From Pseudomonadota bacterium (GTDB lineage Bacteria > Pseudomonadota > Gammaproteobacteria > Steroidobacterales > Woeseiaceae), in NCBI GenBank assembly GCA_039821645.1, contig JBCBNU010000008.1, positions 1,576 to 65,575 of the forward strand: a DNA stretch of 64,000 nucleotides. Reading direction: 5' to 3'. The notes below the pieces were generated by a model, which ran no database searches, was not told the origin of the DNA, and was given only the letters and a program-made list of their open reading frames with translations. Shown one piece after another: positions 1 through 64,000 of the stretch (position 1 is its first letter; every line of letters begins with the position of its first letter). Made by a program: the position numbers and the translations under genes.

Positions 1-360
1 ACATGCCCAACTCAATCCAATCTCCTCGTCTACGACTGGAGTCCACGCCAGAGACTTTCCAGACAACTCCGATTCCGCGGCTTCGTTGAATGTAACAACT
101 ACAACGCCAGAAAATATTTCTAACGACGATACGACACCGTAGGAGGTATCGCTTGGCGTTTCACTCATACCAGCTTCCACACGGTTCTTCGGAAAGCGGC
201 CTGAGCTTAGAAAAATATCCGAAATAGCTGCTCGAGCCGCAGACGAAATCATCAGACCTTCACTAACGTCTCTACCAATAGGCGTGTTTGGCATGGTTTC
301 ACCGGCCAACACCGATAGCGAAAGAAACCACATGGCGACTATCGTAATAGTACCTCTCAC
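1..360 (-). CDS. Integron cassette ORF (start present, 3' end runs off the window): Sec-type signal peptide fused to a type IV pilin head domain
   Basis: Absent from the ORF track because it is open at the window edge. My reverse-strand translation starts at GTG 360, with GGAG at 367-370 (6-nt spacer). It reads MRGTITIVAMWFLSLSVLAGETMPNTPIGRDVSEGLMISSAARAAISDIFLSSGRFPKNRVEAGMSETPSDTSYGVVSSLEIFSGVVVVTFNEAAESELSGKSLAWTPVVDEEIGLSWAC... The pattern VSEG..(x)..G.FP.N...AG......Y(V).S.E...GVV..TF.....L.GK.L.W.P.......W.C matches PilE/PilA-class pilin heads. The hydrophobic alpha1-N segment is replaced by a signal-peptide-like N-terminus. Confidence 0.6.
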   Translation of the reverse strand, partial: MRGTITIVAMWFLSLSVLAGETMPNTPIGRDVSEGLMISSAARAAISDIFLSSGRFPKNRVEAGMSETPSDTSYGVVSSLEIFSGVVVVTFNEAAESELSGKSLAWTPVVDEEIGLSWAC

Positions 361-383
361 ATCAAACTCCTTCTCAAAACGCG

Positions 384-482
384 ATCTAACGCGTTAGCTC
401 AGCTGCACTTGAGGCTGGCGCGGGCTTGGCGACAGCCAAGCTCGTGACAGGGTCAAGTGACTGCTGCAGCGTCTGGTTAGGT
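384..482 (-). mobile_element. attC recombination site (~99 bp) between two integron cassettes
   Basis: On the cassette (minus) strand, the inverse core R'' ACCTAAC (482->476, fits RYYYAAC) overlaps the TAA stop of ORF 477-848. The core R' GTTAGAT (390->384, fits GTTRRRY) is complementary to R'' at 6 of 7 positions. Between them are imperfect inverted arms, GCTGCAGCAGTCACTTGA and TCAAGTGCAGCTGAGC, with unpaired bases, plus a central hairpin CTTGGCTGTCGCCAAG. Confidence 0.6.
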
Positions 483-848
483 TGCGACACGCTGCCACCA
501 AAGAAAGCCAGCTGCGACAATTGTTACTACGTTGAAGACCGGAGCTTTATTGTAAATGAGCGGCAATCGCTGCATCGGATCTCGACCGAACACCGCAGGA
601 ACGGCGACAATGCTAAGCCCGATGAATGCTACGACAACAAACCACCATGGGAGCTCCAGGAATCCCCAAACGATTAAGGCAAGCATCGCCGGAAAGGCCA
701 ACGCTCCTACTATTTGACGCCACATCGACTCGTGCTGTGTGAGGACGAGCCCGGCACTATCTCTGGACATGATTCGGATGGCATAACCCGCGATAAGGGA
801 AGCAGCCAGAGCGAGAATAAAAATTGCCAAGTTCACGTTCAGTTCCAT
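477..848 (-). CDS. First integron cassette ORF: small hydrophobic membrane protein (about 4 TM segments), function unknown
   Basis: The 123-aa ORF is transcribed away from intI. It is bounded by a GTTAGGT core 6 nt upstream of its ATG and by the attC overlapping its stop. The sequence is strongly hydrophobic (LAIFILALAASLIAGYAI, ALAFPAMLALIVWGFLELPWWFVVVAFIGLSIVAVPAVF). Confidence 0.6.
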   Translation of the reverse strand: MELNVNLAIFILALAASLIAGYAIRIMSRDSAGLVLTQHESMWRQIVGALAFPAMLALIVWGFLELPWWFVVVAFIGLSIVAVPAVFGRDPMQRLPLIYNKAPVFNVVTIVAAGFLWWQRVAT

Positions 849-1104
849 CTCGCGACCTAACAGCTGATTCTATGGAAGATGCTGAGTAACGTGCGTGCGG
901 TGTTGATCACTGTTTGGGCCCCTCCGTGGATCAAGTTAGTGTCTGTGAACACCCCAAAAACTACACTGAGTCTGTGATTGCCCGCAACGTGTAATTACAG
1001 CTGCGTCTTTTGAACTGCAGTCCTTGTATTCCATAGCGACAGGAAGCAGGACCTCGCGAGGTTACTGACAAACCACCCGTTTCTCACGATCTGGCCAGAA
1101 AGGC
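849..1104 (-). mobile_element. Putative attI / cassette-promoter region; recombination core GTTAGGT at 861->855
   Basis: This non-coding gap lies between divergent intI and the first cassette. The only GTTRRRY-type core (minus strand GTTAGGT, plus-strand coordinates 855-861) abuts the cassette. I found no matching RYYYAAC partner in 862-1104, so I read this as attI rather than another attC. Confidence 0.35.
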
Positions 1105-1164
1105 GTGAAGCGTTCAGGGGTGGATGCGGTGAAACTCCGAGGGAAAGAAACCCCGGGAGCAGTC

Positions 1165-2259
1165 ATGGACGACATCCGCCCGCCGATTGACAAGGAGCCT
1201 GAGCGCTTCATCGATCAATTGCGACGCAGCATTCGGAACGAAGGACTCAGTTATGAGACGGAGAAGACTTATGTGCATTGGTCGAAACGGTTTATCCGTC
1301 ATCATGGTTTCCGCCACCCCACCGATATGGGCGCCGAACAGGTGACGGAATTTCTGACCGATCTTGCCGAGCGGGCTCGGGTTGCGCCTGCGACCCAACG
1401 CACTGCTCTTAACGCACTCGTGTTTTTGTTCCAGCGCCATCTAAAGCAGGAACTCGGCATGCTGCCGTTTCGCTATGCGAAAAAACAACGGCCGATGCCC
1501 AGTGCGTTCACTCATATCGAAGCGAACGCAGTGATCGAACAACTCGACGGCGAGACTGCACTCATCGCGCGGCTAATGTATGGCGCTGGGCTTCGTGTCT
1601 CCGAAACGTTGCGCTTAAGGATCAAGGACATCGACTTCGGAGCGCTGCAGATCACGGTACGAGACGGTAAGGGTTCGAGCGATCGATGCACACTGCTGCC
1701 GACATCGGTTGTTGCACCACTCACCCAACAAATCGAAAAGGTCGAAAAGCTCCACGCGTTCGATACCACCTGTGGCTACGGTAAGGTGTACTTGCCCTAC
1801 GCTCTGGCGCGCAAATACCCGGAGCTCGCGAGCGAGACTGCGTGGCAGTTCTTGTTCCCTGCTCGCGAAATCTCCGCTGATCCAATCGACGGCACGCTAC
1901 GTCGTCATCACCGACACCCGACAGGCGTGCAACGGGCTGTGAAATGGGCGATCAAGGCCTCCGGATTCAAACGAAAAGCGAGCTGCCACACGTTTCGACA
2001 CTCGTTCGCGACGCGACTGATCGAAACCGGCTACGACATCAAACTCGTGCAGTCACTGCTCGGCCACAAAGACATCCGCACAACCGAGATCTACCTGCAC
2101 GTCGTGCGCAACCGCGCGGGCGCGATCGTGAGCCCGGTCGACAACTTAGCGACTACTCTTCATCGAGCAGCGGTGGCAGACGCACGCCCTGCAAGCCACC
2201 GGGTGAATCGAGCAATCCCTCTCCGGCGACAGCCGCCTCGACGTCGAGTCCAAAATTGA
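1165..2259 (+). CDS. intI: Integron integrase IntI (tyrosine recombinase)
   Basis: Box I is ARLMYGAGLRVSETLRLRIKDID. The catalytic K is in VRDGKGSSDR. The IntI-specific insertion is YLPYALARKYPELASETAWQFLFPA. Box II is HTFRHSFATRL...LLGHKDIRTTEIYLHV. I prefer the ATG at 1165 (GGGAG 5 nt upstream) over the track's GTG at 1105. The last ~35 aa are Arg/Pro-rich and overlap the convergent gene. Confidence 0.9.
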   Translation: MDDIRPPIDKEPERFIDQLRRSIRNEGLSYETEKTYVHWSKRFIRHHGFRHPTDMGAEQVTEFLTDLAERARVAPATQRTALNALVFLFQRHLKQELGMLPFRYAKKQRPMPSAFTHIEANAVIEQLDGETALIARLMYGAGLRVSETLRLRIKDIDFGALQITVRDGKGSSDRCTLLPTSVVAPLTQQIEKVEKLHAFDTTCGYGKVYLPYALARKYPELASETAWQFLFPAREISADPIDGTLRRHHRHPTGVQRAVKWAIKASGFKRKASCHTFRHSFATRLIETGYDIKLVQSLLGHKDIRTTEIYLHVVRNRAGAIVSPVDNLATTLHRAAVADARPASHRVNRAIPLRRQPPRRRVQN

Positions 2260-2536
2260 GCTCGAGATAGTCGAGCAACATCACGCGCACCTCGGGCGAC
2301 ACGACGGGCATGTTTTGAGTCTCGCTCATCCACGTCATGAGCTTGTCCCAACCCTCACGACTCTGCCGTTGCTGTTTGATCAGATCGAGCGAGTGGCAGG
2401 AACCACAAAAACCACCAGTGAGTTCGCGATTGGGGCCTGCGGGCCAGTCCTCGCCAAATGGGTCCGCATCAGCAAAGACGTCGCTGCACACCAGCACCCA
2501 CGCAACAAACAGCCAGCGGTATACAGTGGACATCAC
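2153..2536 (-). CDS. Small secreted mono-haem cytochrome c, probable electron-acceptor subunit of the adjacent molybdoenzyme (SorB-like)
   Basis: It has a signal peptide (WLFVAWVLVCSDVFA) and a single CXXCH motif (CGSCH). Its start overlaps the stop of the upstream Mo-enzyme gene. Confidence 0.7.
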   Translation of the reverse strand: MMSTVYRWLFVAWVLVCSDVFADADPFGEDWPAGPNRELTGGFCGSCHSLDLIKQQRQSREGWDKLMTWMSETQNMPVVSPEVRVMLLDYLELNFGLDVEAAVAGEGLLDSPGGLQGVRLPPLLDEE

Positions 2537-3855
2537 GCGTCACCCACCAGCACAGCGATCCGGTGCAGCGCATTGTTGAGATAACCCTTGGGGTTCCAGG
2601 CGACGACCATCGGCTGACGCTCGCCCGCTGAATCGGTCGCGCGTGCCCACACCTCAAAATACCCCTGAGACGGGAAGCGCAGCTCGGTCCGCCATGCTTG
2701 CCATGAACCAGGATTTGGGGCTTCGTCTAAAGCTGCGGGTTGCCAGCTGGCACCAAAATCAATCGAAGTCTCGACGCAAGCCACAGACCGGTCGCCCGCC
2801 CACGCGTGCCCTGCGACCCGCAACGGGGACACGGAAGACGCATAACGCACACCGTTCTTCGGAGTTGTAATCATCGACTTCACCGGCATCGAACCGATCG
2901 TCACGAAGTCCGCCTTCTCGACCTTCGAGCCGGGCACCACCGGCTGGCGCGGCACCGAGTACGACGGCGGCGCCATCTTCGCACCCGTCCATTTCTCGGT
3001 CGCCACATGAATCTGGGTCAACCACTTCTGCGAACACGAGCCTGGCCACCCGGGCACGACCAGCCGCAGCGGCGCGCCGTTATGCGGATGGATCGCCTCG
3101 CCGTTCTGCTCAAACGCGATGAGGTTGTTCGGATCCAATGCCTTCTCAATCGGCACGCCCCGCGACAAAGACTGCTTGTCCGGCACACCGGAGATATGCG
3201 CATCAGCGCCAAGGTGCCCTGTGTACACAGCTTCTGGTTTCACACCCGCGCGCTCGAGCACATCAACAAGCCGCACGCCGGTCCAACGTGAATTGCCAAT
3301 CGCACCGAGTGTCCACTGATTGCCGCTCGCCGGCGGGTTGAAGCTCGCCCGCCCGTTGCCGCCGCACTCGAGCTGAAGTGCGGCCTCCACCACCTCGAAC
3401 TCACGCTTGAGATCGGCGATCGACAACACGAGCTCACGCTCGACAGCGCCCGTGATTCGCAGCCGCCAGGCACCGACGTCCACATCGGTCGGCGGAATGC
3501 CGTTGTTGCGAATGAAATGCCGTTCGCGAGGTGTGACTAGATCGGTCAGTAAATGCGGTGGCGTTTCGGCATTCAGCGGACGATCGTTCAACAAGACGAG
3601 TCCAGACTTACCCGCAATTTCGAAAGGCTCGCCCGTCTCTGCAAAAGCGGCCGGGATCAGACCTGCAGGCATGTGCCGGTGAAACGGAATCCAGCCGCCG
3701 ACCGCCGCAGCCATCGCCGTAAGCCCCGCATTTTTCAAAAAACCGCGCCGCGAGAGCGCCGATCGACGCCCGAACACGGCGAGATCACCCCGCTCCGGAT
3801 TCTCTGCATACAATTCAAACAGGCCGCGTTCGACTCGGCTCATATCGATTCCCAC
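2533..3855 (-). CDS. Sulfite-oxidase-family molybdopterin oxidoreductase (SorA/SoxC-like sulfite dehydrogenase), Tat-exported
   Basis: The twin-arginine signal is SRRGFLKNAGLTAMAAAVGG. HFIRNNG is present, as is the Mo-ligand Cys context LECGGNGR. The C-terminal region looks like the dimerisation domain. Confidence 0.85.
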   Translation of the reverse strand: MGIDMSRVERGLFELYAENPERGDLAVFGRRSALSRRGFLKNAGLTAMAAAVGGWIPFHRHMPAGLIPAAFAETGEPFEIAGKSGLVLLNDRPLNAETPPHLLTDLVTPRERHFIRNNGIPPTDVDVGAWRLRITGAVERELVLSIADLKREFEVVEAALQLECGGNGRASFNPPASGNQWTLGAIGNSRWTGVRLVDVLERAGVKPEAVYTGHLGADAHISGVPDKQSLSRGVPIEKALDPNNLIAFEQNGEAIHPHNGAPLRLVVPGWPGSCSQKWLTQIHVATEKWTGAKMAPPSYSVPRQPVVPGSKVEKADFVTIGSMPVKSMITTPKNGVRYASSVSPLRVAGHAWAGDRSVACVETSIDFGASWQPAALDEAPNPGSWQAWRTELRFPSQGYFEVWARATDSAGERQPMVVAWNPKGYLNNALHRIAVLVGDA

Positions 3856-4012
3856 CCCGCCTCGCGAATCCCGCGAACTTCATCGCGATTATACGGTCTT
3901 TCCTGTTGAAGCCTCAGGGCGATCCGCCGCTAGACATATTTAGGACATAGAGTATCGTTACTCTGTGCTGGGGGGACATGATCTGAATGAGCTGTACACG
4001 GAGGACCGTCAT

Positions 4013-4708
4013 ATGTCAGCACTCGTAATCGCGGTAATTGGATTTGCTTGTTTTCTGGCCGGATTGGGCATCGCTTACTGGTTCATCAAGACCGATAGCG
4101 ATATCAACGCCGAAAAAGCGGAGAACCTCCGCACCGAGTTCGATACGTATAAGACTGACGTCAGCCAGCATTTCACTGAAACCGCTCGCCACTTCCAGGC
4201 GATCGGCGAACAATACCGCGCGTTGTATAACCACATGGCCGACGGCGCCGAGAACCTGCTCGGTCCCGAGGGCGAAGAGGCGCAACGCAAGTTTGCGTTG
4301 ATCGCACCCGCCGCCGCGGCAGCAGAAACCGCCGCCACAGATGCCGGCGAAGTGATCGAAAGCGCCGCAGTCGAACCTGAAGTAGAGGCTGAGGACGAGA
4401 CGGTTCAGGGCGCCATTGACGATGGCGAAATCACAGCAGAAGCGGAAGCACCAGAAGTCGAGCAGGAGGCGCCCGTCGTTGAGGCCGAGGCGGAATCGAC
4501 TGAAGAGATCATCGTAGACGAGGCTGCCGAGGAAGCAGTTGCTGAGGTCGAGGCTCCTGAAGCGAAAGAGGAAGCTGCGGAAGACGATACCGTTGAGATG
4601 AAAGCGCTGGATACATCAGCGATCGAGGCAGAAGCCGAGGACGAAGCGTCGGCGGTGGAAGGTGCGACGGTACATGTGTTGCACAAAGCCAAGGAAAACG
4701 CGGCCTGA
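4013..4708 (+). CDS. YhcB/ZapG-family (DUF1043) inner-membrane protein with a long acidic Glu/Ala-rich tail
   Basis: An N-terminal TM segment (ALVIAVIGFACFLAGLGIAYWF) is followed by SQHFTETARHFQAIGEQYRALYNHMA, which resembles E. coli YhcB SHFARSAELLDTMAHDYRQLYQHMA. I prefer the ATG at 4013 (GAGGA 7 nt upstream) over the track start at 3965. Confidence 0.7.
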   Translation: MSALVIAVIGFACFLAGLGIAYWFIKTDSDINAEKAENLRTEFDTYKTDVSQHFTETARHFQAIGEQYRALYNHMADGAENLLGPEGEEAQRKFALIAPAAAAAETAATDAGEVIESAAVEPEVEAEDETVQGAIDDGEITAEAEAPEVEQEAPVVEAEAESTEEIIVDEAAEEAVAEVEAPEAKEEAAEDDTVEMKALDTSAIEAEAEDEASAVEGATVHVLHKAKENAA

Positions 4709-4722
4709 CACGCTCTAGACAG

Positions 4723-4753
4723 TGCATATTTGGTCATTTTCACCAAATATGCA
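4723..4753. terminator. Perfect 12-bp inverted repeat (TGCATATTTGGT-N7-ACCAAATATGCA): hairpin/terminator or operator
   Basis: Read directly from the sequence, 15 nt after the yhcB-like stop and followed by TCTTT. The stem is AT-rich, so the terminator role is uncertain. Confidence 0.35.
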
Positions 4754-4812
4754 TCTTTACTGACCATTTTCGGTTTGCTACGTTATTAATCAGTAAACAG
4801 GGAGTTGCTGTC

Positions 4813-5547
4813 GTGTTTCGCGTACCCGTGATTCTGTTCGCCGTCGTGTTCTCTTTATCGTTGTCGCAGATGGCGTTCGCCCAATCTGGCAGCGGCCAGC
4901 TCGGTTTCCCCGGCGAGCCCATGAGCGAAAGACGTCTGAAAACAGCCAAGAAAGCGGAAGCAGCGTTTGAGGCGGGCAACTATAAAGACGCGTTTTGGTA
5001 CTACAGCACCGAACTCGCCCCGATTGGCGATAAGTACGCCCAGTACATGGTCGGCTACATGACGGCGCGCGGCCTCGGCACGCAAGCCGACCCGATCCGC
5101 GGCGCGGCCTGGTACCTGCTTGCCGCCGAGCGCGGCCATGACCCGCTGGTGAACAACTTCGAGTCGATTATGGCCGACCTCACGCCGACCCAAAGGGTCC
5201 GAGCGCAGGAAATCGCTGCGGAGCTGCGTGTCGAATATGGAGACCGCGAACTGGTCGAGCGGTTGATTCGTCTGGATATCGATCGGCTCGCGGAAACCAC
5301 CGGCAGCCGGATACGCGGCCGCGATAAATGCTCAACGCGCTCGCTGCGTGTGATCGACCCACGTCGTTTCGGCAGCATGGACGGATCGCGCTACTGCAAA
5401 ATGCTGAACGACCGCATTGATTCTCGCGTCGCCTACCTTACGGGCTACATCGAGTACAGCGGCCTGGAGCTCCTGCCCGACGAGGAGCTGGACAAAGCGG
5501 CGTCGAGCGAGACGGACGAGGACGAGACAGAATCGACCGACGAGTAG
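4813..5547 (+). CDS. Secreted Sel1-like (SLR/TPR) repeat protein with an acidic C-terminus
   Basis: It has a signal peptide (VILFAVVFSLSLSQMAFA). SLR-like motifs include AQYMVGYMTARGLGTQADPIRGAAWYLLAAERG. GGGAG lies 8 nt upstream of the GTG start. Confidence 0.7.
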   Translation: MFRVPVILFAVVFSLSLSQMAFAQSGSGQLGFPGEPMSERRLKTAKKAEAAFEAGNYKDAFWYYSTELAPIGDKYAQYMVGYMTARGLGTQADPIRGAAWYLLAAERGHDPLVNNFESIMADLTPTQRVRAQEIAAELRVEYGDRELVERLIRLDIDRLAETTGSRIRGRDKCSTRSLRVIDPRRFGSMDGSRYCKMLNDRIDSRVAYLTGYIEYSGLELLPDEELDKAASSETDEDETESTDE

Positions 5548-5563
5548 GCAGTCGCGTTTTGCG

Positions 5564-7042
5564 TTAGTCGACGCGCGCCAGCAACCGGATCACGAAAGAT
5601 GGTGCCCCTCCGCCGCTGTCGCCGTTCATAGCGCCGGTCAGCGCAATCTGCACACCAGTGACCGCCGCATCAAACCCATCAGCATCCGGCGTCGGCACGT
5701 AATCGAACGGCGCGCCACCCCCGGGCTGGTTGCTGAAGCGCACCCCCGTCGCAAAAGTGAGCGATACGCCGCTCGCCACCCCGCCATCGGTAAACACCAC
5801 CGGATCGCCTGAACCGGTATCCACAAAAAGAGAAAGGTCGTCCGGGATCACGTCGGTCAACACCAGCGTGTCGGTATCCACCGCACCCGAGCCAGTATTG
5901 GAAACACTGAGGTCATACGCTTTGATCGCACCGGGGATAGCGTAGGGGTTGGTCGTGCCGTTCACCGGGTCGGAAATCGTCGACGACACCTTGGTCACCT
6001 GCAGCTGCGGCAGGTCGCGCACATCAAGACAAACGTCATCAACGTGCCAGAAATCGAACGCGAGGCCCGAACCGCCCTCTTGGCGGAATCGAATCCGGAA
6101 CGCCGCATGCCGCGCGCCGACCGGCATCGCGTAGTTGCGATTAAAAATCTCGCCGGGCGTCCCGCTGCCACCAAACGTCTCGAGCAGTACCCAGGTGTTG
6201 CCTGAATCGAGGTACTCGATCGTGAAGTCTTCGATGCCATCGGGATTCTCGCTAAATGCATCGGCGCCGCGGCGTACCCACAGCGACACCGCATCGAACG
6301 CCGGGTCCGTCGTATCGATGGCATTCGAGGTGACGGTGACCTGCCCACCGTTCGTAAACAGACTCGCGCTGGGCGACTGGAAGGTTGCGCTACTGGTGCC
6401 CGCGTTGCCGCCGGCCGATGTCACCGTCCAGTTGGTCGAGAGTCCGGTATCGAACTCATCGCAAGTTCCGACAACAAGCGCGGGCGCTGCAACACGCTCA
6501 ACGACGCGAATGTCATCCACATGCCAGTAGTCAAAATCGTTGCCGGAGCCACCGGTCTGGCGCACCCGCAACGCGGTGTTCGCGTGCAATGCATCGGGTG
6601 GCAAGAAGATCGTATCCTGAAAAATCTGTCCTTCCGGGCCGCCACCGGGATAGGTGATGAGACTGCCCCAGGTGCCATTCGCGCGGCGATACTCGATCAC
6701 GAGATCTTCGCCGCCGTCCGGGTACTCGCTAAACGCATCGCTGCCGCGCCGCACCCAAAGGCTCACTTCCGCCGCGGGTACTGCCGCCGAGAACGTTGGG
6801 CCAGTCGTGATGACAGGATCGTGGCGCGTAAACAAACCGCGCGTGCCAGAGTTCGACACATCAACGCCGGTCAGGATGCCCGAGCGAAATCCGTTGTTCG
6901 TGGTCCACGGCGCAATATTGGCGCGCTCGAAATTATCCGTGAACAGCACATCGCCGGGTGCAGCAAAAGCCGCACCCGGAGCAAGCAGCGCGAACCACGT
7001 CATTGCGGTGCGCCAGTGTCTCAGGCGATGGGTCAGGGACAT
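5564..7042 (-). CDS. Secreted protein with two copies of a ~190-aa domain and a C-terminal DUF11/CARDB-like beta domain
   Basis: It has a signal peptide (WFALLAPGAAFAAP). The internal duplication is visible as LWVRRGSDAFSEYPDGGEDLVIEYRRANGTWGSL...DFDYWHVDDIRV versus LWVRRGADAFSENPDGIEDFTIEYLDSGNTWVLL...AFDFWHVDDVCL. The C-terminal segment LQVTKVSSTISDPVNG...YDLSVSNTGSGAV is DUF11-like. Confidence 0.7.
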   Translation of the reverse strand: MSLTHRLRHWRTAMTWFALLAPGAAFAAPGDVLFTDNFERANIAPWTTNNGFRSGILTGVDVSNSGTRGLFTRHDPVITTGPTFSAAVPAAEVSLWVRRGSDAFSEYPDGGEDLVIEYRRANGTWGSLITYPGGGPEGQIFQDTIFLPPDALHANTALRVRQTGGSGNDFDYWHVDDIRVVERVAAPALVVGTCDEFDTGLSTNWTVTSAGGNAGTSSATFQSPSASLFTNGGQVTVTSNAIDTTDPAFDAVSLWVRRGADAFSENPDGIEDFTIEYLDSGNTWVLLETFGGSGTPGEIFNRNYAMPVGARHAAFRIRFRQEGGSGLAFDFWHVDDVCLDVRDLPQLQVTKVSSTISDPVNGTTNPYAIPGAIKAYDLSVSNTGSGAVDTDTLVLTDVIPDDLSLFVDTGSGDPVVFTDGGVASGVSLTFATGVRFSNQPGGGAPFDYVPTPDADGFDAAVTGVQIALTGAMNGDSGGGAPSFVIRLLARVD

Positions 7043-7183
7043 GCGTCATTGCAGCCAAATTAACCTCAACACAGTCTATCGAGCAGCGACTTGACATAGC
7101 GTGCGAAAGATCACATTGCGAAACATGTGTCTGAAGCATTTTTTTGTTAGCTTTCAGGCCTTTCTCATCGACAGGCAACCCTA

Positions 7184-8824
7184 ATGGCTGATCGCTCCGG
7201 CTTCATTGCGGGCGGGACATCACTTGCGGAGACGCAGGCGGAATACCTCGAAAAGCTGCTGGCACGAAACGCCCAAACCGTGTTCGGACGCCGACATAGC
7301 TTCAGCGACGTCGTCGCCGGCGGTGCGTATGCGGATGTGCCGTTTATGCGCTACGACGCCGTCGCAGGCTTCGAGGATGGCAGCTATTGGCCGGACGCGT
7401 CGAACTACACCACCGATCGCATCAGTGCGTGGTTCCTGACCAGCGGCTCGTCGAGCACACCAAAACGGATACCGGTGACCAGCAGTCTCGTTCGCGAAAA
7501 AGCGGGTGCATTCTCGTTGTTCTGGGACGCGATCTATGCCGACCACCCGGGACTGCGCACCGGCAAATTCATCGCCAACTTTGGCGACAGCGGACACAGC
7601 GCACGCAACCAGAACAACGTGTTGGAGGTTTCCGAAACCACCTTCTGGAACCAGCGCATGCAAGGTTTCCAGGCAAGCGACCGCTGGCCGATTCCGCGTC
7701 AGATCACGGCGATCGAATCGCCTGAGTGGCGCTACTACGCGGCGGCCCGGTTAGCACTACAAGGTGAGCTGCACGCAATGATGGGGCTAAACCCATCGAC
7801 GCTGCTCAAGTTTTGTGAGGTGCTCACAACCCACGGCGATGCACTTGCTGCAGGACTCAAGCACGGCAATTGGGGCGTAGCAGCGCTGGATGACGCATCG
7901 TTGCCCGAAAAACTCACCAGCCGTTTGGCCACATCTTCCGAAGCGGCAAGCCGACTGATCACCGCGATCAGTAGCACAGGCAAAACGCAGCTGCCCGACA
8001 TCTGGCCAACACTCGAACTGATGATCTGCTGGCAGTCCGCACTGGTCGGCCCGTATCTGAACCTGCTGCGCGAACACTCGGGCGGCGTTGCTTATCGCGA
8101 CTACATCACTCAGTCGAGCGAATGCATCATGGCTATCCCGATGGTCGACAACGATTGCGGCGGACTGCTCGCCTACCAGACGCACTACTACGAGTTCATC
8201 CCTGAGTCCGAAACCGAGGCGACCCACCCTCGCACGCTCGGCGCACACGAGCTGGAGCAGGATGCGCGCTATGAACTGGTCGTCACTACCGGAGGTGGTC
8301 TCTACCGCTATCGCACCGCCGACTGCGTGCAGGTCGTCGGTTTCGACAACGGCATTCCGCATTTGAGTTTCCAATATCGACTCGGGCGCACGTCGAGCAT
8401 CACCGGCGAGAAACTCACCGAGGCGCAGGTGCTCGATGCCCTTCGTACGATGACCGGTCCATCCGCATTCCACCGTCAGGATTTGATTGTGCATCCGCGT
8501 ACCGGGGAACGACCGCACTACGCGTTGTTAAGTGCGGGCAGCAATGTCACCGAAGGCACAACCGATGAGGACCTCAGTGCGCTCGCCAACGCTTTTCACG
8601 ATGCGCTGTGTGCCTCCAACGGTGAATACGCGGATAAGTGCGCATCGCTGCGACTCGGCAAACCGAGTGTGGTCATCGTGACCGACGAAGACATCGCTGC
8701 GCTACACCGAAAACTACGCGCAAGCCACGTCGGCGACGACCAGTACAAGCCCGGCGTCCTGCGACGCGAGCATGATCTTGATGCCAGCATGACCGTCTTG
8801 CGCGAAGCCCATGCAGATACGTAG
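7184..8824 (+). CDS. GH3-family adenylate-forming acyl-acid amido synthetase
   Basis: The motif FLTSGSSSTPKRIPVT matches the GH3 (T/S)SGT(T/S)xxxxKxIP adenylation motif. The 546-aa length and overall layout are typical of bacterial GH3 homologues. Confidence 0.8.
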   Translation: MADRSGFIAGGTSLAETQAEYLEKLLARNAQTVFGRRHSFSDVVAGGAYADVPFMRYDAVAGFEDGSYWPDASNYTTDRISAWFLTSGSSSTPKRIPVTSSLVREKAGAFSLFWDAIYADHPGLRTGKFIANFGDSGHSARNQNNVLEVSETTFWNQRMQGFQASDRWPIPRQITAIESPEWRYYAAARLALQGELHAMMGLNPSTLLKFCEVLTTHGDALAAGLKHGNWGVAALDDASLPEKLTSRLATSSEAASRLITAISSTGKTQLPDIWPTLELMICWQSALVGPYLNLLREHSGGVAYRDYITQSSECIMAIPMVDNDCGGLLAYQTHYYEFIPESETEATHPRTLGAHELEQDARYELVVTTGGGLYRYRTADCVQVVGFDNGIPHLSFQYRLGRTSSITGEKLTEAQVLDALRTMTGPSAFHRQDLIVHPRTGERPHYALLSAGSNVTEGTTDEDLSALANAFHDALCASNGEYADKCASLRLGKPSVVIVTDEDIAALHRKLRASHVGDDQYKPGVLRREHDLDASMTVLREAHADT

Positions 8825-9914
8825 CATCACGCTGAACCGGGCGCGTATCCCGTTTCGCCAAGCGTTCAGCCACGCCGCAGCGAAACGTGCGGAAAGCGAT
8901 GTGATTCATGTGGCGATCACCGATGATTCGGGTCACACCGGTTTCGGCGAGATTCAGGCACGCCCGTATGTCACCGGCGAGGACAACGACGCGGTGTTCG
9001 AGCGCACGGCACCGGCACTCGCAGAGCAACTGCTCAACGTCACACTGACCGATCGTGCGAGCGTCGAGCACTGGCTTGCAACGCGCGCCGATCGCACGTC
9101 ACAACCCGCCTGCGTGGGCGGCTTTGATCTCGCGCTACATGACCTCTTGGATTTGAACGGTCTGCTCGACTGGTCTAATGCACTCGGTCCCGCTCGCACG
9201 CGACCCATCGGCAAGTGCATCACCATTGGCGACGATCAGGACGACAAGGCACTGATCAAACAGGCGCGCTTCGCGCGACTCTCGGGTTGCACAGTGGCCA
9301 AACTGAAAGTCAGCGGGCCAGATGACCTTGAACGTTGCCAAACATTGCGCAAACACCTTGGGGCGGCAATCGCCATCCGCCTCGATGGCAACGGGCAGAT
9401 GACGCTCGATGGCGCGACCGAATTGCTGACTCGGGCAGCAGACCTCGACCTTCAGTCTTTAGAAGAACCGTTTGATGCCAAGGCGACGGACGTGGATGAG
9501 CGCTTGCGCACACTTCATGCTGAGACGGGTGTCGCATTAGTCGCGGATGAGTCCGCCTGCACAGCGGCAGATGTCGAGCGCTGCGCGGAACAATCAACCT
9601 ACCAGATCATCAACGCGCGCGTGGGCAAGTGCGGCGGCATTACCGGCGTGCGCGATGTGGTCGATGCTGCCCGCAAGCACGGGCTTGGGCTCGTGTGTGG
9701 GACGATGGTGGGCGAGAGTGCAGTATTGCTTCGCTACAGCAAAAAATTATTGCATCATTGCGATGCGCTGGATTACGTCGAGGGCATCGACCAAAACAAG
9801 ACGTTGTTGGCAGACGAGGTGATCGTTGCATGCGAGGATGCTGCGTTGAGTCACTTCCACTGGCAGCAGGACAAGCGCGAGCTATTCACGGTGGGGACCA
9901 GGAATTTCGGATAA
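8811..9914 (+). CDS. Enolase-superfamily enzyme, MLE subgroup (OSBS / N-acyl-amino-acid racemase / dipeptide epimerase-like)
   Basis: The KxK motif is in VAKLKVSG. The metal ligands are in IRLDGNG, SLEEP and VADES. The second catalytic Lys is in NARVGKCGG. The start overlaps the GH3 gene by 14 nt. Confidence 0.8.
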   Translation: MQIRSITLNRARIPFRQAFSHAAAKRAESDVIHVAITDDSGHTGFGEIQARPYVTGEDNDAVFERTAPALAEQLLNVTLTDRASVEHWLATRADRTSQPACVGGFDLALHDLLDLNGLLDWSNALGPARTRPIGKCITIGDDQDDKALIKQARFARLSGCTVAKLKVSGPDDLERCQTLRKHLGAAIAIRLDGNGQMTLDGATELLTRAADLDLQSLEEPFDAKATDVDERLRTLHAETGVALVADESACTAADVERCAEQSTYQIINARVGKCGGITGVRDVVDAARKHGLGLVCGTMVGESAVLLRYSKKLLHHCDALDYVEGIDQNKTLLADEVIVACEDAALSHFHWQQDKRELFTVGTRNFG

Positions 9915-9934
9915 TTGAATCAGGAGCACTATCC

Positions 9935-10171
9935 ATGGCTGAGTCCAAACAAGAAAAAATCCAGGCGTTCATCGCGACTCTGAACCCTGCTGCGGCAGAC
10001 GGTCTCGATCCGGACGCCAACCTGCTGCAGGACGAAATCGTTGACAGCGTCGCCATGATGGATGTCATCGTGTGGCTGGAAGAGACTTTCGATATCTCGA
10101 TCGATCCTGATGACCTGACGCCGGAGAATTTCGGCACGGTCAACAGCATCGTCGCCTACCTCGACCGCTAG
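9935..10171 (+). CDS. Acyl/peptidyl carrier protein
   Basis: This is a 78-aa acidic protein with a phosphopantetheine-site-like LLQDEIVDSVAMMDVIVWLEE. The ATG at 9935 has AGGAG 8 nt upstream. The track ORF from 9629 is an out-of-context N-terminal extension. Confidence 0.8.
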   Translation: MAESKQEKIQAFIATLNPAAADGLDPDANLLQDEIVDSVAMMDVIVWLEETFDISIDPDDLTPENFGTVNSIVAYLDR

Positions 10172-10177
10172 AACACC

Positions 10178-11680
10178 ATGCGCCTGGAACAGGCGTTTGC
10201 CCGGATTGCTACCGAACGCGACGAGCACCTCGCGGTGTCCGTCGTGGGTGGTGGTTCGCTCACCTATGGCGAGCTGCATGCGCGCGCGACGCACTACGCC
10301 GCTGCACTGCAGGCATCGGGCATCGTTGAGGGAGACCGTGTCGGCATCGTCTCACGTCACAACGCGGAGGCGATTGCATTGTTCTGGGGGGTCATGACCG
10401 CCGGGGCCATCGTCGTGTGGATGAACGATGATGCCAAAGGCAAAGACCTGCCTGCGGTGTGTGCGAGCGCCGATCCGAAACTGATCGTGGTTCAGGGCGA
10501 GAAGCAGCAGCGGCTGTTCGCCAACAACGATGAGATGTACGAACGCGTGATGGAGCTCGAAGTGTTGGCCGGTATGGCCGTGCTGCCGCCCGAGCCGATT
10601 ACCGGTGACGAAAACGCGCCTGCGGTCATCGTTTACACCTCGGGTAGTAGCGGTCGGCCAAAAGGCGTGTGTCTTTCGCACAAGAACCTCTACACCGTCG
10701 ATCGTTCGGTGATCGAACACATGCCGATCACGCCCGACGACATTTACCTCATGGTGGTGCCGTTGCATTACGTCCACGGCATCATGCAGCTGACCGTGCA
10801 CCTGCTTGCCGGCGCAACGCTGCACTTCCACGATAGCTTCCTGTTTCCGGCACAGGTCGTCGATGCACTCGTCAACTTGCGCTGCACCGGTTTCTCCGGC
10901 GTCCCGTTTCACTTCAATGCGCTGATGACGCGCGGCAGCCTGCTTGATCGGGAGCTGCCGGATCTTCGCTGGGTCACGGTGACGGGGGGCAAACTTCCGG
11001 CCGATGCGATCCTCACCATTTCGGATCGCTTCCCGGAACTCGAATTTCATATCGCCTATGGGCAGACCGAGTGCGCACCGCGTGCCACCGCACTCAAGCC
11101 CGACCGTATTCGGCGCAAACCGGATTCGGTCGGCAGCCCCATCCCGAACGTAAACGTCGAGATCATCGGCAACGACAACACCCCAGTGCCGCAAGGTCAG
11201 AAAGGCGAAGTCGTTGTCTCTGGCGACAACATCATGCTCGGTTATTGGAACGATCCGGAAACCACCGCAGAAGCAATCGACGATCAGGGACGACTGCGCA
11301 CGGGCGACATCGGTTATTTCGATGACGAAGGGGATCTGTTCCTCGTCGGCCGCCGCTCAGCGATGATCAAGTCGGCGGGCGAGCGCATTGTGCCCGAGGA
11401 GATCGAACGTGTTCTGGATGCGCACCCTGCCGTGATGGAGTCTGTGGTCATCGGTGTCGCCGATGACATGTTAGGCCAACGCGTCGTCGCCCACGTTCGC
11501 GTCGAGGCGCAAGCGAGTCTCGACGATGCGCTCGGCGCTGAACTGCGCACCCATTGCCTGCGCACCATTCCCCTGCCGCGTGCACCGCGAGAGTTCCACC
11601 TGTGCCGGGACTTTCCGCGCAAAGCCAACGGCAAGCCGGACCGCGTTGCGCTCGCCAGCCTCGGAGCCGAAAACGCATGA
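10178..11680 (+). CDS. AMP-dependent synthetase/ligase (class I adenylate-forming enzyme)
   Basis: The A3 motif is IVYTSGSSGRPKGV. Also present are YGQTE, TGDIGYFDDEGDLFLVGR and a terminal K (PRKANGKPDR). Confidence 0.9.
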   Translation: MRLEQAFARIATERDEHLAVSVVGGGSLTYGELHARATHYAAALQASGIVEGDRVGIVSRHNAEAIALFWGVMTAGAIVVWMNDDAKGKDLPAVCASADPKLIVVQGEKQQRLFANNDEMYERVMELEVLAGMAVLPPEPITGDENAPAVIVYTSGSSGRPKGVCLSHKNLYTVDRSVIEHMPITPDDIYLMVVPLHYVHGIMQLTVHLLAGATLHFHDSFLFPAQVVDALVNLRCTGFSGVPFHFNALMTRGSLLDRELPDLRWVTVTGGKLPADAILTISDRFPELEFHIAYGQTECAPRATALKPDRIRRKPDSVGSPIPNVNVEIIGNDNTPVPQGQKGEVVVSGDNIMLGYWNDPETTAEAIDDQGRLRTGDIGYFDDEGDLFLVGRRSAMIKSAGERIVPEEIERVLDAHPAVMESVVIGVADDMLGQRVVAHVRVEAQASLDDALGAELRTHCLRTIPLPRAPREFHLCRDFPRKANGKPDRVALASLGAENA

Positions 11681-13038
11681 CCGATCATTCCACCCGTGAT
11701 CTTCGCGAGTTCCTCGAATTCGCTGAGTCCAAGGGCAAGTCCGCGTGGCTACAAATCGACAAACCAATCTCGCCCAAATTTATGACGACCGCGGTGGTCA
11801 CGGGTCTTGCGCGCAAGTTGCGCAGCCCGGTGATTCGCTTCAACGACATTGAAGGCAGCGGCCTGCCGACGGTCACCAATATTTGCGCATCGTTGGATCG
11901 GGTCGCGCGCAGTGCCGGTATGACTGCGAATGATCTGAACGAGCGTCTCGTCGGTGCGATGTCGGCGGGTATTAAACCCGTGGTCCTCGGTCGCAAAGAC
12001 ACACCTGCGCAACAAGTCGTTCGTGACGCCGATGCCTTCAGCCTTCACGAATTGCCAGCGCTCTACTACACCGACACACAGGACGCGCCCTATCTGACAT
12101 CCGCGCTTGTCGTCGGTCGTGATCCCGACACTGGCGCACACAACCTCAGCTTCCACCGACTAATGATCGCCGACGATCACACCTGCGCGATCTACATGAC
12201 ACCCGGCGGACACCTCGATCAGATCTGGCACAAGTACAGTGCCCGTGGCGAACCCACACCGTTAGCAGCGGTCGTTGGCAACCACCCGTTGTGGTGCTAC
12301 GGCGCGTTGATCGCCGGTGCGTTGGAACACGAGGACTACGAGGTCGTCAGTGGATTACTCGACGCACCACTCGCGCTCACGCGTTGCTTATCGCACCCCG
12401 AGCTTCAAGTGCCTGCACTGGCCGAGATGATTTTTGAGGGTGTTATCGAACCTGCTGAGACCCTGCAGGAAGGCCCGTTCGGTGAGTTCTTGGGCTACGT
12501 TGCTGACAAGGCGGCACGACCGGTAGTGCGATTTACCAAGCTGACGCATCGCGAGCAACCGATCTACCAGGACATCGTCGCGGGCCAGACCGAACACGCC
12601 ACGATGTCGAGTGTGAGTCTGCGTGCCCGTTTAAATCGCGACTATATGCAGGACGAACCTGCGATCCGCGATTTCTGGTTGCCTGCGCCGATGACCATCT
12701 TCCTGTCAGTGGAGGAACACGCTGAGGACTTCGACGCTCAAGCGTTCATGGAGCAGTTGCTCACTAAAGAGGCGTATCTCAAACAGGCGATCGCGTTCGA
12801 CGCGGATGTCGATCTGCGCAAGCAAGCGAGTGTGCAGATGGCGCTTGCTTGCTTCACACAACCGGGGCGCGATGTGACGATCTATACCGACCAGAACGGT
12901 AACGGCGTGGATCCGTCAGAAACCGACGGGCGCACGTCCAAGATTGCTATCGACGCACGCTCGCGCATCCATGCGGTGCGTAATCTCTTGCCGGAGAGTG
13001 TCGAGACCGAGTTTGATCTCAACGATTGGATTCGCTGA
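11677..13038 (+). CDS. UbiD-family (prFMN-dependent) decarboxylase
   Basis: The UbiD-like N-terminus is DLREFLEFAESKGKSAWLQIDKPISPKFMTTAV and the length is 453 aa. The ATG at 11677 overlaps the ligase stop (ATGA). The track start at 11554 would add 41 Arg/Pro-rich residues. Confidence 0.8.
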   Translation: MTDHSTRDLREFLEFAESKGKSAWLQIDKPISPKFMTTAVVTGLARKLRSPVIRFNDIEGSGLPTVTNICASLDRVARSAGMTANDLNERLVGAMSAGIKPVVLGRKDTPAQQVVRDADAFSLHELPALYYTDTQDAPYLTSALVVGRDPDTGAHNLSFHRLMIADDHTCAIYMTPGGHLDQIWHKYSARGEPTPLAAVVGNHPLWCYGALIAGALEHEDYEVVSGLLDAPLALTRCLSHPELQVPALAEMIFEGVIEPAETLQEGPFGEFLGYVADKAARPVVRFTKLTHREQPIYQDIVAGQTEHATMSSVSLRARLNRDYMQDEPAIRDFWLPAPMTIFLSVEEHAEDFDAQAFMEQLLTKEAYLKQAIAFDADVDLRKQASVQMALACFTQPGRDVTIYTDQNGNGVDPSETDGRTSKIAIDARSRIHAVRNLLPESVETEFDLNDWIR

Positions 13039-13815
13039 TCAGTTCGCGGTGCGACCGCCGTCGACGTTCAGGGTCTGCCCGGTAATCGAACGACTCTCGT
13101 CCGTCGCCAGATAATTCACCAATGAGGCAACGTCCTCGGGCGTCACAAGGCGGCCTGTTGGTGTGTCGTCGACCAGGTCCTGCTCGTGTTTTTCAATGCT
13201 CACGCCTTTGATCCTGGCGCGCGCACCTTGGGTCTGCGCAAACAACTTGGTCTTCACGTAGCCCGGTTGCACGGCATTCACGGTGATGCCGAGTGCCGCC
13301 ACTTCCAAGGCCAGCGAGCGCACCATGCCGGCGACCCCCGCTTTGGAAGCCGCGTAGATCGCGTTGAAAGGTGCGCCGACCTCGGCAGAAATCGAACCGA
13401 CGTGGATGATGCGCCCGAAGCGTGCACGAATCATCGGGCGCAACGCAGCGCGGGAGATATTGAACGCACCGAGCGTGTTGACGCGCACTACCCGCTCCCA
13501 ATCCGCATCTTTACCGAGCAGCACAGGTGCGATGTAACTCACGCCTGCGCAGTTGACCACCGCGCTCAAGCCACGTTGGTCGGTGGCAACCTGCTTCACC
13601 ACGTCGCGGCATTCATCGCCATCATCGATCAGCAGTTTTACTGGATGGAGCGTGCGCTCGGCGTTGGCGAGCGCTTCACACGCCTGCTCTGCCTGCTCGA
13701 TCGTACGCCCGGAGATCACCACACGGTGGCCCGCATCAGCCAATCGTTCACAGATCGAAGCCCCAATGTCTCCGGTGCCCCCGACGACCAGCACCGCGCC
13801 ATCACTCATCCCCAT
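13039..13815 (-). CDS. Short-chain dehydrogenase/reductase (FabG-like)
   Basis: The cofactor motif is VVGGTGDIGASI, NCAG is present, and the catalytic YAASKAGV motif is present. Confidence 0.9.
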   Translation of the reverse strand: MGMSDGAVLVVGGTGDIGASICERLADAGHRVVISGRTIEQAEQACEALANAERTLHPVKLLIDDGDECRDVVKQVATDQRGLSAVVNCAGVSYIAPVLLGKDADWERVVRVNTLGAFNISRAALRPMIRARFGRIIHVGSISAEVGAPFNAIYAASKAGVAGMVRSLALEVAALGITVNAVQPGYVKTKLFAQTQGARARIKGVSIEKHEQDLVDDTPTGRLVTPEDVASLVNYLATDESRSITGQTLNVDGGRTAN

Positions 13816-15527
13816 GGGCTGATCCTGATGTCGTCGGGGTCATCTTCCCAGCCGTTCGCCTCGTTGATCCATTCACGACGCACTTCAAGCTCACCGTTGT
13901 TGTGGGTGGCAAACAGATTGGTCAGCCAGTTCGCATCGTCGCGCTCGGGATAGTCGCTGCGATAGTGCGCACCACGGCTTTCCTTGCGCATGTCCGCCGC
14001 TCCGATAATCACCTCGGCAACGTCATGCAGATTGCGTTGCTCATAGGCAAGCGCGTAATCGAGCGGTTCGCGAATCGCGAGCTGCTCGTTCAAACGTTGG
14101 CGATCTGCCGCGATGTAGTCGCGTGCCTCGGCAAGCGTCGTTGCATCTTTCTCGACCGTGAGCAGCTTCCACATCGTGTACTGCAACTCACGACGCATCG
14201 TGTCGATATCAACCTGACCCTTCGCTTTTTGGAACGTACGCAGCGCATCAAAATGGGCAAGCGCGTCGTCGTCGGAAATACTGACCTGCGGTCTTGAGCC
14301 GCACTGCTCGCCAGCGAACCGCCCGGCACGCCAACCGAACACTTGTGACCCCCCGAGCATCGTGCCGCCCAGACGATCGGCGCCTTGCCAACCACCGGCC
14401 TCACCGACCGCGTACAAACCCGATACCGTCGACTCGGCGCGCTCATCGATGCGAATGCCACCGTTACTCGAATGGTGATGGATCTGCACCTGAACGAGAT
14501 CGTTCTTGATATCGATGCCGTTGTCGATCATGAAGTTCTCAAACAGCTCGTGCTTAAAGCCCCGCGTTGCGTGTGACAGATCGAGGAACACAGCGTTGTT
14601 CTCGGTGCCCCGCCCTGCCAACACCTCGTTCTTGATCGCGCGATCGATATGCAAAGACGCATCCCGGCAGCTCACAGGCCAGTGCGCCGCCTTGAGGTTG
14701 CAACCTTCGATCATCGAATCCGCATCTGGATAGTAGTCCCGCAGGAACGATTTACCGTGCTTGTTGATCAGGCGATAAGGCTCTTCCATTTCGTAGAGCA
14801 TGACGATCGCCTGTTGCGGCCAGGTGGTCGCCAACCCCTGCTGCATGTACTCCATGTTGAACAGATCGGCGCCTGCACGCGCCGCCATCGCGTAACCGTC
14901 GCCGGTGTTGCCCTGCGGGTTGAAGCTGTAGGTGAACAACTGACCAACGCCGCCGGTCGCGATCACGACCGCACCCGCTTCGACGACAAACGGGTCACCA
15001 TCGTCTGTCACACCCACCGCGCCGATGCAGCGCCCGTTGTCGACCACCAAATCTGTGAAGTTGGCGTGTTCGAGCACTTGCGTGTTCGTGCCTTCGATCA
15101 CTGCTTTTTGCACCGCCACGATCCGGTTGGTCTTCAGATCACTCTTGTGCCCTTCCATCGTCGCAAGCATCTTGCTTTGAAAGCGCATGCCCATCGACTG
15201 CAATCGCTTCACCGCGTCAGACACTTCGTCCACAAAAATCTGGCACAGCGCCGGATCAGCCATGCCCAAACCCGACTGCAGCATATCGGCGTGCACGAGT
15301 TCCGGCGGATTGAAAAAACCACCTTTCGGTCCGACGGTTCGGATCGTCCAGAAATCGCCGATGGGGTTCGAAGTGGCACCGGCGCCGCGCACACCAGGGA
15401 TACCAAATCGCCCTTTGACAGCGAGCATGGTCCGTGCTCCGGCATCGTGTGCCGCGATCGTCGACGCGGTTGCCGCACCGCCACCGCCGATCACCAAAAC
15501 GTCTGTGTTGTAGCGCTGCAATTTCAT
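13806..15527 (-). CDS. FAD-dependent oxidoreductase of the SdhA/FrdA/NadB flavoprotein family
   Basis: The dinucleotide fold is DVLVIGGGGAATASTIAAHDAG. The family signature is ESRGAHYRSDYPERDD. I prefer the ATG at 15527 (MKLQRY), 2 nt downstream of the upstream gene's stop. The track start at 15821 adds 98 non-protein-like residues. Confidence 0.85.
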   Translation of the reverse strand: MKLQRYNTDVLVIGGGGAATASTIAAHDAGARTMLAVKGRFGIPGVRGAGATSNPIGDFWTIRTVGPKGGFFNPPELVHADMLQSGLGMADPALCQIFVDEVSDAVKRLQSMGMRFQSKMLATMEGHKSDLKTNRIVAVQKAVIEGTNTQVLEHANFTDLVVDNGRCIGAVGVTDDGDPFVVEAGAVVIATGGVGQLFTYSFNPQGNTGDGYAMAARAGADLFNMEYMQQGLATTWPQQAIVMLYEMEEPYRLINKHGKSFLRDYYPDADSMIEGCNLKAAHWPVSCRDASLHIDRAIKNEVLAGRGTENNAVFLDLSHATRGFKHELFENFMIDNGIDIKNDLVQVQIHHHSSNGGIRIDERAESTVSGLYAVGEAGGWQGADRLGGTMLGGSQVFGWRAGRFAGEQCGSRPQVSISDDDALAHFDALRTFQKAKGQVDIDTMRRELQYTMWKLLTVEKDATTLAEARDYIAADRQRLNEQLAIREPLDYALAYEQRNLHDVAEVIIGAADMRKESRGAHYRSDYPERDDANWLTNLFATHNNGELEVRREWINEANGWEDDPDDIRISPWG

Positions 15528-15529
15528 AG

Positions 15530-16699
15530 TCACGCTACCGCTGTCACGATGGCTGCGTACTGATCGGGGAAGCTTCCCGAAATCGATTCGATATCCGGCC
15601 AGATTTCGCCTTGCGAGAAGCCCGCCAATTCGAACACCCGCAACCAGTTCTCGGGTGCGAGATAGCAATGCACCGGCCGGTAGTCCTGATTGCGGATCGC
15701 AGCGGTACGGTGATACACCGAGAGGTTCAGTGACAGCTCGCGCGGCGCCATATCGCGCGGCGTCAGTCGAATCCGCTCCGCAAACAGCACACGGCCGCCG
15801 GGCTTCAGAGTCTCTTTGCACGACTTCAGAAACGCGACAATATCTTTTGCTACGTGCGCAGCATTGACCGCGTAGATCAAATCGAAGTCACCCTGCGGCA
15901 CCTTTTGTTCCGACAGTGGATTGTTGAGGTCTGCGAACCGCCAGTCGGTGCTCACGTCCGGGTAGTCGGCGCGGATTTCATGGCGCGTACCCATAATGAA
16001 CTTCGCGCTGATGTCGGTGAAGTGATAGTGCTCGACACGATCGAGTTCGTTCTTGGCAGCAAGATGTTTGAACAGATTGCGAATGCCGTTGCCGGTGCCG
16101 CCGCCGATTTCGAGAATGCGACCTTTCGGCAACAGCATATCGATGGCCTTCGCCCCCATGATACCGTGCACGTTCTGCAATGGGTCGGTGTTAGTCGCGC
16201 GGAACCAGAGCTCCTGAAACTCGGACTCACGACCCGACAGAATCGCGTCGAGAAAATCGGGCTCGTCCTTCAGCGAACGTACCCAATGATCAGCACCGAA
16301 TTGCAGAAACTCGAGGGGTGACACGTATTCATCGCCGAGCGCCGCCATATCCTTTTCGATGCCGGCGATATCGCGCGGTGGTGTCGCTACCGCACCCGTG
16401 TGCTGGAAGCTTGGCGTCCCGTCCGACTCGGTGCGGATGACGAAGTCAAAGCGTGCGCTCAACCGATCCAGCATCGCCTCCAGTGTGATGAACGCAGAAT
16501 CGACATAGCCCAATGACTCGGTCAGAGCTGCCGGCGTCGTCGGCACCGCCAATTCCGTCGTCAGGTTCAATGAGCGGTAAAGGCCGAGCAGATGAAAATC
16601 GAGCGCCTCCTGCAGCAGCGCCGCCCCCTGGATCATTTCCGGAGTGAAGAGATCCTCAACACACCAACGGGTGAAGTCCTGTCTGAGTTGTTCGGTCAC
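15530..16699 (-). CDS. Class I SAM-dependent methyltransferase with an N-terminal helical domain
   Basis: Motif I is ILEIGGGTGNGIRNL and the post-I acidic residue is in HYHFTDIS. About 190 aa precede the Rossmann fold. Confidence 0.85.
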   Translation of the reverse strand: MTEQLRQDFTRWCVEDLFTPEMIQGAALLQEALDFHLLGLYRSLNLTTELAVPTTPAALTESLGYVDSAFITLEAMLDRLSARFDFVIRTESDGTPSFQHTGAVATPPRDIAGIEKDMAALGDEYVSPLEFLQFGADHWVRSLKDEPDFLDAILSGRESEFQELWFRATNTDPLQNVHGIMGAKAIDMLLPKGRILEIGGGTGNGIRNLFKHLAAKNELDRVEHYHFTDISAKFIMGTRHEIRADYPDVSTDWRFADLNNPLSEQKVPQGDFDLIYAVNAAHVAKDIVAFLKSCKETLKPGGRVLFAERIRLTPRDMAPRELSLNLSVYHRTAAIRNQDYRPVHCYLAPENWLRVFELAGFSQGEIWPDIESISGSFPDQYAAIVTAVA

Positions 16700-16741
16700 G
16701 ATTCGATCCTTTTGGTTATTGTTTGGGTTCCCGTGCTGCGA

Positions 16742-17620
16742 TCAGGCGGCCGTTGATCCCATCGCCTGCGCCACTTCGTCGGTCCACGCCGTCACAGCGG
16801 AGATCGTCTCGGGTAGTGCATCAAATTGCACCCCATGCTCACCGGGAACGATGGTATGCGATTTGGGGGTCCCTTTGACGTGACGCCATGCACGCAAATG
16901 CTTTTCGTTGTCGGACAGCCGATCCTGTTCGGCCAACACCATGAGCGTCGGCAAGCGCAGTTTTGCCCAACGCGGGCCGAGCATGCGGTTCATATCAACC
17001 AGGCACTGATTGAAACGCGGTGAAACCTCACACGTTCGAAGTGGATCCGGAATGATGAAGTTCTCATAGGCAGGGCCGCGAGTGAACCGATCGATCGGCA
17101 CGTGCGGCTCGTATTGCGCCTCGCCGGAATCCCCAACCACTAAATCGGCACCGCCGATGTCATCTGCCGGAAAAATCGACGGGGCGATCATCAGAAACGA
17201 CGCAACCCCTGCGGCATCGCGCGACAACGCATTGAGCGCGTACGTCGCCCCCCAGCAAAACCCGCCGAGGTGGGTGGTCAGTGTGTCGGAGGCATAGTGG
17301 TGTCGCACCGCATCAACATCGTCGAGCAGCTGCGCGGTCGATGGCGCATCGCCACTCGCCGACGTGCTGAGCCCGGCTCCGCGACGGTCCACCGCAAGCA
17401 CAGCAACACCTTGCTCCGCCAAGCCCTGGCCTAAAGTCTCGAGCCACCCGGAATGACTGACCACGCCGTGTAGCAAGATAATCTGATGTGCATATGGGCG
17501 ATTCGGCACATAGCGCCGCACCGGCAATGATTCACCATCAGAGGAAATGACAGATTCGAGCAGCTTCTCGGTCATGCGCTGTAGTCTACCCAAAACCGCG
17601 ATGGTTCGATCCCGATGCAT
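16742..17620 (-). CDS. Alpha/beta-fold hydrolase with a Cys in the nucleophile elbow (GFCWG)
   Basis: The oxyanion region is ILLHGVVSHSGW. The nucleophile elbow reads HLGGFCWGATYAL (GxCxG, as in dienelactone hydrolase and PhaC, not GxSxG). The C-terminus contains PGEHG. Confidence 0.75.
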   Translation of the reverse strand: MHRDRTIAVLGRLQRMTEKLLESVISSDGESLPVRRYVPNRPYAHQIILLHGVVSHSGWLETLGQGLAEQGVAVLAVDRRGAGLSTSASGDAPSTAQLLDDVDAVRHHYASDTLTTHLGGFCWGATYALNALSRDAAGVASFLMIAPSIFPADDIGGADLVVGDSGEAQYEPHVPIDRFTRGPAYENFIIPDPLRTCEVSPRFNQCLVDMNRMLGPRWAKLRLPTLMVLAEQDRLSDNEKHLRAWRHVKGTPKSHTIVPGEHGVQFDALPETISAVTAWTDEVAQAMGSTAA

Positions 17621-17686
17621 CCACTCTCAAGAACGTGACGAAGTTCACATAACTCGAATCACGTGGATCACCTTGGGAGCACCGTC

Positions 17687-18907
17687 ATGTCGGCGCCTAT
17701 CGATTTCGCCCAATCGCCTGCATTTGACCTGGCTGACCCGGATTTCCACACCTATGGGGATGTGGACCAGGTATTCCGCGACCTGCGCAGAACAGAGCCC
17801 GTCTATTGGCAGCGGGAAAAAGACGGTCCCGGGTTTTGGTCGATCACCAAGTACGACGACATCGTCGCAGTATCGAAAAATCCCAAGATCTTCAGCTCCG
17901 ATCTGGAGCGCGGTGGATTCCACATCGAGGACAGCCGCACCTTCGCCGTGAATACCGGCACCAATATGATCACCAGTGACCCGCCGCAACATAGCGCTTA
18001 CCGCAAGGCGGTCGCGCCAGCGTTTGCGCCTACCCGCGTGCGCGAGCTGGCAGCCACCATTCAAAACTCTGTGGCTGAAGTCATGCAGGCATTGGCGTCT
18101 CGCAGCACTTTCGATTTCGTTGATCTCGTATCGGCACCCGTCGCGATCGATGTCCTCGCACGCTTGCTAGGGGCCAGCAGGAACAAGCAAGACCTGATTC
18201 GCTGGTCCGATGAATTGGTGGGCTATGACGATCCAACGGTGCGCTCTTCGGAAGCGGAAATCACCGAGAGCCTGCGACGCATGTCCATGTTCGCCCTCGG
18301 GCTGCGGTTGAAGTACTCCAAGGCGCCAGAAGACACGATGATCTCGATGCTGGTAAACAGCAAGACGGATGCTGGTAAGCCGATGAACGTCAGCGATTTC
18401 ATCGCGACCTTTATCCTGCTGATCGTCGCGGGTAACGAGACCTCTCGGAATGCGATCTCCGGCGGCATGCTCGCCCTGTTCGAAAACGCGCCGCAAAAGC
18501 GATTGCTCAGCGAGCATCCCGAACTTGCCAATGCCGCCGCCAACGAGATCGTGCGCTGGGTGACACCCGTGATCTACATGCGACGCACCGCGACCGAAGA
18601 CGTCACGTTGCGAAACACACGGATCAAAGCGGGCGACAAAGTTGTGCTTTGGTACACCTCGGGTAATAGAGATGAGGATACCTTTGAGCGCCCTTACGAG
18701 TTTGATATCACCCGCCAGAAAGCAGCGCATCTCGGGTTCGGTAGCGGTACGCACTATTGCGTCGGTTCACGGGTCGCACGGATGCAGATCGGCATCCTGT
18801 TTACGTCGCTGTTGCAGCGCTACCCGAATATTCAACTCGCAGGTGACGTCGAGAAGCTGCGCTCCAACTTCATCAACGGCGTCAAACGGATGCCGGTCAG
18901 TGTGTGA
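17687..18907 (+). CDS. Cytochrome P450
   Basis: The haem-binding loop is HLGFGSGTHYCVGSRVA. The I-helix is LLIVAGNETSRNAI and the ExxR motif is EIVRW. The ATG at 17687 has GGGAG 7 nt upstream. Confidence 0.9.
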   Translation: MSAPIDFAQSPAFDLADPDFHTYGDVDQVFRDLRRTEPVYWQREKDGPGFWSITKYDDIVAVSKNPKIFSSDLERGGFHIEDSRTFAVNTGTNMITSDPPQHSAYRKAVAPAFAPTRVRELAATIQNSVAEVMQALASRSTFDFVDLVSAPVAIDVLARLLGASRNKQDLIRWSDELVGYDDPTVRSSEAEITESLRRMSMFALGLRLKYSKAPEDTMISMLVNSKTDAGKPMNVSDFIATFILLIVAGNETSRNAISGGMLALFENAPQKRLLSEHPELANAAANEIVRWVTPVIYMRRTATEDVTLRNTRIKAGDKVVLWYTSGNRDEDTFERPYEFDITRQKAAHLGFGSGTHYCVGSRVARMQIGILFTSLLQRYPNIQLAGDVEKLRSNFINGVKRMPVSV

Positions 18908-18916
18908 ATCGGTGGT

Positions 18917-19999
18917 CTAGACGTCGTTATCGATGAACGAGAGCACGACCTGATCGACCGACGCGCCTTCAACGTGTGACAGTCCCACCGTGACGAAGGC
19001 ACTGAACGAATCGCGCACCCGAAAATGCGCTCGCGCCAGTACAACGGCAGCCGCCGACTGGTGATCGGGAATCGTAAACGTCAGAGAGCGCCGTCTGCCT
19101 GCATGGCGTCGTGTCAGTTCATCAACGAGCGCGCGCAGCGCATCGTCGGTGGTGTAAGCCATGTCTCCCACGATGAGCGCATTGTTCACGCCCGAGCGAA
19201 GTGCGGCGAAGGCTGCCGCGCACCCATGCTGGTCTTCGACGGCAACGAGGTCATAGTGGTGGTTTGGGCTTTTCTTGATTCGCCAATCGACAAACTGCGC
19301 ATCGCGCCTGCCGATCTGCCAACCACCCGCGACCAGTGATTGCCAAAGTCCGTCCATGAATTCTGGTGTGTAATCGACTACTTGATATCCGCTGCGCCGG
19401 AACGAGGCCCGGAGCGCATAGAAGCTGCGCGATACGAGATTCAATGCGCCACCCACTGGAGTTGCGAGCGCACCTGGCAGCCTCGATTTCAGATAGGCGG
19501 TAAAGTCGAGCGGCAGCACATAAATATCGAGCGAGTAACCGAGTTTGTGGCCTCCGAAGGAACGAACCTTGCCCGAAAGCGGGTTTGGAAACCCGAAAAT
19601 GAAATCGGAGCGTTCCCGTGCGTACTGCAGAAAGTCTTTCTGGAACTTGAGCGCCGGGCCAAGGCTACGGTGCTCCGGTTCGACGGCAAAATCGCCGAAC
19701 ACTGACCCGATTGCACGCTCACCCGCCACAACAAATTCGCGCGGGCTGAGGCACACCACACCAACGTTCCGCTGCTCCGGCTTGTAACTCAGGAATAGCA
19801 CTGTGCCTGCGCCCGCCGGATTATCCCGGTAATACCAATCCAGCTTCTCGCGTTGCGGTGGATTATCGCCAGGCAGAAAACGCCACAGACGCAGGATATC
19901 GTCAGCATCACGCTCAAGATCGCCCTCTTGAATCTCGTAGAGGTCGCTGACTTTCGCGCTACGTGGCTTTTCTGCGGACTGCTGCTGCACGGCACTCAC
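18917..19999 (-). CDS. GNAT-like acyltransferase (two-domain, 360 aa)
   Basis: An acetyl-CoA motif-A-like segment is VEPEHRSLGPALKF (R-x-x-G-x-A). The assignment rests on this motif and the protein size only. Confidence 0.55.
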   Translation of the reverse strand: MSAVQQQSAEKPRSAKVSDLYEIQEGDLERDADDILRLWRFLPGDNPPQREKLDWYYRDNPAGAGTVLFLSYKPEQRNVGVVCLSPREFVVAGERAIGSVFGDFAVEPEHRSLGPALKFQKDFLQYARERSDFIFGFPNPLSGKVRSFGGHKLGYSLDIYVLPLDFTAYLKSRLPGALATPVGGALNLVSRSFYALRASFRRSGYQVVDYTPEFMDGLWQSLVAGGWQIGRRDAQFVDWRIKKSPNHHYDLVAVEDQHGCAAAFAALRSGVNNALIVGDMAYTTDDALRALVDELTRRHAGRRRSLTFTIPDHQSAAAVVLARAHFRVRDSFSAFVTVGLSHVEGASVDQVVLSFIDNDV

Positions 20000-20583
20000 T
20001 GGTTACCTAAACCCTCCCAGGGTTCGTAGAGTTCATTATTGACGCCCGCAAGGCTCATGACGCGACCGACGGTCTCGCGCACCATCGTCTCGATATCTGG
20101 CGGGTTCGAATAAAACGCCGGCACCGGAGGGTAAACAATACCACCCATCTCTGTCACCGCAGCCATGTTACGAATGTGTGCAAGATTCAGCGGCGTCTCG
20201 CGGGCCAGTAAAATGACGCGTCGCCGCTCCTTCAGCATCACATCGGCGGAACGCGTAATCAGCGACCCGCCGATGCCCTGTCCGATGCAGCCGAGTGTTT
20301 TCATGGAGCATGGCGCGACGATCATCGCGGTCGACGGAAAAGAGCCGCTCGCAATCGAAGCACCGACGTTGCGATCATCGTGCACCACATCGGCCGTTGC
20401 CTCGAGCTCGGATTTCTTCAGACCGGTCTCGGTGGTAACGGTGAGGTAACCCGCGGCGGATACGATCAGATGCGATTGCACGTTGGGCAGTTCGCGCAGC
20501 GCTCGAAGTAGGGTTACGCCATAGACGGATCCGGACGCACCGGAGATTCCGACAATGATCTTATGTTCACGCGGACTGGACAT
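19996..20583 (-). CDS. ubiX: UbiX/Pad1-family flavin prenyltransferase (prFMN synthase)
   Basis: The N-terminus is IIVGISGASGSVYGVTLLRAL, followed by MIVAPCSMKTLGCI. The 195-aa length is typical. Confidence 0.9.
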   Translation of the reverse strand: MSSPREHKIIVGISGASGSVYGVTLLRALRELPNVQSHLIVSAAGYLTVTTETGLKKSELEATADVVHDDRNVGASIASGSFPSTAMIVAPCSMKTLGCIGQGIGGSLITRSADVMLKERRRVILLARETPLNLAHIRNMAAVTEMGGIVYPPVPAFYSNPPDIETMVRETVGRVMSLAGVNNELYEPWEGLGNQ

Positions 20584-20702
20584 AAGTAGACAAAAGTCAC
20601 TGTTTTAGAAAAGAAAAACAAGAATAATCGGAATATTACAATCATTGCGTTGATTTTTCCGAGTAAAAACTCGACGATTTCCCGCCGGAAGGGAGTATTC
20701 AC

Positions 20703-23700
20703 GTGTTAGACATGAAATCAGTCTTGCGACAGGTTTGGGCGGGCGCCCTGATGGTGGTGATCGTCGGTACGCTGGCGGCTTGCTCGCCCTCAGGCGACGA
20801 CGAAGTGCAACTGCTGCCGATCGCGACGCCGGATACGGTCGGCCTTTCGCAGTCGGGTGCAGAATCCGCGATCCGCGGTGCGGGGCTTGAGGTCGGGACG
20901 GTCACCGTTGAGAGCAGCAACACCGTCGCCGCAGGCAGTGTGATTTCGCAGGACCCACTGGCTGGCACTGATTTGCCACAGGGTTCCACCGTCGATCTCA
21001 TCGTGTCGGGCGGCCCTGCCGACGTCCCGGTGCCCGACACCGCGGGCCTGAGCCAGGCTGAGGCCGAGGCCGCGATCGTGGCCGCCGGGTTTGTGGTCGG
21101 CACCGTGATCACAGAAGCGAGCGACACCGTCGCGCTCGGCGGTGTAATCCGGACGAGTCCACCCGCCTCCGACCTCCTAGCGCCTGGCAGCACCATCAAT
21201 TTGGTGGTCTCGGCCGGACCGAACAACACACCCGTTCCGAACGTCGCAGGGCTGAGCGAGGCCGATGCACGTGCAGCCATCCTTATGGCTGGGTTGACGA
21301 TCGGTAACGTTACGGGCGAAGCGAGCGACGTCGTGCCCGTCGGCAGTGTGATTCGCACCGACCCGCTCGTCGGCACAGAAATCACCGCAGGTGCACCCGT
21401 CGATATTATTGTCTCGCTGGGACCGGCCAATGTCGCGGTCCCCGATGTCACCAACCTCACCAGTGCTTCCGCCGCTCAAGCTCTGATTGATGCGGGGCTG
21501 ATCGTCGGAGACGTGACGTTCGCGGTCAGCGTCGATGTGCCGGCAGGCAGTATCATCAGCCAAGATCCGGCCGCAGCTGCGCTAGTCGCGGCAGGCACCG
21601 CGGTCAACCTTGTCGAATCACTCGGGCCCGATGCCGTTCCTGTTCCAGACATCGTGGGTCTGCAACAAGCCGATGCAGAGTCGGTGGTGACCACGGCCGG
21701 ACTTGCGGTCGGCAATATCGGTTTGCAGGTCTCGACGCTGGTGCCCGAAGGCGAGGTACTGAGTCAGTCGATTCCGCCTGGCACACAAGTGATTCCTGGC
21801 ACGACGCTCGACTTCGTGGTGTCTATCGGCGCACCGGTGACCGTACCGGATGTCACCGGCCTTAGCGAAGCTGACGCAAGCACCACACTCGTCGACGCGC
21901 GTCTGGTTGTCGGCAACGTCACGACACAAGAGGACTTGAACGTGCCTGCGGGCGATGTGATCTCTCAAAACCCCGCGGGGGGTGCGGTCGTCGATCCCCG
22001 CACAGCCGTTGACCTCGTCGTCTCGATTGGACCACCGACTACGGTCACACCGGGTGTCATCGGTCTCATGCAGATGGCCGCCGAACAGGCGGTTATCGAT
22101 GCACAACTGATCGTTGGGACGGTGACCCAACAACCATCGAACACTGTCGCTGCCGGTGTGGTTATCAGCCAGAGTCCAGCGGCCGGTGCCGTCTTGGTCG
22201 TCGGTAGTCCCGTTGATTTGGTCGTCTCCAGCGGTCCGCCGCAAGCGACTGTGCCGGACGTCGTTGGATTGACCGAGGCAGCCGCCGGCACCGCGCTTAA
22301 CAATGCAGGGCTCGTGACGGGCAACGTCACTCAGCAATCGTCGACCAGCGTCCCTGCCGGACAGGTCATCAGCCAGAACCCGGCAGCCGGATTGCAAGTG
22401 AACGCAGGCTCCGCGGTGGACCTTGTAGTGTCTTCAGGCCCGGCAAGCGTATCGGTACCGAATGTGGTGGGTCTCACTCAGGCCGCCGCCACCAGTACTA
22501 TTACCGGTGCCAACCTCGTGGTCGGCACCGTGAGTACGCAAACCTCCAACACGGTCGCCAACGGCGATATCATCAGCCAGAACCCGACGGGCGGTACCAC
22601 GGTCTCCGAAGGCAGCGCCGTTGATCTCGTTGTCTCCAGTGGCCCAGCAACGGTGTCCGTGCCGAACGTCGTTGGCCAATCGCAAGCCGCGGCCGAAGCA
22701 GCGATAACCGGGGCGAGTCTTGTGGTCGGCGTGGTTTCCAACGCCTCGTCAAACACCGTGGCGAGTGGTGATGTAATCAGCCAGAACCCGGCAGCCGGCA
22801 CGAACGTGACCGAAAACTCGGCGGTGAATATCGTCGTATCGACCGGCCCAGCCACCGCGTCGGTACCGAACGTCGTTGGCCTCTCTCAAGCGGCCGCGTC
22901 GAGCGCTATCACTGGAGCCAACCTGGTCGTTGGTAGCGTCACTACGCAGACGTCGAACACGGTCGCCAACGGCGATGTCATCAGCCAGAACCCGACGGGC
23001 GGTACCACAGTCTCCGAAGGCAGCGCTGTTGATCTCGTGGTGTCCAATGGCCCAGCAACCGTGTCCGTGCCGAACGTCGTGGGCCAATCGCAAGCGGCGG
23101 CCGAAGCGGCCATTACCGGGGCGAGTCTCGTGGTCGGTGTGGTCTCCAACGCCTCGTCGAACACCGTGGCGAGTGGCGATGTGATCAGCCAGGACCCGGC
23201 AGCCGGCGCGAACGTCGCCGAGAACTCGGCTGTGAATATTGTTGTATCGACCGGACCTGCGACGTCGAGTTTCACCGACGAGTTCAACGATGCGGCCTCG
23301 CTGTCCGACTGGTCGCTGCGCCACCAGGTTGAAGGCACGAACCAGCAATACAGCACGCTTGACATCGACACCTCGCGCGCTGGCTATCTCGTGTTGATTC
23401 CCTCGGTGCGATCGGGATGGTTTGCCTCCGGCAGAGCACCGCTCGTATTCAAGGAAATCACCGGCAACTTCGCTGTGCAGACTTATGTGGTTGCACGCAG
23501 CCTTGGCTCGGCGAGCGTAGCGCCTGCGAGCGAGTTCAACTCGGCCGGTCTACTCGCGCGGAATCCGGCTGGCGCAACAGGGCCTGAAAACTACATCATG
23601 GTGAACCTCGGCCGGCAGGATACCCGCATCGCGGGCAGTATCGGCAGCGAGGCCAAAACCACGGTGAACTCGTCCTCTACCCTGACGCTCGATGCTGCCG

Positions 23701-23936
23701 GGTTCGAGGGCGACATCCTGCTGTGCCGAGTGGGCAATGAGATGATCGCGTATCGCAGACTGGCAGCCGATCCGGATTGGGTGGAACTCGATCGCTATAC
23801 CCGCGCGGATTTACCCGCAACCTTGCAGGTCGGCCTCGTAGTCAACGCGTTCCAAATGCCAATCGACATTCGTGCCGAGTTCGACTACGTCCGCGAGCTG
23901 CCAACACCGAGCAACGACACGCAGTGCACGCCTTGA
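20703..23936 (+). CDS. Lipoprotein with 12 tandem PASTA domains and a C-terminal ConA-like/DUF1349-like domain
   Basis: The lipobox is VGTLAAC. Twelve ~68-aa repeats have the form VPxVVGLsqaeAeaaIxxAGLvVGxVtxxxSxtVaxGxViSQxPaaGtxvxxGsaVdLvVSxGP, which is the PASTA consensus. The last ~255 aa (FTDEFNDAASLSDWS...) form a non-repeat beta-sandwich-like domain. Confidence 0.85.
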   Translation: MLDMKSVLRQVWAGALMVVIVGTLAACSPSGDDEVQLLPIATPDTVGLSQSGAESAIRGAGLEVGTVTVESSNTVAAGSVISQDPLAGTDLPQGSTVDLIVSGGPADVPVPDTAGLSQAEAEAAIVAAGFVVGTVITEASDTVALGGVIRTSPPASDLLAPGSTINLVVSAGPNNTPVPNVAGLSEADARAAILMAGLTIGNVTGEASDVVPVGSVIRTDPLVGTEITAGAPVDIIVSLGPANVAVPDVTNLTSASAAQALIDAGLIVGDVTFAVSVDVPAGSIISQDPAAAALVAAGTAVNLVESLGPDAVPVPDIVGLQQADAESVVTTAGLAVGNIGLQVSTLVPEGEVLSQSIPPGTQVIPGTTLDFVVSIGAPVTVPDVTGLSEADASTTLVDARLVVGNVTTQEDLNVPAGDVISQNPAGGAVVDPRTAVDLVVSIGPPTTVTPGVIGLMQMAAEQAVIDAQLIVGTVTQQPSNTVAAGVVISQSPAAGAVLVVGSPVDLVVSSGPPQATVPDVVGLTEAAAGTALNNAGLVTGNVTQQSSTSVPAGQVISQNPAAGLQVNAGSAVDLVVSSGPASVSVPNVVGLTQAAATSTITGANLVVGTVSTQTSNTVANGDIISQNPTGGTTVSEGSAVDLVVSSGPATVSVPNVVGQSQAAAEAAITGASLVVGVVSNASSNTVASGDVISQNPAAGTNVTENSAVNIVVSTGPATASVPNVVGLSQAAASSAITGANLVVGSVTTQTSNTVANGDVISQNPTGGTTVSEGSAVDLVVSNGPATVSVPNVVGQSQAAAEAAITGASLVVGVVSNASSNTVASGDVISQDPAAGANVAENSAVNIVVSTGPATSSFTDEFNDAASLSDWSLRHQVEGTNQQYSTLDIDTSRAGYLVLIPSVRSGWFASGRAPLVFKEITGNFAVQTYVVARSLGSASVAPASEFNSAGLLARNPAGATGPENYIMVNLGRQDTRIAGSIGSEAKTTVNSSSTLTLDAAGFEGDILLCRVGNEMIAYRRLAADPDWVELDRYTRADLPATLQVGLVVNAFQMPIDIRAEFDYVRELPTPSNDTQCTP
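22449..23264 (+). repeat. Direct tandem duplication of a 408-bp two-PASTA unit inside the lipoprotein gene
   Basis: Copy A (22449-22856) and copy B (22857-23264) align base for base with no indels. By eye they are roughly 85-90% identical, with many third-position differences. The protein repeats 9-10 and 11-12 are nearly identical. Confidence 0.8.
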
Positions 23937-23945
23937 TCAGCGAAT

Positions 23946-23976
23946 GAGTCAGGCGGGTTAATCGCCCGCCTGACTC
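23946..23976. terminator. Perfect 12-bp GC-rich hairpin between convergent genes (GAGTCAGGCGGG-N7-CCCGCCTGACTC)
   Basis: Read directly from the sequence. The right arm encodes the last 6 codons (ESQAGD) of gene 23958-25964 and the loop contains its stop codon. There is no U-tract on either side. Confidence 0.45.
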
Positions 23977-25964
23977 TCTGCCTGTTTCGCGGCCTGCTCA
24001 CGACGGTAATCGACGAACGCACGATACTCGGCAGCGCTCAGCTCGCCGTCCTTGTTCTGATCAAAGTTGCTTAGGCCACCCTCGGTGAACGCCTGGCGCA
24101 TGTCGTTGGGCATCTCCGCCGGGTCGAGACTTCCATTAAGATCATCGTCCATCGCGCCATAGAACTGGTTGATGCTGAACTGCAACGGATCATGTACCGG
24201 CGCCTCGACCGTGCCGTCTTTCCAGCGGAAAAAGAACCCGCCGTACAGCATTTCCTCGAATGACTGCAGCCCCCAATAGACGGGCTTCGTCGCATCAGGG
24301 TTCGACGGATTACGCTCGCTGTTGTCGTATACCGTGCGGTGCACGAGGCGTGTGCCCGCGGGCACCTCGACCGGCTGTTCAAGTGTGTAGGTATGCTGCC
24401 AGTTGAAGTCGTAACGGGGCACATGCAATAGCGGGGTTACCTTGCCGTCCGGGTAGTGCAGATCAAAGCTCGTGCTCTTGCCGCGGTAGTGCGCGTGTGG
24501 GAACAGGCTGTAGATCACCGCGTCTTCATCGAACTCAAAGTAACCGCGCTCCTGGTGATCACCCTCGCCTGGCGGAATCTGGATATCCCATCCCATAACG
24601 ACCTGTTGACGTAGATGGAATTCGGGTGGCTCCTCGTGGAAGTACAGCGCCACCTCTGACACATCGGTCACCTCACGTCCATAAGTCGTGTAGTGCATTT
24701 GCAGGTTGATCATGCCACCTGCTTTCACAAATACGCCGGTGCCTTCGGGGTAGATGTAGGACTCCTGGCCAGGCGCATAGCCCATCAGGTAGTTCTCGAA
24801 CACCGCCTCCAGCTCACGCTCTTCCGGTACTGGCTGCTCCGAGGTGCCGATCAGCACGTGGTGCACAACCTTGCCTTCACCGGGCTTGATCGTCACTGCG
24901 CGCACCCACACGTCTTTATCGAGTGGGTTCTCAATCGCGGGGAACTGGTAATCGACCACGCCAGTCGCGGGCACCGTGAACGCGGGCGACTGGACCACAA
25001 GATCCGGCTCGCCGAGCGGCCATGCTTCCGGCAACGGTGTCACGGCCTTCAACGGGTCAGGCCCTTCTCCACGAGGTGCGCCCGCTTCGATCCAGTGCAC
25101 GAGCGTTTGCTTCTCGGCAACAGTCAATGCACGCGACGCGCCGATCGGTGGATGATCATCTTCGACCGATACCTCCCACGGTGGCATACGGCGCGTACGT
25201 ACAACCTCGCGAATCATCGGCGCAAACCCACGCACCATCTCGTAGCTCGTCATCTCCCACGAACCAATACCGCCGGGTCTATGGCACGTCGTGCACCGCT
25301 CCTTGAGCATCGGCGCGATCGTTTCGCTGTAGCTGATTTCTGCATGCTGCGCGGTCAGCTCACGCTCCGGGAAGTTCACGATACATCCTACCGCCGGGCG
25401 GCTCGGGTTCGCCACTTCACGGCCTGCAACCACATTGGCGAGCGCGTCCTTCAGGTAGTGCTGCGTCGCTTCCTGCTTTTGCGTCTCGTAGCCCACACGA
25501 TCACTCAGCGCGCCTCGGTAGGCGATCTTCCAGTCGTTAGTGGTGATCACGAGTACCTCACCGGTACGGTCGAGCTCGAGTGCCTCGCCGATCAGCTGCG
25601 TCTCATCTTTGAGAATCGGCATGTCGATACCGAATGCTTCCGCTTCCTCGCGGATCGCCGCGCGCGTGTCCTGAAGACTCGCGTTGATCATGGCGAATAC
25701 CACACCCTGATCTGCGTATTCGTCGCGAACCGCCTTGTAGTCGGAAATCAGGTTGCGACCAATCGGGCAGGCGTTGCCCTGCACCATCAGAACGATAGCC
25801 TTCTGGTCTTTGTAATAGTAGAGCTCGTGTGACTTCCGGTCCTGATCCAGCAGGCGAAAATTCTCAACTCGTTCCACTTTGGCATGCGCTGTCGACGCAA
25901 GGCCGATTAACGCGAGAATAAACAGTCCCAATCGCATTTGCGTAGTCCCCATGAACGCAATCAA
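23958..25964 (-). CDS. Secreted multidomain protein: thioredoxin-fold (redoxin) domain, c-type haem motif, PHM/DBH-like two-copper monooxygenase domains and two EF-hands
   Basis: It has a signal peptide (LFILALIGLASTAHA). The redoxin-like N-terminus is KAIVLMVQGNACPIG. CTTCH is a CXXCH motif. CuH-like His residues are in VVHHVL and LQMHY. CuM-like ligands are in PHAHYRG and EEMLYG. The EF-hand loops are DDDLNGSLDPAE and DQNKDGELSAAE. Confidence 0.7.
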   Translation of the reverse strand: MIAFMGTTQMRLGLFILALIGLASTAHAKVERVENFRLLDQDRKSHELYYYKDQKAIVLMVQGNACPIGRNLISDYKAVRDEYADQGVVFAMINASLQDTRAAIREEAEAFGIDMPILKDETQLIGEALELDRTGEVLVITTNDWKIAYRGALSDRVGYETQKQEATQHYLKDALANVVAGREVANPSRPAVGCIVNFPERELTAQHAEISYSETIAPMLKERCTTCHRPGGIGSWEMTSYEMVRGFAPMIREVVRTRRMPPWEVSVEDDHPPIGASRALTVAEKQTLVHWIEAGAPRGEGPDPLKAVTPLPEAWPLGEPDLVVQSPAFTVPATGVVDYQFPAIENPLDKDVWVRAVTIKPGEGKVVHHVLIGTSEQPVPEERELEAVFENYLMGYAPGQESYIYPEGTGVFVKAGGMINLQMHYTTYGREVTDVSEVALYFHEEPPEFHLRQQVVMGWDIQIPPGEGDHQERGYFEFDEDAVIYSLFPHAHYRGKSTSFDLHYPDGKVTPLLHVPRYDFNWQHTYTLEQPVEVPAGTRLVHRTVYDNSERNPSNPDATKPVYWGLQSFEEMLYGGFFFRWKDGTVEAPVHDPLQFSINQFYGAMDDDLNGSLDPAEMPNDMRQAFTEGGLSNFDQNKDGELSAAEYRAFVDYRREQAAKQAESQAGD

Positions 25965-26018
25965 TAGGCAAATGATGCGCGCTCATCCGACCACCTGCAA
26001 CCAACCCATCACGGTCTG

Positions 26019-26052
26019 AAAAAAAAACGGCCAGACCCCGAAGGATCTGGCC
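26019..26052 (-). terminator. Rho-independent terminator of the TonB-dependent receptor gene
   Basis: The minus strand reads GGCCAGATCC-TTCG-GGGTCTGGCC (10-bp stem, tetraloop) followed by GTTTTTTTTT, 27 nt after the stop codon. Confidence 0.85.
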
Positions 26053-26078
26053 GCCTTAATCAGGCTTTTAACCTGCGA

Positions 26079-28541
26079 TTACTCGCCAAACGTTTTGCGA
26101 ATGGACAGACCGTAGGTACGCGGTGCGTTCGGGTAGCCGTTGAAGCTGCCTTCCTGCGCTACGGTCGGGAATGCACTCTGCAGGAACTCGTCTTCCGTCA
26201 GGTTGCGGCCCCACAGGCCGAATTCCCAGCCGCTCGGCGTTGCAATACCGAAGCTCGCGTTGAGCAGGCCGACTTCGCGAGAAGCGATTTCTTCCGGCAC
26301 GTTTTCGATCACCTGGACATCGCTCTCATACTGGTAGTCACCCCGCGCGAACGCGGTCCAGCCGTTGTTCAGCTCCCAAGTGTATGTCGCTGCGAGGCTG
26401 GCTGAGGTTTCACTGACGCCCGGAGGTGCCGTGCCAGTCAGGTCGCCGACGGAGCTCATGGTGAAGTCGTCAAATTCCGGATCGAGCAGCATCACCGCGA
26501 AGTTCAACTGCAGCTGCTCCGTCGCATACCACAGTGACTCGAACTCGAGACCCGTCGTGGACTGTTCACCCGCGTTGATCAGGCTGAAGCCCGTACCGGT
26601 GAATACGTTCGACTGGAAGCCTTCGATCGACTGATCGAAGATCGTCAAAGCGAAGTTACCGCGGTTGAAAGAGCCCTTAAGGCCCGCTTCAATGACCGTC
26701 GTCTCTTCGGGATCCGCAAAGCGCGTGCCCGGCAACTGCTGAGCCGGTGCAAGTCCGGCAGCCTGCAATGCACCAATATTTTGCGGCAGCGGACGGGAGT
26801 CACGTGACAGGTTCCAGGACGTTGCCTTGAAGCCTGTGCCGTAGCTGACGTAACCGTTAAGGCTGTCCGTCAAATCGTAAGCAAGACGTACGGTATAGGT
26901 AACGTCGGAATCATCAGAAGTTCCCGTCTCTACTTCGTTCGGAATAGAGAGCGTTTGCGGCAGGAACTGGAACGGACGCAGTGCCAGCAACTCGTTACAC
27001 GCCGGCGGCGGGTTGGTGGCAGAGCAAGGCACGTTCGCCAACTCTGGCGGCAAGCCGAGACCTACGCCAATAGCCGCGAAGTCCAACTGTGAGAATACGT
27101 CGTCGTTTTCCTGTCGCAGCGTGATGTCTTTCTCGACCTGCGTGTAGTTCGCGCCCACCGTCGCCGTAAAGCGATCGGTCAGGTAGAAATCGAAGTTCGC
27201 AAAGATCGACAGCGACTGATCGTCCTGCGTCGCAAAATCGCGTGCACCTGCGCCCTCAGCGAAGAACGTGCCTGGCGGCAGGCCAAGACCCGCTTCGAGA
27301 TCAGAGAACGTGTTCGGATCAGCACCTGTTGCTACAGCCAGCTGTTCACCGTATGCGCGGAAGTCAGCGCCGTACAGCAGCGCCGTGTTGTATGCCACAT
27401 CCTCCTGCGCGTAGAACAAACCGAGCAGGAAGTCGGTCTTCTCACCGAAGCTTGTCGTCAGACGAAGCTCTTGTGTGAAGGTGTCGATGTCACGGTCCTC
27501 GAAGTTGCGACCGATCAGGTCTGCACTCGTGAAGTCCGAGTCAGCGTTGGATACTGCGCTCTGGTTACGGAACGCGGTGATGGAGGTCACATCGAAGTTA
27601 TCGAAGCTGAAGTCCATCTGTGCCGAGATGCCGCTGTTCTCGATCTCATTGTCGGAATCGAAGTTGATGAACGTGCCGTAGGAGAACGGATCGTTCGGCA
27701 CCAGGCTGCCTCCTATTCCTTCTATGATGGCACCGGTCGGACCGTTGAACAGATTGGTCGTGCCGCAACAGTTCTCATCGATCTCGTCGAAGTCAGCGAT
27801 GATGCGCATGGAGAACGTTTCGTTCGGTTCGATCAACAGATCACCACGAACCCCGTAGCGGTTACGCTCATTCAGCTCGGAGCCATCCTCGAAGTTATCG
27901 AAGTAGCCGTCGCGCTGGTTGTAGTTGCCCGATAGGCTGAATGCTACGGTCTCCGATAGCGGGCCCGTGACATTGCCGCGGAACACTGTGGAGCCGAAGT
28001 TACCTGCCAGCACTTCAACAGAACCACCCGCTTCAAACTGCGGTGCCTGTGTGACGACACTGATAACACCCGCAGACGCGTTCTTACCAAACAGCGTGCT
28101 CTGCGGACCGCGCAGCACTTCGATACGCTCGAGGTTCGGCAGGTCAGACAAGGCAGATGCCGAACGAGAGCGGTAAACGCCGTCGATGAAGACGCCGACC
28201 GAAGGCTCGATACCCGGGTTGTTAGCACCGTTACCGAAACCGCGGATCAGAAAGTTGGTGTTGCCGGTTGACTGTAACTGGCTTACGCGAAGCGAAGGAA
28301 CAACCGTCTGCAGATCGATCACGTCGAGGATGACCGCTTTTTCAATGGTGTCCGCGTCGGTGACCGATACCGAGATGGGTACTTCCTGCAACGTTTGTTC
28401 GCGTTTTGCAGCCGTGACTATGATCTCTTCGAGAAACGCATCTTCCTGAGCGAATATTGGATTGGTTGCGACGCTCATCAGCGCGCCAAATGTCAGCGCT
28501 GAGCTTATCGCACTACGTCGTAACCCTTTGAAATTACGCAT
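26079..28541 (-). CDS. TonB-dependent outer-membrane receptor
   Basis: It has a signal peptide. The plug region is EEIIVTAAKREQTLQEVPISVSVTD...RVSQLQSTGNTNFLIRGFG...IEVLRGPQSTLFGKNASAGVISV. The rest is a long beta-barrel. Confidence 0.9.
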   Translation of the reverse strand: MRNFKGLRRSAISSALTFGALMSVATNPIFAQEDAFLEEIIVTAAKREQTLQEVPISVSVTDADTIEKAVILDVIDLQTVVPSLRVSQLQSTGNTNFLIRGFGNGANNPGIEPSVGVFIDGVYRSRSASALSDLPNLERIEVLRGPQSTLFGKNASAGVISVVTQAPQFEAGGSVEVLAGNFGSTVFRGNVTGPLSETVAFSLSGNYNQRDGYFDNFEDGSELNERNRYGVRGDLLIEPNETFSMRIIADFDEIDENCCGTTNLFNGPTGAIIEGIGGSLVPNDPFSYGTFINFDSDNEIENSGISAQMDFSFDNFDVTSITAFRNQSAVSNADSDFTSADLIGRNFEDRDIDTFTQELRLTTSFGEKTDFLLGLFYAQEDVAYNTALLYGADFRAYGEQLAVATGADPNTFSDLEAGLGLPPGTFFAEGAGARDFATQDDQSLSIFANFDFYLTDRFTATVGANYTQVEKDITLRQENDDVFSQLDFAAIGVGLGLPPELANVPCSATNPPPACNELLALRPFQFLPQTLSIPNEVETGTSDDSDVTYTVRLAYDLTDSLNGYVSYGTGFKATSWNLSRDSRPLPQNIGALQAAGLAPAQQLPGTRFADPEETTVIEAGLKGSFNRGNFALTIFDQSIEGFQSNVFTGTGFSLINAGEQSTTGLEFESLWYATEQLQLNFAVMLLDPEFDDFTMSSVGDLTGTAPPGVSETSASLAATYTWELNNGWTAFARGDYQYESDVQVIENVPEEIASREVGLLNASFGIATPSGWEFGLWGRNLTEDEFLQSAFPTVAQEGSFNGYPNAPRTYGLSIRKTFGE

Positions 28542-28698
28542 CTAAACCCCCGTTTAACGTGCGTCATATAGGATGGAGTGTGCGCCAGAAGCGCACCCAT
28601 GAACGCGCGGAGTATAGAGCACACCTCTCAGATTAGAAACAGGTTATGGCATAAACCCCTAATTATTCAGGAATAATGTTGTGTTAATGAGACACGCG

Positions 28699-30504
28699 TC
28701 ACGCTCGGTCGGATATCGCACGCAAAGCGTCGATCGAAACGCTGTGACAAGTATCGTCGAGTGTGGCGACCAACTGAATGTCCAGCCTCGCCTTGGGCAA
28801 CTCATAGCGGAAGAAGTACTCGCAAGCGGCTAGCTTGCCCTCGTAGAACGCTGAGTCACCGTTCGCCTCGATGCCACTCGCGGCGGCGAGTGCCTGTCGC
28901 AACCAGAGCCACGCAGCCACCACATGTCCGAATCCGTTCAAAAACACCGTGGCGTTCGCCAGCGCCAGCGTGCGGTCCGCGCACTCACCGGTCGCTCTGA
29001 CGGCCTCCAGCACCTCAGCCCACGCACCGTCTAGCTCTGCCGCGTGCGCGGCGAAGCGCGCATCTGCCCTCGCCGCTTCGAGATCATCCGCCATCTCCCC
29101 GGCGAGCAATTGCAAAGCGGCGCCATCACCCAGTCGCACCTTGCGACCGAGAATGTCGAGACCGTGGATCGCCCAGGTGCCCTCGTGGATATGATTAAGT
29201 CGATTGTCGCGGTAGTAGCGCTCGACCGGATAGTCTCGGGTGTAGCCGTAGCCACCGAGGATCTGGATCGCGAGTTTGTTGGCTTCAAGGCAATATTCCG
29301 ATGGCCAGCTCTTGGCCACCGGCGTGAGCAACTCCAGTAGCAACTCGTACGCATCGACGGTGTTCTTGTCCTCACTGATCGACTGGCGATCTTGTAACCA
29401 GCCACAGTACTGAATCAGCGCAAGACCACCCTCTACCCAGACTTTCTGCGCCATCAACATTCGGCGCACATCTGCGTGCTCGATGATCGGCACCTGCGGC
29501 TGCGCTGGATCCTTCGCACCGAGCGGTCGCCCTTGGCGGCGTTCCTGCGCGTAGTCGAGCGAATAGAGATAGCCACCCAGTCCTGCCATCACCGCGGCAA
29601 GCCCAACACCGATGCGCGCTTCGTTCATCATGTGGAACATGTTGGCAAGACCTGCGCCTTCAGCGCCGACAATATAGCCTTCGCTCGCCCCACCCTCGCC
29701 GAAGTTCAGCAAACAGTTCGTGGTGCCGCGCTGCCCCATCTTGTGATTCAAACCCGCAAGCGCAATGTGGTTGTCCTCACCGAGTGATCCATCCTCGTTC
29801 ACGCGAATCTTCGGCACTAGGAACAGGGAAATCCCTTTGACCCCTGCCGGGGCGTCCGGGGTTTTGGCGAGCACCATATGAATGATGTTTTCACTCAACG
29901 GCTGATCACCACCCGAGATCCACATCTTGGTGCCCTCGAGGTGGTAGGTCCCATCCGCCTGCTTAGTGGCCGTCGTGCGAACATCCGCCAGCGATGATCC
30001 CGCCTGTGTCTCCGACAAACACATCGTGCCGAACCAGCGTCCCTCCAACATCGGTGGCAGGAAGCGCGCCTTGAGTTCATCGCTACCGCACACGTTCAAC
30101 ATGTTCGCGTTCGCACCGGTCAGAAACAGATAATTGCTCGCCGCCGTGTTGGCGCAGGAAAACAGCCCACCAATCGCGTGCGAGACAGAGAACGGCAGCT
30201 GCATACCGCCAACATCCTGATCGAAGCCTGTGGTCAACATGCCCGCCTCGGAATAAGCCGCGAGCGCCTTACCCACCTCCGGCATCATCTCGACCTTCCC
30301 GTCGACAAACTTCGGCTCATTCGCATCCAGCTCGGCTGCGAGCGGCGCGAACTCCTCTTCGGCAATCGCTTGCGCCGTATCGAGAATCGCGGCCAATGTC
30401 TCCCTGTCGTATTCAGCATAGCGCGGCGCTTTCAGGACATCCTCGAGCCCAAACACTTCATAAAACAGGAAATCGAGATCGCGGCGACTCACGACTAGCG
30501 ACAT
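28699..30504 (-). CDS. Long-form acyl-CoA dehydrogenase (~600 aa, DmdC/FadE-like, with a C-terminal extension domain)
   Basis: ACAD middle and C-terminal motifs are present (LSETQAGSSLADVRTTA, GGYGYTRDYPVERYYRDNRLNHIHEGT), followed by an extra ~150 aa at the C-terminus. Confidence 0.85.
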   Translation of the reverse strand: MSLVVSRRDLDFLFYEVFGLEDVLKAPRYAEYDRETLAAILDTAQAIAEEEFAPLAAELDANEPKFVDGKVEMMPEVGKALAAYSEAGMLTTGFDQDVGGMQLPFSVSHAIGGLFSCANTAASNYLFLTGANANMLNVCGSDELKARFLPPMLEGRWFGTMCLSETQAGSSLADVRTTATKQADGTYHLEGTKMWISGGDQPLSENIIHMVLAKTPDAPAGVKGISLFLVPKIRVNEDGSLGEDNHIALAGLNHKMGQRGTTNCLLNFGEGGASEGYIVGAEGAGLANMFHMMNEARIGVGLAAVMAGLGGYLYSLDYAQERRQGRPLGAKDPAQPQVPIIEHADVRRMLMAQKVWVEGGLALIQYCGWLQDRQSISEDKNTVDAYELLLELLTPVAKSWPSEYCLEANKLAIQILGGYGYTRDYPVERYYRDNRLNHIHEGTWAIHGLDILGRKVRLGDGAALQLLAGEMADDLEAARADARFAAHAAELDGAWAEVLEAVRATGECADRTLALANATVFLNGFGHVVAAWLWLRQALAAASGIEANGDSAFYEGKLAACEYFFRYELPKARLDIQLVATLDDTCHSVSIDALRAISDRA

Positions 30505-30565
30505 GGGGTGCTCTCCTTTACAGATCGACGCGGAGCATACCGCAGCAGGGTCTGGGAATCTTCAT

Positions 30566-30585
30566 TTACGTTAACGTCAACGTAA
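30566..30585. promoter_or_regulatory. Candidate LiuR (MerR-type) operator: near-perfect 20-bp palindrome TTACGTTAACGTCAACGTAA
   Basis: The palindrome matches its own reverse complement at 18 of 20 positions. It lies 15 nt upstream of the liuR ATG, in the divergent promoter region shared with the acyl-CoA dehydrogenase gene. Confidence 0.45.
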
Positions 30586-30599
30586 GTTAAAGTGCGAGC

Positions 30600-31010
30600 A
30601 TGAGTAAAGTCATCGAAGCCACCTACGCCATCGGGGATCTCGCCGACGAGTTTGGAGTGACCACGCGCACACTGCGTTTTTATGAGGAAAAGGGTTTTCT
30701 GAAACCCGAACGCCGAGGCCGCGTGCGCTATTTCAGTCAGGCGGATCGCGTGCGCCTGCGTCTGCTGCTGCGTGGCAAACGTCTCGGTTTATCGTTGGAG
30801 GAGAGCGCGGAAATCGTCGATCTCTACCAAACGCCCGAGGGCTCAAAGCGTCAGTTGAAAGTGCTGTTGGCAAAGCTCGCCGAGCGACGCGAACAACTGC
30901 TCGAACAAGCGAGAGACCTTGAGGCAACGCTCGATGAACTGGAGCGCGTAGAACAGCAGTGTGGCGACGCGCTCGCACGGCTGGAATCGCACGGCGGGAC
31001 AGCACGATGA
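30600..31010 (+). CDS. liuR: MerR-family transcriptional regulator (LiuR-like)
   Basis: The HTH is [32 protein letters not shown], followed by a C-terminal coiled coil. It is the first gene of the leucine-catabolic operon. Confidence 0.8.
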
Positions 31011-32614
31011 GCCAAATCGACACAAAGATCGTGACCACAGATGATCGCTTCCGCGAAAACGCCGCGCACATGCGTGCGTTGGTCGAGGACCTCCGCAATG
31101 TCGTCGACAAAGTTTGCGAGGGCGGTGGCGCTGCACGACAGGCGCGTCATGTCGAGCGGGGTAAGTTGCTCGCTCGCGACCGCATCCGAGCCTTGATCGA
31201 TCCCGGCAGTGCGTTTCTTGAGCTTAGCCAGCTCGCCGCGCTCGACGTATACGAAACCGAGGTTCCCGCTGCTGGCATCATCACCGGCGTCGGTGTGATT
31301 CACGGGCGTGAGTGCATGCTTATCGCCAACGATGCCACCGTAAAAGGCGGGAGTTATTTTCCGCTGACCGGCAAGAAGCACCTACGCGCGCAACGCATCG
31401 CGTGGGAAAACCGCCTGCCGTGCATCTATCTCGTCGACTCGGGCGGTGCGTTCCTGCCGATGCAGGACGAAGTGTTCCCCGATCGCGAGCACTTCGGTCG
31501 TTGTTTTTTCCATCAGGCACGCATGTCGGCTGAGGGAATTCCACAGATTGCCGTGGTCATGGGTAGCTGCACCGCCGGCGGTGCATACGTGCCGGCAATG
31601 GCCGATGAATCGATCATCGTGGCTAATCAAGGCACGATCTTTTTGGGCGGACCGCCACTGGTCAAAGCCGCCACCGGTGAACAGGTCACGGCGGAGGCGC
31701 TCGGTGGCGCAGATGTACATTGCCGTGAATCAGGCGTCACCGATCACTATGCACGCAACGACGCACACGCACTGCAACTGGCGCGCGATGCCGTCAAGCG
31801 CCTGAATCGTGAGCCGACCACTGCACACTTGCGTCAGGAATCGGTGCCACCGGCCTATCCTGTCGAAGAGCTTTACGGTGTGGTTCCGAGCACGCTGAAC
31901 ACGCCCTACGATGTGCGCGAGGTCATCGCCCGAATTGTCGATGCGTCGGAGTTTCATGAATTCAAACCGCTCTACGGTGACACCCTCGTGTGTGGATTCG
32001 CAAACGTCGATGGCTACCCGGTGGGTATCGTTGCCAACAACGGCATTCTGTTCTCGGAGTCATCGCTTAAAGGTGCGCACTTCATAGAGTTGTGTACACA
32101 GCGCAAGACGCCGCTCGTGTTCCTGCAAAACATCACCGGCTTTATGGTCGGGCGGCAATACGAAGCACGCGGCATCGCGAAAGATGGCGCGAAGCTTGTG
32201 AACGCGGTCGCGTGCGCAAATGTGCCAAAGATCACTTTCATCATCGGCGGCTCATTCGGCGCCGGCAACTACGGCATGGCCGGACGCGCCTACGATCCAC
32301 GCTTCCTGTTCATGTGGCCGAATGCGCGCATTAGCGTGATGGGTGGTGAGCAGGCAGCAAGTGTCCTGGCCGAAGTCAAACGCGACCAACTCGAACGACA
32401 AGGCGAGACCCTTAGCGAAGCGGCTGAACAAGCAATCAAGCAACCGGTGATCGACAACTATGAGCGCCAGGGCCATCCCTACTACGCCTCGGCAAGACTG
32501 TGGGACGACGGTGTGATCGATCCGGCAGACACGCGTCGCGTGTTGTCGCGGTGTTTATCAGCAAGCCTTAACCGGGAAATCGAAGATACGCAGTTTGGCG
32601 TGTTCCGGATGTAA
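31007..32614 (+). CDS. liuB: Methylcrotonyl-CoA carboxylase, carboxyltransferase (beta) subunit
   Basis: This 535-aa carboxyltransferase contains the conserved blocks [20 protein letters not shown] and FGAGNYGM. It sits next to the biotin-carboxylase subunit and IVD. The ATG at 31007 overlaps the liuR stop (ATGA). Confidence 0.9.
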
Positions 32615-32616
32615 TC

Positions 32617-34599
32617 ATGGAAAAACTACTGATCGCCAATCGCGGTGAAATCGCCTGTCGCATTATCGCCACCGCAAAGAAACTCGGCATACCGACGGTC
32701 GCCGTCTTTTCGACGCCAGACGCTAGCGCACGACATGTCGAGCTGGCCGATGAGGCAGTGCACATCGGCGATGCTGCGCCGCAAGCGTCTTATCTCAAGC
32801 AGTCGGCGGTGCTCGATGCCGCGCGCCGCACAGGAGCGACCGCCATTCATCCGGGTTATGGATTTCTGTCCGAGAACGCGAGCTTTGCGCGCGCGTGTGC
32901 TGACGCGCACATGACGTTTGTCGGACCACCCGCCTCTGCGATTGATGCGATGGGCTCCAAGTCTGCCGCCAAGTCGATCATGCAGGCGGCCGGTGTACCG
33001 CTGTTGCCTGGCTATCACGGCGACGATCAGGCCGACGAGACACTTGAAAAAGCGGCTCTCGACATCGGTTATCCGGTGTTGCTGAAAGCTACGGCCGGGG
33101 GCGGTGGGAAAGGCATGCGAATCGTCGAGTCTGCAGGCGAGTTTGCAAACGCGTTGAAGACAGCGCGGCAAGAGGCTACGAGCGCATTTGGTGACGACAA
33201 GATGTTGGTCGAGAAGTATCTCGGCGCACCACGCCATATCGAGGTGCAGGTCTTTGCCGACACACACGGTAACTGCGTACACCTGCATGATCGTGACTGC
33301 TCCATCCAACGTCGCTATCAGAAAATTGTTGAAGAGGCCCCGGCTCCCGGCCTCGCTGAAGACTTGCGCGAGCGCATGGGCGCGGCAGCGATCGCTGCGG
33401 CTCGCGCCATCGATTACGTCGGCGCAGGCACGGTGGAATTTCTGCTCGAGGGTGACGGTTTCTATTTTATGGAAATGAACACCCGTTTGCAGGTGGAGCA
33501 CCCGGTTACCGAGGCAATCACTGGCGTTGATCTTGTGGCCTGGCAGTTGGCCATCGCCCGTGGCGAGGCGTTGCCGCTGTCGCAGTCGCAGATCCCGCGC
33601 GATGGTCATGCAATTGAGGCACGTATTTATGCCGAAGATGCGGACGCCGGGTTTCTGCCAACGCCAGGCCCAATCCATTCGCTGCGCTGGCCCGACAGCG
33701 AGCCACAAGCGCGCATCGACACCGGCGTTCGATCAGGCGATGTGGTCAGCATTCACTACGATCCAATGATTGCGAAAATGGTCCAATATGCAGACACCCG
33801 CGAGGCTGCGGCCAGCGCGCTGTCCAGAAGTCTGCGCGACACGCTGTTTGTCGGACTCACTACCAATGTCGATTTCCTGATTCGTGTGTTGGACGCTCCA
33901 GCGTTTCTGGCGTCGCATCCCACAACCGCATTTCTCGGTGAGCAGGCTGAAGCCGTTGAACGGCGTGAGCCGTCGAATGACGCAATCGTTACGGCGGCGC
34001 TAGCGCTCTGGCATGAGGCGCAATCCGCACAACCCGGTACTTCTTGGCATACCGGCACGGGATGGTGGCCAAATCAACCGCCGCAAGTGAGTTTTCAGAT
34101 GCAGGTAGGACCGATGGCACTGGATATAACGGTTGGCTTCGATTGCGATGGAACGATGCCGTCCGCCGTGCGCTGGTCAGAGAACGCCGTTGCCTTGGAG
34201 GGTGTTCGCATCTCAACAAACGAATTGGTCTTTGCGCGCGACGGCCATCGGATCCGCACGAGCGCCCTCATTCGAAACGGCATGGGCGTGATCAGCGCCG
34301 GGGCGCGCCAATGGTCAATCGCGAGAATTCCTCCCGATCTGGGCGAGGCATCCGTCGGTGTGTCCGATGGCACTTTACGAGCACCGATGACCGGACGTCT
34401 GGTCGAGCTGCAAGTACGCGCGGGAGACACCGTTAACGCGGGCGACACCATCCTCGTTATGGAGGCCATGAAGATGGCGCACACACTGACCGCGCCGATC
34501 AACGGCACGATCACCGACTGCCACGTCGCACCTGGCGACCTCGTCGAGGGCGGGCAAGTGCTCGTGCTCATTGAACCCGAACAAACCGATACCGATTAG
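32617..34599 (+). CDS. liuD: Methylcrotonyl-CoA carboxylase, biotin-carboxylase/BCCP (alpha) subunit
   Basis: The N-terminus is [14 protein letters not shown]. The ATP-grasp region contains GGGGKGMR. The protein also contains [14 protein letters not shown]. The C-terminal biotinyl motif is MEAMKM. Confidence 0.9.
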
Positions 34600-34607
34600 G
34601 AACTCCA

Positions 34608-35762
34608 ATGCTCGACTTTGATCTTGGTGAAGACATCGAACTGCTACGTGACACGGTGCGCCAATTCGCACAGGCGGAGATTGCGCCGCGCGCGCAAGAC
34701 ATCGATCGCGACAATGCATTCCCGACAGACCTTTGGCCGAAGTTCGGCGAACTGGGTCTGCTCGGCATGACGGTTGCTGAGGAATATGGTGGCAGCGGCA
34801 TGGGCTATCTGGCTCATGCGATCGCTTATGAGGAAATCTCGCGAGCATCGGCCTCCGTTGGTCTGTCCTACGGCGCCCATTCGAACCTCTGTGTGAACCA
34901 GATATACCGCAACGGCACCGATGCGCAACGCGAAAAATACCTGCCCGCATTATGCGCAGGCACTGCAGTGGGTGCGCTCGCGATGTCGGAGCCCGGTGCA
35001 GGATCGGACGTGGTCAGCATGCGTTTGAAAGCCACCGCCGACGGCGACCATTTCGTACTCAACGGCAGCAAGATGTGGATCACGAACGGACCGGACGCCC
35101 AAACCTATGTGATCTATGCGAAGACTGACCCCGATGCCGGCTCTCGCGGGATCACCGCATTTATCGTGGAGCGCGATACCCCCGGATTCACACAGGGCCC
35201 GAAACTGGACAAGCTCGGTATGCGTGGCTCCAACACCTGCGAGCTGATTTTTGAGGACTGCCGGATACCCGCGCAGACCATGCTCGGGAAACTGAATGAG
35301 GGCGTGCGCGTTCTGATGTCTGGCCTAGACTATGAACGCGCCCTGCTGGCTGCGGGCCCCGTTGGCATCATGCAGGCGGCAATGGATGTGGTGCTGCCCT
35401 ACATCCACGAGCGCAAACAGTTCGATCGACCGATCGGCGAGTTTCAACTGATGCAAGGCAAAATCGCCGACATGTACGCGTCGTTGAACGCATCGCGTGG
35501 ATATCTGTACGCTGTGTGCCGCGCTTGCGACAACGGCCGTGTCAGTCGTGCGGATTGTGCGGCGGTCATACTCTACACCGCAGAGCGCGCAACGCAGGTC
35601 GCGCTCGAAGCGATTCAGGCGCTCGGTGGCAACGGCTATATCAACGACTACCCCACTGGGCGCTTGTTGCGCGATGCGAAGCTGTACGAAATCGGTGCCG
35701 GCACTTCCGAGGTGCGCCGCATGTTGGTCGGTCGTGAACTGTTCGCCGCATCCGCGGGCTAG
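34608..35762 (+). CDS. liuA: Isovaleryl-CoA dehydrogenase
   Basis: This 384-aa ACAD contains [13 protein letters not shown] and [32 protein letters not shown]. It lies in the liu operon. Confidence 0.85.
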
Positions 35763-35771
35763 GAGAAAGCG

Positions 35772-36224
35772 ATGCCCGGTTTATATTTTGATGACACTCG
35801 AATCGGTCAGAAGATCGAGCACCGACTCCGACGCACTGTGACTGAGGCGGATAATGTCATGTTTTGTGCGATGACCCACAACCCGCAACCGCTGCATCTG
35901 GATGCCGAGTATGCGAGCAAGACCGAGTTCGGTCAGCGCGTCGTCAACAGTCTGTTCACGATGTCGCTGGCCGTCGGCATCAGCGTCGAGGACACCACCA
36001 ACGGCACGATCATTGCGAATCTCGGCTTCGGGGAAACACGCTTCACGAATCCAGTCTTTCATGGCGACACGCTGCGATTTGTCACCGAAGTCATCGACCG
36101 ACGTGATAGCAACTCGCGCCCCGATGCCGGCATCATCACGTTTCGCCACGAAGGCTTCAATCAACGCGAGGAAATGGTTTGCAGCATTACGCGAACCACG
36201 ATGCTACAGAGAAGCCCGACATGA
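35772..36224 (+). CDS. MaoC-like (hot-dog fold) enoyl-CoA hydratase
   Basis: This is a 150-aa single hot-dog protein. The segment MTHNPQPLHLDAEYA resembles the hydratase-2 D-x(4)-H region. Confidence 0.8.
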   Translation: MPGLYFDDTRIGQKIEHRLRRTVTEADNVMFCAMTHNPQPLHLDAEYASKTEFGQRVVNSLFTMSLAVGISVEDTTNGTIIANLGFGETRFTNPVFHGDTLRFVTEVIDRRDSNSRPDAGIITFRHEGFNQREEMVCSITRTTMLQRSPT

Positions 36225-37087
36225 GCGCTCGCGCGCGCTCATGGCTGTTTGTCCCCGGCGACAGCGAACGCAAGATTGAAAAGTCTGCCACCACCGACGC
36301 GGATGTCGTGGTGTATGACCTCGAGGACGCGGTGGTACCCGAGCGCCGTGCACATGCTCGCGAGCAAGTTGGCGCCATACTGCAGCGCTCCGTCGCTCCC
36401 GTTCAATGCGTACGCGTGAATCCTGTGGATACCGAAGCGTGTGCTCAAGACGTTGCGGCTGTCATGCCGCATGCTCCAGCCTGGATCATGCAGCCCAAGC
36501 TCCGCGGTGCAGCGTGCGCCGATCAACTCGCCGCACTCCTGCGCGACGTTGACAACAAAGCCGATGACGATCCGGAGGCGACACCTATCATCGCCATCGT
36601 CACGGAAACGCCGGAGATGGCGCTGAAGCTCCCCGCACTAAATTCCCTCAACCCACGGGTCCGCGCGATCACCTGGGGCGCCGAAGACCTGTCCGCTGCA
36701 CTCGGCGCTACGGCCACGCGCGACGCGAACGGCGACTGGTTATCGTTGTACCAACAGATGCGAAGTCAAACGTTACTGCTGGCAAGGTCGCTCGATGTGC
36801 TTGCGATCGACACACTGTTTGCTGACTTTCGGGATATCGCTGGGCTTATTCACTACGCGGCGGCTGCAGCACGTGACGGCTTTGATGGGCAGTTGGCGAT
36901 TCACCCCGCCCAGACCGACCCCATCAACACGGCATTTACCCCATCAGCAGAAGCACTTGAATACGCGCAACGCATCATCACTGCTTTCGCGGCAACACCC
37001 ACCGCCGGTGCTGTGCAACTCGACGGTCGCATGCTCGATCGACCGCATCTCACATTGGCCCAGAAACTGATCGCCCGCGCGGGTTAG
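36221..37087 (+). CDS. CitE/HpcH-family acyl-CoA lyase (citrate-lyase beta / malyl- or citramalyl-CoA lyase-like)
   Basis: The N-terminal signature is RSWLFVPGDSERKIEKSATTDADVVVYDLEDAV. Also present are ITWGAEDLSAALG and IHPAQ. The ATG at 36221 overlaps the MaoC stop (ATGA). Confidence 0.8.
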   Translation: MSARARSWLFVPGDSERKIEKSATTDADVVVYDLEDAVVPERRAHAREQVGAILQRSVAPVQCVRVNPVDTEACAQDVAAVMPHAPAWIMQPKLRGAACADQLAALLRDVDNKADDDPEATPIIAIVTETPEMALKLPALNSLNPRVRAITWGAEDLSAALGATATRDANGDWLSLYQQMRSQTLLLARSLDVLAIDTLFADFRDIAGLIHYAAAAARDGFDGQLAIHPAQTDPINTAFTPSAEALEYAQRIITAFAATPTAGAVQLDGRMLDRPHLTLAQKLIARAG

Positions 37088-37725
37088 ATCAAACCTAGCT
37101 CAATCGCTTTCAACACGGCGCGGGTGCGATCGCGCACGCCGAGCTTCGAGAGAATATTGGAGACCTGATTCTTGATCGTGCCTTCCGACTTGGACAGCGC
37201 CTGAGAAATTTCCTTGTTGCTGTAGCCCCCTGCCATCAGGCGAATGACCTCGGTCTCTCGCGGCGATAAGGGCTCGACGGCATCCGACGGCGTGTCGCCC
37301 GAACGCTCGCCTAACCCCTTCAACAGAGTCTGTGTCAGCGCGGGTTGAATCATGGTCTCGCCGCGTGCAACCGATTCGATCGCCGCCACGAGATCATCGA
37401 GCGAAACATCTTTAAGCAGGTAGCCCTTGGCGCCGGCACGAATACCGTCGAGCACCTGCTCATGGTCGTCAAAAGTTGTCAGGATAATCACCGGCACGCT
37501 CGAGCCGGCTTCGGTCAATGCACGAATTGCATCGGCACCGTTCAGGCGCGGCATACGCATGTCCATCAGGACAACATCGGGGTCGTGCGCTTCGACAAGT
37601 GCGACCGCCTCAGCACCATCATCGGCTTCGGCGACCACCTCGACGGCATCGGACAGCGCCAGTAAACCCGCGATGCCCTGTCGGACCAGCATCTGGTCAT
37701 CGATGAGCGCGACCCTTATCGGCAT
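37084..37725 (-). CDS. NarL/FixJ-type response regulator (REC domain plus LuxR HTH)
   Basis: The receiver domain contains DDQMLV...DVVLMDMRMP. The LuxR HTH is LSPRETEVIRLMAGGYSNKEISQAL. Confidence 0.9.
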   Translation of the reverse strand: MPIRVALIDDQMLVRQGIAGLLALSDAVEVVAEADDGAEAVALVEAHDPDVVLMDMRMPRLNGADAIRALTEAGSSVPVIILTTFDDHEQVLDGIRAGAKGYLLKDVSLDDLVAAIESVARGETMIQPALTQTLLKGLGERSGDTPSDAVEPLSPRETEVIRLMAGGYSNKEISQALSKSEGTIKNQVSNILSKLGVRDRTRAVLKAIELGLI

Positions 37726-38897
37726 TAGGCGGCTAAGGGAATCACGGCACGCAGCGCCACACCCTCTGGTGCCGGCTGAACTGCCAACGTACCGCCAACC
37801 GCTTGCAAACGTTCTCGCATGCCTTTGATGCCGTTGCCTTCGTCAAGCGATTCGGCGCCACCATCGTCACGGACGCTGACGTGCACTGCGCCATCTTCCT
37901 GATACACACGCACCCAGCTGTGCCGCGCGTTGCCGTGACGCAGCGAGTTAGTAATCGCTTCCTGCACACAGCGGATGATCGCATCCGCAATGTCGACATC
38001 CTCAACACTGACGGTCGCATCTACCTCCAGAGTGACGTCGAGCTGAGGCACGTTTTCCACCAACAATTCGAGCGAGCGACGCAGGTCAAGCGTGCCCTGA
38101 TCGCGCAACGAGGACACCGCCTCACGCACATCGGCCAACAAAAGCCGAGCCAATCCACGAGCTTGTTCAATGCGCTTGCGTGCTTCACCGTCGGCTTGGC
38201 GTTCTGCAATCTGAAGATTAATTGACAGCGCGGTGAGGTGGTGGCCGACCAGATCATGTAGGTCCCGCGCAATGCGAGTGCGTTCGCTTTGCCGCGACGC
38301 CTCGGACAACAAGTGTTGTGTGGCGACCAACTCGGCATACAACGCCTGAGTGTGATCGCGTGCTGCCTCAGCGCGCATCGCACTGCGTGCACTCATCAAG
38401 GCAAAGACATGAAACGTTGCGTATAGCGCCGTCGTCTCCACCGCGAAATCGTCACCCCATGAGAATGTCAGCATCGCCCACCACGCCAGCGTGACGCCGA
38501 ACAATGCCGCGAGGCAAGCACGCGATGGATACAGTGAGGGCATCATCGCGATCCAGATGATGGTAAAGATCTGTAGAAAATCAATGGAGATCAGACTGGC
38601 TAAGGCGAACACGCTCAGCAACTGAATCGCATGCAAGACCCGCCGAATCGTTAACGACCAGGCCTTGGTGTTCGATGCCAGCATCGCCACGAGGTACACG
38701 AGCAAGAGCGCGATGGTGGGTTCCAGCATCGCCATATAGGACACAGGATTCTTCGTCATCGTCCAAAGAACGATGCCACCGACCACAGCCCAGGTGCCGA
38801 TACCCGCATAAAAGTCGATACGCCACTGTTTCATTGGATTGTTCATAACCAGTATTGTGCCCTGCCTGCGGTATTGGGCAAATAGGCCAAAAGTCAT
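37725..38897 (-). CDS. Membrane sensor histidine kinase (HisKA_3 / NarX-DesK type)
   Basis: It has several N-terminal TM segments. The H-box is RIARDLHDLVGHHLTAL, the N-box is EAITNSLRHGNA and the G-box is DDGGAE...GNGIKGMRERL. The start is uncertain; an alternative is MNNPMK at 38846. Confidence 0.85.
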   Translation of the reverse strand: MTFGLFAQYRRQGTILVMNNPMKQWRIDFYAGIGTWAVVGGIVLWTMTKNPVSYMAMLEPTIALLLVYLVAMLASNTKAWSLTIRRVLHAIQLLSVFALASLISIDFLQIFTIIWIAMMPSLYPSRACLAALFGVTLAWWAMLTFSWGDDFAVETTALYATFHVFALMSARSAMRAEAARDHTQALYAELVATQHLLSEASRQSERTRIARDLHDLVGHHLTALSINLQIAERQADGEARKRIEQARGLARLLLADVREAVSSLRDQGTLDLRRSLELLVENVPQLDVTLEVDATVSVEDVDIADAIIRCVQEAITNSLRHGNARHSWVRVYQEDGAVHVSVRDDGGAESLDEGNGIKGMRERLQAVGGTLAVQPAPEGVALRAVIPLAA

Positions 38898-38977
38898 AGT
38901 GACAAGTCATGACAGGCGGCACTTCGAAGCGTGCGGTTCGCCGACGATACTGAGCTCACGCTAACGAGGAGTTCGTC

Positions 38978-39766
38978 ATGCACCATGTTCACCAGTCATT
39001 GCTCTACGCCCACATCGCCACTGGCCTCGTTGCCGTTATCGCCTTCTGGTTGCCGGTTGCCGCCCACAAAGGCTCTGACTGGCATATCCGGGCAGGCCGC
39101 TTCTACGTGTGGGCCATGTATGCAGTCACGGCCACCGCGTTTAGCATGTGTGTGCTGGTTCTGGTGAATCCTGTGGGCATCGCCGCTGAGGGCGAGTACA
39201 TCAGTGCCGAACGCGCTTGGTCAGTGCGCAGCAACGCCCAGACTTTTGCCGTATTCCTATTGATGCTATCGCTGCTGGTGTTGAGTGCGCTCAGACATGG
39301 ACTGCTCGCACTGCGCCTGAAATCCGATGCAAACGTTCTGAAGCGCCCGATGCACCGCGCGCTGATTATCGCGCTCGGTGTGGTCAGCGTACTCGTCGGA
39401 TGGGTGGGCGTTGACCAGGGCCGCATCCTGCTGATGGTCTTTGCTGTGCTCGGCATCAACGGCGCCATTCGCATGTTTCGCGAAACGCTTCGTTCCGAAT
39501 GGACCCGAGGCGAAATGGTATTCGCCCATCTGAACGGCCTGCTTGGCACCGGCATCGGCGCGTACACCGCGGTATTCGCATTCGGCGGTTCGAGACTGCT
39601 GGCCGAGTTGCTGCCCGGCCAGCTGCAAGTGATTCCATGGGTGACACCAGCGATCGTCGGCACGATCGTGGTCGCACGCATGAAGCGGCGCTATGTCCGC
39701 AAGACCACCGAACCCCGACGCGCCGGCGCGGTCGCATCAATCAAGGCGGCGCTGACACGAGCATAG
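38978..39766 (+). CDS. Polytopic inner-membrane protein of unknown function
   Basis: It has about 6 hydrophobic segments and I recognised no catalytic motif. Confidence 0.55.
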   Translation: MHHVHQSLLYAHIATGLVAVIAFWLPVAAHKGSDWHIRAGRFYVWAMYAVTATAFSMCVLVLVNPVGIAAEGEYISAERAWSVRSNAQTFAVFLLMLSLLVLSALRHGLLALRLKSDANVLKRPMHRALIIALGVVSVLVGWVGVDQGRILLMVFAVLGINGAIRMFRETLRSEWTRGEMVFAHLNGLLGTGIGAYTAVFAFGGSRLLAELLPGQLQVIPWVTPAIVGTIVVARMKRRYVRKTTEPRRAGAVASIKAALTRA

Positions 39767-39819
39767 TCACCATGACCCAACTCAATTCCAACTACACTCA
39801 ACGCCTGGAGGATAAAATC

Positions 39820-40815
39820 ATGTCGCGCATAGAAACGATTATCCGAAACCTGCCGCTGGTCTTGCTGCTGATGCTGGCGGCATCGATGGCACGTGCGAAT
39901 ACCCTCGACGACATTGCTACCGCACTGGAAAACGGCCAAACCACCGAAGCACAGGCAATGCTCGACGCTCTGGGTGACGACGCAACCGCGCCCGAAGTCC
40001 AATTATTACAAGGTCAGCTTTGGGTGCAGACCAACCAACTGGATGAGGCGTTTGAACTTCTGAGTCAAGTCACCGAAGCGCGCCCTGACAACGCGGACGC
40101 GCAGTACTGGCTCGGCGCTGCTGCCGGAAGCCTTGCTGCCAACGTCAGCATGTTCAAAGCAGGAAAGTACGCTCGCATCGTCAAGCGCGCGTTCACGCGC
40201 ACCATCGAAATCGATCCCGAGTACGAAGACGCCTACGCAGGGCTGATCAGCTTTCATCTGCAGGCGCCACGCATTGTTGGCGGCAGCAAGAAAGAGGCAC
40301 AAGCACTGGCCGAAAAACTGCAAACCCTCGATCCATTGCAAGGTGGTTTGTCTCTCGTCGACGTCTACCGTCAAACGCGGCGCGAAGACGAGGCGCGTGA
40401 ATTGCTGAAAGCCATGGCCGAGAGCATGCCCGACGAGCCGCGCGCGTGGAGTTCGCTGGGTTTTCAGGCACAAGGTGATGAGGATTGGGAAACCGCCCAC
40501 GAGGCTTTTAGCAAGGGTGCGAAGGCCGGCGATGATAGCCTTGAGCAAACTCGGGCACGGCTCGGCGCGCTCTACCAAGTTGGGCGCACTGCCGTTTTTG
40601 CGAACACCAACCTTGAAGCCGGTATTGAAGCATTGGACGACTACTTGAAGGCCGACCTGCCCGACGGGCTGCCGGGTAAGGACTGGGCACACTATCGCAA
40701 AGGGCTGTTGCTCGAGGCGTCAGACAACAAGAGCGCCGCATTGACCGCCTATACAAATGCCAGGGCGATTACCGAAGATGAGGAATTGTTGGCGCAACTC
40801 GGCCGCAAGCTCTAA
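39820..40815 (+). CDS. Secreted TPR-repeat protein
   Basis: The signal peptide is LPLVLLLMLAASMARA. TPR-like helical repeats include AQYWLGAAAGS and AYAGLISFHL. The ATG at 39820 has GGAGGA upstream. The track start at 39499 overlaps the previous gene. Confidence 0.7.
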   Translation: MSRIETIIRNLPLVLLLMLAASMARANTLDDIATALENGQTTEAQAMLDALGDDATAPEVQLLQGQLWVQTNQLDEAFELLSQVTEARPDNADAQYWLGAAAGSLAANVSMFKAGKYARIVKRAFTRTIEIDPEYEDAYAGLISFHLQAPRIVGGSKKEAQALAEKLQTLDPLQGGLSLVDVYRQTRREDEARELLKAMAESMPDEPRAWSSLGFQAQGDEDWETAHEAFSKGAKAGDDSLEQTRARLGALYQVGRTAVFANTNLEAGIEALDDYLKADLPDGLPGKDWAHYRKGLLLEASDNKSAALTAYTNARAITEDEELLAQLGRKL

Positions 40816-40818
40816 TAA

Positions 40819-41880
40819 TCAAGACTCAGGCGTGTGGCGCTCGAGAAATGTGATCAGGTCGTTCATGAAGGGGTGATAAAAATCATCCGCCTCCTCGAAC
40901 AGACAGTGCCGGGCTTCGGCGTAGACCTTTCCTTCACAGTTTGACAGCGCCGCACACGCCGCCTCTGACTTGGCGTTATCTACGAACGTGTCGTTCTCAG
41001 CGAGCGGCATCCACACCGGCAACGTGAGCTCTTTTAGCGTCTTTGCCTGCGCAGCGCTCGCACCGGATTCAAGCATCGCAATAAGGAAATCATTGGTTAG
41101 CCCGCCCACCTTCAGCGCTGGATCGGCGACCATCCACGAGTACCACAGACGCGTACGCGGGTTCGGATGACTGCAGTCACTCGCTTCGAGATTGTGTACC
41201 TGCAGATCATATGACCAGTCCGTGGTGCCCGGCGCATAGCGTTCACCCAGACCCATGCCCCGCAGCATAATCAACAGGGCCTTCTCGACCGAGCTCGGGC
41301 GATCCCCATACAAGCCATAAGCCGGCGTGATCAGAGCCGCTGCTGTAACCGAGTCGCCATCGGCAGTGGCGAGCACACGGGTGCCGAGCTGTGCACCCAT
41401 CGAAAGCCCCACTACAAACACCGGCAGGTTGGGGTAGACCTCGCGCGCGGTTCGGATCGCTGCCCGGCCGGCGGTCACATGAGGATCCAGAGAGGTGGCA
41501 TGGATTTTTTGCGGATTCGCGAGTGGACGGGCGCTGCCGCCCTGAGAGGGCCAATCGATCCCAACCACCGCGTAGCCCTCGTCCATCAGGCGCGTGAACG
41601 ATTCATAGTAAATGTTGAGTGGTGCGGAATAGCCCGGAAAGAATACGACCACCCCTGTCGGCGCGAACTGCGAGCCCAGCCCGATTCGAACGGTCCCCGC
41701 ACCATCCACTTTCAATTCACGCGTAGTCCAGTCCTCGGGTTTAGCAAACCTCGGGTCGTCGAGGACATCGGTCGCGTTGTCGGGAATCGCCACCAGGGGC
41801 GCGGGTTGCTCGCGCGATACCCACAATACCGCACCGAACACCAGCACGAGAAGAACAATGACGAACAACCAGCGATTCAT
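40819..41880 (-). CDS. Membrane-anchored alpha/beta hydrolase (lysophospholipase/monoacylglycerol-lipase-like)
   Basis: It has an N-terminal TM segment (WLFVIVLLVLVFGAVLWV). The nucleophile elbow is VVGLSMGAQLG. A His lies near the C-terminus (EARHCLFEE). Confidence 0.75.
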   Translation of the reverse strand: MNRWLFVIVLLVLVFGAVLWVSREQPAPLVAIPDNATDVLDDPRFAKPEDWTTRELKVDGAGTVRIGLGSQFAPTGVVVFFPGYSAPLNIYYESFTRLMDEGYAVVGIDWPSQGGSARPLANPQKIHATSLDPHVTAGRAAIRTAREVYPNLPVFVVGLSMGAQLGTRVLATADGDSVTAAALITPAYGLYGDRPSSVEKALLIMLRGMGLGERYAPGTTDWSYDLQVHNLEASDCSHPNPRTRLWYSWMVADPALKVGGLTNDFLIAMLESGASAAQAKTLKELTLPVWMPLAENDTFVDNAKSEAACAALSNCEGKVYAEARHCLFEEADDFYHPFMNDLITFLERHTPES

Positions 41881-41909
41881 GCGGCGATTCTATCGAGCCG
41901 ACACGGGAA

Positions 41910-44900
41910 TCACACCTCGTCGCGCTTGTGTTCCGGACCGGATGCAGAGAATCCCGCTCCGGAAACTGTGCGACCCGTCGGCGCTGGCTGCGTACCACTG
42001 AGTGTCTCTCTGAGCTTGCGCCACACAGCGGAGCAACCATCAAAGAAGTCCTGCCGAAGCATGTACAGCACCGGCACCATCACGAGGGTTATTACCGTAG
42101 CAAAGATGATACCGAAACTCAGGCTGACCGCCATCGGAATCACAAACTGCGCCTGAGCGCTGGTCTCGAGCATGATCGGTATCAGACCGATTGCGGTCGT
42201 CAAAGACGTCAGAATAATCGCACGGAAACGCGCTTTGCCCGACTGCACCACCGCCTGCTCCAACGCTACGCCCTCTTCGCGCGCCTTGTTGATGAAATCC
42301 ACCATGATCAGGCTGTCGTTTACCACCACGCCGGCCAGGGCAATCAATCCAAAGCAGGAGAACATGCTTACCGGCATATCGAGAATCAGGTGACCAATCA
42401 GTGCTCCGACGAAGCCGAACGGGATCACCGACATGATCATCAACGGCTGCGAATACGACTTCAGAGGAATCGCAATCAGTGCGTAAATCAGAAATAGCGC
42501 CGCAATCGAGGCATAACCAAGATTTTCGATGAACTCCTGCTCTTCAAGGCTGGCGCCCTCCAGCTTGTACTCAACACCGGGGTAGCGCTCGAGAATGCCG
42601 GGAATAACCCGTGCTGTCATATCCGCAATGATCGTACCGGGCTGCGACACCAGCGTATCGAGATCGGACGAGACCGTTACAGTGCGTTCACCGTTCTGGC
42701 GTGAAATTGCTGAATAAGCACTACCGTAGGTCGCCTTGGCTACCTCGCCGAACGGTACACGATCACCCTCAGGCGTCGTCACCAGCAGCGTCTCAAGGTC
42801 ATAGACAGAACGCCGGTCAGACTCCGGGAATCGAAGCATCACGCGGACCTCATCGCTACCACGTTGAATGCGCTGCACCTCCTCACCAAAAAAGGCCTGG
42901 CGAACCTGAGTGCCCAGCGAATTTAGCGTGATCCCGAGCGCCTCACCTTTCGGCTTGATCTCCAATTCGATCTCGTCACCTGCGGCGCTCGCCGAATTGC
43001 GAACATCGAACACACCCGGGTATGCCGAAAGTGCCTGAGTGACTTCTTCGGCTGCCGCCTCCATCGAAACAATGTTCTCGCTGGTAAGCGCAAAACTCAG
43101 CGGTGCACCGCCGCCAAAGGTCTGGCCATTCGTGAACTGCAGCGAGCGTACGCCCGGCAACTCACCTACCGCCTCGCGCCAGCGCGCTGCGTACTCGTCA
43201 CCGTCAATCAATTGGTCCTCGGTTGGCAACATCTCGATGATGACGCTGCCGCGTGTGCCGGTCTCGGTGAACGTCGCGGTATATTGCACCGGTTTTTCAG
43301 CGCCGGGGTTGTCTTCGAGGAAAGCTTCTTCAACCGCATACATTGCCTCCTCGATTTTCAAGAGCGTCGCATTACGATCCTCTTCCGGTGTGCCTGTCTG
43401 CATCGACACTGATGCGAACAGATAGTCTCCGGGCAGCGTCGGAAAAATAACGAGTCTGAGCGTGCCGCTTGCGAATAAACCACCCGCGAGAATGATCATC
43501 GCAAGGAAGGCGGTGAATGACACCGCACGCCAGCGCAGAGCCATTTGCAATAATGGCCCGTACACCCGATCGATGATCCAGTGCAAACCATGCTGCGTAC
43601 GTCGTTGTAGGCGTTGGAAGAATTTGCTAACCCACTGCAGCGGATTCATGCTCTTCGCATAGGGACTGAAAATCTTCTCCTCGTCGACCGGTTCGATTTT
43701 CGCGTGCGCCAAATGCGCTGGCAGTATCAACTTTGACTCCACCAGAGAAAAGATCAGGCACAAACTGACAACGACCGACACAGCTTCGAGGAAAGACCCG
43801 GCGACACCGCCAACAAACAGCATGGGCGCAAACGCGGCGATGGTCGTAAGCACACCGAAAGTGGCCGTGAGCGCGACTTTGTTCGCACCTAGAATCACGT
43901 TATCTACCGAATGCCCATCAGCACGCGTCTTTGTGTAGATACTCTCGCCAATGATGATGGCGTCATCCACCACAATACCGAGTACCAGTATGAAACCGAA
44001 CAGGCTGATGACATTGATTGTGACCGGCCACGGTGTGTAGGGCAGCAGCGCAACCGCGCCAAAGAAGGTCACCGGAATGCCGATCATGACCCATAGTGCA
44101 AATTTTAATCGCAGAAACAGACTGAGCACGATGAACACGAGCAGCAAACCCTGCCAGAGGTTTTTGAACATCATGTCGAGTCGCTGCTGTAGGTAAGATG
44201 CACGATCTACCCAAGTCACGATCTGTACTGAGTCGGGGAGCGTCTTGCGGAACTCTTTCACGTAGTCTTTGACGTACTTTGCGGTATCCAACTCGTTTTG
44301 CTGGCCGCCTGCCATCACCTGCATGTTGACAACCGACTGCTGATTGAGGCGACTAAAACCTTTGCTTTCGACAAAACCATCGTCAATACGAGCGATGTCC
44401 GATAGCGTTAGCCGGGTTCCGTCTGCGAATGTTCGCACCGCGATATCGGCATATTCCTGTCCAGTGAAGGCCTGGCCTTGTGTGCGCAATCGGATGTCGC
44501 CGCGGTCCGTTTTGATCGTGCCGCCCGGGATGTCACGAGCGCCGTTGCGAATCGCATTGGAGATCTCTGTCATCGTTAGGCCATAGCGCTCGAGTGTTGC
44601 CTGAGACACTTCGAAGCTGATTTCGTAGGCGCGGTCACCCAGGTACTGCACGTCGTTGATGCCCGGCAGTTTCAAAATACCGTCTCTGACATCCTTGGCG
44701 ACCTCTTTGCGCGCATAGGCATCCATATCGCCAAACACGGAAATGAAGATCACCGGGATCGGTACTTCAATGCGCTCGATGACCGGTTCCTCAGCCAGTT
44801 CCGGGAACGTATCGATCGCATCTACGCGCGTTTTAACCTGCGTTTGAACCTGATCGAGACTTGCGCTCGGTTCCAGCTCGATCGACACCGAGCCCGATCC

Positions 44901-45173
44901 TTCGCTGGCTGTCGAGGTGATTTCCGAGATGCCCGGAACGTCCTGCAGCGCCTCTTCGATGCGGATCAATATGCCCTGCTCAACCTCCTGCGGCGCAGCG
45001 CCGGGATACGGCACTCTGACGCTGATGATGTTCACCTCGAACTCGGGCGTCGTTTGCTTGCGGATCGTGGACGAGACGTAGAGGCCCGCCAGCACGATCA
45101 CCGCCAACAGAAGATTGGCCGCAACCGGGTTGCGTGCAAACCAGGCAATTAGTCCAGTAGGCTTTTCACTCAT
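41910..45173 (-). CDS. RND-family efflux transporter (AcrB/HAE-type inner-membrane pump)
   Basis: The 1087-aa protein has a 12-TM layout with two large periplasmic loops. Typical blocks include FARNPVAANLLLAVIVLAG and VVDDAIIIGESI. Confidence 0.9.
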   Translation of the reverse strand: MSEKPTGLIAWFARNPVAANLLLAVIVLAGLYVSSTIRKQTTPEFEVNIISVRVPYPGAAPQEVEQGILIRIEEALQDVPGISEITSTASEGSGSVSIELEPSASLDQVQTQVKTRVDAIDTFPELAEEPVIERIEVPIPVIFISVFGDMDAYARKEVAKDVRDGILKLPGINDVQYLGDRAYEISFEVSQATLERYGLTMTEISNAIRNGARDIPGGTIKTDRGDIRLRTQGQAFTGQEYADIAVRTFADGTRLTLSDIARIDDGFVESKGFSRLNQQSVVNMQVMAGGQQNELDTAKYVKDYVKEFRKTLPDSVQIVTWVDRASYLQQRLDMMFKNLWQGLLLVFIVLSLFLRLKFALWVMIGIPVTFFGAVALLPYTPWPVTINVISLFGFILVLGIVVDDAIIIGESIYTKTRADGHSVDNVILGANKVALTATFGVLTTIAAFAPMLFVGGVAGSFLEAVSVVVSLCLIFSLVESKLILPAHLAHAKIEPVDEEKIFSPYAKSMNPLQWVSKFFQRLQRRTQHGLHWIIDRVYGPLLQMALRWRAVSFTAFLAMIILAGGLFASGTLRLVIFPTLPGDYLFASVSMQTGTPEEDRNATLLKIEEAMYAVEEAFLEDNPGAEKPVQYTATFTETGTRGSVIIEMLPTEDQLIDGDEYAARWREAVGELPGVRSLQFTNGQTFGGGAPLSFALTSENIVSMEAAAEEVTQALSAYPGVFDVRNSASAAGDEIELEIKPKGEALGITLNSLGTQVRQAFFGEEVQRIQRGSDEVRVMLRFPESDRRSVYDLETLLVTTPEGDRVPFGEVAKATYGSAYSAISRQNGERTVTVSSDLDTLVSQPGTIIADMTARVIPGILERYPGVEYKLEGASLEEQEFIENLGYASIAALFLIYALIAIPLKSYSQPLMIMSVIPFGFVGALIGHLILDMPVSMFSCFGLIALAGVVVNDSLIMVDFINKAREEGVALEQAVVQSGKARFRAIILTSLTTAIGLIPIMLETSAQAQFVIPMAVSLSFGIIFATVITLVMVPVLYMLRQDFFDGCSAVWRKLRETLSGTQPAPTGRTVSGAGFSASGPEHKRDEV

Positions 45174-45182
45174 CGCACCGTC

Positions 45183-46376
45183 CTAGGGTCCCGTCGCAAC
45201 TGCATTGGAAGCGGGAGCTTGAGTGCTCGCAGCCTCCACGTTGTCATCATTGCCTACCCGCACCAGCATCCCATTCAATGGTGCTTCGAGCACTGTCAGC
45301 ACCACTCTGAGCTCTTCAAGCTGATCCGCCGCGACATACGCGTAGGTCGCATCGGTCCGAAGAAACTCCAGATTCCTGAGCCGCAACTGACTCTCGTCGT
45401 CGACAAAAACGACCTGGTCGTTCCCGCGAATAAGCGTGCGCGGAATACTGACTACGTCGTCAAGGACGATCCCCTCAATTTCGGCAGAGACAAAGGTGCC
45501 TGCAGGCAACGGTTCTGCATTGCCGGATTCTGCTGTTCTGAGATAAGGATCATCAATTGATGCCACCGAGAACACCATTCGGGTGCGCTCATCGACAACA
45601 CCTTCGGTCCGAACGATACGCCCCGCCCAGGTAACCTCACGGCCCCGGTAGCTGCCGCGCAAGGTCACCTCAGGCAAATCCTCTACCGCCGTGTTGACGC
45701 CGCTCTCCGGCAGATTCACAAACGCAAGATCATTGTCGGGCAACGGGAGGCGCACCTCGAAGCGATCGGTCGCAAAGACGGTGCCGATCGGCGAGCCGGG
45801 AGCCACATAGTCACCCAGCTCCGCATCGCGGCTTCTTACGAGCCCATCGTAGGGCACGATGATCCGTGTGCGGTCGAGGTCGCGCTCGGCACGCACCAAG
45901 TCAGCACGCGCAGACTCCAGCGCTGCTTTGGCCGACAGAAGCTCCGCCTCCGCGCGATAGCCCTGCTCCCTGAGTTTTTTGGCACCGTCATACTCAATCT
46001 GCCGCTGGTCTAACGCCGCTTTCGCGCGCGCCACCGCCACCTCGTAATTTGTAGGGTCGATCCGCATCAATTGCTCACCGGCAACAAAACTATCGCCAGG
46101 TTCAAACACAGAGGACAGTTTAACAACGGTACCGGCGACCTCGGCGCTCAATGAGGTCTGCGTCACCGGCAATACACTGCCCTGACTCTCGACGGAGAAC
46201 TGCACCTGCCCAGGTTCCAGTTCAAGCACGTTGACTAGTGGTGGTGGTCGGTCTTCAGACTTTGGTTGCGGTCGCGCCACATTGGCCATCATGAAGCTGA
46301 CCGCACTCAGTGCACCGCCGAGTATCACTATGATCAGAACGGCCCCGATCATGAATCCCTGAGTCCATTTAGGCAC
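45183..46376 (-). CDS. RND efflux periplasmic adaptor (membrane fusion protein)
   Basis: It has an N-terminal anchor, a coiled-coil hairpin (AKAALDQRQIEYDGAKKL...AKAALESARADLVRAERDL) and a beta-barrel domain. It lies immediately upstream of the pump gene. Confidence 0.9.
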   Translation of the reverse strand: MPKWTQGFMIGAVLIIVILGGALSAVSFMMANVARPQPKSEDRPPPLVNVLELEPGQVQFSVESQGSVLPVTQTSLSAEVAGTVVKLSSVFEPGDSFVAGEQLMRIDPTNYEVAVARAKAALDQRQIEYDGAKKLREQGYRAEAELLSAKAALESARADLVRAERDLDRTRIIVPYDGLVRSRDAELGDYVAPGSPIGTVFATDRFEVRLPLPDNDLAFVNLPESGVNTAVEDLPEVTLRGSYRGREVTWAGRIVRTEGVVDERTRMVFSVASIDDPYLRTAESGNAEPLPAGTFVSAEIEGIVLDDVVSIPRTLIRGNDQVVFVDDESQLRLRNLEFLRTDATYAYVAADQLEELRVVLTVLEAPLNGMLVRVGNDDNVEAASTQAPASNAVATGP

Positions 46377-46594
46377 AGGCTTATCCCTCTATCCTAAGCT
46401 CCGCGTACATTGTGCGCCCTCACCCCGGCCGATAGCCAGTGTTAGACAGCAATACAACGTCAAAAAGCGTCAAGAAGGGACCCGATGCTGCTAGCACCAG
46501 CATGCCTGTTCAAACGGTGATCGTTTGGGAATAAACCGCGACCGCGGTGTTGCTAAGCGATTGATTTTTTCACGGCACGAATTGGCTGGGGTCA

Positions 46595-48010
46595 TCAACC
46601 TTGTGCGGCTACCCGCGCTTCGATGATCCCAATCGCATCGTGAATCCTTGCGAGGGTTCTCGCCTTGCCGACTAGTGCCAGCGTATCGCCCACCCCGGGC
46701 GAGGCACCACCACCGGTGATCGCCACGCGTGTTGGCTGTCCGATCTTCCCAAGACCAATGCCTTGCGCTTCTGCGACTTGCGCCACCAGCGCACCAAGTG
46801 CGTCGGCCTCCCAGGTGTCGCTTGCCTGAAGCGCGGTGAGCAAGGCCTGCAATGGTTCCAGCGCAACCGGACGCAGGTGTTTTTTAGCAGCTCCTGCATC
46901 GACCTCTATGTCGTCGACGTAGAGGTATTGCAGACCGTCTGCCAGCGCACCGAGCGTGACCGCACGATCCCGGTAGATCTCAAACACGACAGCCGGGTCG
47001 GGTCCGACTGCCACATCAAGTCCACGCGAGTGCAATTGCTGGGCTAGCAAAGCGCCCATCTCGCCCGCATCGGCCGCTTGCAGGTAGTGCTGATTCAACC
47101 AGTCGAGCTTCTCGGTATTGAAGGCAGATGCCGAGGCATTGACATCCCCGATATCGAACAGCGCCACCATTTCGTCGATGGAAAAGACCTCCTGATCACC
47201 ATGCGACCATCCGAGCCGAACCAGGTAATTCAGAAGCGCCTCGGGCAAGTAGCCGGCATCCCGATAGTCGAGCACATTCACCGCGCCATGACGCTTGGAT
47301 AATCGAGAGCCGTCGTCGCCGAGAATCATTGGAACGTGGGCGTAAGTTGGTGGCGTTTTGCCGATCGCCTCGAACATATTGATCTGCCGCGGCGTGTTTG
47401 CGAGGTGGTCATCCCCTCGGATCACATGCGTGATCCCCATGTCTGCATCATCGACGACCACGGTGAAATTGTAGGTTGGCGTGCCGTCCGATCTCGCGAT
47501 GATCAAATCATCGAGCTCGCCATTGCTGATGTTGATGCGACCGCGAACCTGATCATCGAACCTCACTGTACCTTCCAGCGGATTCTTGAAACGCACAACC
47601 GGATCCACACCTTCGCGCGGCTCGTTGCGATCGCGGTATCGACCGTCGTATCGCGGCTTCTCGCCTGCGGCGCGTTGCGCCTCGCGTAACTCGTCGAGCT
47701 CCTCGCGAGTCGCGTAGCAATAGTACGCTTTGCCACTGTCCAGCCATTCATCGATGACCTCACGATAACGATCGAATCGATGAGTCTGGTAGTACGGGCC
47801 CTCGTCGGCATCCAGTCCCAGCCAAGCCATGCCGTCCAGGATGGCATCGACTGAGGCCTGCGTTGAGCGTTCGCGGTCGGTGTCCTCAATACGCAGCACG
47901 AACTGCCCGCCGTGGCGGCGCGCATAGAGCCAGGAAAACAATGCGGTGCGCACACCGCCTACGTGCAACACCCCGGTTGGACTCGGAGCGAATCGCGTCT
48001 TAATCGTCAT
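46595..48010 (-). CDS. gltX: Glutamate--tRNA ligase
   Basis: The N-terminus is [20 protein letters not shown] (HIGH-type motif), followed by VLRIEDTD. The KMSKS-type motif is RLSKRHG. Confidence 0.95.
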
Positions 48011-48037
48011 GTTGTGAATGATACCGACTCGTCTGCG

Positions 48038-49165
48038 CTATCGCGCGCCCTTGTAACCATCGACATAGGCGCGAGCGGCGAGCATCGATTGACGAAATTG
48101 CTGCAGGTCGTCTTCACTGACGGCGCCCTGCAATCGAGTCACCGACTCACGCAGCCCCCGAAGGGGTAGATCGCGGAACTGATTCAATCGCTGGATCTCG
48201 AAATACAGGTCCGGGTTTTCGTGCACGACAGTACTGCCCATCGCAAACTGCGCATCGAACGTAGGACTTGAGATCAGCGCCAGCGCCTCGGCATCAATAC
48301 CGCTGTTTGCGAGCGTGTCGACAAACGCGATGTTCACGAAATGCGAGAGCCCGAGTACGAACGCGATCAGCTCATCGTGCGCCTCCAGCGTCATGTCGAC
48401 CGATTCGACCATCGTATCGGCAAAAATCGCTCGCGCCGCTGCCGTCGCTTCGGGATTTCCGACATCGCAAAAGATCATGTGCCTGCCGGCCAATAGGCGT
48501 GTGGACGGACCAAACATCGGGTGCAATGAGGTCACCGATACGCCGGACTTGGCGAGCGACCGCAAAGGCTCGACCAAGGGCGTTTTGAGCGAACCCACAT
48601 CGAAGACCAGGCCACTTGGTGCGAGCTGCTCCAGCTCTGCCAGCAACGCTGCCGACACAGCGAGCGTTGCAGCAACGACAATCACGTCGTAATCCACCCC
48701 CGCCGCGGCAAGCGATTCGTGCACATGCGACTTTGAGAGGTCGGCTGCGGGATCAACGATGGCCACGGCATAACCCTGCGAATGGAAATACTCAACAAAC
48801 CATCGACCCATACGACCGGCGCCGCCGAGCACCAACGCGCTTTTGCCACTGCCACTCGCCGAGCCTCGGATTCTCGCTTGCTCCTGATCCTGCAGTGACG
48901 CACGGATGACAGCCGCGAGCACGTCGGTCGCCAGCTCCGGAGAAACCCCAACCGATTCGGCGGTCGCGCGCGCCTTGTCCAACACGACTTTCTCGCGCCG
49001 AAAATCACGCGTCTGGTGTCCTTCAGCAGCCTTGAGCTGACCGATCTGGCGCACGAGATCCTGACGCTCACCGATCGTCTCAACCAGCCGAGCATCGACC
49101 GCATCCAGTCGCTTGCGTAATTGATCCAACGCCTCGGAACGAATATCTGTTTGTTTTTCAGTCAA
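48038..49165 (-). CDS. tyrA: Bifunctional chorismate mutase / prephenate dehydrogenase
   Basis: The N-terminal CM_2 helix is LRKRLDAVDARLVETIGERQDLVRQIGQLK. This is followed by a Rossmann fold (LVLGGAGRMGRWF) and a PDH core. Confidence 0.85.
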   Translation of the reverse strand: MTEKQTDIRSEALDQLRKRLDAVDARLVETIGERQDLVRQIGQLKAAEGHQTRDFRREKVVLDKARATAESVGVSPELATDVLAAVIRASLQDQEQARIRGSASGSGKSALVLGGAGRMGRWFVEYFHSQGYAVAIVDPAADLSKSHVHESLAAAGVDYDVIVVAATLAVSAALLAELEQLAPSGLVFDVGSLKTPLVEPLRSLAKSGVSVTSLHPMFGPSTRLLAGRHMIFCDVGNPEATAAARAIFADTMVESVDMTLEAHDELIAFVLGLSHFVNIAFVDTLANSGIDAEALALISSPTFDAQFAMGSTVVHENPDLYFEIQRLNQFRDLPLRGLRESVTRLQGAVSEDDLQQFRQSMLAARAYVDGYKGAR

Positions 49166-49264
49166 TGTATGTCGCTTCAGGCAGCGCCTCGGCGAGTGTG
49201 ATCACAATCGCTGTTCCCGTTTTTCGCAGATGCTAGCATTCACGTGGCGCAGGTAGGAGCACAA

Positions 49265-50365
49265 ATGACGTTCGACGTCATCGAAATCGGAGCAGAATCG
49301 CTCCACCAGATTCGTGAACCATGGGAGTCACTTACAGATCGCGCCACCGAGCCGTTGCTGTTCCAGTCTTGGCACTGGTGCAAAGCTTGGCTGGAGTGTC
49401 ACTCAGATGCCTCGCGGGCCGAGCTCGAGCTAAAGCTGTTTGTGGCTAAGACGGAAGGCGGCGACTGGGTGGGTCTTGCACCACTCTTCATCCGACCAGT
49501 AAAGCGAATCGGCATCACGCTTCGATGCCTTCAGTTTGTAGGTGGCGCATCCGGGATGCGCACGGTCTTCAGGACGGAGTACAACGATTTTCTCCTTGAC
49601 GAAGCCCACGCTACAGCAGCGCGTGCGGCGTTGTGCGACGCGATAGTGCGTTGTCACGACTGGGATGAGTGGTCGCTGTCCGACATACCCGTCTGCGAAA
49701 CGCTCGATGCAGTGAGTACTCGTCTGCGAGGCAAGGGGCGAATGACCGCAGATGAGTTGGGGTACAGGGCCGATCTGTCTGACGGCTTTGATGCGTACAT
49801 CTCACAATTGCGCGGCAGCGCGCGCCGACAGCTGTTTAACAAACGCAAGCGCCTTGCAACCATTGGAGCAGTCCGTGTAAGCCACGTTTGCACCGAGCAA
49901 TGGCCAGACTTTCTGGAAGCCATGAACGATTTTCATACCAAGCGTTGGGGTCAACCGGTCATCGGGCCACTTCGCAGCCGGTTCCTGAATCTATTGTTGA
50001 ACGAGGATGGCGAAAATGCGCCCAAGCAAGCCAGTAGCTTACTGATGGTGGACGAAACGCCGTACTCCGCCTTACTCGACATTGATTACCGGGGGCGGCG
50101 ATACAACCTGCAGGCGGGCATCAATGACTGCGCGTCATCAGCGATCAGTCCTGGGCTACTGCACTTTGGCTTCAGCATGGAGGATGCCGCAGACCGACAG
50201 CTTAGCGCCTATGAGTTTCTGATCGGTCGCGGCAAGCATGAGAACTACAAGCAGTCCATCGCTACACAAGAGATACGCGCACTCAGCCTGAACTTTCCGA
50301 GGCCACTTTGGCTACGCACGCTCTACGCTGCCAACGATCGAATCAACCAGATCCTGGGACGTTAG
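49265..50365 (+). CDS. CelD/BcsL-like GNAT-fold acyltransferase (Acetyltransf_6-like)
   Basis: The N-terminal FQSWHWCKAW motif and the ~370-aa size resemble CelD-type proteins found in polysaccharide loci. The ATG at 49265 has AGGAG 5 nt upstream. The assignment is by resemblance only. Confidence 0.55.
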   Translation: MTFDVIEIGAESLHQIREPWESLTDRATEPLLFQSWHWCKAWLECHSDASRAELELKLFVAKTEGGDWVGLAPLFIRPVKRIGITLRCLQFVGGASGMRTVFRTEYNDFLLDEAHATAARAALCDAIVRCHDWDEWSLSDIPVCETLDAVSTRLRGKGRMTADELGYRADLSDGFDAYISQLRGSARRQLFNKRKRLATIGAVRVSHVCTEQWPDFLEAMNDFHTKRWGQPVIGPLRSRFLNLLLNEDGENAPKQASSLLMVDETPYSALLDIDYRGRRYNLQAGINDCASSAISPGLLHFGFSMEDAADRQLSAYEFLIGRGKHENYKQSIATQEIRALSLNFPRPLWLRTLYAANDRINQILGR

Positions 50366-52239
50366 TCGCGGACTCTGTTTTTCCAGCGCGGTGAGCGATA
50401 GAGCTCATCGACGAACGCGATATTTCCAGACTCAGCATAGGTGTGGATGCCAATGGCGCCGCTTCTGGTGCGAGGTGGAATATGCTCAAGCAGAACCTCT
50501 CGATAGTCGGTGGTCGACAGCGCTGTGACCTCCATGAAATTCAATCCGTAGCCGTAGCGATAGGTGCAATCCTGAGTCGGTCGAATCAGACGACCGTTTT
50601 TTTCGATCATTGCACCGCCCGGGCGCGAGGTCCTGCAATCGGAGACCACTGGGTTGAGTGGGTGCGCCTGCCACGGACCCACAAGATCCTCCGCAAAGTA
50701 GAGAAAACACTCATCCTGGGAAGACACCGCAGGGTGCGACTTCACGTTGGCGAACATCCACCACAGGCCATCACGTCGCAGCAGCGTCGCGTCCGACGCG
50801 TCAATGTCCTGCATTAGCACCGAGTGCAATGTCCACTCGTCGGGAAACGCGGTCGCCTTGTATAACTCGATCGTTTGGTTGGCTGACGTTTCTGGCAGCA
50901 TGTAGTACTCGCCACTGACGTCGAGAATCTGCGGATAGGAAAGGTGATAAGGGCGCTGCAATATCATTCGTGTGCCGCCGTCAGGCCTGCCGTTGGCATC
51001 GAGGGACACTCGGGATAGATGCCCGAGTTTACGCCGGTCACAGTACTCCTCAAAAAACAGGAATCGTGATTCACCGCTGACATGAATAAACGGGTCTGCC
51101 CGATAAATCCGGTCGGGGTTGTGCTGGACTTCGGCGAGTCGTGTCTCGCCGGTCAGCGCAAATGGTGTGGCCCGACGCAATCGCCATCGCTGCTCAAACA
51201 AATTGTTATCGACAAGTGCAATCGCTTTGCGAAAAACAGCGCGCACAACGTACAGGCTGTATGCGAGTGCGCCAGGGTGTGGCGCCGAGAAATTGCGCTC
51301 GAAGGATTGGTCGACCCTGGTGCGACAATCAGCGAAAAAGGCATTCGCCCCCAGCTGGCGCATACGCTGGACTGCCCGAGGGATACCAAACAGCATCTTC
51401 CAGTAATGGCGAGAGATGTTGTCTCTTGTCGAGTGGCGACTGGTTGCCATCCACGACTCCGCCAGAACGATTGGTGCGCGATCGGCAAACGTGACTGCGA
51501 GAGTGGATCGCGTCAGTGGCGCACCTTTGAGCACCGGCCAGAATCCAGCAGGGTAAGCCTGTGCGATGCCGGCGGGTGAACCGAGTAAAGACCAGACACC
51601 AAATCTGGCACTGGTAATCACTTCGGAGGGAACCGCTCGCAATCCACAATGCACAACCACATCGACATTCAGATCAACCAGGTGCTTGCGATCTGACTCC
51701 GAAAATGTGCCCGGAAGATCGACCAATACCTCACTGTCGAGATCCGCATCGCAACGACGCCAGGCGTCGGCGAAAACGAGGTTCCGATCAACGAGCTTTC
51801 GGTAGCTCGCCATCAAACGCCGTCGCATGCCACGACGCAAGCGCCCGTCCTGCCATCGAGGCTTGCTGCCTGGAGTCCGTCCGCCACGTCTGCGATCGTG
51901 CGCAATCATCACACCAGCGATTTCGACGCCATCATCCTGCGTGAAGCAATCCAGCAACTCGGCCACCCATGCAGGGATGGCGTATCGATCTAGAAAGAGT
52001 GCAACACGGGTTGGTAATTGTGATTCTTGTTCGCTCAACGCGTTCAAATCGCAGGTAGCTGAATGCCCAGAGTCTAATCGCTTCACGTGGGCGGCACGAG
52101 TCCGACCGGAGTGTCGGTTTCCCAACGTGGTTGTCTGCATTCTGCGACAGACCGAAGAGCCCGCTGCTTTCAGAGGGTTGCGCAGTGCATCTCGGCAAGC
52201 GGTGACCGGCCTGTTTCTGTCTGACGACACTTCGCCCAT
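50362..52239 (-). CDS. Two-domain protein: degenerate formyltransferase-like N-terminal domain plus GINT1/GH43-like beta-propeller-like C-terminal domain; start uncertain
   Basis: The N-terminal half resembles the formyltransferase fold (DVVVHCGLRAVPSEVITSARFGVWSL), but the catalytic N..H is not evident. The C-terminal half contains ADPFIHVSGESRFLFFEEY...YPQILDVSGEYYMLPETS...FPDEWT. The first ~85 codons are Arg-rich and probably not translated. Confidence 0.5.
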   Translation of the reverse strand: MGEVSSDRNRPVTACRDALRNPLKAAGSSVCRRMQTTTLGNRHSGRTRAAHVKRLDSGHSATCDLNALSEQESQLPTRVALFLDRYAIPAWVAELLDCFTQDDGVEIAGVMIAHDRRRGGRTPGSKPRWQDGRLRRGMRRRLMASYRKLVDRNLVFADAWRRCDADLDSEVLVDLPGTFSESDRKHLVDLNVDVVVHCGLRAVPSEVITSARFGVWSLLGSPAGIAQAYPAGFWPVLKGAPLTRSTLAVTFADRAPIVLAESWMATSRHSTRDNISRHYWKMLFGIPRAVQRMRQLGANAFFADCRTRVDQSFERNFSAPHPGALAYSLYVVRAVFRKAIALVDNNLFEQRWRLRRATPFALTGETRLAEVQHNPDRIYRADPFIHVSGESRFLFFEEYCDRRKLGHLSRVSLDANGRPDGGTRMILQRPYHLSYPQILDVSGEYYMLPETSANQTIELYKATAFPDEWTLHSVLMQDIDASDATLLRRDGLWWMFANVKSHPAVSSQDECFLYFAEDLVGPWQAHPLNPVVSDCRTSRPGGAMIEKNGRLIRPTQDCTYRYGYGLNFMEVTALSTTDYREVLLEHIPPRTRSGAIGIHTYAESGNIAFVDELYRSPRWKNRVRD

Positions 52240-52461
52240 TTTGGGCTTCTGAATAGCAAAACTCGCAATCGGTGCAAAAACAGGCAGTTAGATGCAAATC
52301 TGCGCGTCTGAAATTTGTGGCACAAAAGTTGCTTTACTTAACTTGGATTCGAAGCGCGTCGAGCCTGCACATCGTGGTTTTTGACGCGAGCATTACGTGA
52401 CACAAGCCTCAATTCGACGCTATGGCGCTGTCGGCGCGATCACAGGGTCGGCACACTAAGC

Positions 52462-52552
52462 GGCAGTTGAAAAGGCATAACCGTCGAAAGGCGGCGACGC
52501 AAAGCTACCGGTCTACAGGCGAGAGCCCACGACGGCGGAGTTACCAAACTCG
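52462..52552 (+). promoter_or_regulatory. c-di-GMP-I (GEMM) riboswitch aptamer in the 5' leader of lipoprotein gene 52638-53978
   Basis: The sequence is AAAAGGCAUAACCGUCGAAAGGCGGCGACGCAAAGCUACCGGUCUACAGGCGAGAGCCCACGACGGCGGAGUUACCAAAC. It matches conserved GEMM-I blocks as recalled from V. cholerae Vc2 (GGCAAACC..GAAAG..GGACGCAAAGCC.CCGG.CUA....GGUAGCGGGGUUACCGA). The first hairpin is CCGUC-GAAA-GGCGG, closed by a GNRA loop. The second arm is capped by GGC-GAGA-GCC. GGCAUAAC can pair with GUUACC to close the junction. Confidence 0.7.
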
Positions 52553-52637
52553 GGAGAGGCAGCCCTGCTTCTCTGTCTGCCGAAAACCGTGTATCCCAGC
52601 GTTCGTCGTCTCGACCTGACCAGGTGAAACAACGAGC

Positions 52638-53978
52638 ATGACACGCCGTATTCTCAGTCAGACAAAGCGATTTCCCACTCTGCTCGCGGTAGCGGGTTGT
52701 TCACTTGCTCTCGCGGCCTGCTCGGGCAGCGAAGATGCAACCGAGAACACGATTTTGGACGGTGGTGCTGGACCCACACCGACTCCAGTCGACAGCCAGC
52801 CGCCTCAGATCAGCATTTTGACGCCCGACGACGACGGGCGTGCCGAGACCAGCTCGACGGTTATTTCGCTGACCGGGCAAGCCTCGGACAATGTAGATGT
52901 TCAGAGCTTGGGATGGTCGAGCAATCGCGGCGATAGCGGTGACATCACCGTATCGTCCAACTGGATCAGTCCGCAAATATCGGTCTTCTCCGGCAGCAAC
53001 GTGATCACGGTGACCGCCGAAGACGCCGCTGGCAACACCGCCAGTGACACGATCACGATTGTGTTCGAGCCCAATTCGGCGCCGGAACCCGCGATGGGGA
53101 TGGTGAGCTTCAATCCTGATCTCACCAACCCGATCCGACTCGCAGACAACACGATTTCACGGCAGTTCGCCTATTTGTTTTTCGAACCCAATTCAGAGTG
53201 GATTGATCGCGGCGTCAGCCGAGTGGAGTTTTCGTGCTGCCGCTCGGTTACCGGCACGCCCGAACCACATTTGCCGACCGTCACCGACAGCGCGGCGCCG
53301 TGGGCGTTACCCATCGACCTCGTTCAGTTCGCAGCGGGCACGCGACGCGAGCTCTCCATCGATGTGATTTTCGCGGACAATGGCGAACGAGTGACGCAGC
53401 GAGTCGAATTCAACCTGGCGACCGCGAGTGGCGGCAACAACCGTGCACCGATCATCAGTGGCAACGCGCCTGGGACGGTCGTTGCGGGCGAAAACTACAG
53501 CTTCGTGCCGACGGCGAGCGATCCGGATGGCGACATGCTGACCTTTAGCGTGAGCAACCTGCCCCGCTGGGCATCGTTCGATCCGGTGACCGGCGAGATT
53601 TCGGGCACACCGGCCAACGGTGATGTTGGTCTGTTTCGTAATATTCGAATTCGCGTCTCCGATGGCATCAATACCGTGTCGCTGCCGCGTTTCGATGTGC
53701 AAGTCGATGCGGTGGCACTGCGTTCGGTGACGCTTAACTGGACGCCACCGACGCGTCGCGAGGACGGCTCACCGCTCAACGGCCTTTCGGGATATCAGGT
53801 CTACTACGGCCAGGTATCGGGCGTTTATCCGAACCGCAGATCGGTCAACGACGGCTCGATTTCGAGCTTCACGCTCGACAGCCTCCAGCCGGGAACGTGG
53901 TACGTAGCGATCACCTCGATAGACAACAACGGACTGGAAAGTGCGCTGTCGAATGAGGTCGCCAAACAGGCGCAATAA
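52638..53978 (+). CDS. Lipoprotein with Ig-like domains, a dystroglycan/cadherin-like 'putative Ig' domain and a C-terminal fibronectin type III domain
   Basis: The lipobox is SLALAAC. The Ig-like segment is NVITVTAEDAAGNTASDTITIVF. The putative-Ig segment is NRAPIISGNAPGTVVAGENYSFVPTASDPDGDMLTFSVSNLPRWASFDPVTGEISGTP. The FN3 segment is VTLNWTPPTRREDGSPLNGLSGYQVYYG...WYVAITSIDNNGLES. Confidence 0.8.
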   Translation: MTRRILSQTKRFPTLLAVAGCSLALAACSGSEDATENTILDGGAGPTPTPVDSQPPQISILTPDDDGRAETSSTVISLTGQASDNVDVQSLGWSSNRGDSGDITVSSNWISPQISVFSGSNVITVTAEDAAGNTASDTITIVFEPNSAPEPAMGMVSFNPDLTNPIRLADNTISRQFAYLFFEPNSEWIDRGVSRVEFSCCRSVTGTPEPHLPTVTDSAAPWALPIDLVQFAAGTRRELSIDVIFADNGERVTQRVEFNLATASGGNNRAPIISGNAPGTVVAGENYSFVPTASDPDGDMLTFSVSNLPRWASFDPVTGEISGTPANGDVGLFRNIRIRVSDGINTVSLPRFDVQVDAVALRSVTLNWTPPTRREDGSPLNGLSGYQVYYGQVSGVYPNRRSVNDGSISSFTLDSLQPGTWYVAITSIDNNGLESALSNEVAKQAQ

Positions 53979-54009
53979 CTCTGCAAAAACCGTGAGTTGC
54001 GCAAACCTG

Positions 54010-54035
54010 CGCCGCGAAAACAGCGCGGATTTTTG
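54010..54035 (+). terminator. Probable Rho-independent terminator after the first FN3 lipoprotein gene
   Basis: GCCGCG-AAAACA-GCGCGG is followed by ATTTTT, about 30 nt after the stop codon. The stem is short (5-6 bp). Confidence 0.5.
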
Positions 54036-54181
54036 CACGTTGCTTGAAACATGCCTGCTAAGTTACTGACGCCAATACACTAAATTGCTGCCGGTTTTTT
54101 TCGACAGTTGAGACCGGCGCATCTAGACCCGCATCATTCTGTCATGCGATTAAACATATTCCTCTTGCGGAGGTTCGATCA

Positions 54182-54619
54182 ATGATGTCGACAACCACCG
54201 CACACGGGTTGTTTTGTGCCCGTGCAACGCTCGTCGGCGCTGCAGCGCTGCTGTCCGTTATGCTTGCCGCCTGTGGTGGCGGTGGCGGCGGTAACCCGGA
54301 TAGCCGCACGGTTAGCACAGGCTCACCGAGCGGCTCCGGTGGTACCCCACCGCCGACGAACGGAAACATTGAGGTCGCGTGGACCCCGCCAACGGCGAAG
54401 GTCGACGGAACGGCGCTCACCGATCTTGCGGGGTATCGTTTCTATCTCGGTCGCGAGAGCGGGCGATACAGCGAAATGGTTCCGGTCAACAATCCTGGGC
54501 TCTCGCGATTGGTTCTGGAAAACCTCGAGGGCGGTACGTGGTTCGTGGCAATGACCTCCATGCGTCGCAATGGCGTGGAGAGTGATCTATCTAACGAGGT
54601 GGCAAAATCCACCAACTAA
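54182..54619 (+). CDS. Small lipoprotein consisting of a Gly/Pro linker and one FN3 domain (paralogue of the C-terminus of 52638-53978)
   Basis: The lipobox is VMLAAC. The FN3 segment is IEVAWTPPTAKVDGTALTDLAGYRFYLG...WFVAMTSMRRNGVESDLSNEVAK, which parallels VTLNWTPP...WYVAITSIDNNGLESALSNEVAK in the larger protein. Confidence 0.75.
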   Translation: MMSTTTAHGLFCARATLVGAAALLSVMLAACGGGGGGNPDSRTVSTGSPSGSGGTPPPTNGNIEVAWTPPTAKVDGTALTDLAGYRFYLGRESGRYSEMVPVNNPGLSRLVLENLEGGTWFVAMTSMRRNGVESDLSNEVAKSTN

Positions 54620-54623
54620 AGCC

Positions 54624-55760
54624 CTAGTCAACCGCATCCTGCAGTACGCAGACGGTCTGGTCGATGTCGACATTCTTGACGTGCGAGTGAATCGGCAGCG
54701 TCAATATCCGATCCGCAAAGTCGCTAGCACTTCCCAGCGAATCCTGCACAACGACATGTTCGTTAGTGCCGGGAATCTCATTCACAGGACGCGGATATAG
54801 CCGAGTTGCCCCGAGCCCAAGGCGCTCAAGGCGATTGAGTGCAAACTCCCGAGCCTCAGATGAAGGCGCCAAGACGGTGTAACGCAACAGGCTGCGTGAT
54901 GCATCCGCTTTGCACTCGCTGGGCAAGTCGCGCCATTCGGGCACTGACGAGAGACCTGCGGACCATAAGGCGCGCCGTGCTTCGAAATCAGTTGCCCGAA
55001 GATGTTGCGCTATGCCTGTGGCCACCGCAGCAATGCCGCCAGCATCCAACGTCGCCAGGCGGTGGAGCGGGTGGAAAACCGTCTCGCCGATGCTGAGACC
55101 CGGCAGCCGGAGCAACACCGAGTAGGCGCGAGGGTGAATCAACAGATTGTAGGCGAGACGCTTCAGCGCCGAGGGCGCCGAAACAGCGCCGCTCGTCGCA
55201 ACGCCTTCCACAGACGCTTCCAGCGCACTATCAGCAACCCATAGCGCACCGCCGACCAAGGCGCTGGCCGGTTTGCCACGGCCGAAGCTGAATACCAGTG
55301 CATCCGAGCAGCGCATCGCGATATCGCTTGGCGGATATGCCTGGCAGTGGTCATAAACCAGAGGCAGACCCACCGAGTCACAAAGGACACGCAGATCAGC
55401 CAGACGCTCGTCGATGCCTTGGAAATTCACGGCAACCAACGCGACCGCGTTCGGGCTCAGCGCACCCTTAAGCGCGGTCAGCGACATCCAGGGTCGGTCG
55501 CGCTCAAGGTCAACAAGTACCGCCTTAGCACCTGCAAAAGCGATAGCGCTAACGACATCGGGGCAAGTGTAGGCTGGCATGATGATTTCAGGTGTCCCTA
55601 TCACCGAGCTGCGCTGGATGATTGCCTTCAGGATTGCGGCGAGCGCCATTGTCCCCGAGCCAAAGAAACTGAGATCACGCCCTGCCAGTGGCTCCAGGTC
55701 CGCACCGCCGCTTGCCGGTATCGCCTCGCCGACAGGCCTAAGCGCGCGCAAGTGCTTCAC
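54624..55760 (-). CDS. DegT/DnrJ/EryC1-family PLP-dependent sugar aminotransferase
   Basis: The small-domain layout includes GSGTMALAAILKAI and IIMPAYTCPDVVSAIAFAGAKAVLVD. The Schiff-base Lys context is FSFGRGKP. Confidence 0.7.
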   Translation of the reverse strand: MKHLRALRPVGEAIPASGGADLEPLAGRDLSFFGSGTMALAAILKAIIQRSSVIGTPEIIMPAYTCPDVVSAIAFAGAKAVLVDLERDRPWMSLTALKGALSPNAVALVAVNFQGIDERLADLRVLCDSVGLPLVYDHCQAYPPSDIAMRCSDALVFSFGRGKPASALVGGALWVADSALEASVEGVATSGAVSAPSALKRLAYNLLIHPRAYSVLLRLPGLSIGETVFHPLHRLATLDAGGIAAVATGIAQHLRATDFEARRALWSAGLSSVPEWRDLPSECKADASRSLLRYTVLAPSSEAREFALNRLERLGLGATRLYPRPVNEIPGTNEHVVVQDSLGSASDFADRILTLPIHSHVKNVDIDQTVCVLQDAVD

Positions 55761-55763
55761 CCG

Positions 55764-56375
55764 TCATCGATCGCCTCGGCCGAACCATCGAACCAGCCGG
55801 CGACGGATACGCTTCAGGATTGGCTCTGCCCGCCGTGATTCGGCGGTATTCGCGCGTGGAAATGGTTTAGCGGGCACCTGATGCCCAAGAAAGCCGCATA
55901 ACGCTTGCCATCCATCTCCCGCAGTCAAGTCCATGATCAGCAAATCGTCGGGCCGGTCTTTAAAGTACTCACGAACTTCTTGCCCGTGTTGCCGGTAACG
56001 TTCGAGGTAAATCGATTCATTACCCTCTGGAGCACCTGCATCGGCACCGTAGATCATCTTGCGCATGGGAGTTGTTCGGGTACCAAAGTGCTTCACCTGG
56101 CTTCGAACCCATCCGTCAGCATCACGCTCGGTCAGGACAAATTTGCTGCCGGGATAACGCGCATCCAGCTCTTTGAAAACGATCGGCCAAGGGTTGTCCT
56201 GAAACGCATCGTACTCGGTAACGGCCTGCTCGATGATCGACCAGAGGTTCTCGGCAATATCCGGATCATGCACGCCGTTCGGCCCGGTTACTCGATACCC
56301 GAGTTCGCGCAGCGCCACCGTCATACTGGAGGTGCCGGTCTTGTGAAACCCGATGCAGAAAACCTTGGCCTTCAT
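55764..56375 (-). CDS. Sulfotransferase (P-loop-like, Sulfotransfer_4-type)
   Basis: The PAPS 5'-phosphosulfate-binding loop lies at the N-terminus: KVFCIGFHKTGTSSM. The ATG at 56375 has GGGGAG upstream. The track start at 56465 adds 30 Arg-rich residues. Confidence 0.7.
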   Translation of the reverse strand: MKAKVFCIGFHKTGTSSMTVALRELGYRVTGPNGVHDPDIAENLWSIIEQAVTEYDAFQDNPWPIVFKELDARYPGSKFVLTERDADGWVRSQVKHFGTRTTPMRKMIYGADAGAPEGNESIYLERYRQHGQEVREYFKDRPDDLLIMDLTAGDGWQALCGFLGHQVPAKPFPRANTAESRRAEPILKRIRRRLVRWFGRGDR

Positions 56376-56388
56376 CACTCTAGCTCCC

Positions 56389-57537
56389 CTACCGCACCGA
56401 CGGCTTCCACGTCGTGATTCGCTTCCCGCGAACAAACTGAATCGCGGCGAGCCCGATTGCCGCATTCACCTGGGCAAAGAAGAACACGACGCGCATCAGC
56501 CCACTTTCACGCAATACGGGGGCAACCCAGGCCATCAATGCCGCGCCGTAGAACAGCAATTGCGCGACCAAGGCCAGCAGGACCAAAGGGGACTTCGGTA
56601 CAAGCAATGTCGAGACAGCCAGTGCGAGGAGAAACCACGGGACCAGCCAGCGCATGATCTTGTGACTCCACACTTGAAACGCGAACCAACCCATCTTCGG
56701 GAAGCTCAACACCACAGGAGCACGCGCCACTGCAGTCATCCCTCGAATCACCGTGCGCACCTTGCGCTGAAACTCTTTCGCAGGATTCTTGATGTCTTTG
56801 TAGACGCCGATCACCGCCGGACTGGACACCGCGACGAGACCCTGGCGGGCGCAATTGAGTGCCGTGTTGAAGTCGCTGGGCGACACAATATCCCAGTCAC
56901 GACACACGCTTGCTCGCGCTGCGAAAAAAGAGCCACTCAGTCCCACCAGCCCGGCCAATCGAGACTCCTGCGCCCTCAGCCACATCTCATAGCGTACGTA
57001 CAATCCTTCGCCGGCCACCTCACCATCATCGGTGATAAAGCGGTCTTCGCTCGAAACCGCGCCGACGGTTGGGTCACGAAATACGTCGACGAGATTGCGG
57101 ATGGCTTCCACCGGAACCGACGTTGCTGCATCCGAAAACACGAGGATGTCGCCTGTCGCCGCCTTGACCGCAAGCGATTGCGCGTACTCTTTACCAAGAT
57201 GCTCGTCGGCGCGAACCAAAGTGACCCCTTCAGTGCGGCTGACAATCTCATCGGTTTCATCTGTCGAACAATCCGATGCGACGAGAATCTCAAATCGATC
57301 ATCGGGATAATCGATAGCGAGGCTATTGGCGAGCTTCTCCTCGATACGGGCCGCTTCATTGTGCGCCGCGATAATCAATGTCACCGAAGGTAGCGCGTCT
57401 TCCGTTGCAGCACCGGGCTCGCGCTTCGGCAACAACATCAGAATCAGGGGGTACAGGAAGTAGCTATAGACGGCACAAATCGCCAAAAAAACCACCAGCG
57501 CATCGGTCCAAAATGTACTCATCTGCGTGTACTCCAA
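56389..57537 (-). CDS. Membrane-embedded family-2 glycosyltransferase (TM - GT2 - multi-TM, synthase-like topology)
   Basis: The GT2 core is VTLIIAAHNEAARIEEKL...ILVASDCSTDETDEIV...VFSDAATS. There is one N-terminal TM segment and 3-4 C-terminal TM segments. QRKVRT lies at the position where processive synthases carry Q(Q/R)xRW. Confidence 0.85.
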   Translation of the reverse strand: MEYTQMSTFWTDALVVFLAICAVYSYFLYPLILMLLPKREPGAATEDALPSVTLIIAAHNEAARIEEKLANSLAIDYPDDRFEILVASDCSTDETDEIVSRTEGVTLVRADEHLGKEYAQSLAVKAATGDILVFSDAATSVPVEAIRNLVDVFRDPTVGAVSSEDRFITDDGEVAGEGLYVRYEMWLRAQESRLAGLVGLSGSFFAARASVCRDWDIVSPSDFNTALNCARQGLVAVSSPAVIGVYKDIKNPAKEFQRKVRTVIRGMTAVARAPVVLSFPKMGWFAFQVWSHKIMRWLVPWFLLALAVSTLLVPKSPLVLLALVAQLLFYGAALMAWVAPVLRESGLMRVVFFFAQVNAAIGLAAIQFVRGKRITTWKPSVR

Positions 57538-58400
57538 TGGGACAAATCACGCTCGATCAGTTTTCCAAGCAGGGCCACTTCCGGTGCAAACTCTGCGCGC
57601 AGTTGCGCTGCGAATTTCGGATCGCGTTGCGGCGTGCTGACGCCGCGGCGGTTGAATGCCCGCAACCGCTGTCCCAGCCCGAGCGACTGAATACCGAGCA
57701 GGCGCTTTGCGCCGCTGAGGCTTCGGCTCACCCACGCCGGTGGTCTGCGCACAAAGTGCTCCAGAGCTCGCGACTTATGCCCCTTTCGCGCGTTGTAAGC
57801 AGAAGCGTCCTCAATCGTGTGAGACGGCAGATCAAGGAAACGAAGTACTTCGGAGTACTGCTGCACAGAATCTGCCTTCAGATCCTCGAACACAACAAAG
57901 TGGATTTGTTCTCTTGGCACACGAGACAGGAGACGTTCGACCTGGGATCCCAATGCACACGCTGCCCGATAGTTTCGAATGCGCCCCGGCTCGTTCGGTT
58001 GCGCCATCCAGGCACGCTCCGGCGATGCCTCGGACTCTGACATGTTGTAGAGAAACTGCGAATGCAGCGAAAAAAACATATCCGCGGGATCACGCAGCAT
58101 CACCACTAGCTTTGCATCCGGCCGAAACCGCAGAATGTTGTCAACCGCTGTCTCAGAAAACAAATACCAGGTGGATGCCTCCCCCATCCGAGTGGCAGAA
58201 GGATCGGCGTTTTCAAAGAGTGCAAGGTAATCCCGTTCTGTCTGCACCGTCCGCATCTTCGGAAGATCCGTCGAAAAGAAGTTTGGCTCCTTGGGCTTGC
58301 ACACAAAAACGTTGGGATGCCGATCGAGGTAGACCCACATCGAGCTCGTACCAGACTTGGGCGCGCCGATGATAAAGAACTCGGGTTTCAAACTGCCCAC
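57519..58400 (-). CDS. Sulfotransferase (Sulfotransfer_1/3-type)
   Basis: The 5'-PSB loop is FIIGAPKSGTSSM. The 3'-PB region is VVMLRDPADMFFSLHSQ. Confidence 0.85.
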   Translation of the reverse strand: MGSLKPEFFIIGAPKSGTSSMWVYLDRHPNVFVCKPKEPNFFSTDLPKMRTVQTERDYLALFENADPSATRMGEASTWYLFSETAVDNILRFRPDAKLVVMLRDPADMFFSLHSQFLYNMSESEASPERAWMAQPNEPGRIRNYRAACALGSQVERLLSRVPREQIHFVVFEDLKADSVQQYSEVLRFLDLPSHTIEDASAYNARKGHKSRALEHFVRRPPAWVSRSLSGAKRLLGIQSLGLGQRLRAFNRRGVSTPQRDPKFAAQLRAEFAPEVALLGKLIERDLSHWSTRR

Positions 58401-58409
58401 CGATTCGCC

Positions 58410-59243
58410 CTATAAAATTTCATAACCAAAGTGACGAAGGGAGTCACCAGCAACTCGATTCACTATCGCGATTTGTTCAGGAGTCAGCTTCTCGATGCTG
58501 ATTTGATTCATGTTTCGAACCGCTTCTTTGCGTTCATGAATCGCCAGCGCCTCCGGACGATAGAAACCCTGCGTCGTATTGAGACCCGCAAACTCGGCGA
58601 CCCGCGCCAGCGCCGCTTCAGGGTCTTCGCACAGATCCTCATACTTCAGCCACATGAGGTTATCGAGGTGTTCAGCATCCTCGAGCAAGACGTCGTTGCC
58701 ACGCGCCCACTGACGCGCTGACATTTCGATTGGCCAGCCTTCATCGAAGTGCTTCGGATCCCCCTTACGGGTAATGCCCTCAGCCACGGCGTACCCATTC
58801 CTGACCAGCGCCACGAAGTACGCATCCTTGAAGTGCGCCTGCAGCCACCGAGTCCGAGCGGAATTGGGCGGTGACTTCTCCATGAACACTTCGCCCTGCC
58901 CGCGCGCGCGCATGCCCCACTCGCGTTTGATGCGCACCGCGTCGGGTCCGGCATCGTGTTCGGTGAGACGGAAAAGGGACTCTTTTTCAACCCACATCCG
59001 TGGCACACCGATCGCATAGTCCTTGACGAGCTGATCGGTGATGAAGTGTCCTTCGGTCGGCAGCGAACGTATTTCCGGGTGGCGAGACAACAATTCAGCG
59101 AGGAGCGTGGTCCCCGAGTTGTAGCAACCGACAAGAAACAACCATCTCTTCGGCGATGGAACAGGCGTCAGCGCAATTCGCACCTCTCGCCACATATTGC
59201 CAAGGCTTTCCCGGAATACCGATTTGAGTCGTGTCCCAGCCAT
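58410..59243 (-). CDS. Sulfotransferase (Sulfotransfer_3-type)
   Basis: The 5'-PSB-like loop is LFLVGCYNSGTTLLAELL. The second motif region is YFVALVRNGYAVAEG. Confidence 0.75.
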   Translation of the reverse strand: MAGTRLKSVFRESLGNMWREVRIALTPVPSPKRWLFLVGCYNSGTTLLAELLSRHPEIRSLPTEGHFITDQLVKDYAIGVPRMWVEKESLFRLTEHDAGPDAVRIKREWGMRARGQGEVFMEKSPPNSARTRWLQAHFKDAYFVALVRNGYAVAEGITRKGDPKHFDEGWPIEMSARQWARGNDVLLEDAEHLDNLMWLKYEDLCEDPEAALARVAEFAGLNTTQGFYRPEALAIHERKEAVRNMNQISIEKLTPEQIAIVNRVAGDSLRHFGYEIL

Positions 59244-59355
59244 AACGCGCGCACAACGCCCCTCATAAAAAACTCGCGAACTTTAGCCTATCCGCGCAGC
59301 GCCCGCTATGTTACAAAGCGCGTTTTTATAAGGTTCGAAAAGCGGAACGACGCGC

Positions 59356-60198
59356 ATGTATATCAGCGAAAAACTCGCGTTCGTCGAACTGCATAAGACC
59401 GGCGGGTCGCATATCGGTCGTTGGCTCGCGAAAACCTTACCGGGCGAGCAGATCGGCAAACATAATCGTCTCGCACCGGAGCACTATGACAAATTCGTCG
59501 TTGGCTCCGTACGTAACCCCTGGGATTGGTACGTCTCGCTCTGGGCCTACGGCTGCTCATCACGCGGCAGCGTCTGGAAGCAAACAACAGACGCCCCGAA
59601 CTGGGCCTACTATCGACGCTCTCTTCACCGCGAAATGGGCCGGCGACGGACGGGGCCAGCAATCGCTATACGTCAATGGTTCAACGATCGGCGTAAACCG
59701 CGAAGTGAGTGGCAGCGCACCTATAGTGACTCGAGCAATCCCGCTGCTTTCCAACGCTGGCTCAAGATGATGCTCAATCCCGGCCGAAGTCTTGATCTGC
59801 GCGAGGGCTACGGGTTTTCCTGGGTAGCCGAGCGGGCCGGCTTGATGAGCTATCGATACATCAAATTATTCACCAGCATCGGCGACGCGCTCTACCAAAC
59901 GAGGCATCAAGAGCCCATCGATGTGTTAATTGATCGTCTGGGATTTGTAGACGCGTTTGTGCGGACCGAGCAACTGGAGCCCGACCTGGTCGCTGCCATT
60001 GAGACTGCGCAGATCGGACTATCGTCCGAACAACGCACGGCAATTCTCGAATCCGGCGCACAGAAGACCAATACCTCTGATCGTCGATCAGCAGGCTTCT
60101 ACTACGACCCGGCAACGATCAAGCTCGTTGCAGAGCGCGAGCGCGTGATTATTGAGCGTCACGGTTACACACCGCCCGAACTTGAGAGCGCCCTATGA
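59356..60198 (+). CDS. Sulfotransferase (Sulfotransfer_2-like)
   Basis: The N-terminal loop is AFVELHKTGGSHI. The RNPW motif region is VVGSVRNPWDWYVSLWAY. Confidence 0.7.
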   Translation: MYISEKLAFVELHKTGGSHIGRWLAKTLPGEQIGKHNRLAPEHYDKFVVGSVRNPWDWYVSLWAYGCSSRGSVWKQTTDAPNWAYYRRSLHREMGRRRTGPAIAIRQWFNDRRKPRSEWQRTYSDSSNPAAFQRWLKMMLNPGRSLDLREGYGFSWVAERAGLMSYRYIKLFTSIGDALYQTRHQEPIDVLIDRLGFVDAFVRTEQLEPDLVAAIETAQIGLSSEQRTAILESGAQKTNTSDRRSAGFYYDPATIKLVAERERVIIERHGYTPPELESAL

Positions 60199-60965
60199 GT
60201 TTTCTCAAAGTCGCCTACGAGCGCTTGCTCGATGAGGAAACCCGGAAACGGATTTACAAGTGGCGGCACCCGGAACACTTCCAAAGAATGCGCGAACAGG
60301 TGAATCCCTCCGAGAAGGGTAATTTTTCACTAAAGCCATTCGACGAGCATCAATGCATCTTCGTGCATATCACCAAATCGGCGGGCACATCGGTGGCCTT
60401 GGCACTATTCGACCACCTGCCCTATCACCACACTGCACGGGACTACCGCGTGATCTACGGTCGAGACACCTTCGAGCGTTACTTCAAGTTTGCGTTCGTT
60501 CGTAATCCGTGGGATCGCCTGTATTCAGCGTACTCATACCTTCGCGGTGGAGGTTGGGATGAACACGATCAAGTATGGGCTGAAGAGCACCTGGCCCGCT
60601 TCACATCGTTTGAAGAATTCATACTTACGGCATTCTCTTGGCAGTGGCTCAGCCGACATCTGCACTTCAAGACTCAAATCGACTTTATCGGTGATCGACG
60701 ACAACAACCGATGATCGACCATCTAATGTACTTCGAAACGCTGACGACAGACTTCAACCATCTCGCACAGAAGCTGTCGCTTGACGCGCGCCTTGAACAC
60801 CGAAACCCCTCTGCCCGGGCTGGCTATAAAGAAGTCTACACGCCCGAGATGATCGCGGTGGTAGAACGGGTTTATGCTGACGACATCCGGACCTTCGGGT
60901 ACGACTTCGAAGGCATCGTGAACAGAACTCGGGTTGTCGACGGCGCCTGGACTCGCGATGACTGA
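60195..60965 (+). CDS. Sulfotransferase (Sulfotransfer_2 family)
   Basis: Motifs present are IFVHITKSAGTSV and FAFVRNPWDRLYSAYSY. The start overlaps the upstream sulfotransferase stop. Confidence 0.8.
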   Translation: MSFLKVAYERLLDEETRKRIYKWRHPEHFQRMREQVNPSEKGNFSLKPFDEHQCIFVHITKSAGTSVALALFDHLPYHHTARDYRVIYGRDTFERYFKFAFVRNPWDRLYSAYSYLRGGGWDEHDQVWAEEHLARFTSFEEFILTAFSWQWLSRHLHFKTQIDFIGDRRQQPMIDHLMYFETLTTDFNHLAQKLSLDARLEHRNPSARAGYKEVYTPEMIAVVERVYADDIRTFGYDFEGIVNRTRVVDGAWTRDD

Positions 60966-62085
60966 CTCCCGGCCTGGGTTCCTACTGGTTGCGAATTGGC
61001 CATCGGATGTAGGCTTTGCCTGGTGGTTGATGGAGAGCTACTGGGCAGCACTGGCCAACCACTACCACCCCGACTTCCGAATGGTACTGGCGTTTCCGAA
61101 AATCAACGAAATTCCAGCGGTGATTCGCAATGCGCCGATCGACACAGTCGAATACGCCTTCGGGCGGAACGCGATCGGCCTCGACCTTCAGTTCCTGCAG
61201 CGGCACCGGATTCGGGAGATTTACTTTAGCGACCGCCCAAACATTGACGCTCGTTACTTGCGCTATCGACGCGCTGGCGTCCAACACATTATTACGCACG
61301 ATCACACCCCCGGACTGCGCACGCCTCCGACGGGCCTCAAACGAGTCTTGAAATGGTCAAGGGCACGAATCCCGGGGCTTGTTTGCGATGCTGCGATCGG
61401 CGCTACGGAGTTTGTCCGACAGCGCACCATCGACACGAATCTCTTGCCAGCCGAAAAGTGCTTCGCCGTGCCGAACGGACTTCCGGCAGCGCAAGCACTA
61501 ACGCCGCGGAATCCGGTCGAGGAATTCGCGCTCGACCCTGATGCGGTGCACATGGTTATGACAGCGAGAGCCAATCCCTACAAAGGTCTACGGTTTGTAC
61601 TCGACTGCCTTGCCAGGTTTCGACGTACCGAATCCGTCGACCTTCAGTTCACGCTTTTGGGAGATGGGCCCATGCTGAACGAATTGATGACGCTGGCCGC
61701 CGATCACGATATCGCTGACGCGTGCCACTTCCCAGGCTATGTAGACGGCGTCAGTGCATTGCTGCCCGGCTTTGATTTTGCGATTCATCCGTCTAAGGGT
61801 GAAGTCGGATACTCACTCGCGATCCTCGAGTACATGCGAGCGGGCTTGGCGACGCTCGTGCCCGACAACCCATCCGTTTGCGGCGCAACCACCCATGGAC
61901 AAACGGGTCTTATCTTTCGTGAAGGCGACCAGGACGCTTGCATCGCGGCGATGAAAGCCATGGCGTGCGATCCAGCCTACCGCTCCGAACTCGGTGAGGC
62001 AGCAAGAATCGACGAAAGACGCTACTCACTAGCTAACGCACACAAGCGACTACTGGAAATTGTCGAAACGACACTCTCGCGTTAG
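60958..62085 (+). CDS. GT4-family (GT-B fold) glycosyltransferase
   Basis: The C-terminal domain carries the E-x7-E region: PSKGEVGYSLAILEYMRAGLATLVPD...GQTGLIF. The ATG at 60958 overlaps the upstream stop (ATGACTGA) and is preferred over the track's TTG at 60934. Confidence 0.85.
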   Translation: MTDSRPGFLLVANWPSDVGFAWWLMESYWAALANHYHPDFRMVLAFPKINEIPAVIRNAPIDTVEYAFGRNAIGLDLQFLQRHRIREIYFSDRPNIDARYLRYRRAGVQHIITHDHTPGLRTPPTGLKRVLKWSRARIPGLVCDAAIGATEFVRQRTIDTNLLPAEKCFAVPNGLPAAQALTPRNPVEEFALDPDAVHMVMTARANPYKGLRFVLDCLARFRRTESVDLQFTLLGDGPMLNELMTLAADHDIADACHFPGYVDGVSALLPGFDFAIHPSKGEVGYSLAILEYMRAGLATLVPDNPSVCGATTHGQTGLIFREGDQDACIAAMKAMACDPAYRSELGEAARIDERRYSLANAHKRLLEIVETTLSR

Positions 62086-63557
62086 TGCCGACCAAGCTTC
62101 GCCAAAAGCGCGATACGCACCGATTTGAGATCGTCGCGGGTTGCAGGGTCTCGCTCCAGCATCCACCAAAGTGCTCCAAGCAGGAAAAGCCCCAGCGCGC
62201 ACTTGCCCGCCGCACTGACCCATAGCGACATCTCCGCAAGAAAAAGTATGTCCAAGGCAACGACTGAAGCGCCGATGACGATAAACCAGAAAGCTGGGAA
62301 AAGCCGCACTGAGATATCAAACGTGCGCTTTGCTACTGATGCTGTGATCAACAACATAAGAAACGCAGCGGCCACTGTCGCGTAGGCTGCCCCAAGATAG
62401 CCAAGCGCGGGGATCATTGCGATGTACATCACGGTCAGCAGCGCAGCAGATCCATACTTCAGTGTCGCAATGAGGTAGGTGCGCTCCGAAGCAAGGAAAC
62501 TGACATTCAAGAACAGTGCGAGCTGCTTCAGAACGACGGAAAACGCTAATGGTGGGACTGCAAGTGAGGCCGTATGAAACGCCGGGTCTGCCATCACCCG
62601 GATAACGATGTCCGCGAACAAACTGATCCCGGTAGCCATAACCACTAGCGCTGCCGAAAGCAGGGCATAGACCGACCGGTAGACCGGAGCGCCCCGATCA
62701 TCGCGACGCAGTAGCGCAAAACGCTCAGTCTGCCACCATTGATTGAACGGTTGCCAAATCAGGATCATCACAAGAGTGCTGAATCGCGCTGCAAGGTCAT
62801 ACAACCCCACCTCGGACAAACCACCGAAATAGCGAATCATGAACCGATTGGCAAAAGTGACGTAGACCGCTGCTGCACTGCCTACCCACAATGGCCAGCT
62901 GAAGCGAATCAACCGTCGTGTTAGTGTCTTGCGGATGCGCCATCCACCCGTTTGGTAGATTGTGTAGACGCCCAAGACCAGACCGAAACCAGATGATGAC
63001 AACACTGTACTAGCGACCACACCGGCAACGCCCCATTCAAGAAACACGACAAACCAGATGTTTAGCGACAAAGCGACGACAAGCTTTGTGAGTGAAACCG
63101 CCATAAACAAGAAGGGTTTGTCGCGCAGTCGAATGTAAACCAATGCGTAGTTTTCGATGGCGACTGTGATCAGGGTGATGCCGTACAGCGCAACGAAGTG
63201 CCAGAGCGCGATATCGGCAAGGAATGCGTTCGCAAGCGGTCGTGACATTGCTGCGATCAGCAAGGCACCAATTCCGCTGGCGGTGATGGTAATCGCTAAT
63301 GCAGTGCCGATGACCGTGCCGCGCTCCTTTTCGTCATCGTGCTCGTAGTAGAACTTTGGAATCGCAGAGGCAAACCGGGCACCGAGAACGAGCTCGAAAA
63401 TCGAAATCAACAGCGCCAACATCGCGACGATGCCGTAATCGCTTGGCGCGAGATAGCGCGTGTAGATGGGCAGCATCAAAAAGCCGACGATCTGGCGAAT
63501 GATAGCGCCGGCGGAATAGATCCCGAGGTGTTTGGCAGCGTTCTTACGACGACCCAT
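62082..63557 (-). CDS. Wzx-like oligosaccharide flippase (MOP/polysaccharide biosynthesis protein family)
   Basis: The 491-aa protein has about 12-14 TM segments. The N-terminus (AKHLGIYSAGAIIRQIVGFLMLPIYTRYLAPSDYG) is typical of Wzx/RfbX. Confidence 0.8.
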   Translation of the reverse strand: MGRRKNAAKHLGIYSAGAIIRQIVGFLMLPIYTRYLAPSDYGIVAMLALLISIFELVLGARFASAIPKFYYEHDDEKERGTVIGTALAITITASGIGALLIAAMSRPLANAFLADIALWHFVALYGITLITVAIENYALVYIRLRDKPFLFMAVSLTKLVVALSLNIWFVVFLEWGVAGVVASTVLSSSGFGLVLGVYTIYQTGGWRIRKTLTRRLIRFSWPLWVGSAAAVYVTFANRFMIRYFGGLSEVGLYDLAARFSTLVMILIWQPFNQWWQTERFALLRRDDRGAPVYRSVYALLSAALVVMATGISLFADIVIRVMADPAFHTASLAVPPLAFSVVLKQLALFLNVSFLASERTYLIATLKYGSAALLTVMYIAMIPALGYLGAAYATVAAAFLMLLITASVAKRTFDISVRLFPAFWFIVIGASVVALDILFLAEMSLWVSAAGKCALGLFLLGALWWMLERDPATRDDLKSVRIALLAKLGRH

Positions 63558-63562
63558 ATCGC

Positions 63563-64000
63563 CTATTCCTGGGAAGAGGTTTGCGATCGGCGAATGTGTT
63601 CGTTATAGATAGCGGTCATTTGTTTGCCGATCACCTCACTGGAGAAACGACTCTCAACCCAATCACGTCCGGCAACCTGCCATTCCTGCCAACGGTCAGG
63701 GTGAGCCAAGACCCGCTTCAACGCATCAGCAATCGCTTGCGCGGATCGATCTTCAATCAAAAAGCCCGCTCGACCGTCGTCGATGCACTCGGGAATACCC
63801 CCGGTTCGCGTTGCGATGACCAACAAGCCCGACGCCTGCGCCTCCTGCAACACCACGCCTTGTGTTTCTTGCCAGCGGTCTGCAGATGCTCCAAGGGACG
63901 CCAACACCAGCACATGGCAACGCTCGAAGACCGCACGCAAGTCCTCATCCACCAGAAGCCCGTGGAAAACCACTTCATCTGTCAATCCGCCGGACTCAAC
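63563..64000 (-). CDS. GT1/GT4-family glycosyltransferase, C-terminal part only (5' end lies beyond the window)
   Basis: The reading frame stays open to the window edge. The GT-B C-terminal domain is VLVLASL...ETQGVVLQEAQASGLLVIATRTGGIPECIDDGRAGFLIEDRS. Confidence 0.8.
   Translation of the reverse strand, partial: VESGGLTDEVVFHGLLVDEDLRAVFERCHVLVLASLGASADRWQETQGVVLQEAQASGLLVIATRTGGIPECIDDGRAGFLIEDRSAQAIADALKRVLAHPDRWQEWQVAGRDWVESRFSSEVIGKQMTAIYNEHIRRSQTSSQE

Follow-up and report, generated by a model that had tools for sequence, protein, structure and literature searches.

Genetically defined pathways for sulfated bacterial polysaccharides are uncommon, as the first-pass annotation of the DNA considered here had remarked, yet examples exist, namely the loci described for synechan (PMC8205485), Vibrio KMM 8419 (PMC11641403), Cobetia (PMC11766843) and Pontiella (PMC7356697). 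The synechan xss cluster encodes Wzx/Wzy and two sulfotransferases and yields a sulfated exopolysaccharide in which the stoichiometry of sulfate agrees with the number of genes (PMC8205485). The study on Vibrio treats the presence of PAPS-supply genes in the cluster as a hallmark of sulfated capsular polysaccharide loci (PMC11641403). The sulfated polymers of marine bacteria are known by their chemistry, while their genes have rarely been assigned.

We analysed a 64-kb stretch of DNA (the window) from an uncultured bacterium that is known from MAGs only. Five genes with sulfotransferase motifs occupy positions 55764-60965, a span of 5.2 kb, and profile searches identify the genes around them as encoding a DegT-like enzyme, a membrane GT2, two GT4s and a Wzx-type flippase (Table 1). 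This agrees with the interleaving described in the first-pass annotation, and all five of the PAPS-loop motifs that it quoted are present in the translations. Because five sulfotransferases of different families lie within a slime-polysaccharide cluster, it is very probable that the organism produces a surface polysaccharide bearing multiple sulfates. We think it likely, taking the locus type, the product and the mechanism proposed below together, that positions 49.2 to 64 kb of the window form the distal arm of a large exopolysaccharide locus, one that depends on Wzx/Wzy and belongs to the exosortase (XrtA/PEP-CTERM-associated) type. Judging from relatives, the full locus would measure about 45 kb.

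Table 1. Features of the polysaccharide locus, in window coordinates.
Feature	Position	Strand	Basis
Acetyltransf_6 (FemAB-like GNAT) gene	49244..50365	+	Pfam PF13480, 46.8 bits
625-aa protein with GINT1_N-like domain	50362..52239	-	Pfam PF24793, 125 bits, residues 379-584
Lipoprotein with Ig-like, He_PIG and fn3 domains, lipobox LALAAC	52638..53978	+	Pfam, translation
Small lipoprotein, lipobox VMLAAC, fn3-like domain	54182..54619	+	Translation
Divergent DegT/DnrJ/EryC1-family PLP enzyme	54624..55760	-	PF01041, 82 bits
ST4, Sulfotransfer_4-family sulfotransferase, 203 aa	55764..56375	-	PF17784, E=1.3e-36, 126.9 bits vs cut-off 22.8
Membrane GT2 glycosyltransferase, 382 aa	56389..57537	-	PF00535, 69 bits
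ST3a, Sulfotransfer_3/_1 sulfotransferase	57519..58400	-	PF13469 2e-17, PF00685 1.9e-13
ST3b, Sulfotransfer_3 sulfotransferase	58410..59243	-	PF13469, 6.8e-20
Divergent intergenic region, 112 bp	59244..59355	.	Between minus-strand block (ST3b to DegT) and plus-strand block (STx, ST2, GT4)
STx, member of a ~280-aa Pfam-less family	59356..60198	+	Motifs, remote homology
ST2, Sulfotransfer_2-family sulfotransferase	60195..60965	+	PF03567, 2.1e-13, 51.5 bits vs cut-off 22
GT4 (Glycos_transf_1) glycosyltransferase	60934..62085	+	PF00534 + PF13692, ~74 bits
Wzx-type flippase (Polysacc_synt), 491 aa	62082..63557	-	PF13440 + PF01943
GT4 C-terminus, 145 codons, cut by window end	63563..64000	-	PF13692 + PF00534

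The left edge of the locus is probably the Acetyltransf_6 gene. Directly left of it come the housekeeping gene gltX and a tyrA-like gene, a relative (L010) has an Acetyltransf_6 gene at the equivalent position, and in an Alteromonas locus (L006) such genes adjoin DegT. The position of the GINT1_N-like gene is kept in L010 and partly in L002. The larger lipoprotein shares 95% amino-acid identity with its counterparts in L003 and L004 (dN/dS 0.03). The smaller one, present in L002, L003 and L004 (dN/dS 0.10), gave no Pfam or NCBIfam match, and its fn3-like domain is a paralogue of the C-terminal part of the larger protein (~49% identity to residues 364-443). From the gene layout, the divergent intergenic region is presumed to hold the promoters; a consensus promoter scan of these 112 bp found none.

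The DegT-like protein is a putative sugar aminotransferase. Its match is limited to profile positions 46-204 of PF01041, the N-terminal half, and it contains an SFGRGK163 motif; against NCBIfam equivalogs it reaches at most 53 bits, where the cut-offs are at least 375. In related loci its gene always lies beside a 380-aa GT2 gene. The GT2 of the window has hydrophobic windows between residues 6 and 351, with segments near both ends, and is 53% identical to its orthologue in Alteromonas sp. S167. The complete GT4, which has a weak match to TIGR03088 stp2 in NCBIfam, comes after ST2 in all related loci. Orthologues of the flippase are 90-98% identical in three MAGs and 36% identical in Alteromonas sp. 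S167, and the GT4 gene cut by the window end is entire in L001, L002 and L008 (422-430 aa in relatives).

The sulfotransferases had been attributed to several different families, and four of the five (ST4, ST3a, ST3b and ST2) indeed score far above the Pfam gathering cut-offs, in three families: Sulfotransfer_4, Sulfotransfer_3/_1 (twice) and Sulfotransfer_2. The Sulfotransfer_3 scores of ST3a and ST3b are 64.6 and 72.7 bits against a cut-off of 27. A profile check set beforehand, on whether most of the five would fail, was therefore passed by four, while STx matched no profile and is tied to sulfotransferases by remote homology and a non-significant structural likeness. For the Pfam-supported genes, the closest structures by sequence are solved sulfotransferases (searches with ST4, ST3a and ST3b). 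ST4, whose start was placed at the ATG at 56375 (a longer ORF to 56465 would run into the GT2 gene), carries K11 within the PAPS-loop motif FHKTGTSS and is nearest to SgdX2 (8y9p, 6e-10) and the schistosome oxamniquine sulfotransferases. By sequence, ST3a belongs to a heparan-3-O-sulfotransferase-like clade, with matches to 3rnl (4e-34), to HS 3-OST-5, -1 and -3A (5e-8 to 1e-6) and to NDST; it has K15 in APKSGTSS, GE74AS, and R103...S111 in LRDPADMFFS. ST2, whose start overlaps the stop of STx (ATGA), carries TKSAGTS (K61) and RNPWDRLYS (R103...S111), and these three numbered residues are invariant among 8 orthologues.

When dN/dS was computed against two genomes, L003 and L004 (dS 0.5-2), all five genes fell between 0.03 and 0.12 (ST4 and ST2 0.04-0.06, ST3a 0.08-0.12, ST3b 0.03, STx 0.09-0.11), indicating strong purifying selection on each. 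None of the five proteins has a TM-like segment, which fits the use of cytoplasmic PAPS, and none has a signal peptide.

The first-pass annotation expected the locus to continue past the window end, and in close relatives it does so for ~30 kb, where a complete Wzx/Wzy exopolysaccharide system of the exosortase (XrtA/PEP-CTERM) type is encoded. This core lies outside the window and is known from relatives only. In a 96%-identical relative, the continuation encodes Wzy_C, LMW-PTP, four more GT4s and two deacetylases. Four XrtA-system proteins there exceed their cut-offs, namely FemAB (TIGR03019, 373 bits vs 260), deacetylase (TIGR03006, 409 vs 276), tyrosine kinase (TIGR03018, 233 vs 231) and chain-length determinant (TIGR03007, 455 vs 279), and a Poly_export gene comes next. 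Further along, an 85%-identical relative encodes the export protein TIGR03027, PrsT, an exosortase, PrsK and the priming transferase TIGR03013. Related loci also occur in Alteromonas, Marinimicrobium and Cellvibrio.

Two of the five genes raise the question of whether every one of them sulfates the polysaccharide. STx is a real, conserved gene by its sequence (at least 443 homologous proteins), and in each of the contexts analysed, those of the window lineage and of seven further loci, a member of its family lies within an EPS locus. It is nevertheless conceivable, if unlikely, that STx is a P-loop-like non-sulfotransferase, for example a kinase-like protein or a structural partner of the Sulfotransfer_2 enzyme, which would leave four sulfotransferases in the window. 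Searches of Pfam, NCBIfam and PDB sequences gave no match to STx, and its AF2 model (pLDDT 94) has no significant Foldseek match (best E 0.31, TM 0.37-0.40), although sulfotransferases make up 12 of the 15 top matches. BLASTP aligns it with ST2 at E=1e-6, and hhalign does so over the full length at 9.8e-5 and 2.7e-4, with a probability of 42-58%, in an alignment that takes in the C-terminal N-x-S-x-R motif; the ST3b family gives 0.046 only, and out of register. Against the non-sulfotransferase reading, its motifs HKTGGSH (K14) and RNPWDWYVS (R53...S61) hold the residues expected for PAPS binding in the 5'-PSB loop and the 3'-PB motif, and K14, H36, R53-N-P-W-D-W-Y-V-S61 and N239/S241/R243 are invariant in 30 homologues of 44-69% identity. 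Furthermore, STx directly adjoins ST2 in the window, in L002-L004 and in six of seven further loci examined, even where the relative orientation of the pair has changed. STx is thus probably a sulfotransferase distantly related to Sulfotransfer_2. ST3b falls by sequence in a different clade from ST3a, one that is TPST/CurM-like, and its GCYNSGTT motif has Asn (N42) where the P-loop usually carries Lys/Arg. Its family (151 representative clusters at E<1e-30) has near-invariant N42, E64, E122 and K123 and an invariant R148 among 26 representatives of 29-57% identity. With the family profile, protein-tyrosine sulfotransferases 1 and 2 are matched at 1.5e-24 and CurM, a polyketide sulfotransferase, at 1e-19; the OLS polyketide sulfotransferase is also among the best solved relatives of the family, and these nearest relatives sulfate protein tyrosine or acyl-ACP rather than sugars. 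Some of the enzymes, notably ST3b and perhaps STx, might therefore act on protein tyrosine, a lipid or a small molecule, with fewer glycan sulfates than genes. Tyrosine targets could be the two conserved fn3-domain lipoproteins of the locus or exosortase substrates, since exosortase systems process secreted PEP-CTERM proteins, one of which is encoded in the Marinimicrobium locus. We give this little weight: in a family as broad as Sulfotransfer_3 the nearest solved structure does not tell the acceptor, ST3b sits in an operon-like block between GT2 and other sulfotransferases, an equivalent gene (277-284 aa) recurs in EPS loci L010, L011 and L012, and the sulfotransferases are cytoplasmic whereas the lipoproteins are exported.

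A stronger contender, though still one we doubt, is that the genes form a variable decoration cassette of alternative or partly redundant enzymes, gained and lost to diversify a surface antigen, for instance in escape from phages or grazers, with a variably or lightly sulfated product. The 96%-identical genome L002 has lost the interior of ST3a (about 57639-58362, ~725 bp) and the 62%-level relative L010 lacks ST4 and ST3a in an otherwise identical architecture, so some of the five are dispensable. The extension in close relatives adds one or two sulfotransferase genes (six or seven in total in one of them), a seventh sulfotransferase-like gene being present in L008 and absent in L009, and Alteromonas loci have STx and ST2 alone where L012 has five. 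The set thus varies between close relatives, and not all five can be core. On the other side, all five are under strong purifying selection where present, and their origin in different families, not in recent duplication, speaks for distinct specificities. This alternative is compatible with a multiply sulfated exopolysaccharide and alters the degree of sulfation, not its kind. As to the polymer class, it seems improbable that the product is an LPS-linked O-antigen or a capsule and not a released exopolysaccharide. Wzx/Wzy loci so composed can yield any of the three, and against the 'O-glycosylation ligase, exosortase A-associated' model the Wzy_C-domain protein scores 126 bits, below the cut-off of 188; but relatives carry a PCP-2a-like chain-length determinant, a tyrosine autokinase, LMW-PTP and a Wza-like Poly_export protein, and several of their proteins pass XrtA-system EPS equivalog cut-offs, a set characteristic of EPS/CPS export and not of O-antigen.

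For the multiply sulfated exopolysaccharide, we propose that a polyprenyl-phosphate glycosylphosphotransferase, seen in a relative, would prime the lipid carrier, and that the GT2 and GT4 enzymes would assemble a hetero-oligosaccharide repeat unit at the cytoplasmic face, to which the DegT-like enzyme may contribute an amino sugar. We infer that all five soluble sulfotransferases are active on sugars, each using cytoplasmic PAPS to sulfate one particular position of the lipid-linked unit or a precursor before flipping by Wzx. Wzy would then polymerise the flipped units, and the chain-length determinant, tyrosine kinase, LMW phosphatase and Poly_export proteins would govern length and export of a multiply sulfated, strongly anionic extracellular polysaccharide. 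Gain and loss of individual sulfotransferase genes may make the sulfation pattern differ between lineages. At the level of the genes the first-pass annotation holds: five sulfotransferase-type genes, from several families, lie in a polysaccharide locus. Its heavily and regiospecifically sulfated glycan would be a putative product, and the amino sugar depends on a divergent protein far below all NCBIfam equivalog cut-offs.

The search of adjacent sequence that had been recommended recovered Wzy_C, the Wza-like Poly_export protein, the chain-length determinant and the tyrosine kinase in relatives, but not cysDN/cysC. None of the PAPS-supply genes cysDN, cysC and cysQ occurs in the 64-kb window or in the L008 and L009 extensions (roughly 30 kb), in contrast to the Vibrio loci, which carry such genes in the cluster. 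One relative does link this locus type to PAPS metabolism: in Cellvibrio (L014), genes for APS kinase and for an Inositol_P (CysQ-like) protein directly adjoin the Sulfotransfer_2 gene.

The polysaccharide locus has its left edge at ~49.2 kb of the window and, judged by ORF coordinates, comprises ten closely packed genes between 54.6 and 64.0 kb, with five sulfotransferase-type genes inside 5.2 kb. Four of these are named after their Pfam families (ST4, ST3a, ST3b and ST2) and the fifth, STx, belongs to a Pfam-less family. Gaps or overlaps between genes of the minus-strand block, from the DegT-like gene to ST3b, amount to 20 bases or fewer; a divergent gap of 112 bp separates this block from the plus-strand genes STx, ST2 and GT4, whose stops overlap the following starts. 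Because scanning 54-64 kb for promoters and terminators returned fewer consensus matches than shuffled sequence, the transcription units can be read from gene spacing alone. Three long plus-strand ORFs (56353-57393, 57378-58040 and 57740-58372) lie antisense to Pfam-supported genes and were taken as non-genes. All five sulfotransferase motifs quoted in the first-pass annotation were found in the translations.

Genes of the sulfotransferase-rich stretch, with whole-protein Pfam scores for the sulfotransferase families
Gene	Position	Strand or block	Pfam family	Score vs gathering cut-off (bits)	E-value
DegT-like enzyme	54624-55760	minus block			
ST4	55764-56375	minus block	PF17784 Sulfotransfer_4	126.9 vs 22.8	1.3e-36
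Membrane GT2	56389-57537	minus block			
ST3a	57519-58400	minus block	PF13469 Sulfotransfer_3	64.6 vs 27	2e-17
ST3a (second family)			PF00685 Sulfotransfer_1	50.9 vs 22	1.9e-13
ST3b	58410-59243	minus block	PF13469 Sulfotransfer_3	72.7 vs 27	6.8e-20
STx	59356-60198	plus block			
ST2	60195-60965	plus block	PF03567 Sulfotransfer_2	51.5 vs 22	2.1e-13
GT4	60934-62085	plus block			
Wzx	62082-63557	minus			
Second GT4, C-terminus only, interrupted by the window end	63563 onward	minus			

Left of the 49.2-kb edge are unrelated housekeeping and metabolism genes, with gltX and a tyrA-like gene immediately adjoining the edge (Pfam); the locus opens on the right with an Acetyltransf_6 gene, followed by a GINT1_N-like gene and a pair of fn3 lipoprotein genes. 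Gene order at this edge is the same in L010, a more distant Pseudomonadota MAG locus. The GINT1_N-like gene (50362-52239, minus strand), which L010 shares at its locus edge, encodes 625 aa in which only this domain is recognizable; GINT1_N takes its name from a plant enzyme, glucosamine inositolphosphorylceramide transferase.

Sulfotransferase membership was assigned when the whole-protein score exceeded the curated Pfam gathering cut-off, and ST4, ST3a, ST3b and ST2 all lie well over it. The earlier claim that the genes come from several different families is correct, since both Pfam families and nearest solved structures set them apart. In a PDB sequence comparison, ST3a is nearest to the bacterial sulfotransferase 3rnl (4e-34) and also aligns over ~200 residues with the heparan sulfate (HS) sulfotransferases 3-OST-1, -3A and -5 and with NDST (E 5e-8 to 1e-3). 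The ST3b family is nearest to the tyrosylprotein sulfotransferases TPST1/2 (1.5e-24, ~230 residues) and then to the CurM sulfotransferase, and ST4 is nearest to SgdX2 and the schistosome oxamniquine sulfotransferases; for the ST2 family no solved relative was detectable by sequence. None of the five is named by any NCBIfam model, the sole match being a fragment of ST3b to NoeE at 27 bits against a cut-off of 500.

The P-loop lysine is present in ST4 (K11), ST3a (K15), STx (K14) and ST2 (K61). The Arg/Ser pair of the 3'-PB motif is found in ST3a (R103...S111), STx (R53...S61) and ST2 (R103...S111), and a candidate 3'-PB motif, TERDADGWVRS, is readable in the translation of ST4. ST3a also carries a GE74AS motif, which we take to resemble the catalytic Glu motif of heparan 3-O-sulfotransferases. 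No membrane segment was found in any of the five proteins, so they should be cytoplasmic, where PAPS is found. In contrast, the animal HS 3-O- and N-sulfotransferases and TPST are Golgi type II membrane enzymes, while the bacterial proteins here are predicted to be soluble and cytoplasmic. Acceptor specificity is not transferable from the animal enzymes to ST3a or ST3b.

ST3b departs from this pattern in its loop, GCYN42SGTT, where Asn42 takes the place of the canonical Lys/Arg; TPST has Arg at that position. R148 of ST3b is also without a Ser at +8. Such a loop might suggest a decaying pseudo-enzyme. However, Asn42 is nearly invariant among 26 representatives at 29-57% identity, as are E64, E122 and K123, while R148 is invariant in the same set; the subfamily is large, with 151 representative clusters at E<1e-30, and ST3b has a dN/dS of 0.03. 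The near-invariance of Asn42 and this low dN/dS rule out decay and point to the Asn-type loop being a conserved trait of the subfamily. E64 aligns with a Glu of TPST1 that we take to be the catalytic base. The Sulfotransfer_3 subfamily with the GCYNSGTT loop still aligns well to the tyrosylprotein sulfotransferases.

STx proved harder to place. Neither Pfam nor NCBIfam gave it a match at E<=0.01, and searches of the PDB by phmmer and with a family profile gave nothing significant (E=0.92, on the 3'-PB motif only), so that no curated profile or solved sulfotransferase identifies it. Its AlphaFold model is confident (pLDDT 94), and Foldseek returned nothing at E<=0.001 (best E 0.31, TM 0.37-0.40); 12 of the top 15 hits were sulfotransferases, all non-significant. 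Because the sequence-only and Foldseek searches were non-significant, the assignment of STx depends on profile-profile comparison and motifs. Against the adjoining ST2, BLASTP gave E=1e-6 and hhalign gave full-length alignments at E 9.8e-5 and 2.7e-4, with probabilities of only 42-58%; in these alignments the 5'-PSB, the 3'-PB and the C-terminal NxSxR motif all stay in register. The control comparison with the ST3b family aligned out of register (hhalign E=0.046).

The STx family has at least 443 homologues of ~280 aa, almost all annotated as hypothetical, and a dN/dS of 0.09-0.11. In an alignment of 30 members at 44-69% identity, the invariant residues are K14, within an HKTGGS loop; G34-K-H36-N; R53-N-P-W-D-W-Y-V-S61; and N239, S241 and R243. 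These residues resemble what would be expected of a 5'-phosphosulfate loop, of a catalytic base (a candidate only), of a 3'-phosphate motif and of the C-terminal motif in Sulfotransfer_2-type enzymes. With remote homology and aligned PAPS-binding motifs as moderate support, we infer that STx is probably a sulfotransferase of a new Pfam-less family, distantly related to PF03567.

The source belongs to an uncultured Pseudomonadota ('Chromatiales') lineage. The region is present in three MAGs at 81-96% DNA identity, and these relatives bear out the suggestion that the locus runs beyond the window end. In the 96%-identical relative (L002 and L008), the sequence past that point encodes a GT4, an unknown gene, Wzy_C and LMW-PTP; a sixth sulfotransferase (Sulfotransfer_3, 1e-34); an stp1-like GT4, a CapK-like ligase, an ATP-grasp enzyme, an stp2-like GT4 and a deacetylase; a 228-aa gene with a faint Sulfotransfer_2 match and another GT4; and then an XrtA-system FemAB protein, a deacetylase, an outer-membrane protein, a tyrosine kinase, a chain-length determinant and finally Poly_export. 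The next 10 kb in the 85%-identical relative (L009) encode PrsT and PrsK, an export protein, an exosortase and TIGR03013, the glycosylphosphotransferase for priming, together with a PGM_PMM gene of the phosphoglucomutase/phosphomannomutase family.

Four of the XrtA-system families of the 96% relative exceed NCBIfam cut-offs. Taking L008 and L009 together, the markers over cut-off in one or the other are PrsK, PrsT, TIGR03013, TIGR03027 (export), TIGR03007 (chain-length determinant), TIGR03018 (tyrosine kinase), TIGR03006 (deacetylase) and TIGR03019 (FemAB); none of these eight families lies inside the window. Matches to XrtA models were sub-threshold for the stp1, stp2 and O-ligase-like genes of the relatives. 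The L009 exosortase (477 aa) scored 146.6 bits against a cut-off of 105.6 for the general model TIGR02602, and 182 against 208 for the XrtA-specific TIGR03109. Genes of wzy, wza and wzc type, which the first-pass annotation proposed to look for in the adjacent sequence, were found in the relatives as Wzy_C, Poly_export TIGR03027 and the PCP TIGR03007 with a tyrosine kinase, and a priming transferase (TIGR03013/03025) in a relative completes the Wzx/Wzy set. Wzx lies in the window, and the other components of the pathway were seen only in the 85-96% DNA-identical genomes. Given that exosortase, Wzy and export genes lie next door in these relatives, the 49.2-64 kb part of the window would be one arm of a ~45 kb exosortase-type Wzx/Wzy exopolysaccharide (EPS) locus.

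PAPS-supply genes (cysDN/cysC), which had been thought worth seeking nearby, were found by Pfam neither in the 64-kb window nor in the L008 and L009 extensions, and a Pfam scan of the larger ORFs in 1-54 kb gave no cysD, cysN, cysC or cysQ. An ABC transporter was likewise absent from 49-64 kb of the window, from L008 and from L009.

Inside the EPS locus, the two adjoining lipoprotein genes (52638-53978 and 54182-54619) are strongly conserved, with dN/dS of 0.03 and 0.10, and the smaller protein is paralogous (~49% identity) to the fn3-like domain with which the large Ig/He_PIG protein ends. PEP-CTERM sorting signals on these two proteins were ruled out, as neither protein ends in the motif and both have lipoboxes.

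We also examined seven contexts of the STx family beyond the window lineage: Alteromonas sp. S167, A. pelagimontana, a Pseudomonadota MAG, a Marinimicrobium-type contig, a JGI metagenome contig, a Pseudomonadales MAG and a Cellvibrio MAG. STx lies in an EPS locus in all seven, as it does in the window lineage, and four have an exosortase within 10 kb; a PEP_exosort_dom protein was called in the Marinimicrobium locus. A Sulfotransfer_2 gene directly adjoins STx in six of the seven, in varying relative orientation. That adjacency is kept despite the change in orientation argues for STx and the Sulfotransfer_2 gene being functionally coupled. A pair formed by a DegT-like gene and a 380-aa GT2 also recurs in the related loci, as does a GT4 after ST2. 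In the Cellvibrio locus (L014, Cellvibrio sp. MAG DQHS01000170.1, 17636-19099), APS-kinase and Inositol_P (CysQ-like) genes lie directly beside the Sulfotransfer_2 gene. This putative module for dedicated PAPS supply and PAP removal, found among the loci examined only in this EPS locus with an STx homologue, ties the locus type to PAPS metabolism.

Sulfotransferase content varies among these loci, from two genes in Alteromonas to five in the JGI contig and six or seven in the window lineage. A clean deletion in the 96% relative (L002 15185-15194) has removed the interior of ST3a (window 57639-58362, ~725 bp) together with the P-loop, a presence/absence polymorphism within a species-level group, and both ST4 and ST3a are absent from L010. 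A faint seventh sulfotransferase (228 aa) lies between a deacetylase and a GT4 gene at L008 13309-13995 and is absent at L009 15822-17937. The genes beside the ATP-grasp gene also differ between L008 and L009. Compared with Alteromonas, ST3a and ST3b take the slot of an exosortase and a GT4, and ST4 sits between the DegT-like gene and the GT2. Given the variability of ST3a, ST4 and the seventh gene, STx and ST2, along with a TPST-like Sulfotransfer_3 gene, seem to form the core, and the remaining sulfotransferases seem to be accessory.

Several genes elsewhere in the window deserve mention. A 1077-aa protein (20703-23936, plus strand) consists of 12 PASTA domains (Pfam 539 bits), an array that is unusual in a Gram-negative, since such domains typically belong to Gram-positive PBPs and PknB kinases. 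Odd domain combinations were listed for a 668-aa protein (23958-25964, minus strand), in which a copper type II monooxygenase C-terminal domain is combined with an AhpC/TSA-redoxin domain, and for a GH3-family (acyl-acid amido synthetase-like) protein (7184-8824, plus strand). A tyrosine recombinase (1105-2259, plus strand), which belongs to the phage integrase family and carries a SAM-like domain at its N-terminus, lies ~47 kb from the EPS locus, and no link between the two was seen.

The best-supported reading of the locus is that a lipid-linked repeat unit would be sulfated in the cytoplasm in a PAPS-dependent manner, flipped by Wzx, polymerized by Wzy and exported via PCP/OPX to yield a multiply sulfated EPS. 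From gene content, we infer that the acceptors would be sugars, that all five enzymes are probably active and that the product may be heavily sulfated. The main points that count against this model are that the visible locus has no PAPS genes, that ST3b has an atypical loop and that the statistics of STx are weak. The first-pass observation of a sulfotransferase-rich polysaccharide locus is confirmed, and its interpretation is supported at the level of genes: this is an exosortase-type, predicted sulfated-polysaccharide locus whose sulfotransferases are unusually many and diverse and include a Pfam-less family.

A broader proposal, to which we give slightly less than an even chance, is that exosortase-type EPS loci of environmental and marine Gammaproteobacteria are a widespread, undescribed genetic route to multiply sulfated GAG-like EPS. 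Sulfotransfer_2 and STx would be the core pair, to which lineages would add further sulfotransferases, including the Asn-loop TPST-like clade, to give lineage-specific sulfation codes. If true, this would account for unassigned sulfated 'GAG-like' polymers of sludge granules and biofilms, and cultured carriers such as Alteromonas and Marinimicrobium leave the idea open to direct test. Sulfated polysaccharides serve as heparin-like drugs, antivirals and hydrocolloids, and in ecology they bear on the cycling of carbon and sulfur in the sea, on the binding of metals and on the matrix of biofilms; their bacterial producers are characterized mostly by chemistry, with few defined genes. The locus would also offer candidates for enzymatic sulfation, namely a set of polysaccharide sulfotransferases that are soluble and probably regiospecific and that include a new family.

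Viewed beside known systems, the locus is a combination of two known things, with its chemistry predicted and the kind of system not new. Among marine Gammaproteobacteria, sulfotransferase-bearing loci and sulfated polysaccharides of solved structure are known from Vibrio sp. KMM 8419 (PMC11641403) and from Cobetia marina KMM 1449 (PMC11766843). Their loci are of the ABC-transporter (kps-type) capsule type with cysNDC/cysQ in the cluster (PMC11641403, PMC11766843) and hold one or few scattered sulfotransferase genes, whereas the five here are clustered in a Wzx/Wzy and exosortase system in which PAPS genes are not visible; the Vibrio/Cobetia combination of an ABC transporter with in-cluster cysDN/cysC/cysQ was not found. 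Pontiella sulfatireligans F21 makes sulfated, mainly N-sulfated, exopolymers, and its putative GAG-like EPS cluster holds GT2, GT4, a DegT-type transaminase and one PF13469 sulfotransferase (PMC7356697). Unlike the window lineage, it belongs to another phylum (Kiritimatiellae) and has a single sulfotransferase, and an exosortase link is not reported there. As for the XrtA EPS loci defined by NCBIfam/TIGRFAMs models, the relatives match the marker families, but the curated models name none of the five sulfotransferases.

The best-characterized analogue, compared here by gene content, is the synechan xss cluster of Synechocystis sp. PCC 6803, a plasmid-borne Wzx/Wzy EPS cluster regulated by XssQ/R/S, with many glycosyltransferases and two cytoplasmic sulfotransferases of different subfamilies (PMC8205485). 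Its product has been shown to be sulfated, with a sulfate stoichiometry equal to the number of sulfotransferase genes (PMC8205485). The xss cluster is cyanobacterial and without exosortase/PEP-CTERM machinery, which the window locus type has in relatives; furthermore, its two sulfotransferases compare with five in the window and six or seven in the relative, including Sulfotransfer_4 and the Pfam-less family. In the literature searched, exosortase and sulfotransferase occur together in only two papers; one of them is the synechan paper, and its main text is silent on exosortase. That paper stated that sulfotransferase genes were not found in other bacterial EPS clusters (PMC8205485). The predicted genes of this locus and its relatives show otherwise, and suggest that sulfotransferase genes from different families, two to seven per locus, are a common part of exosortase/PEP-CTERM EPS machinery.
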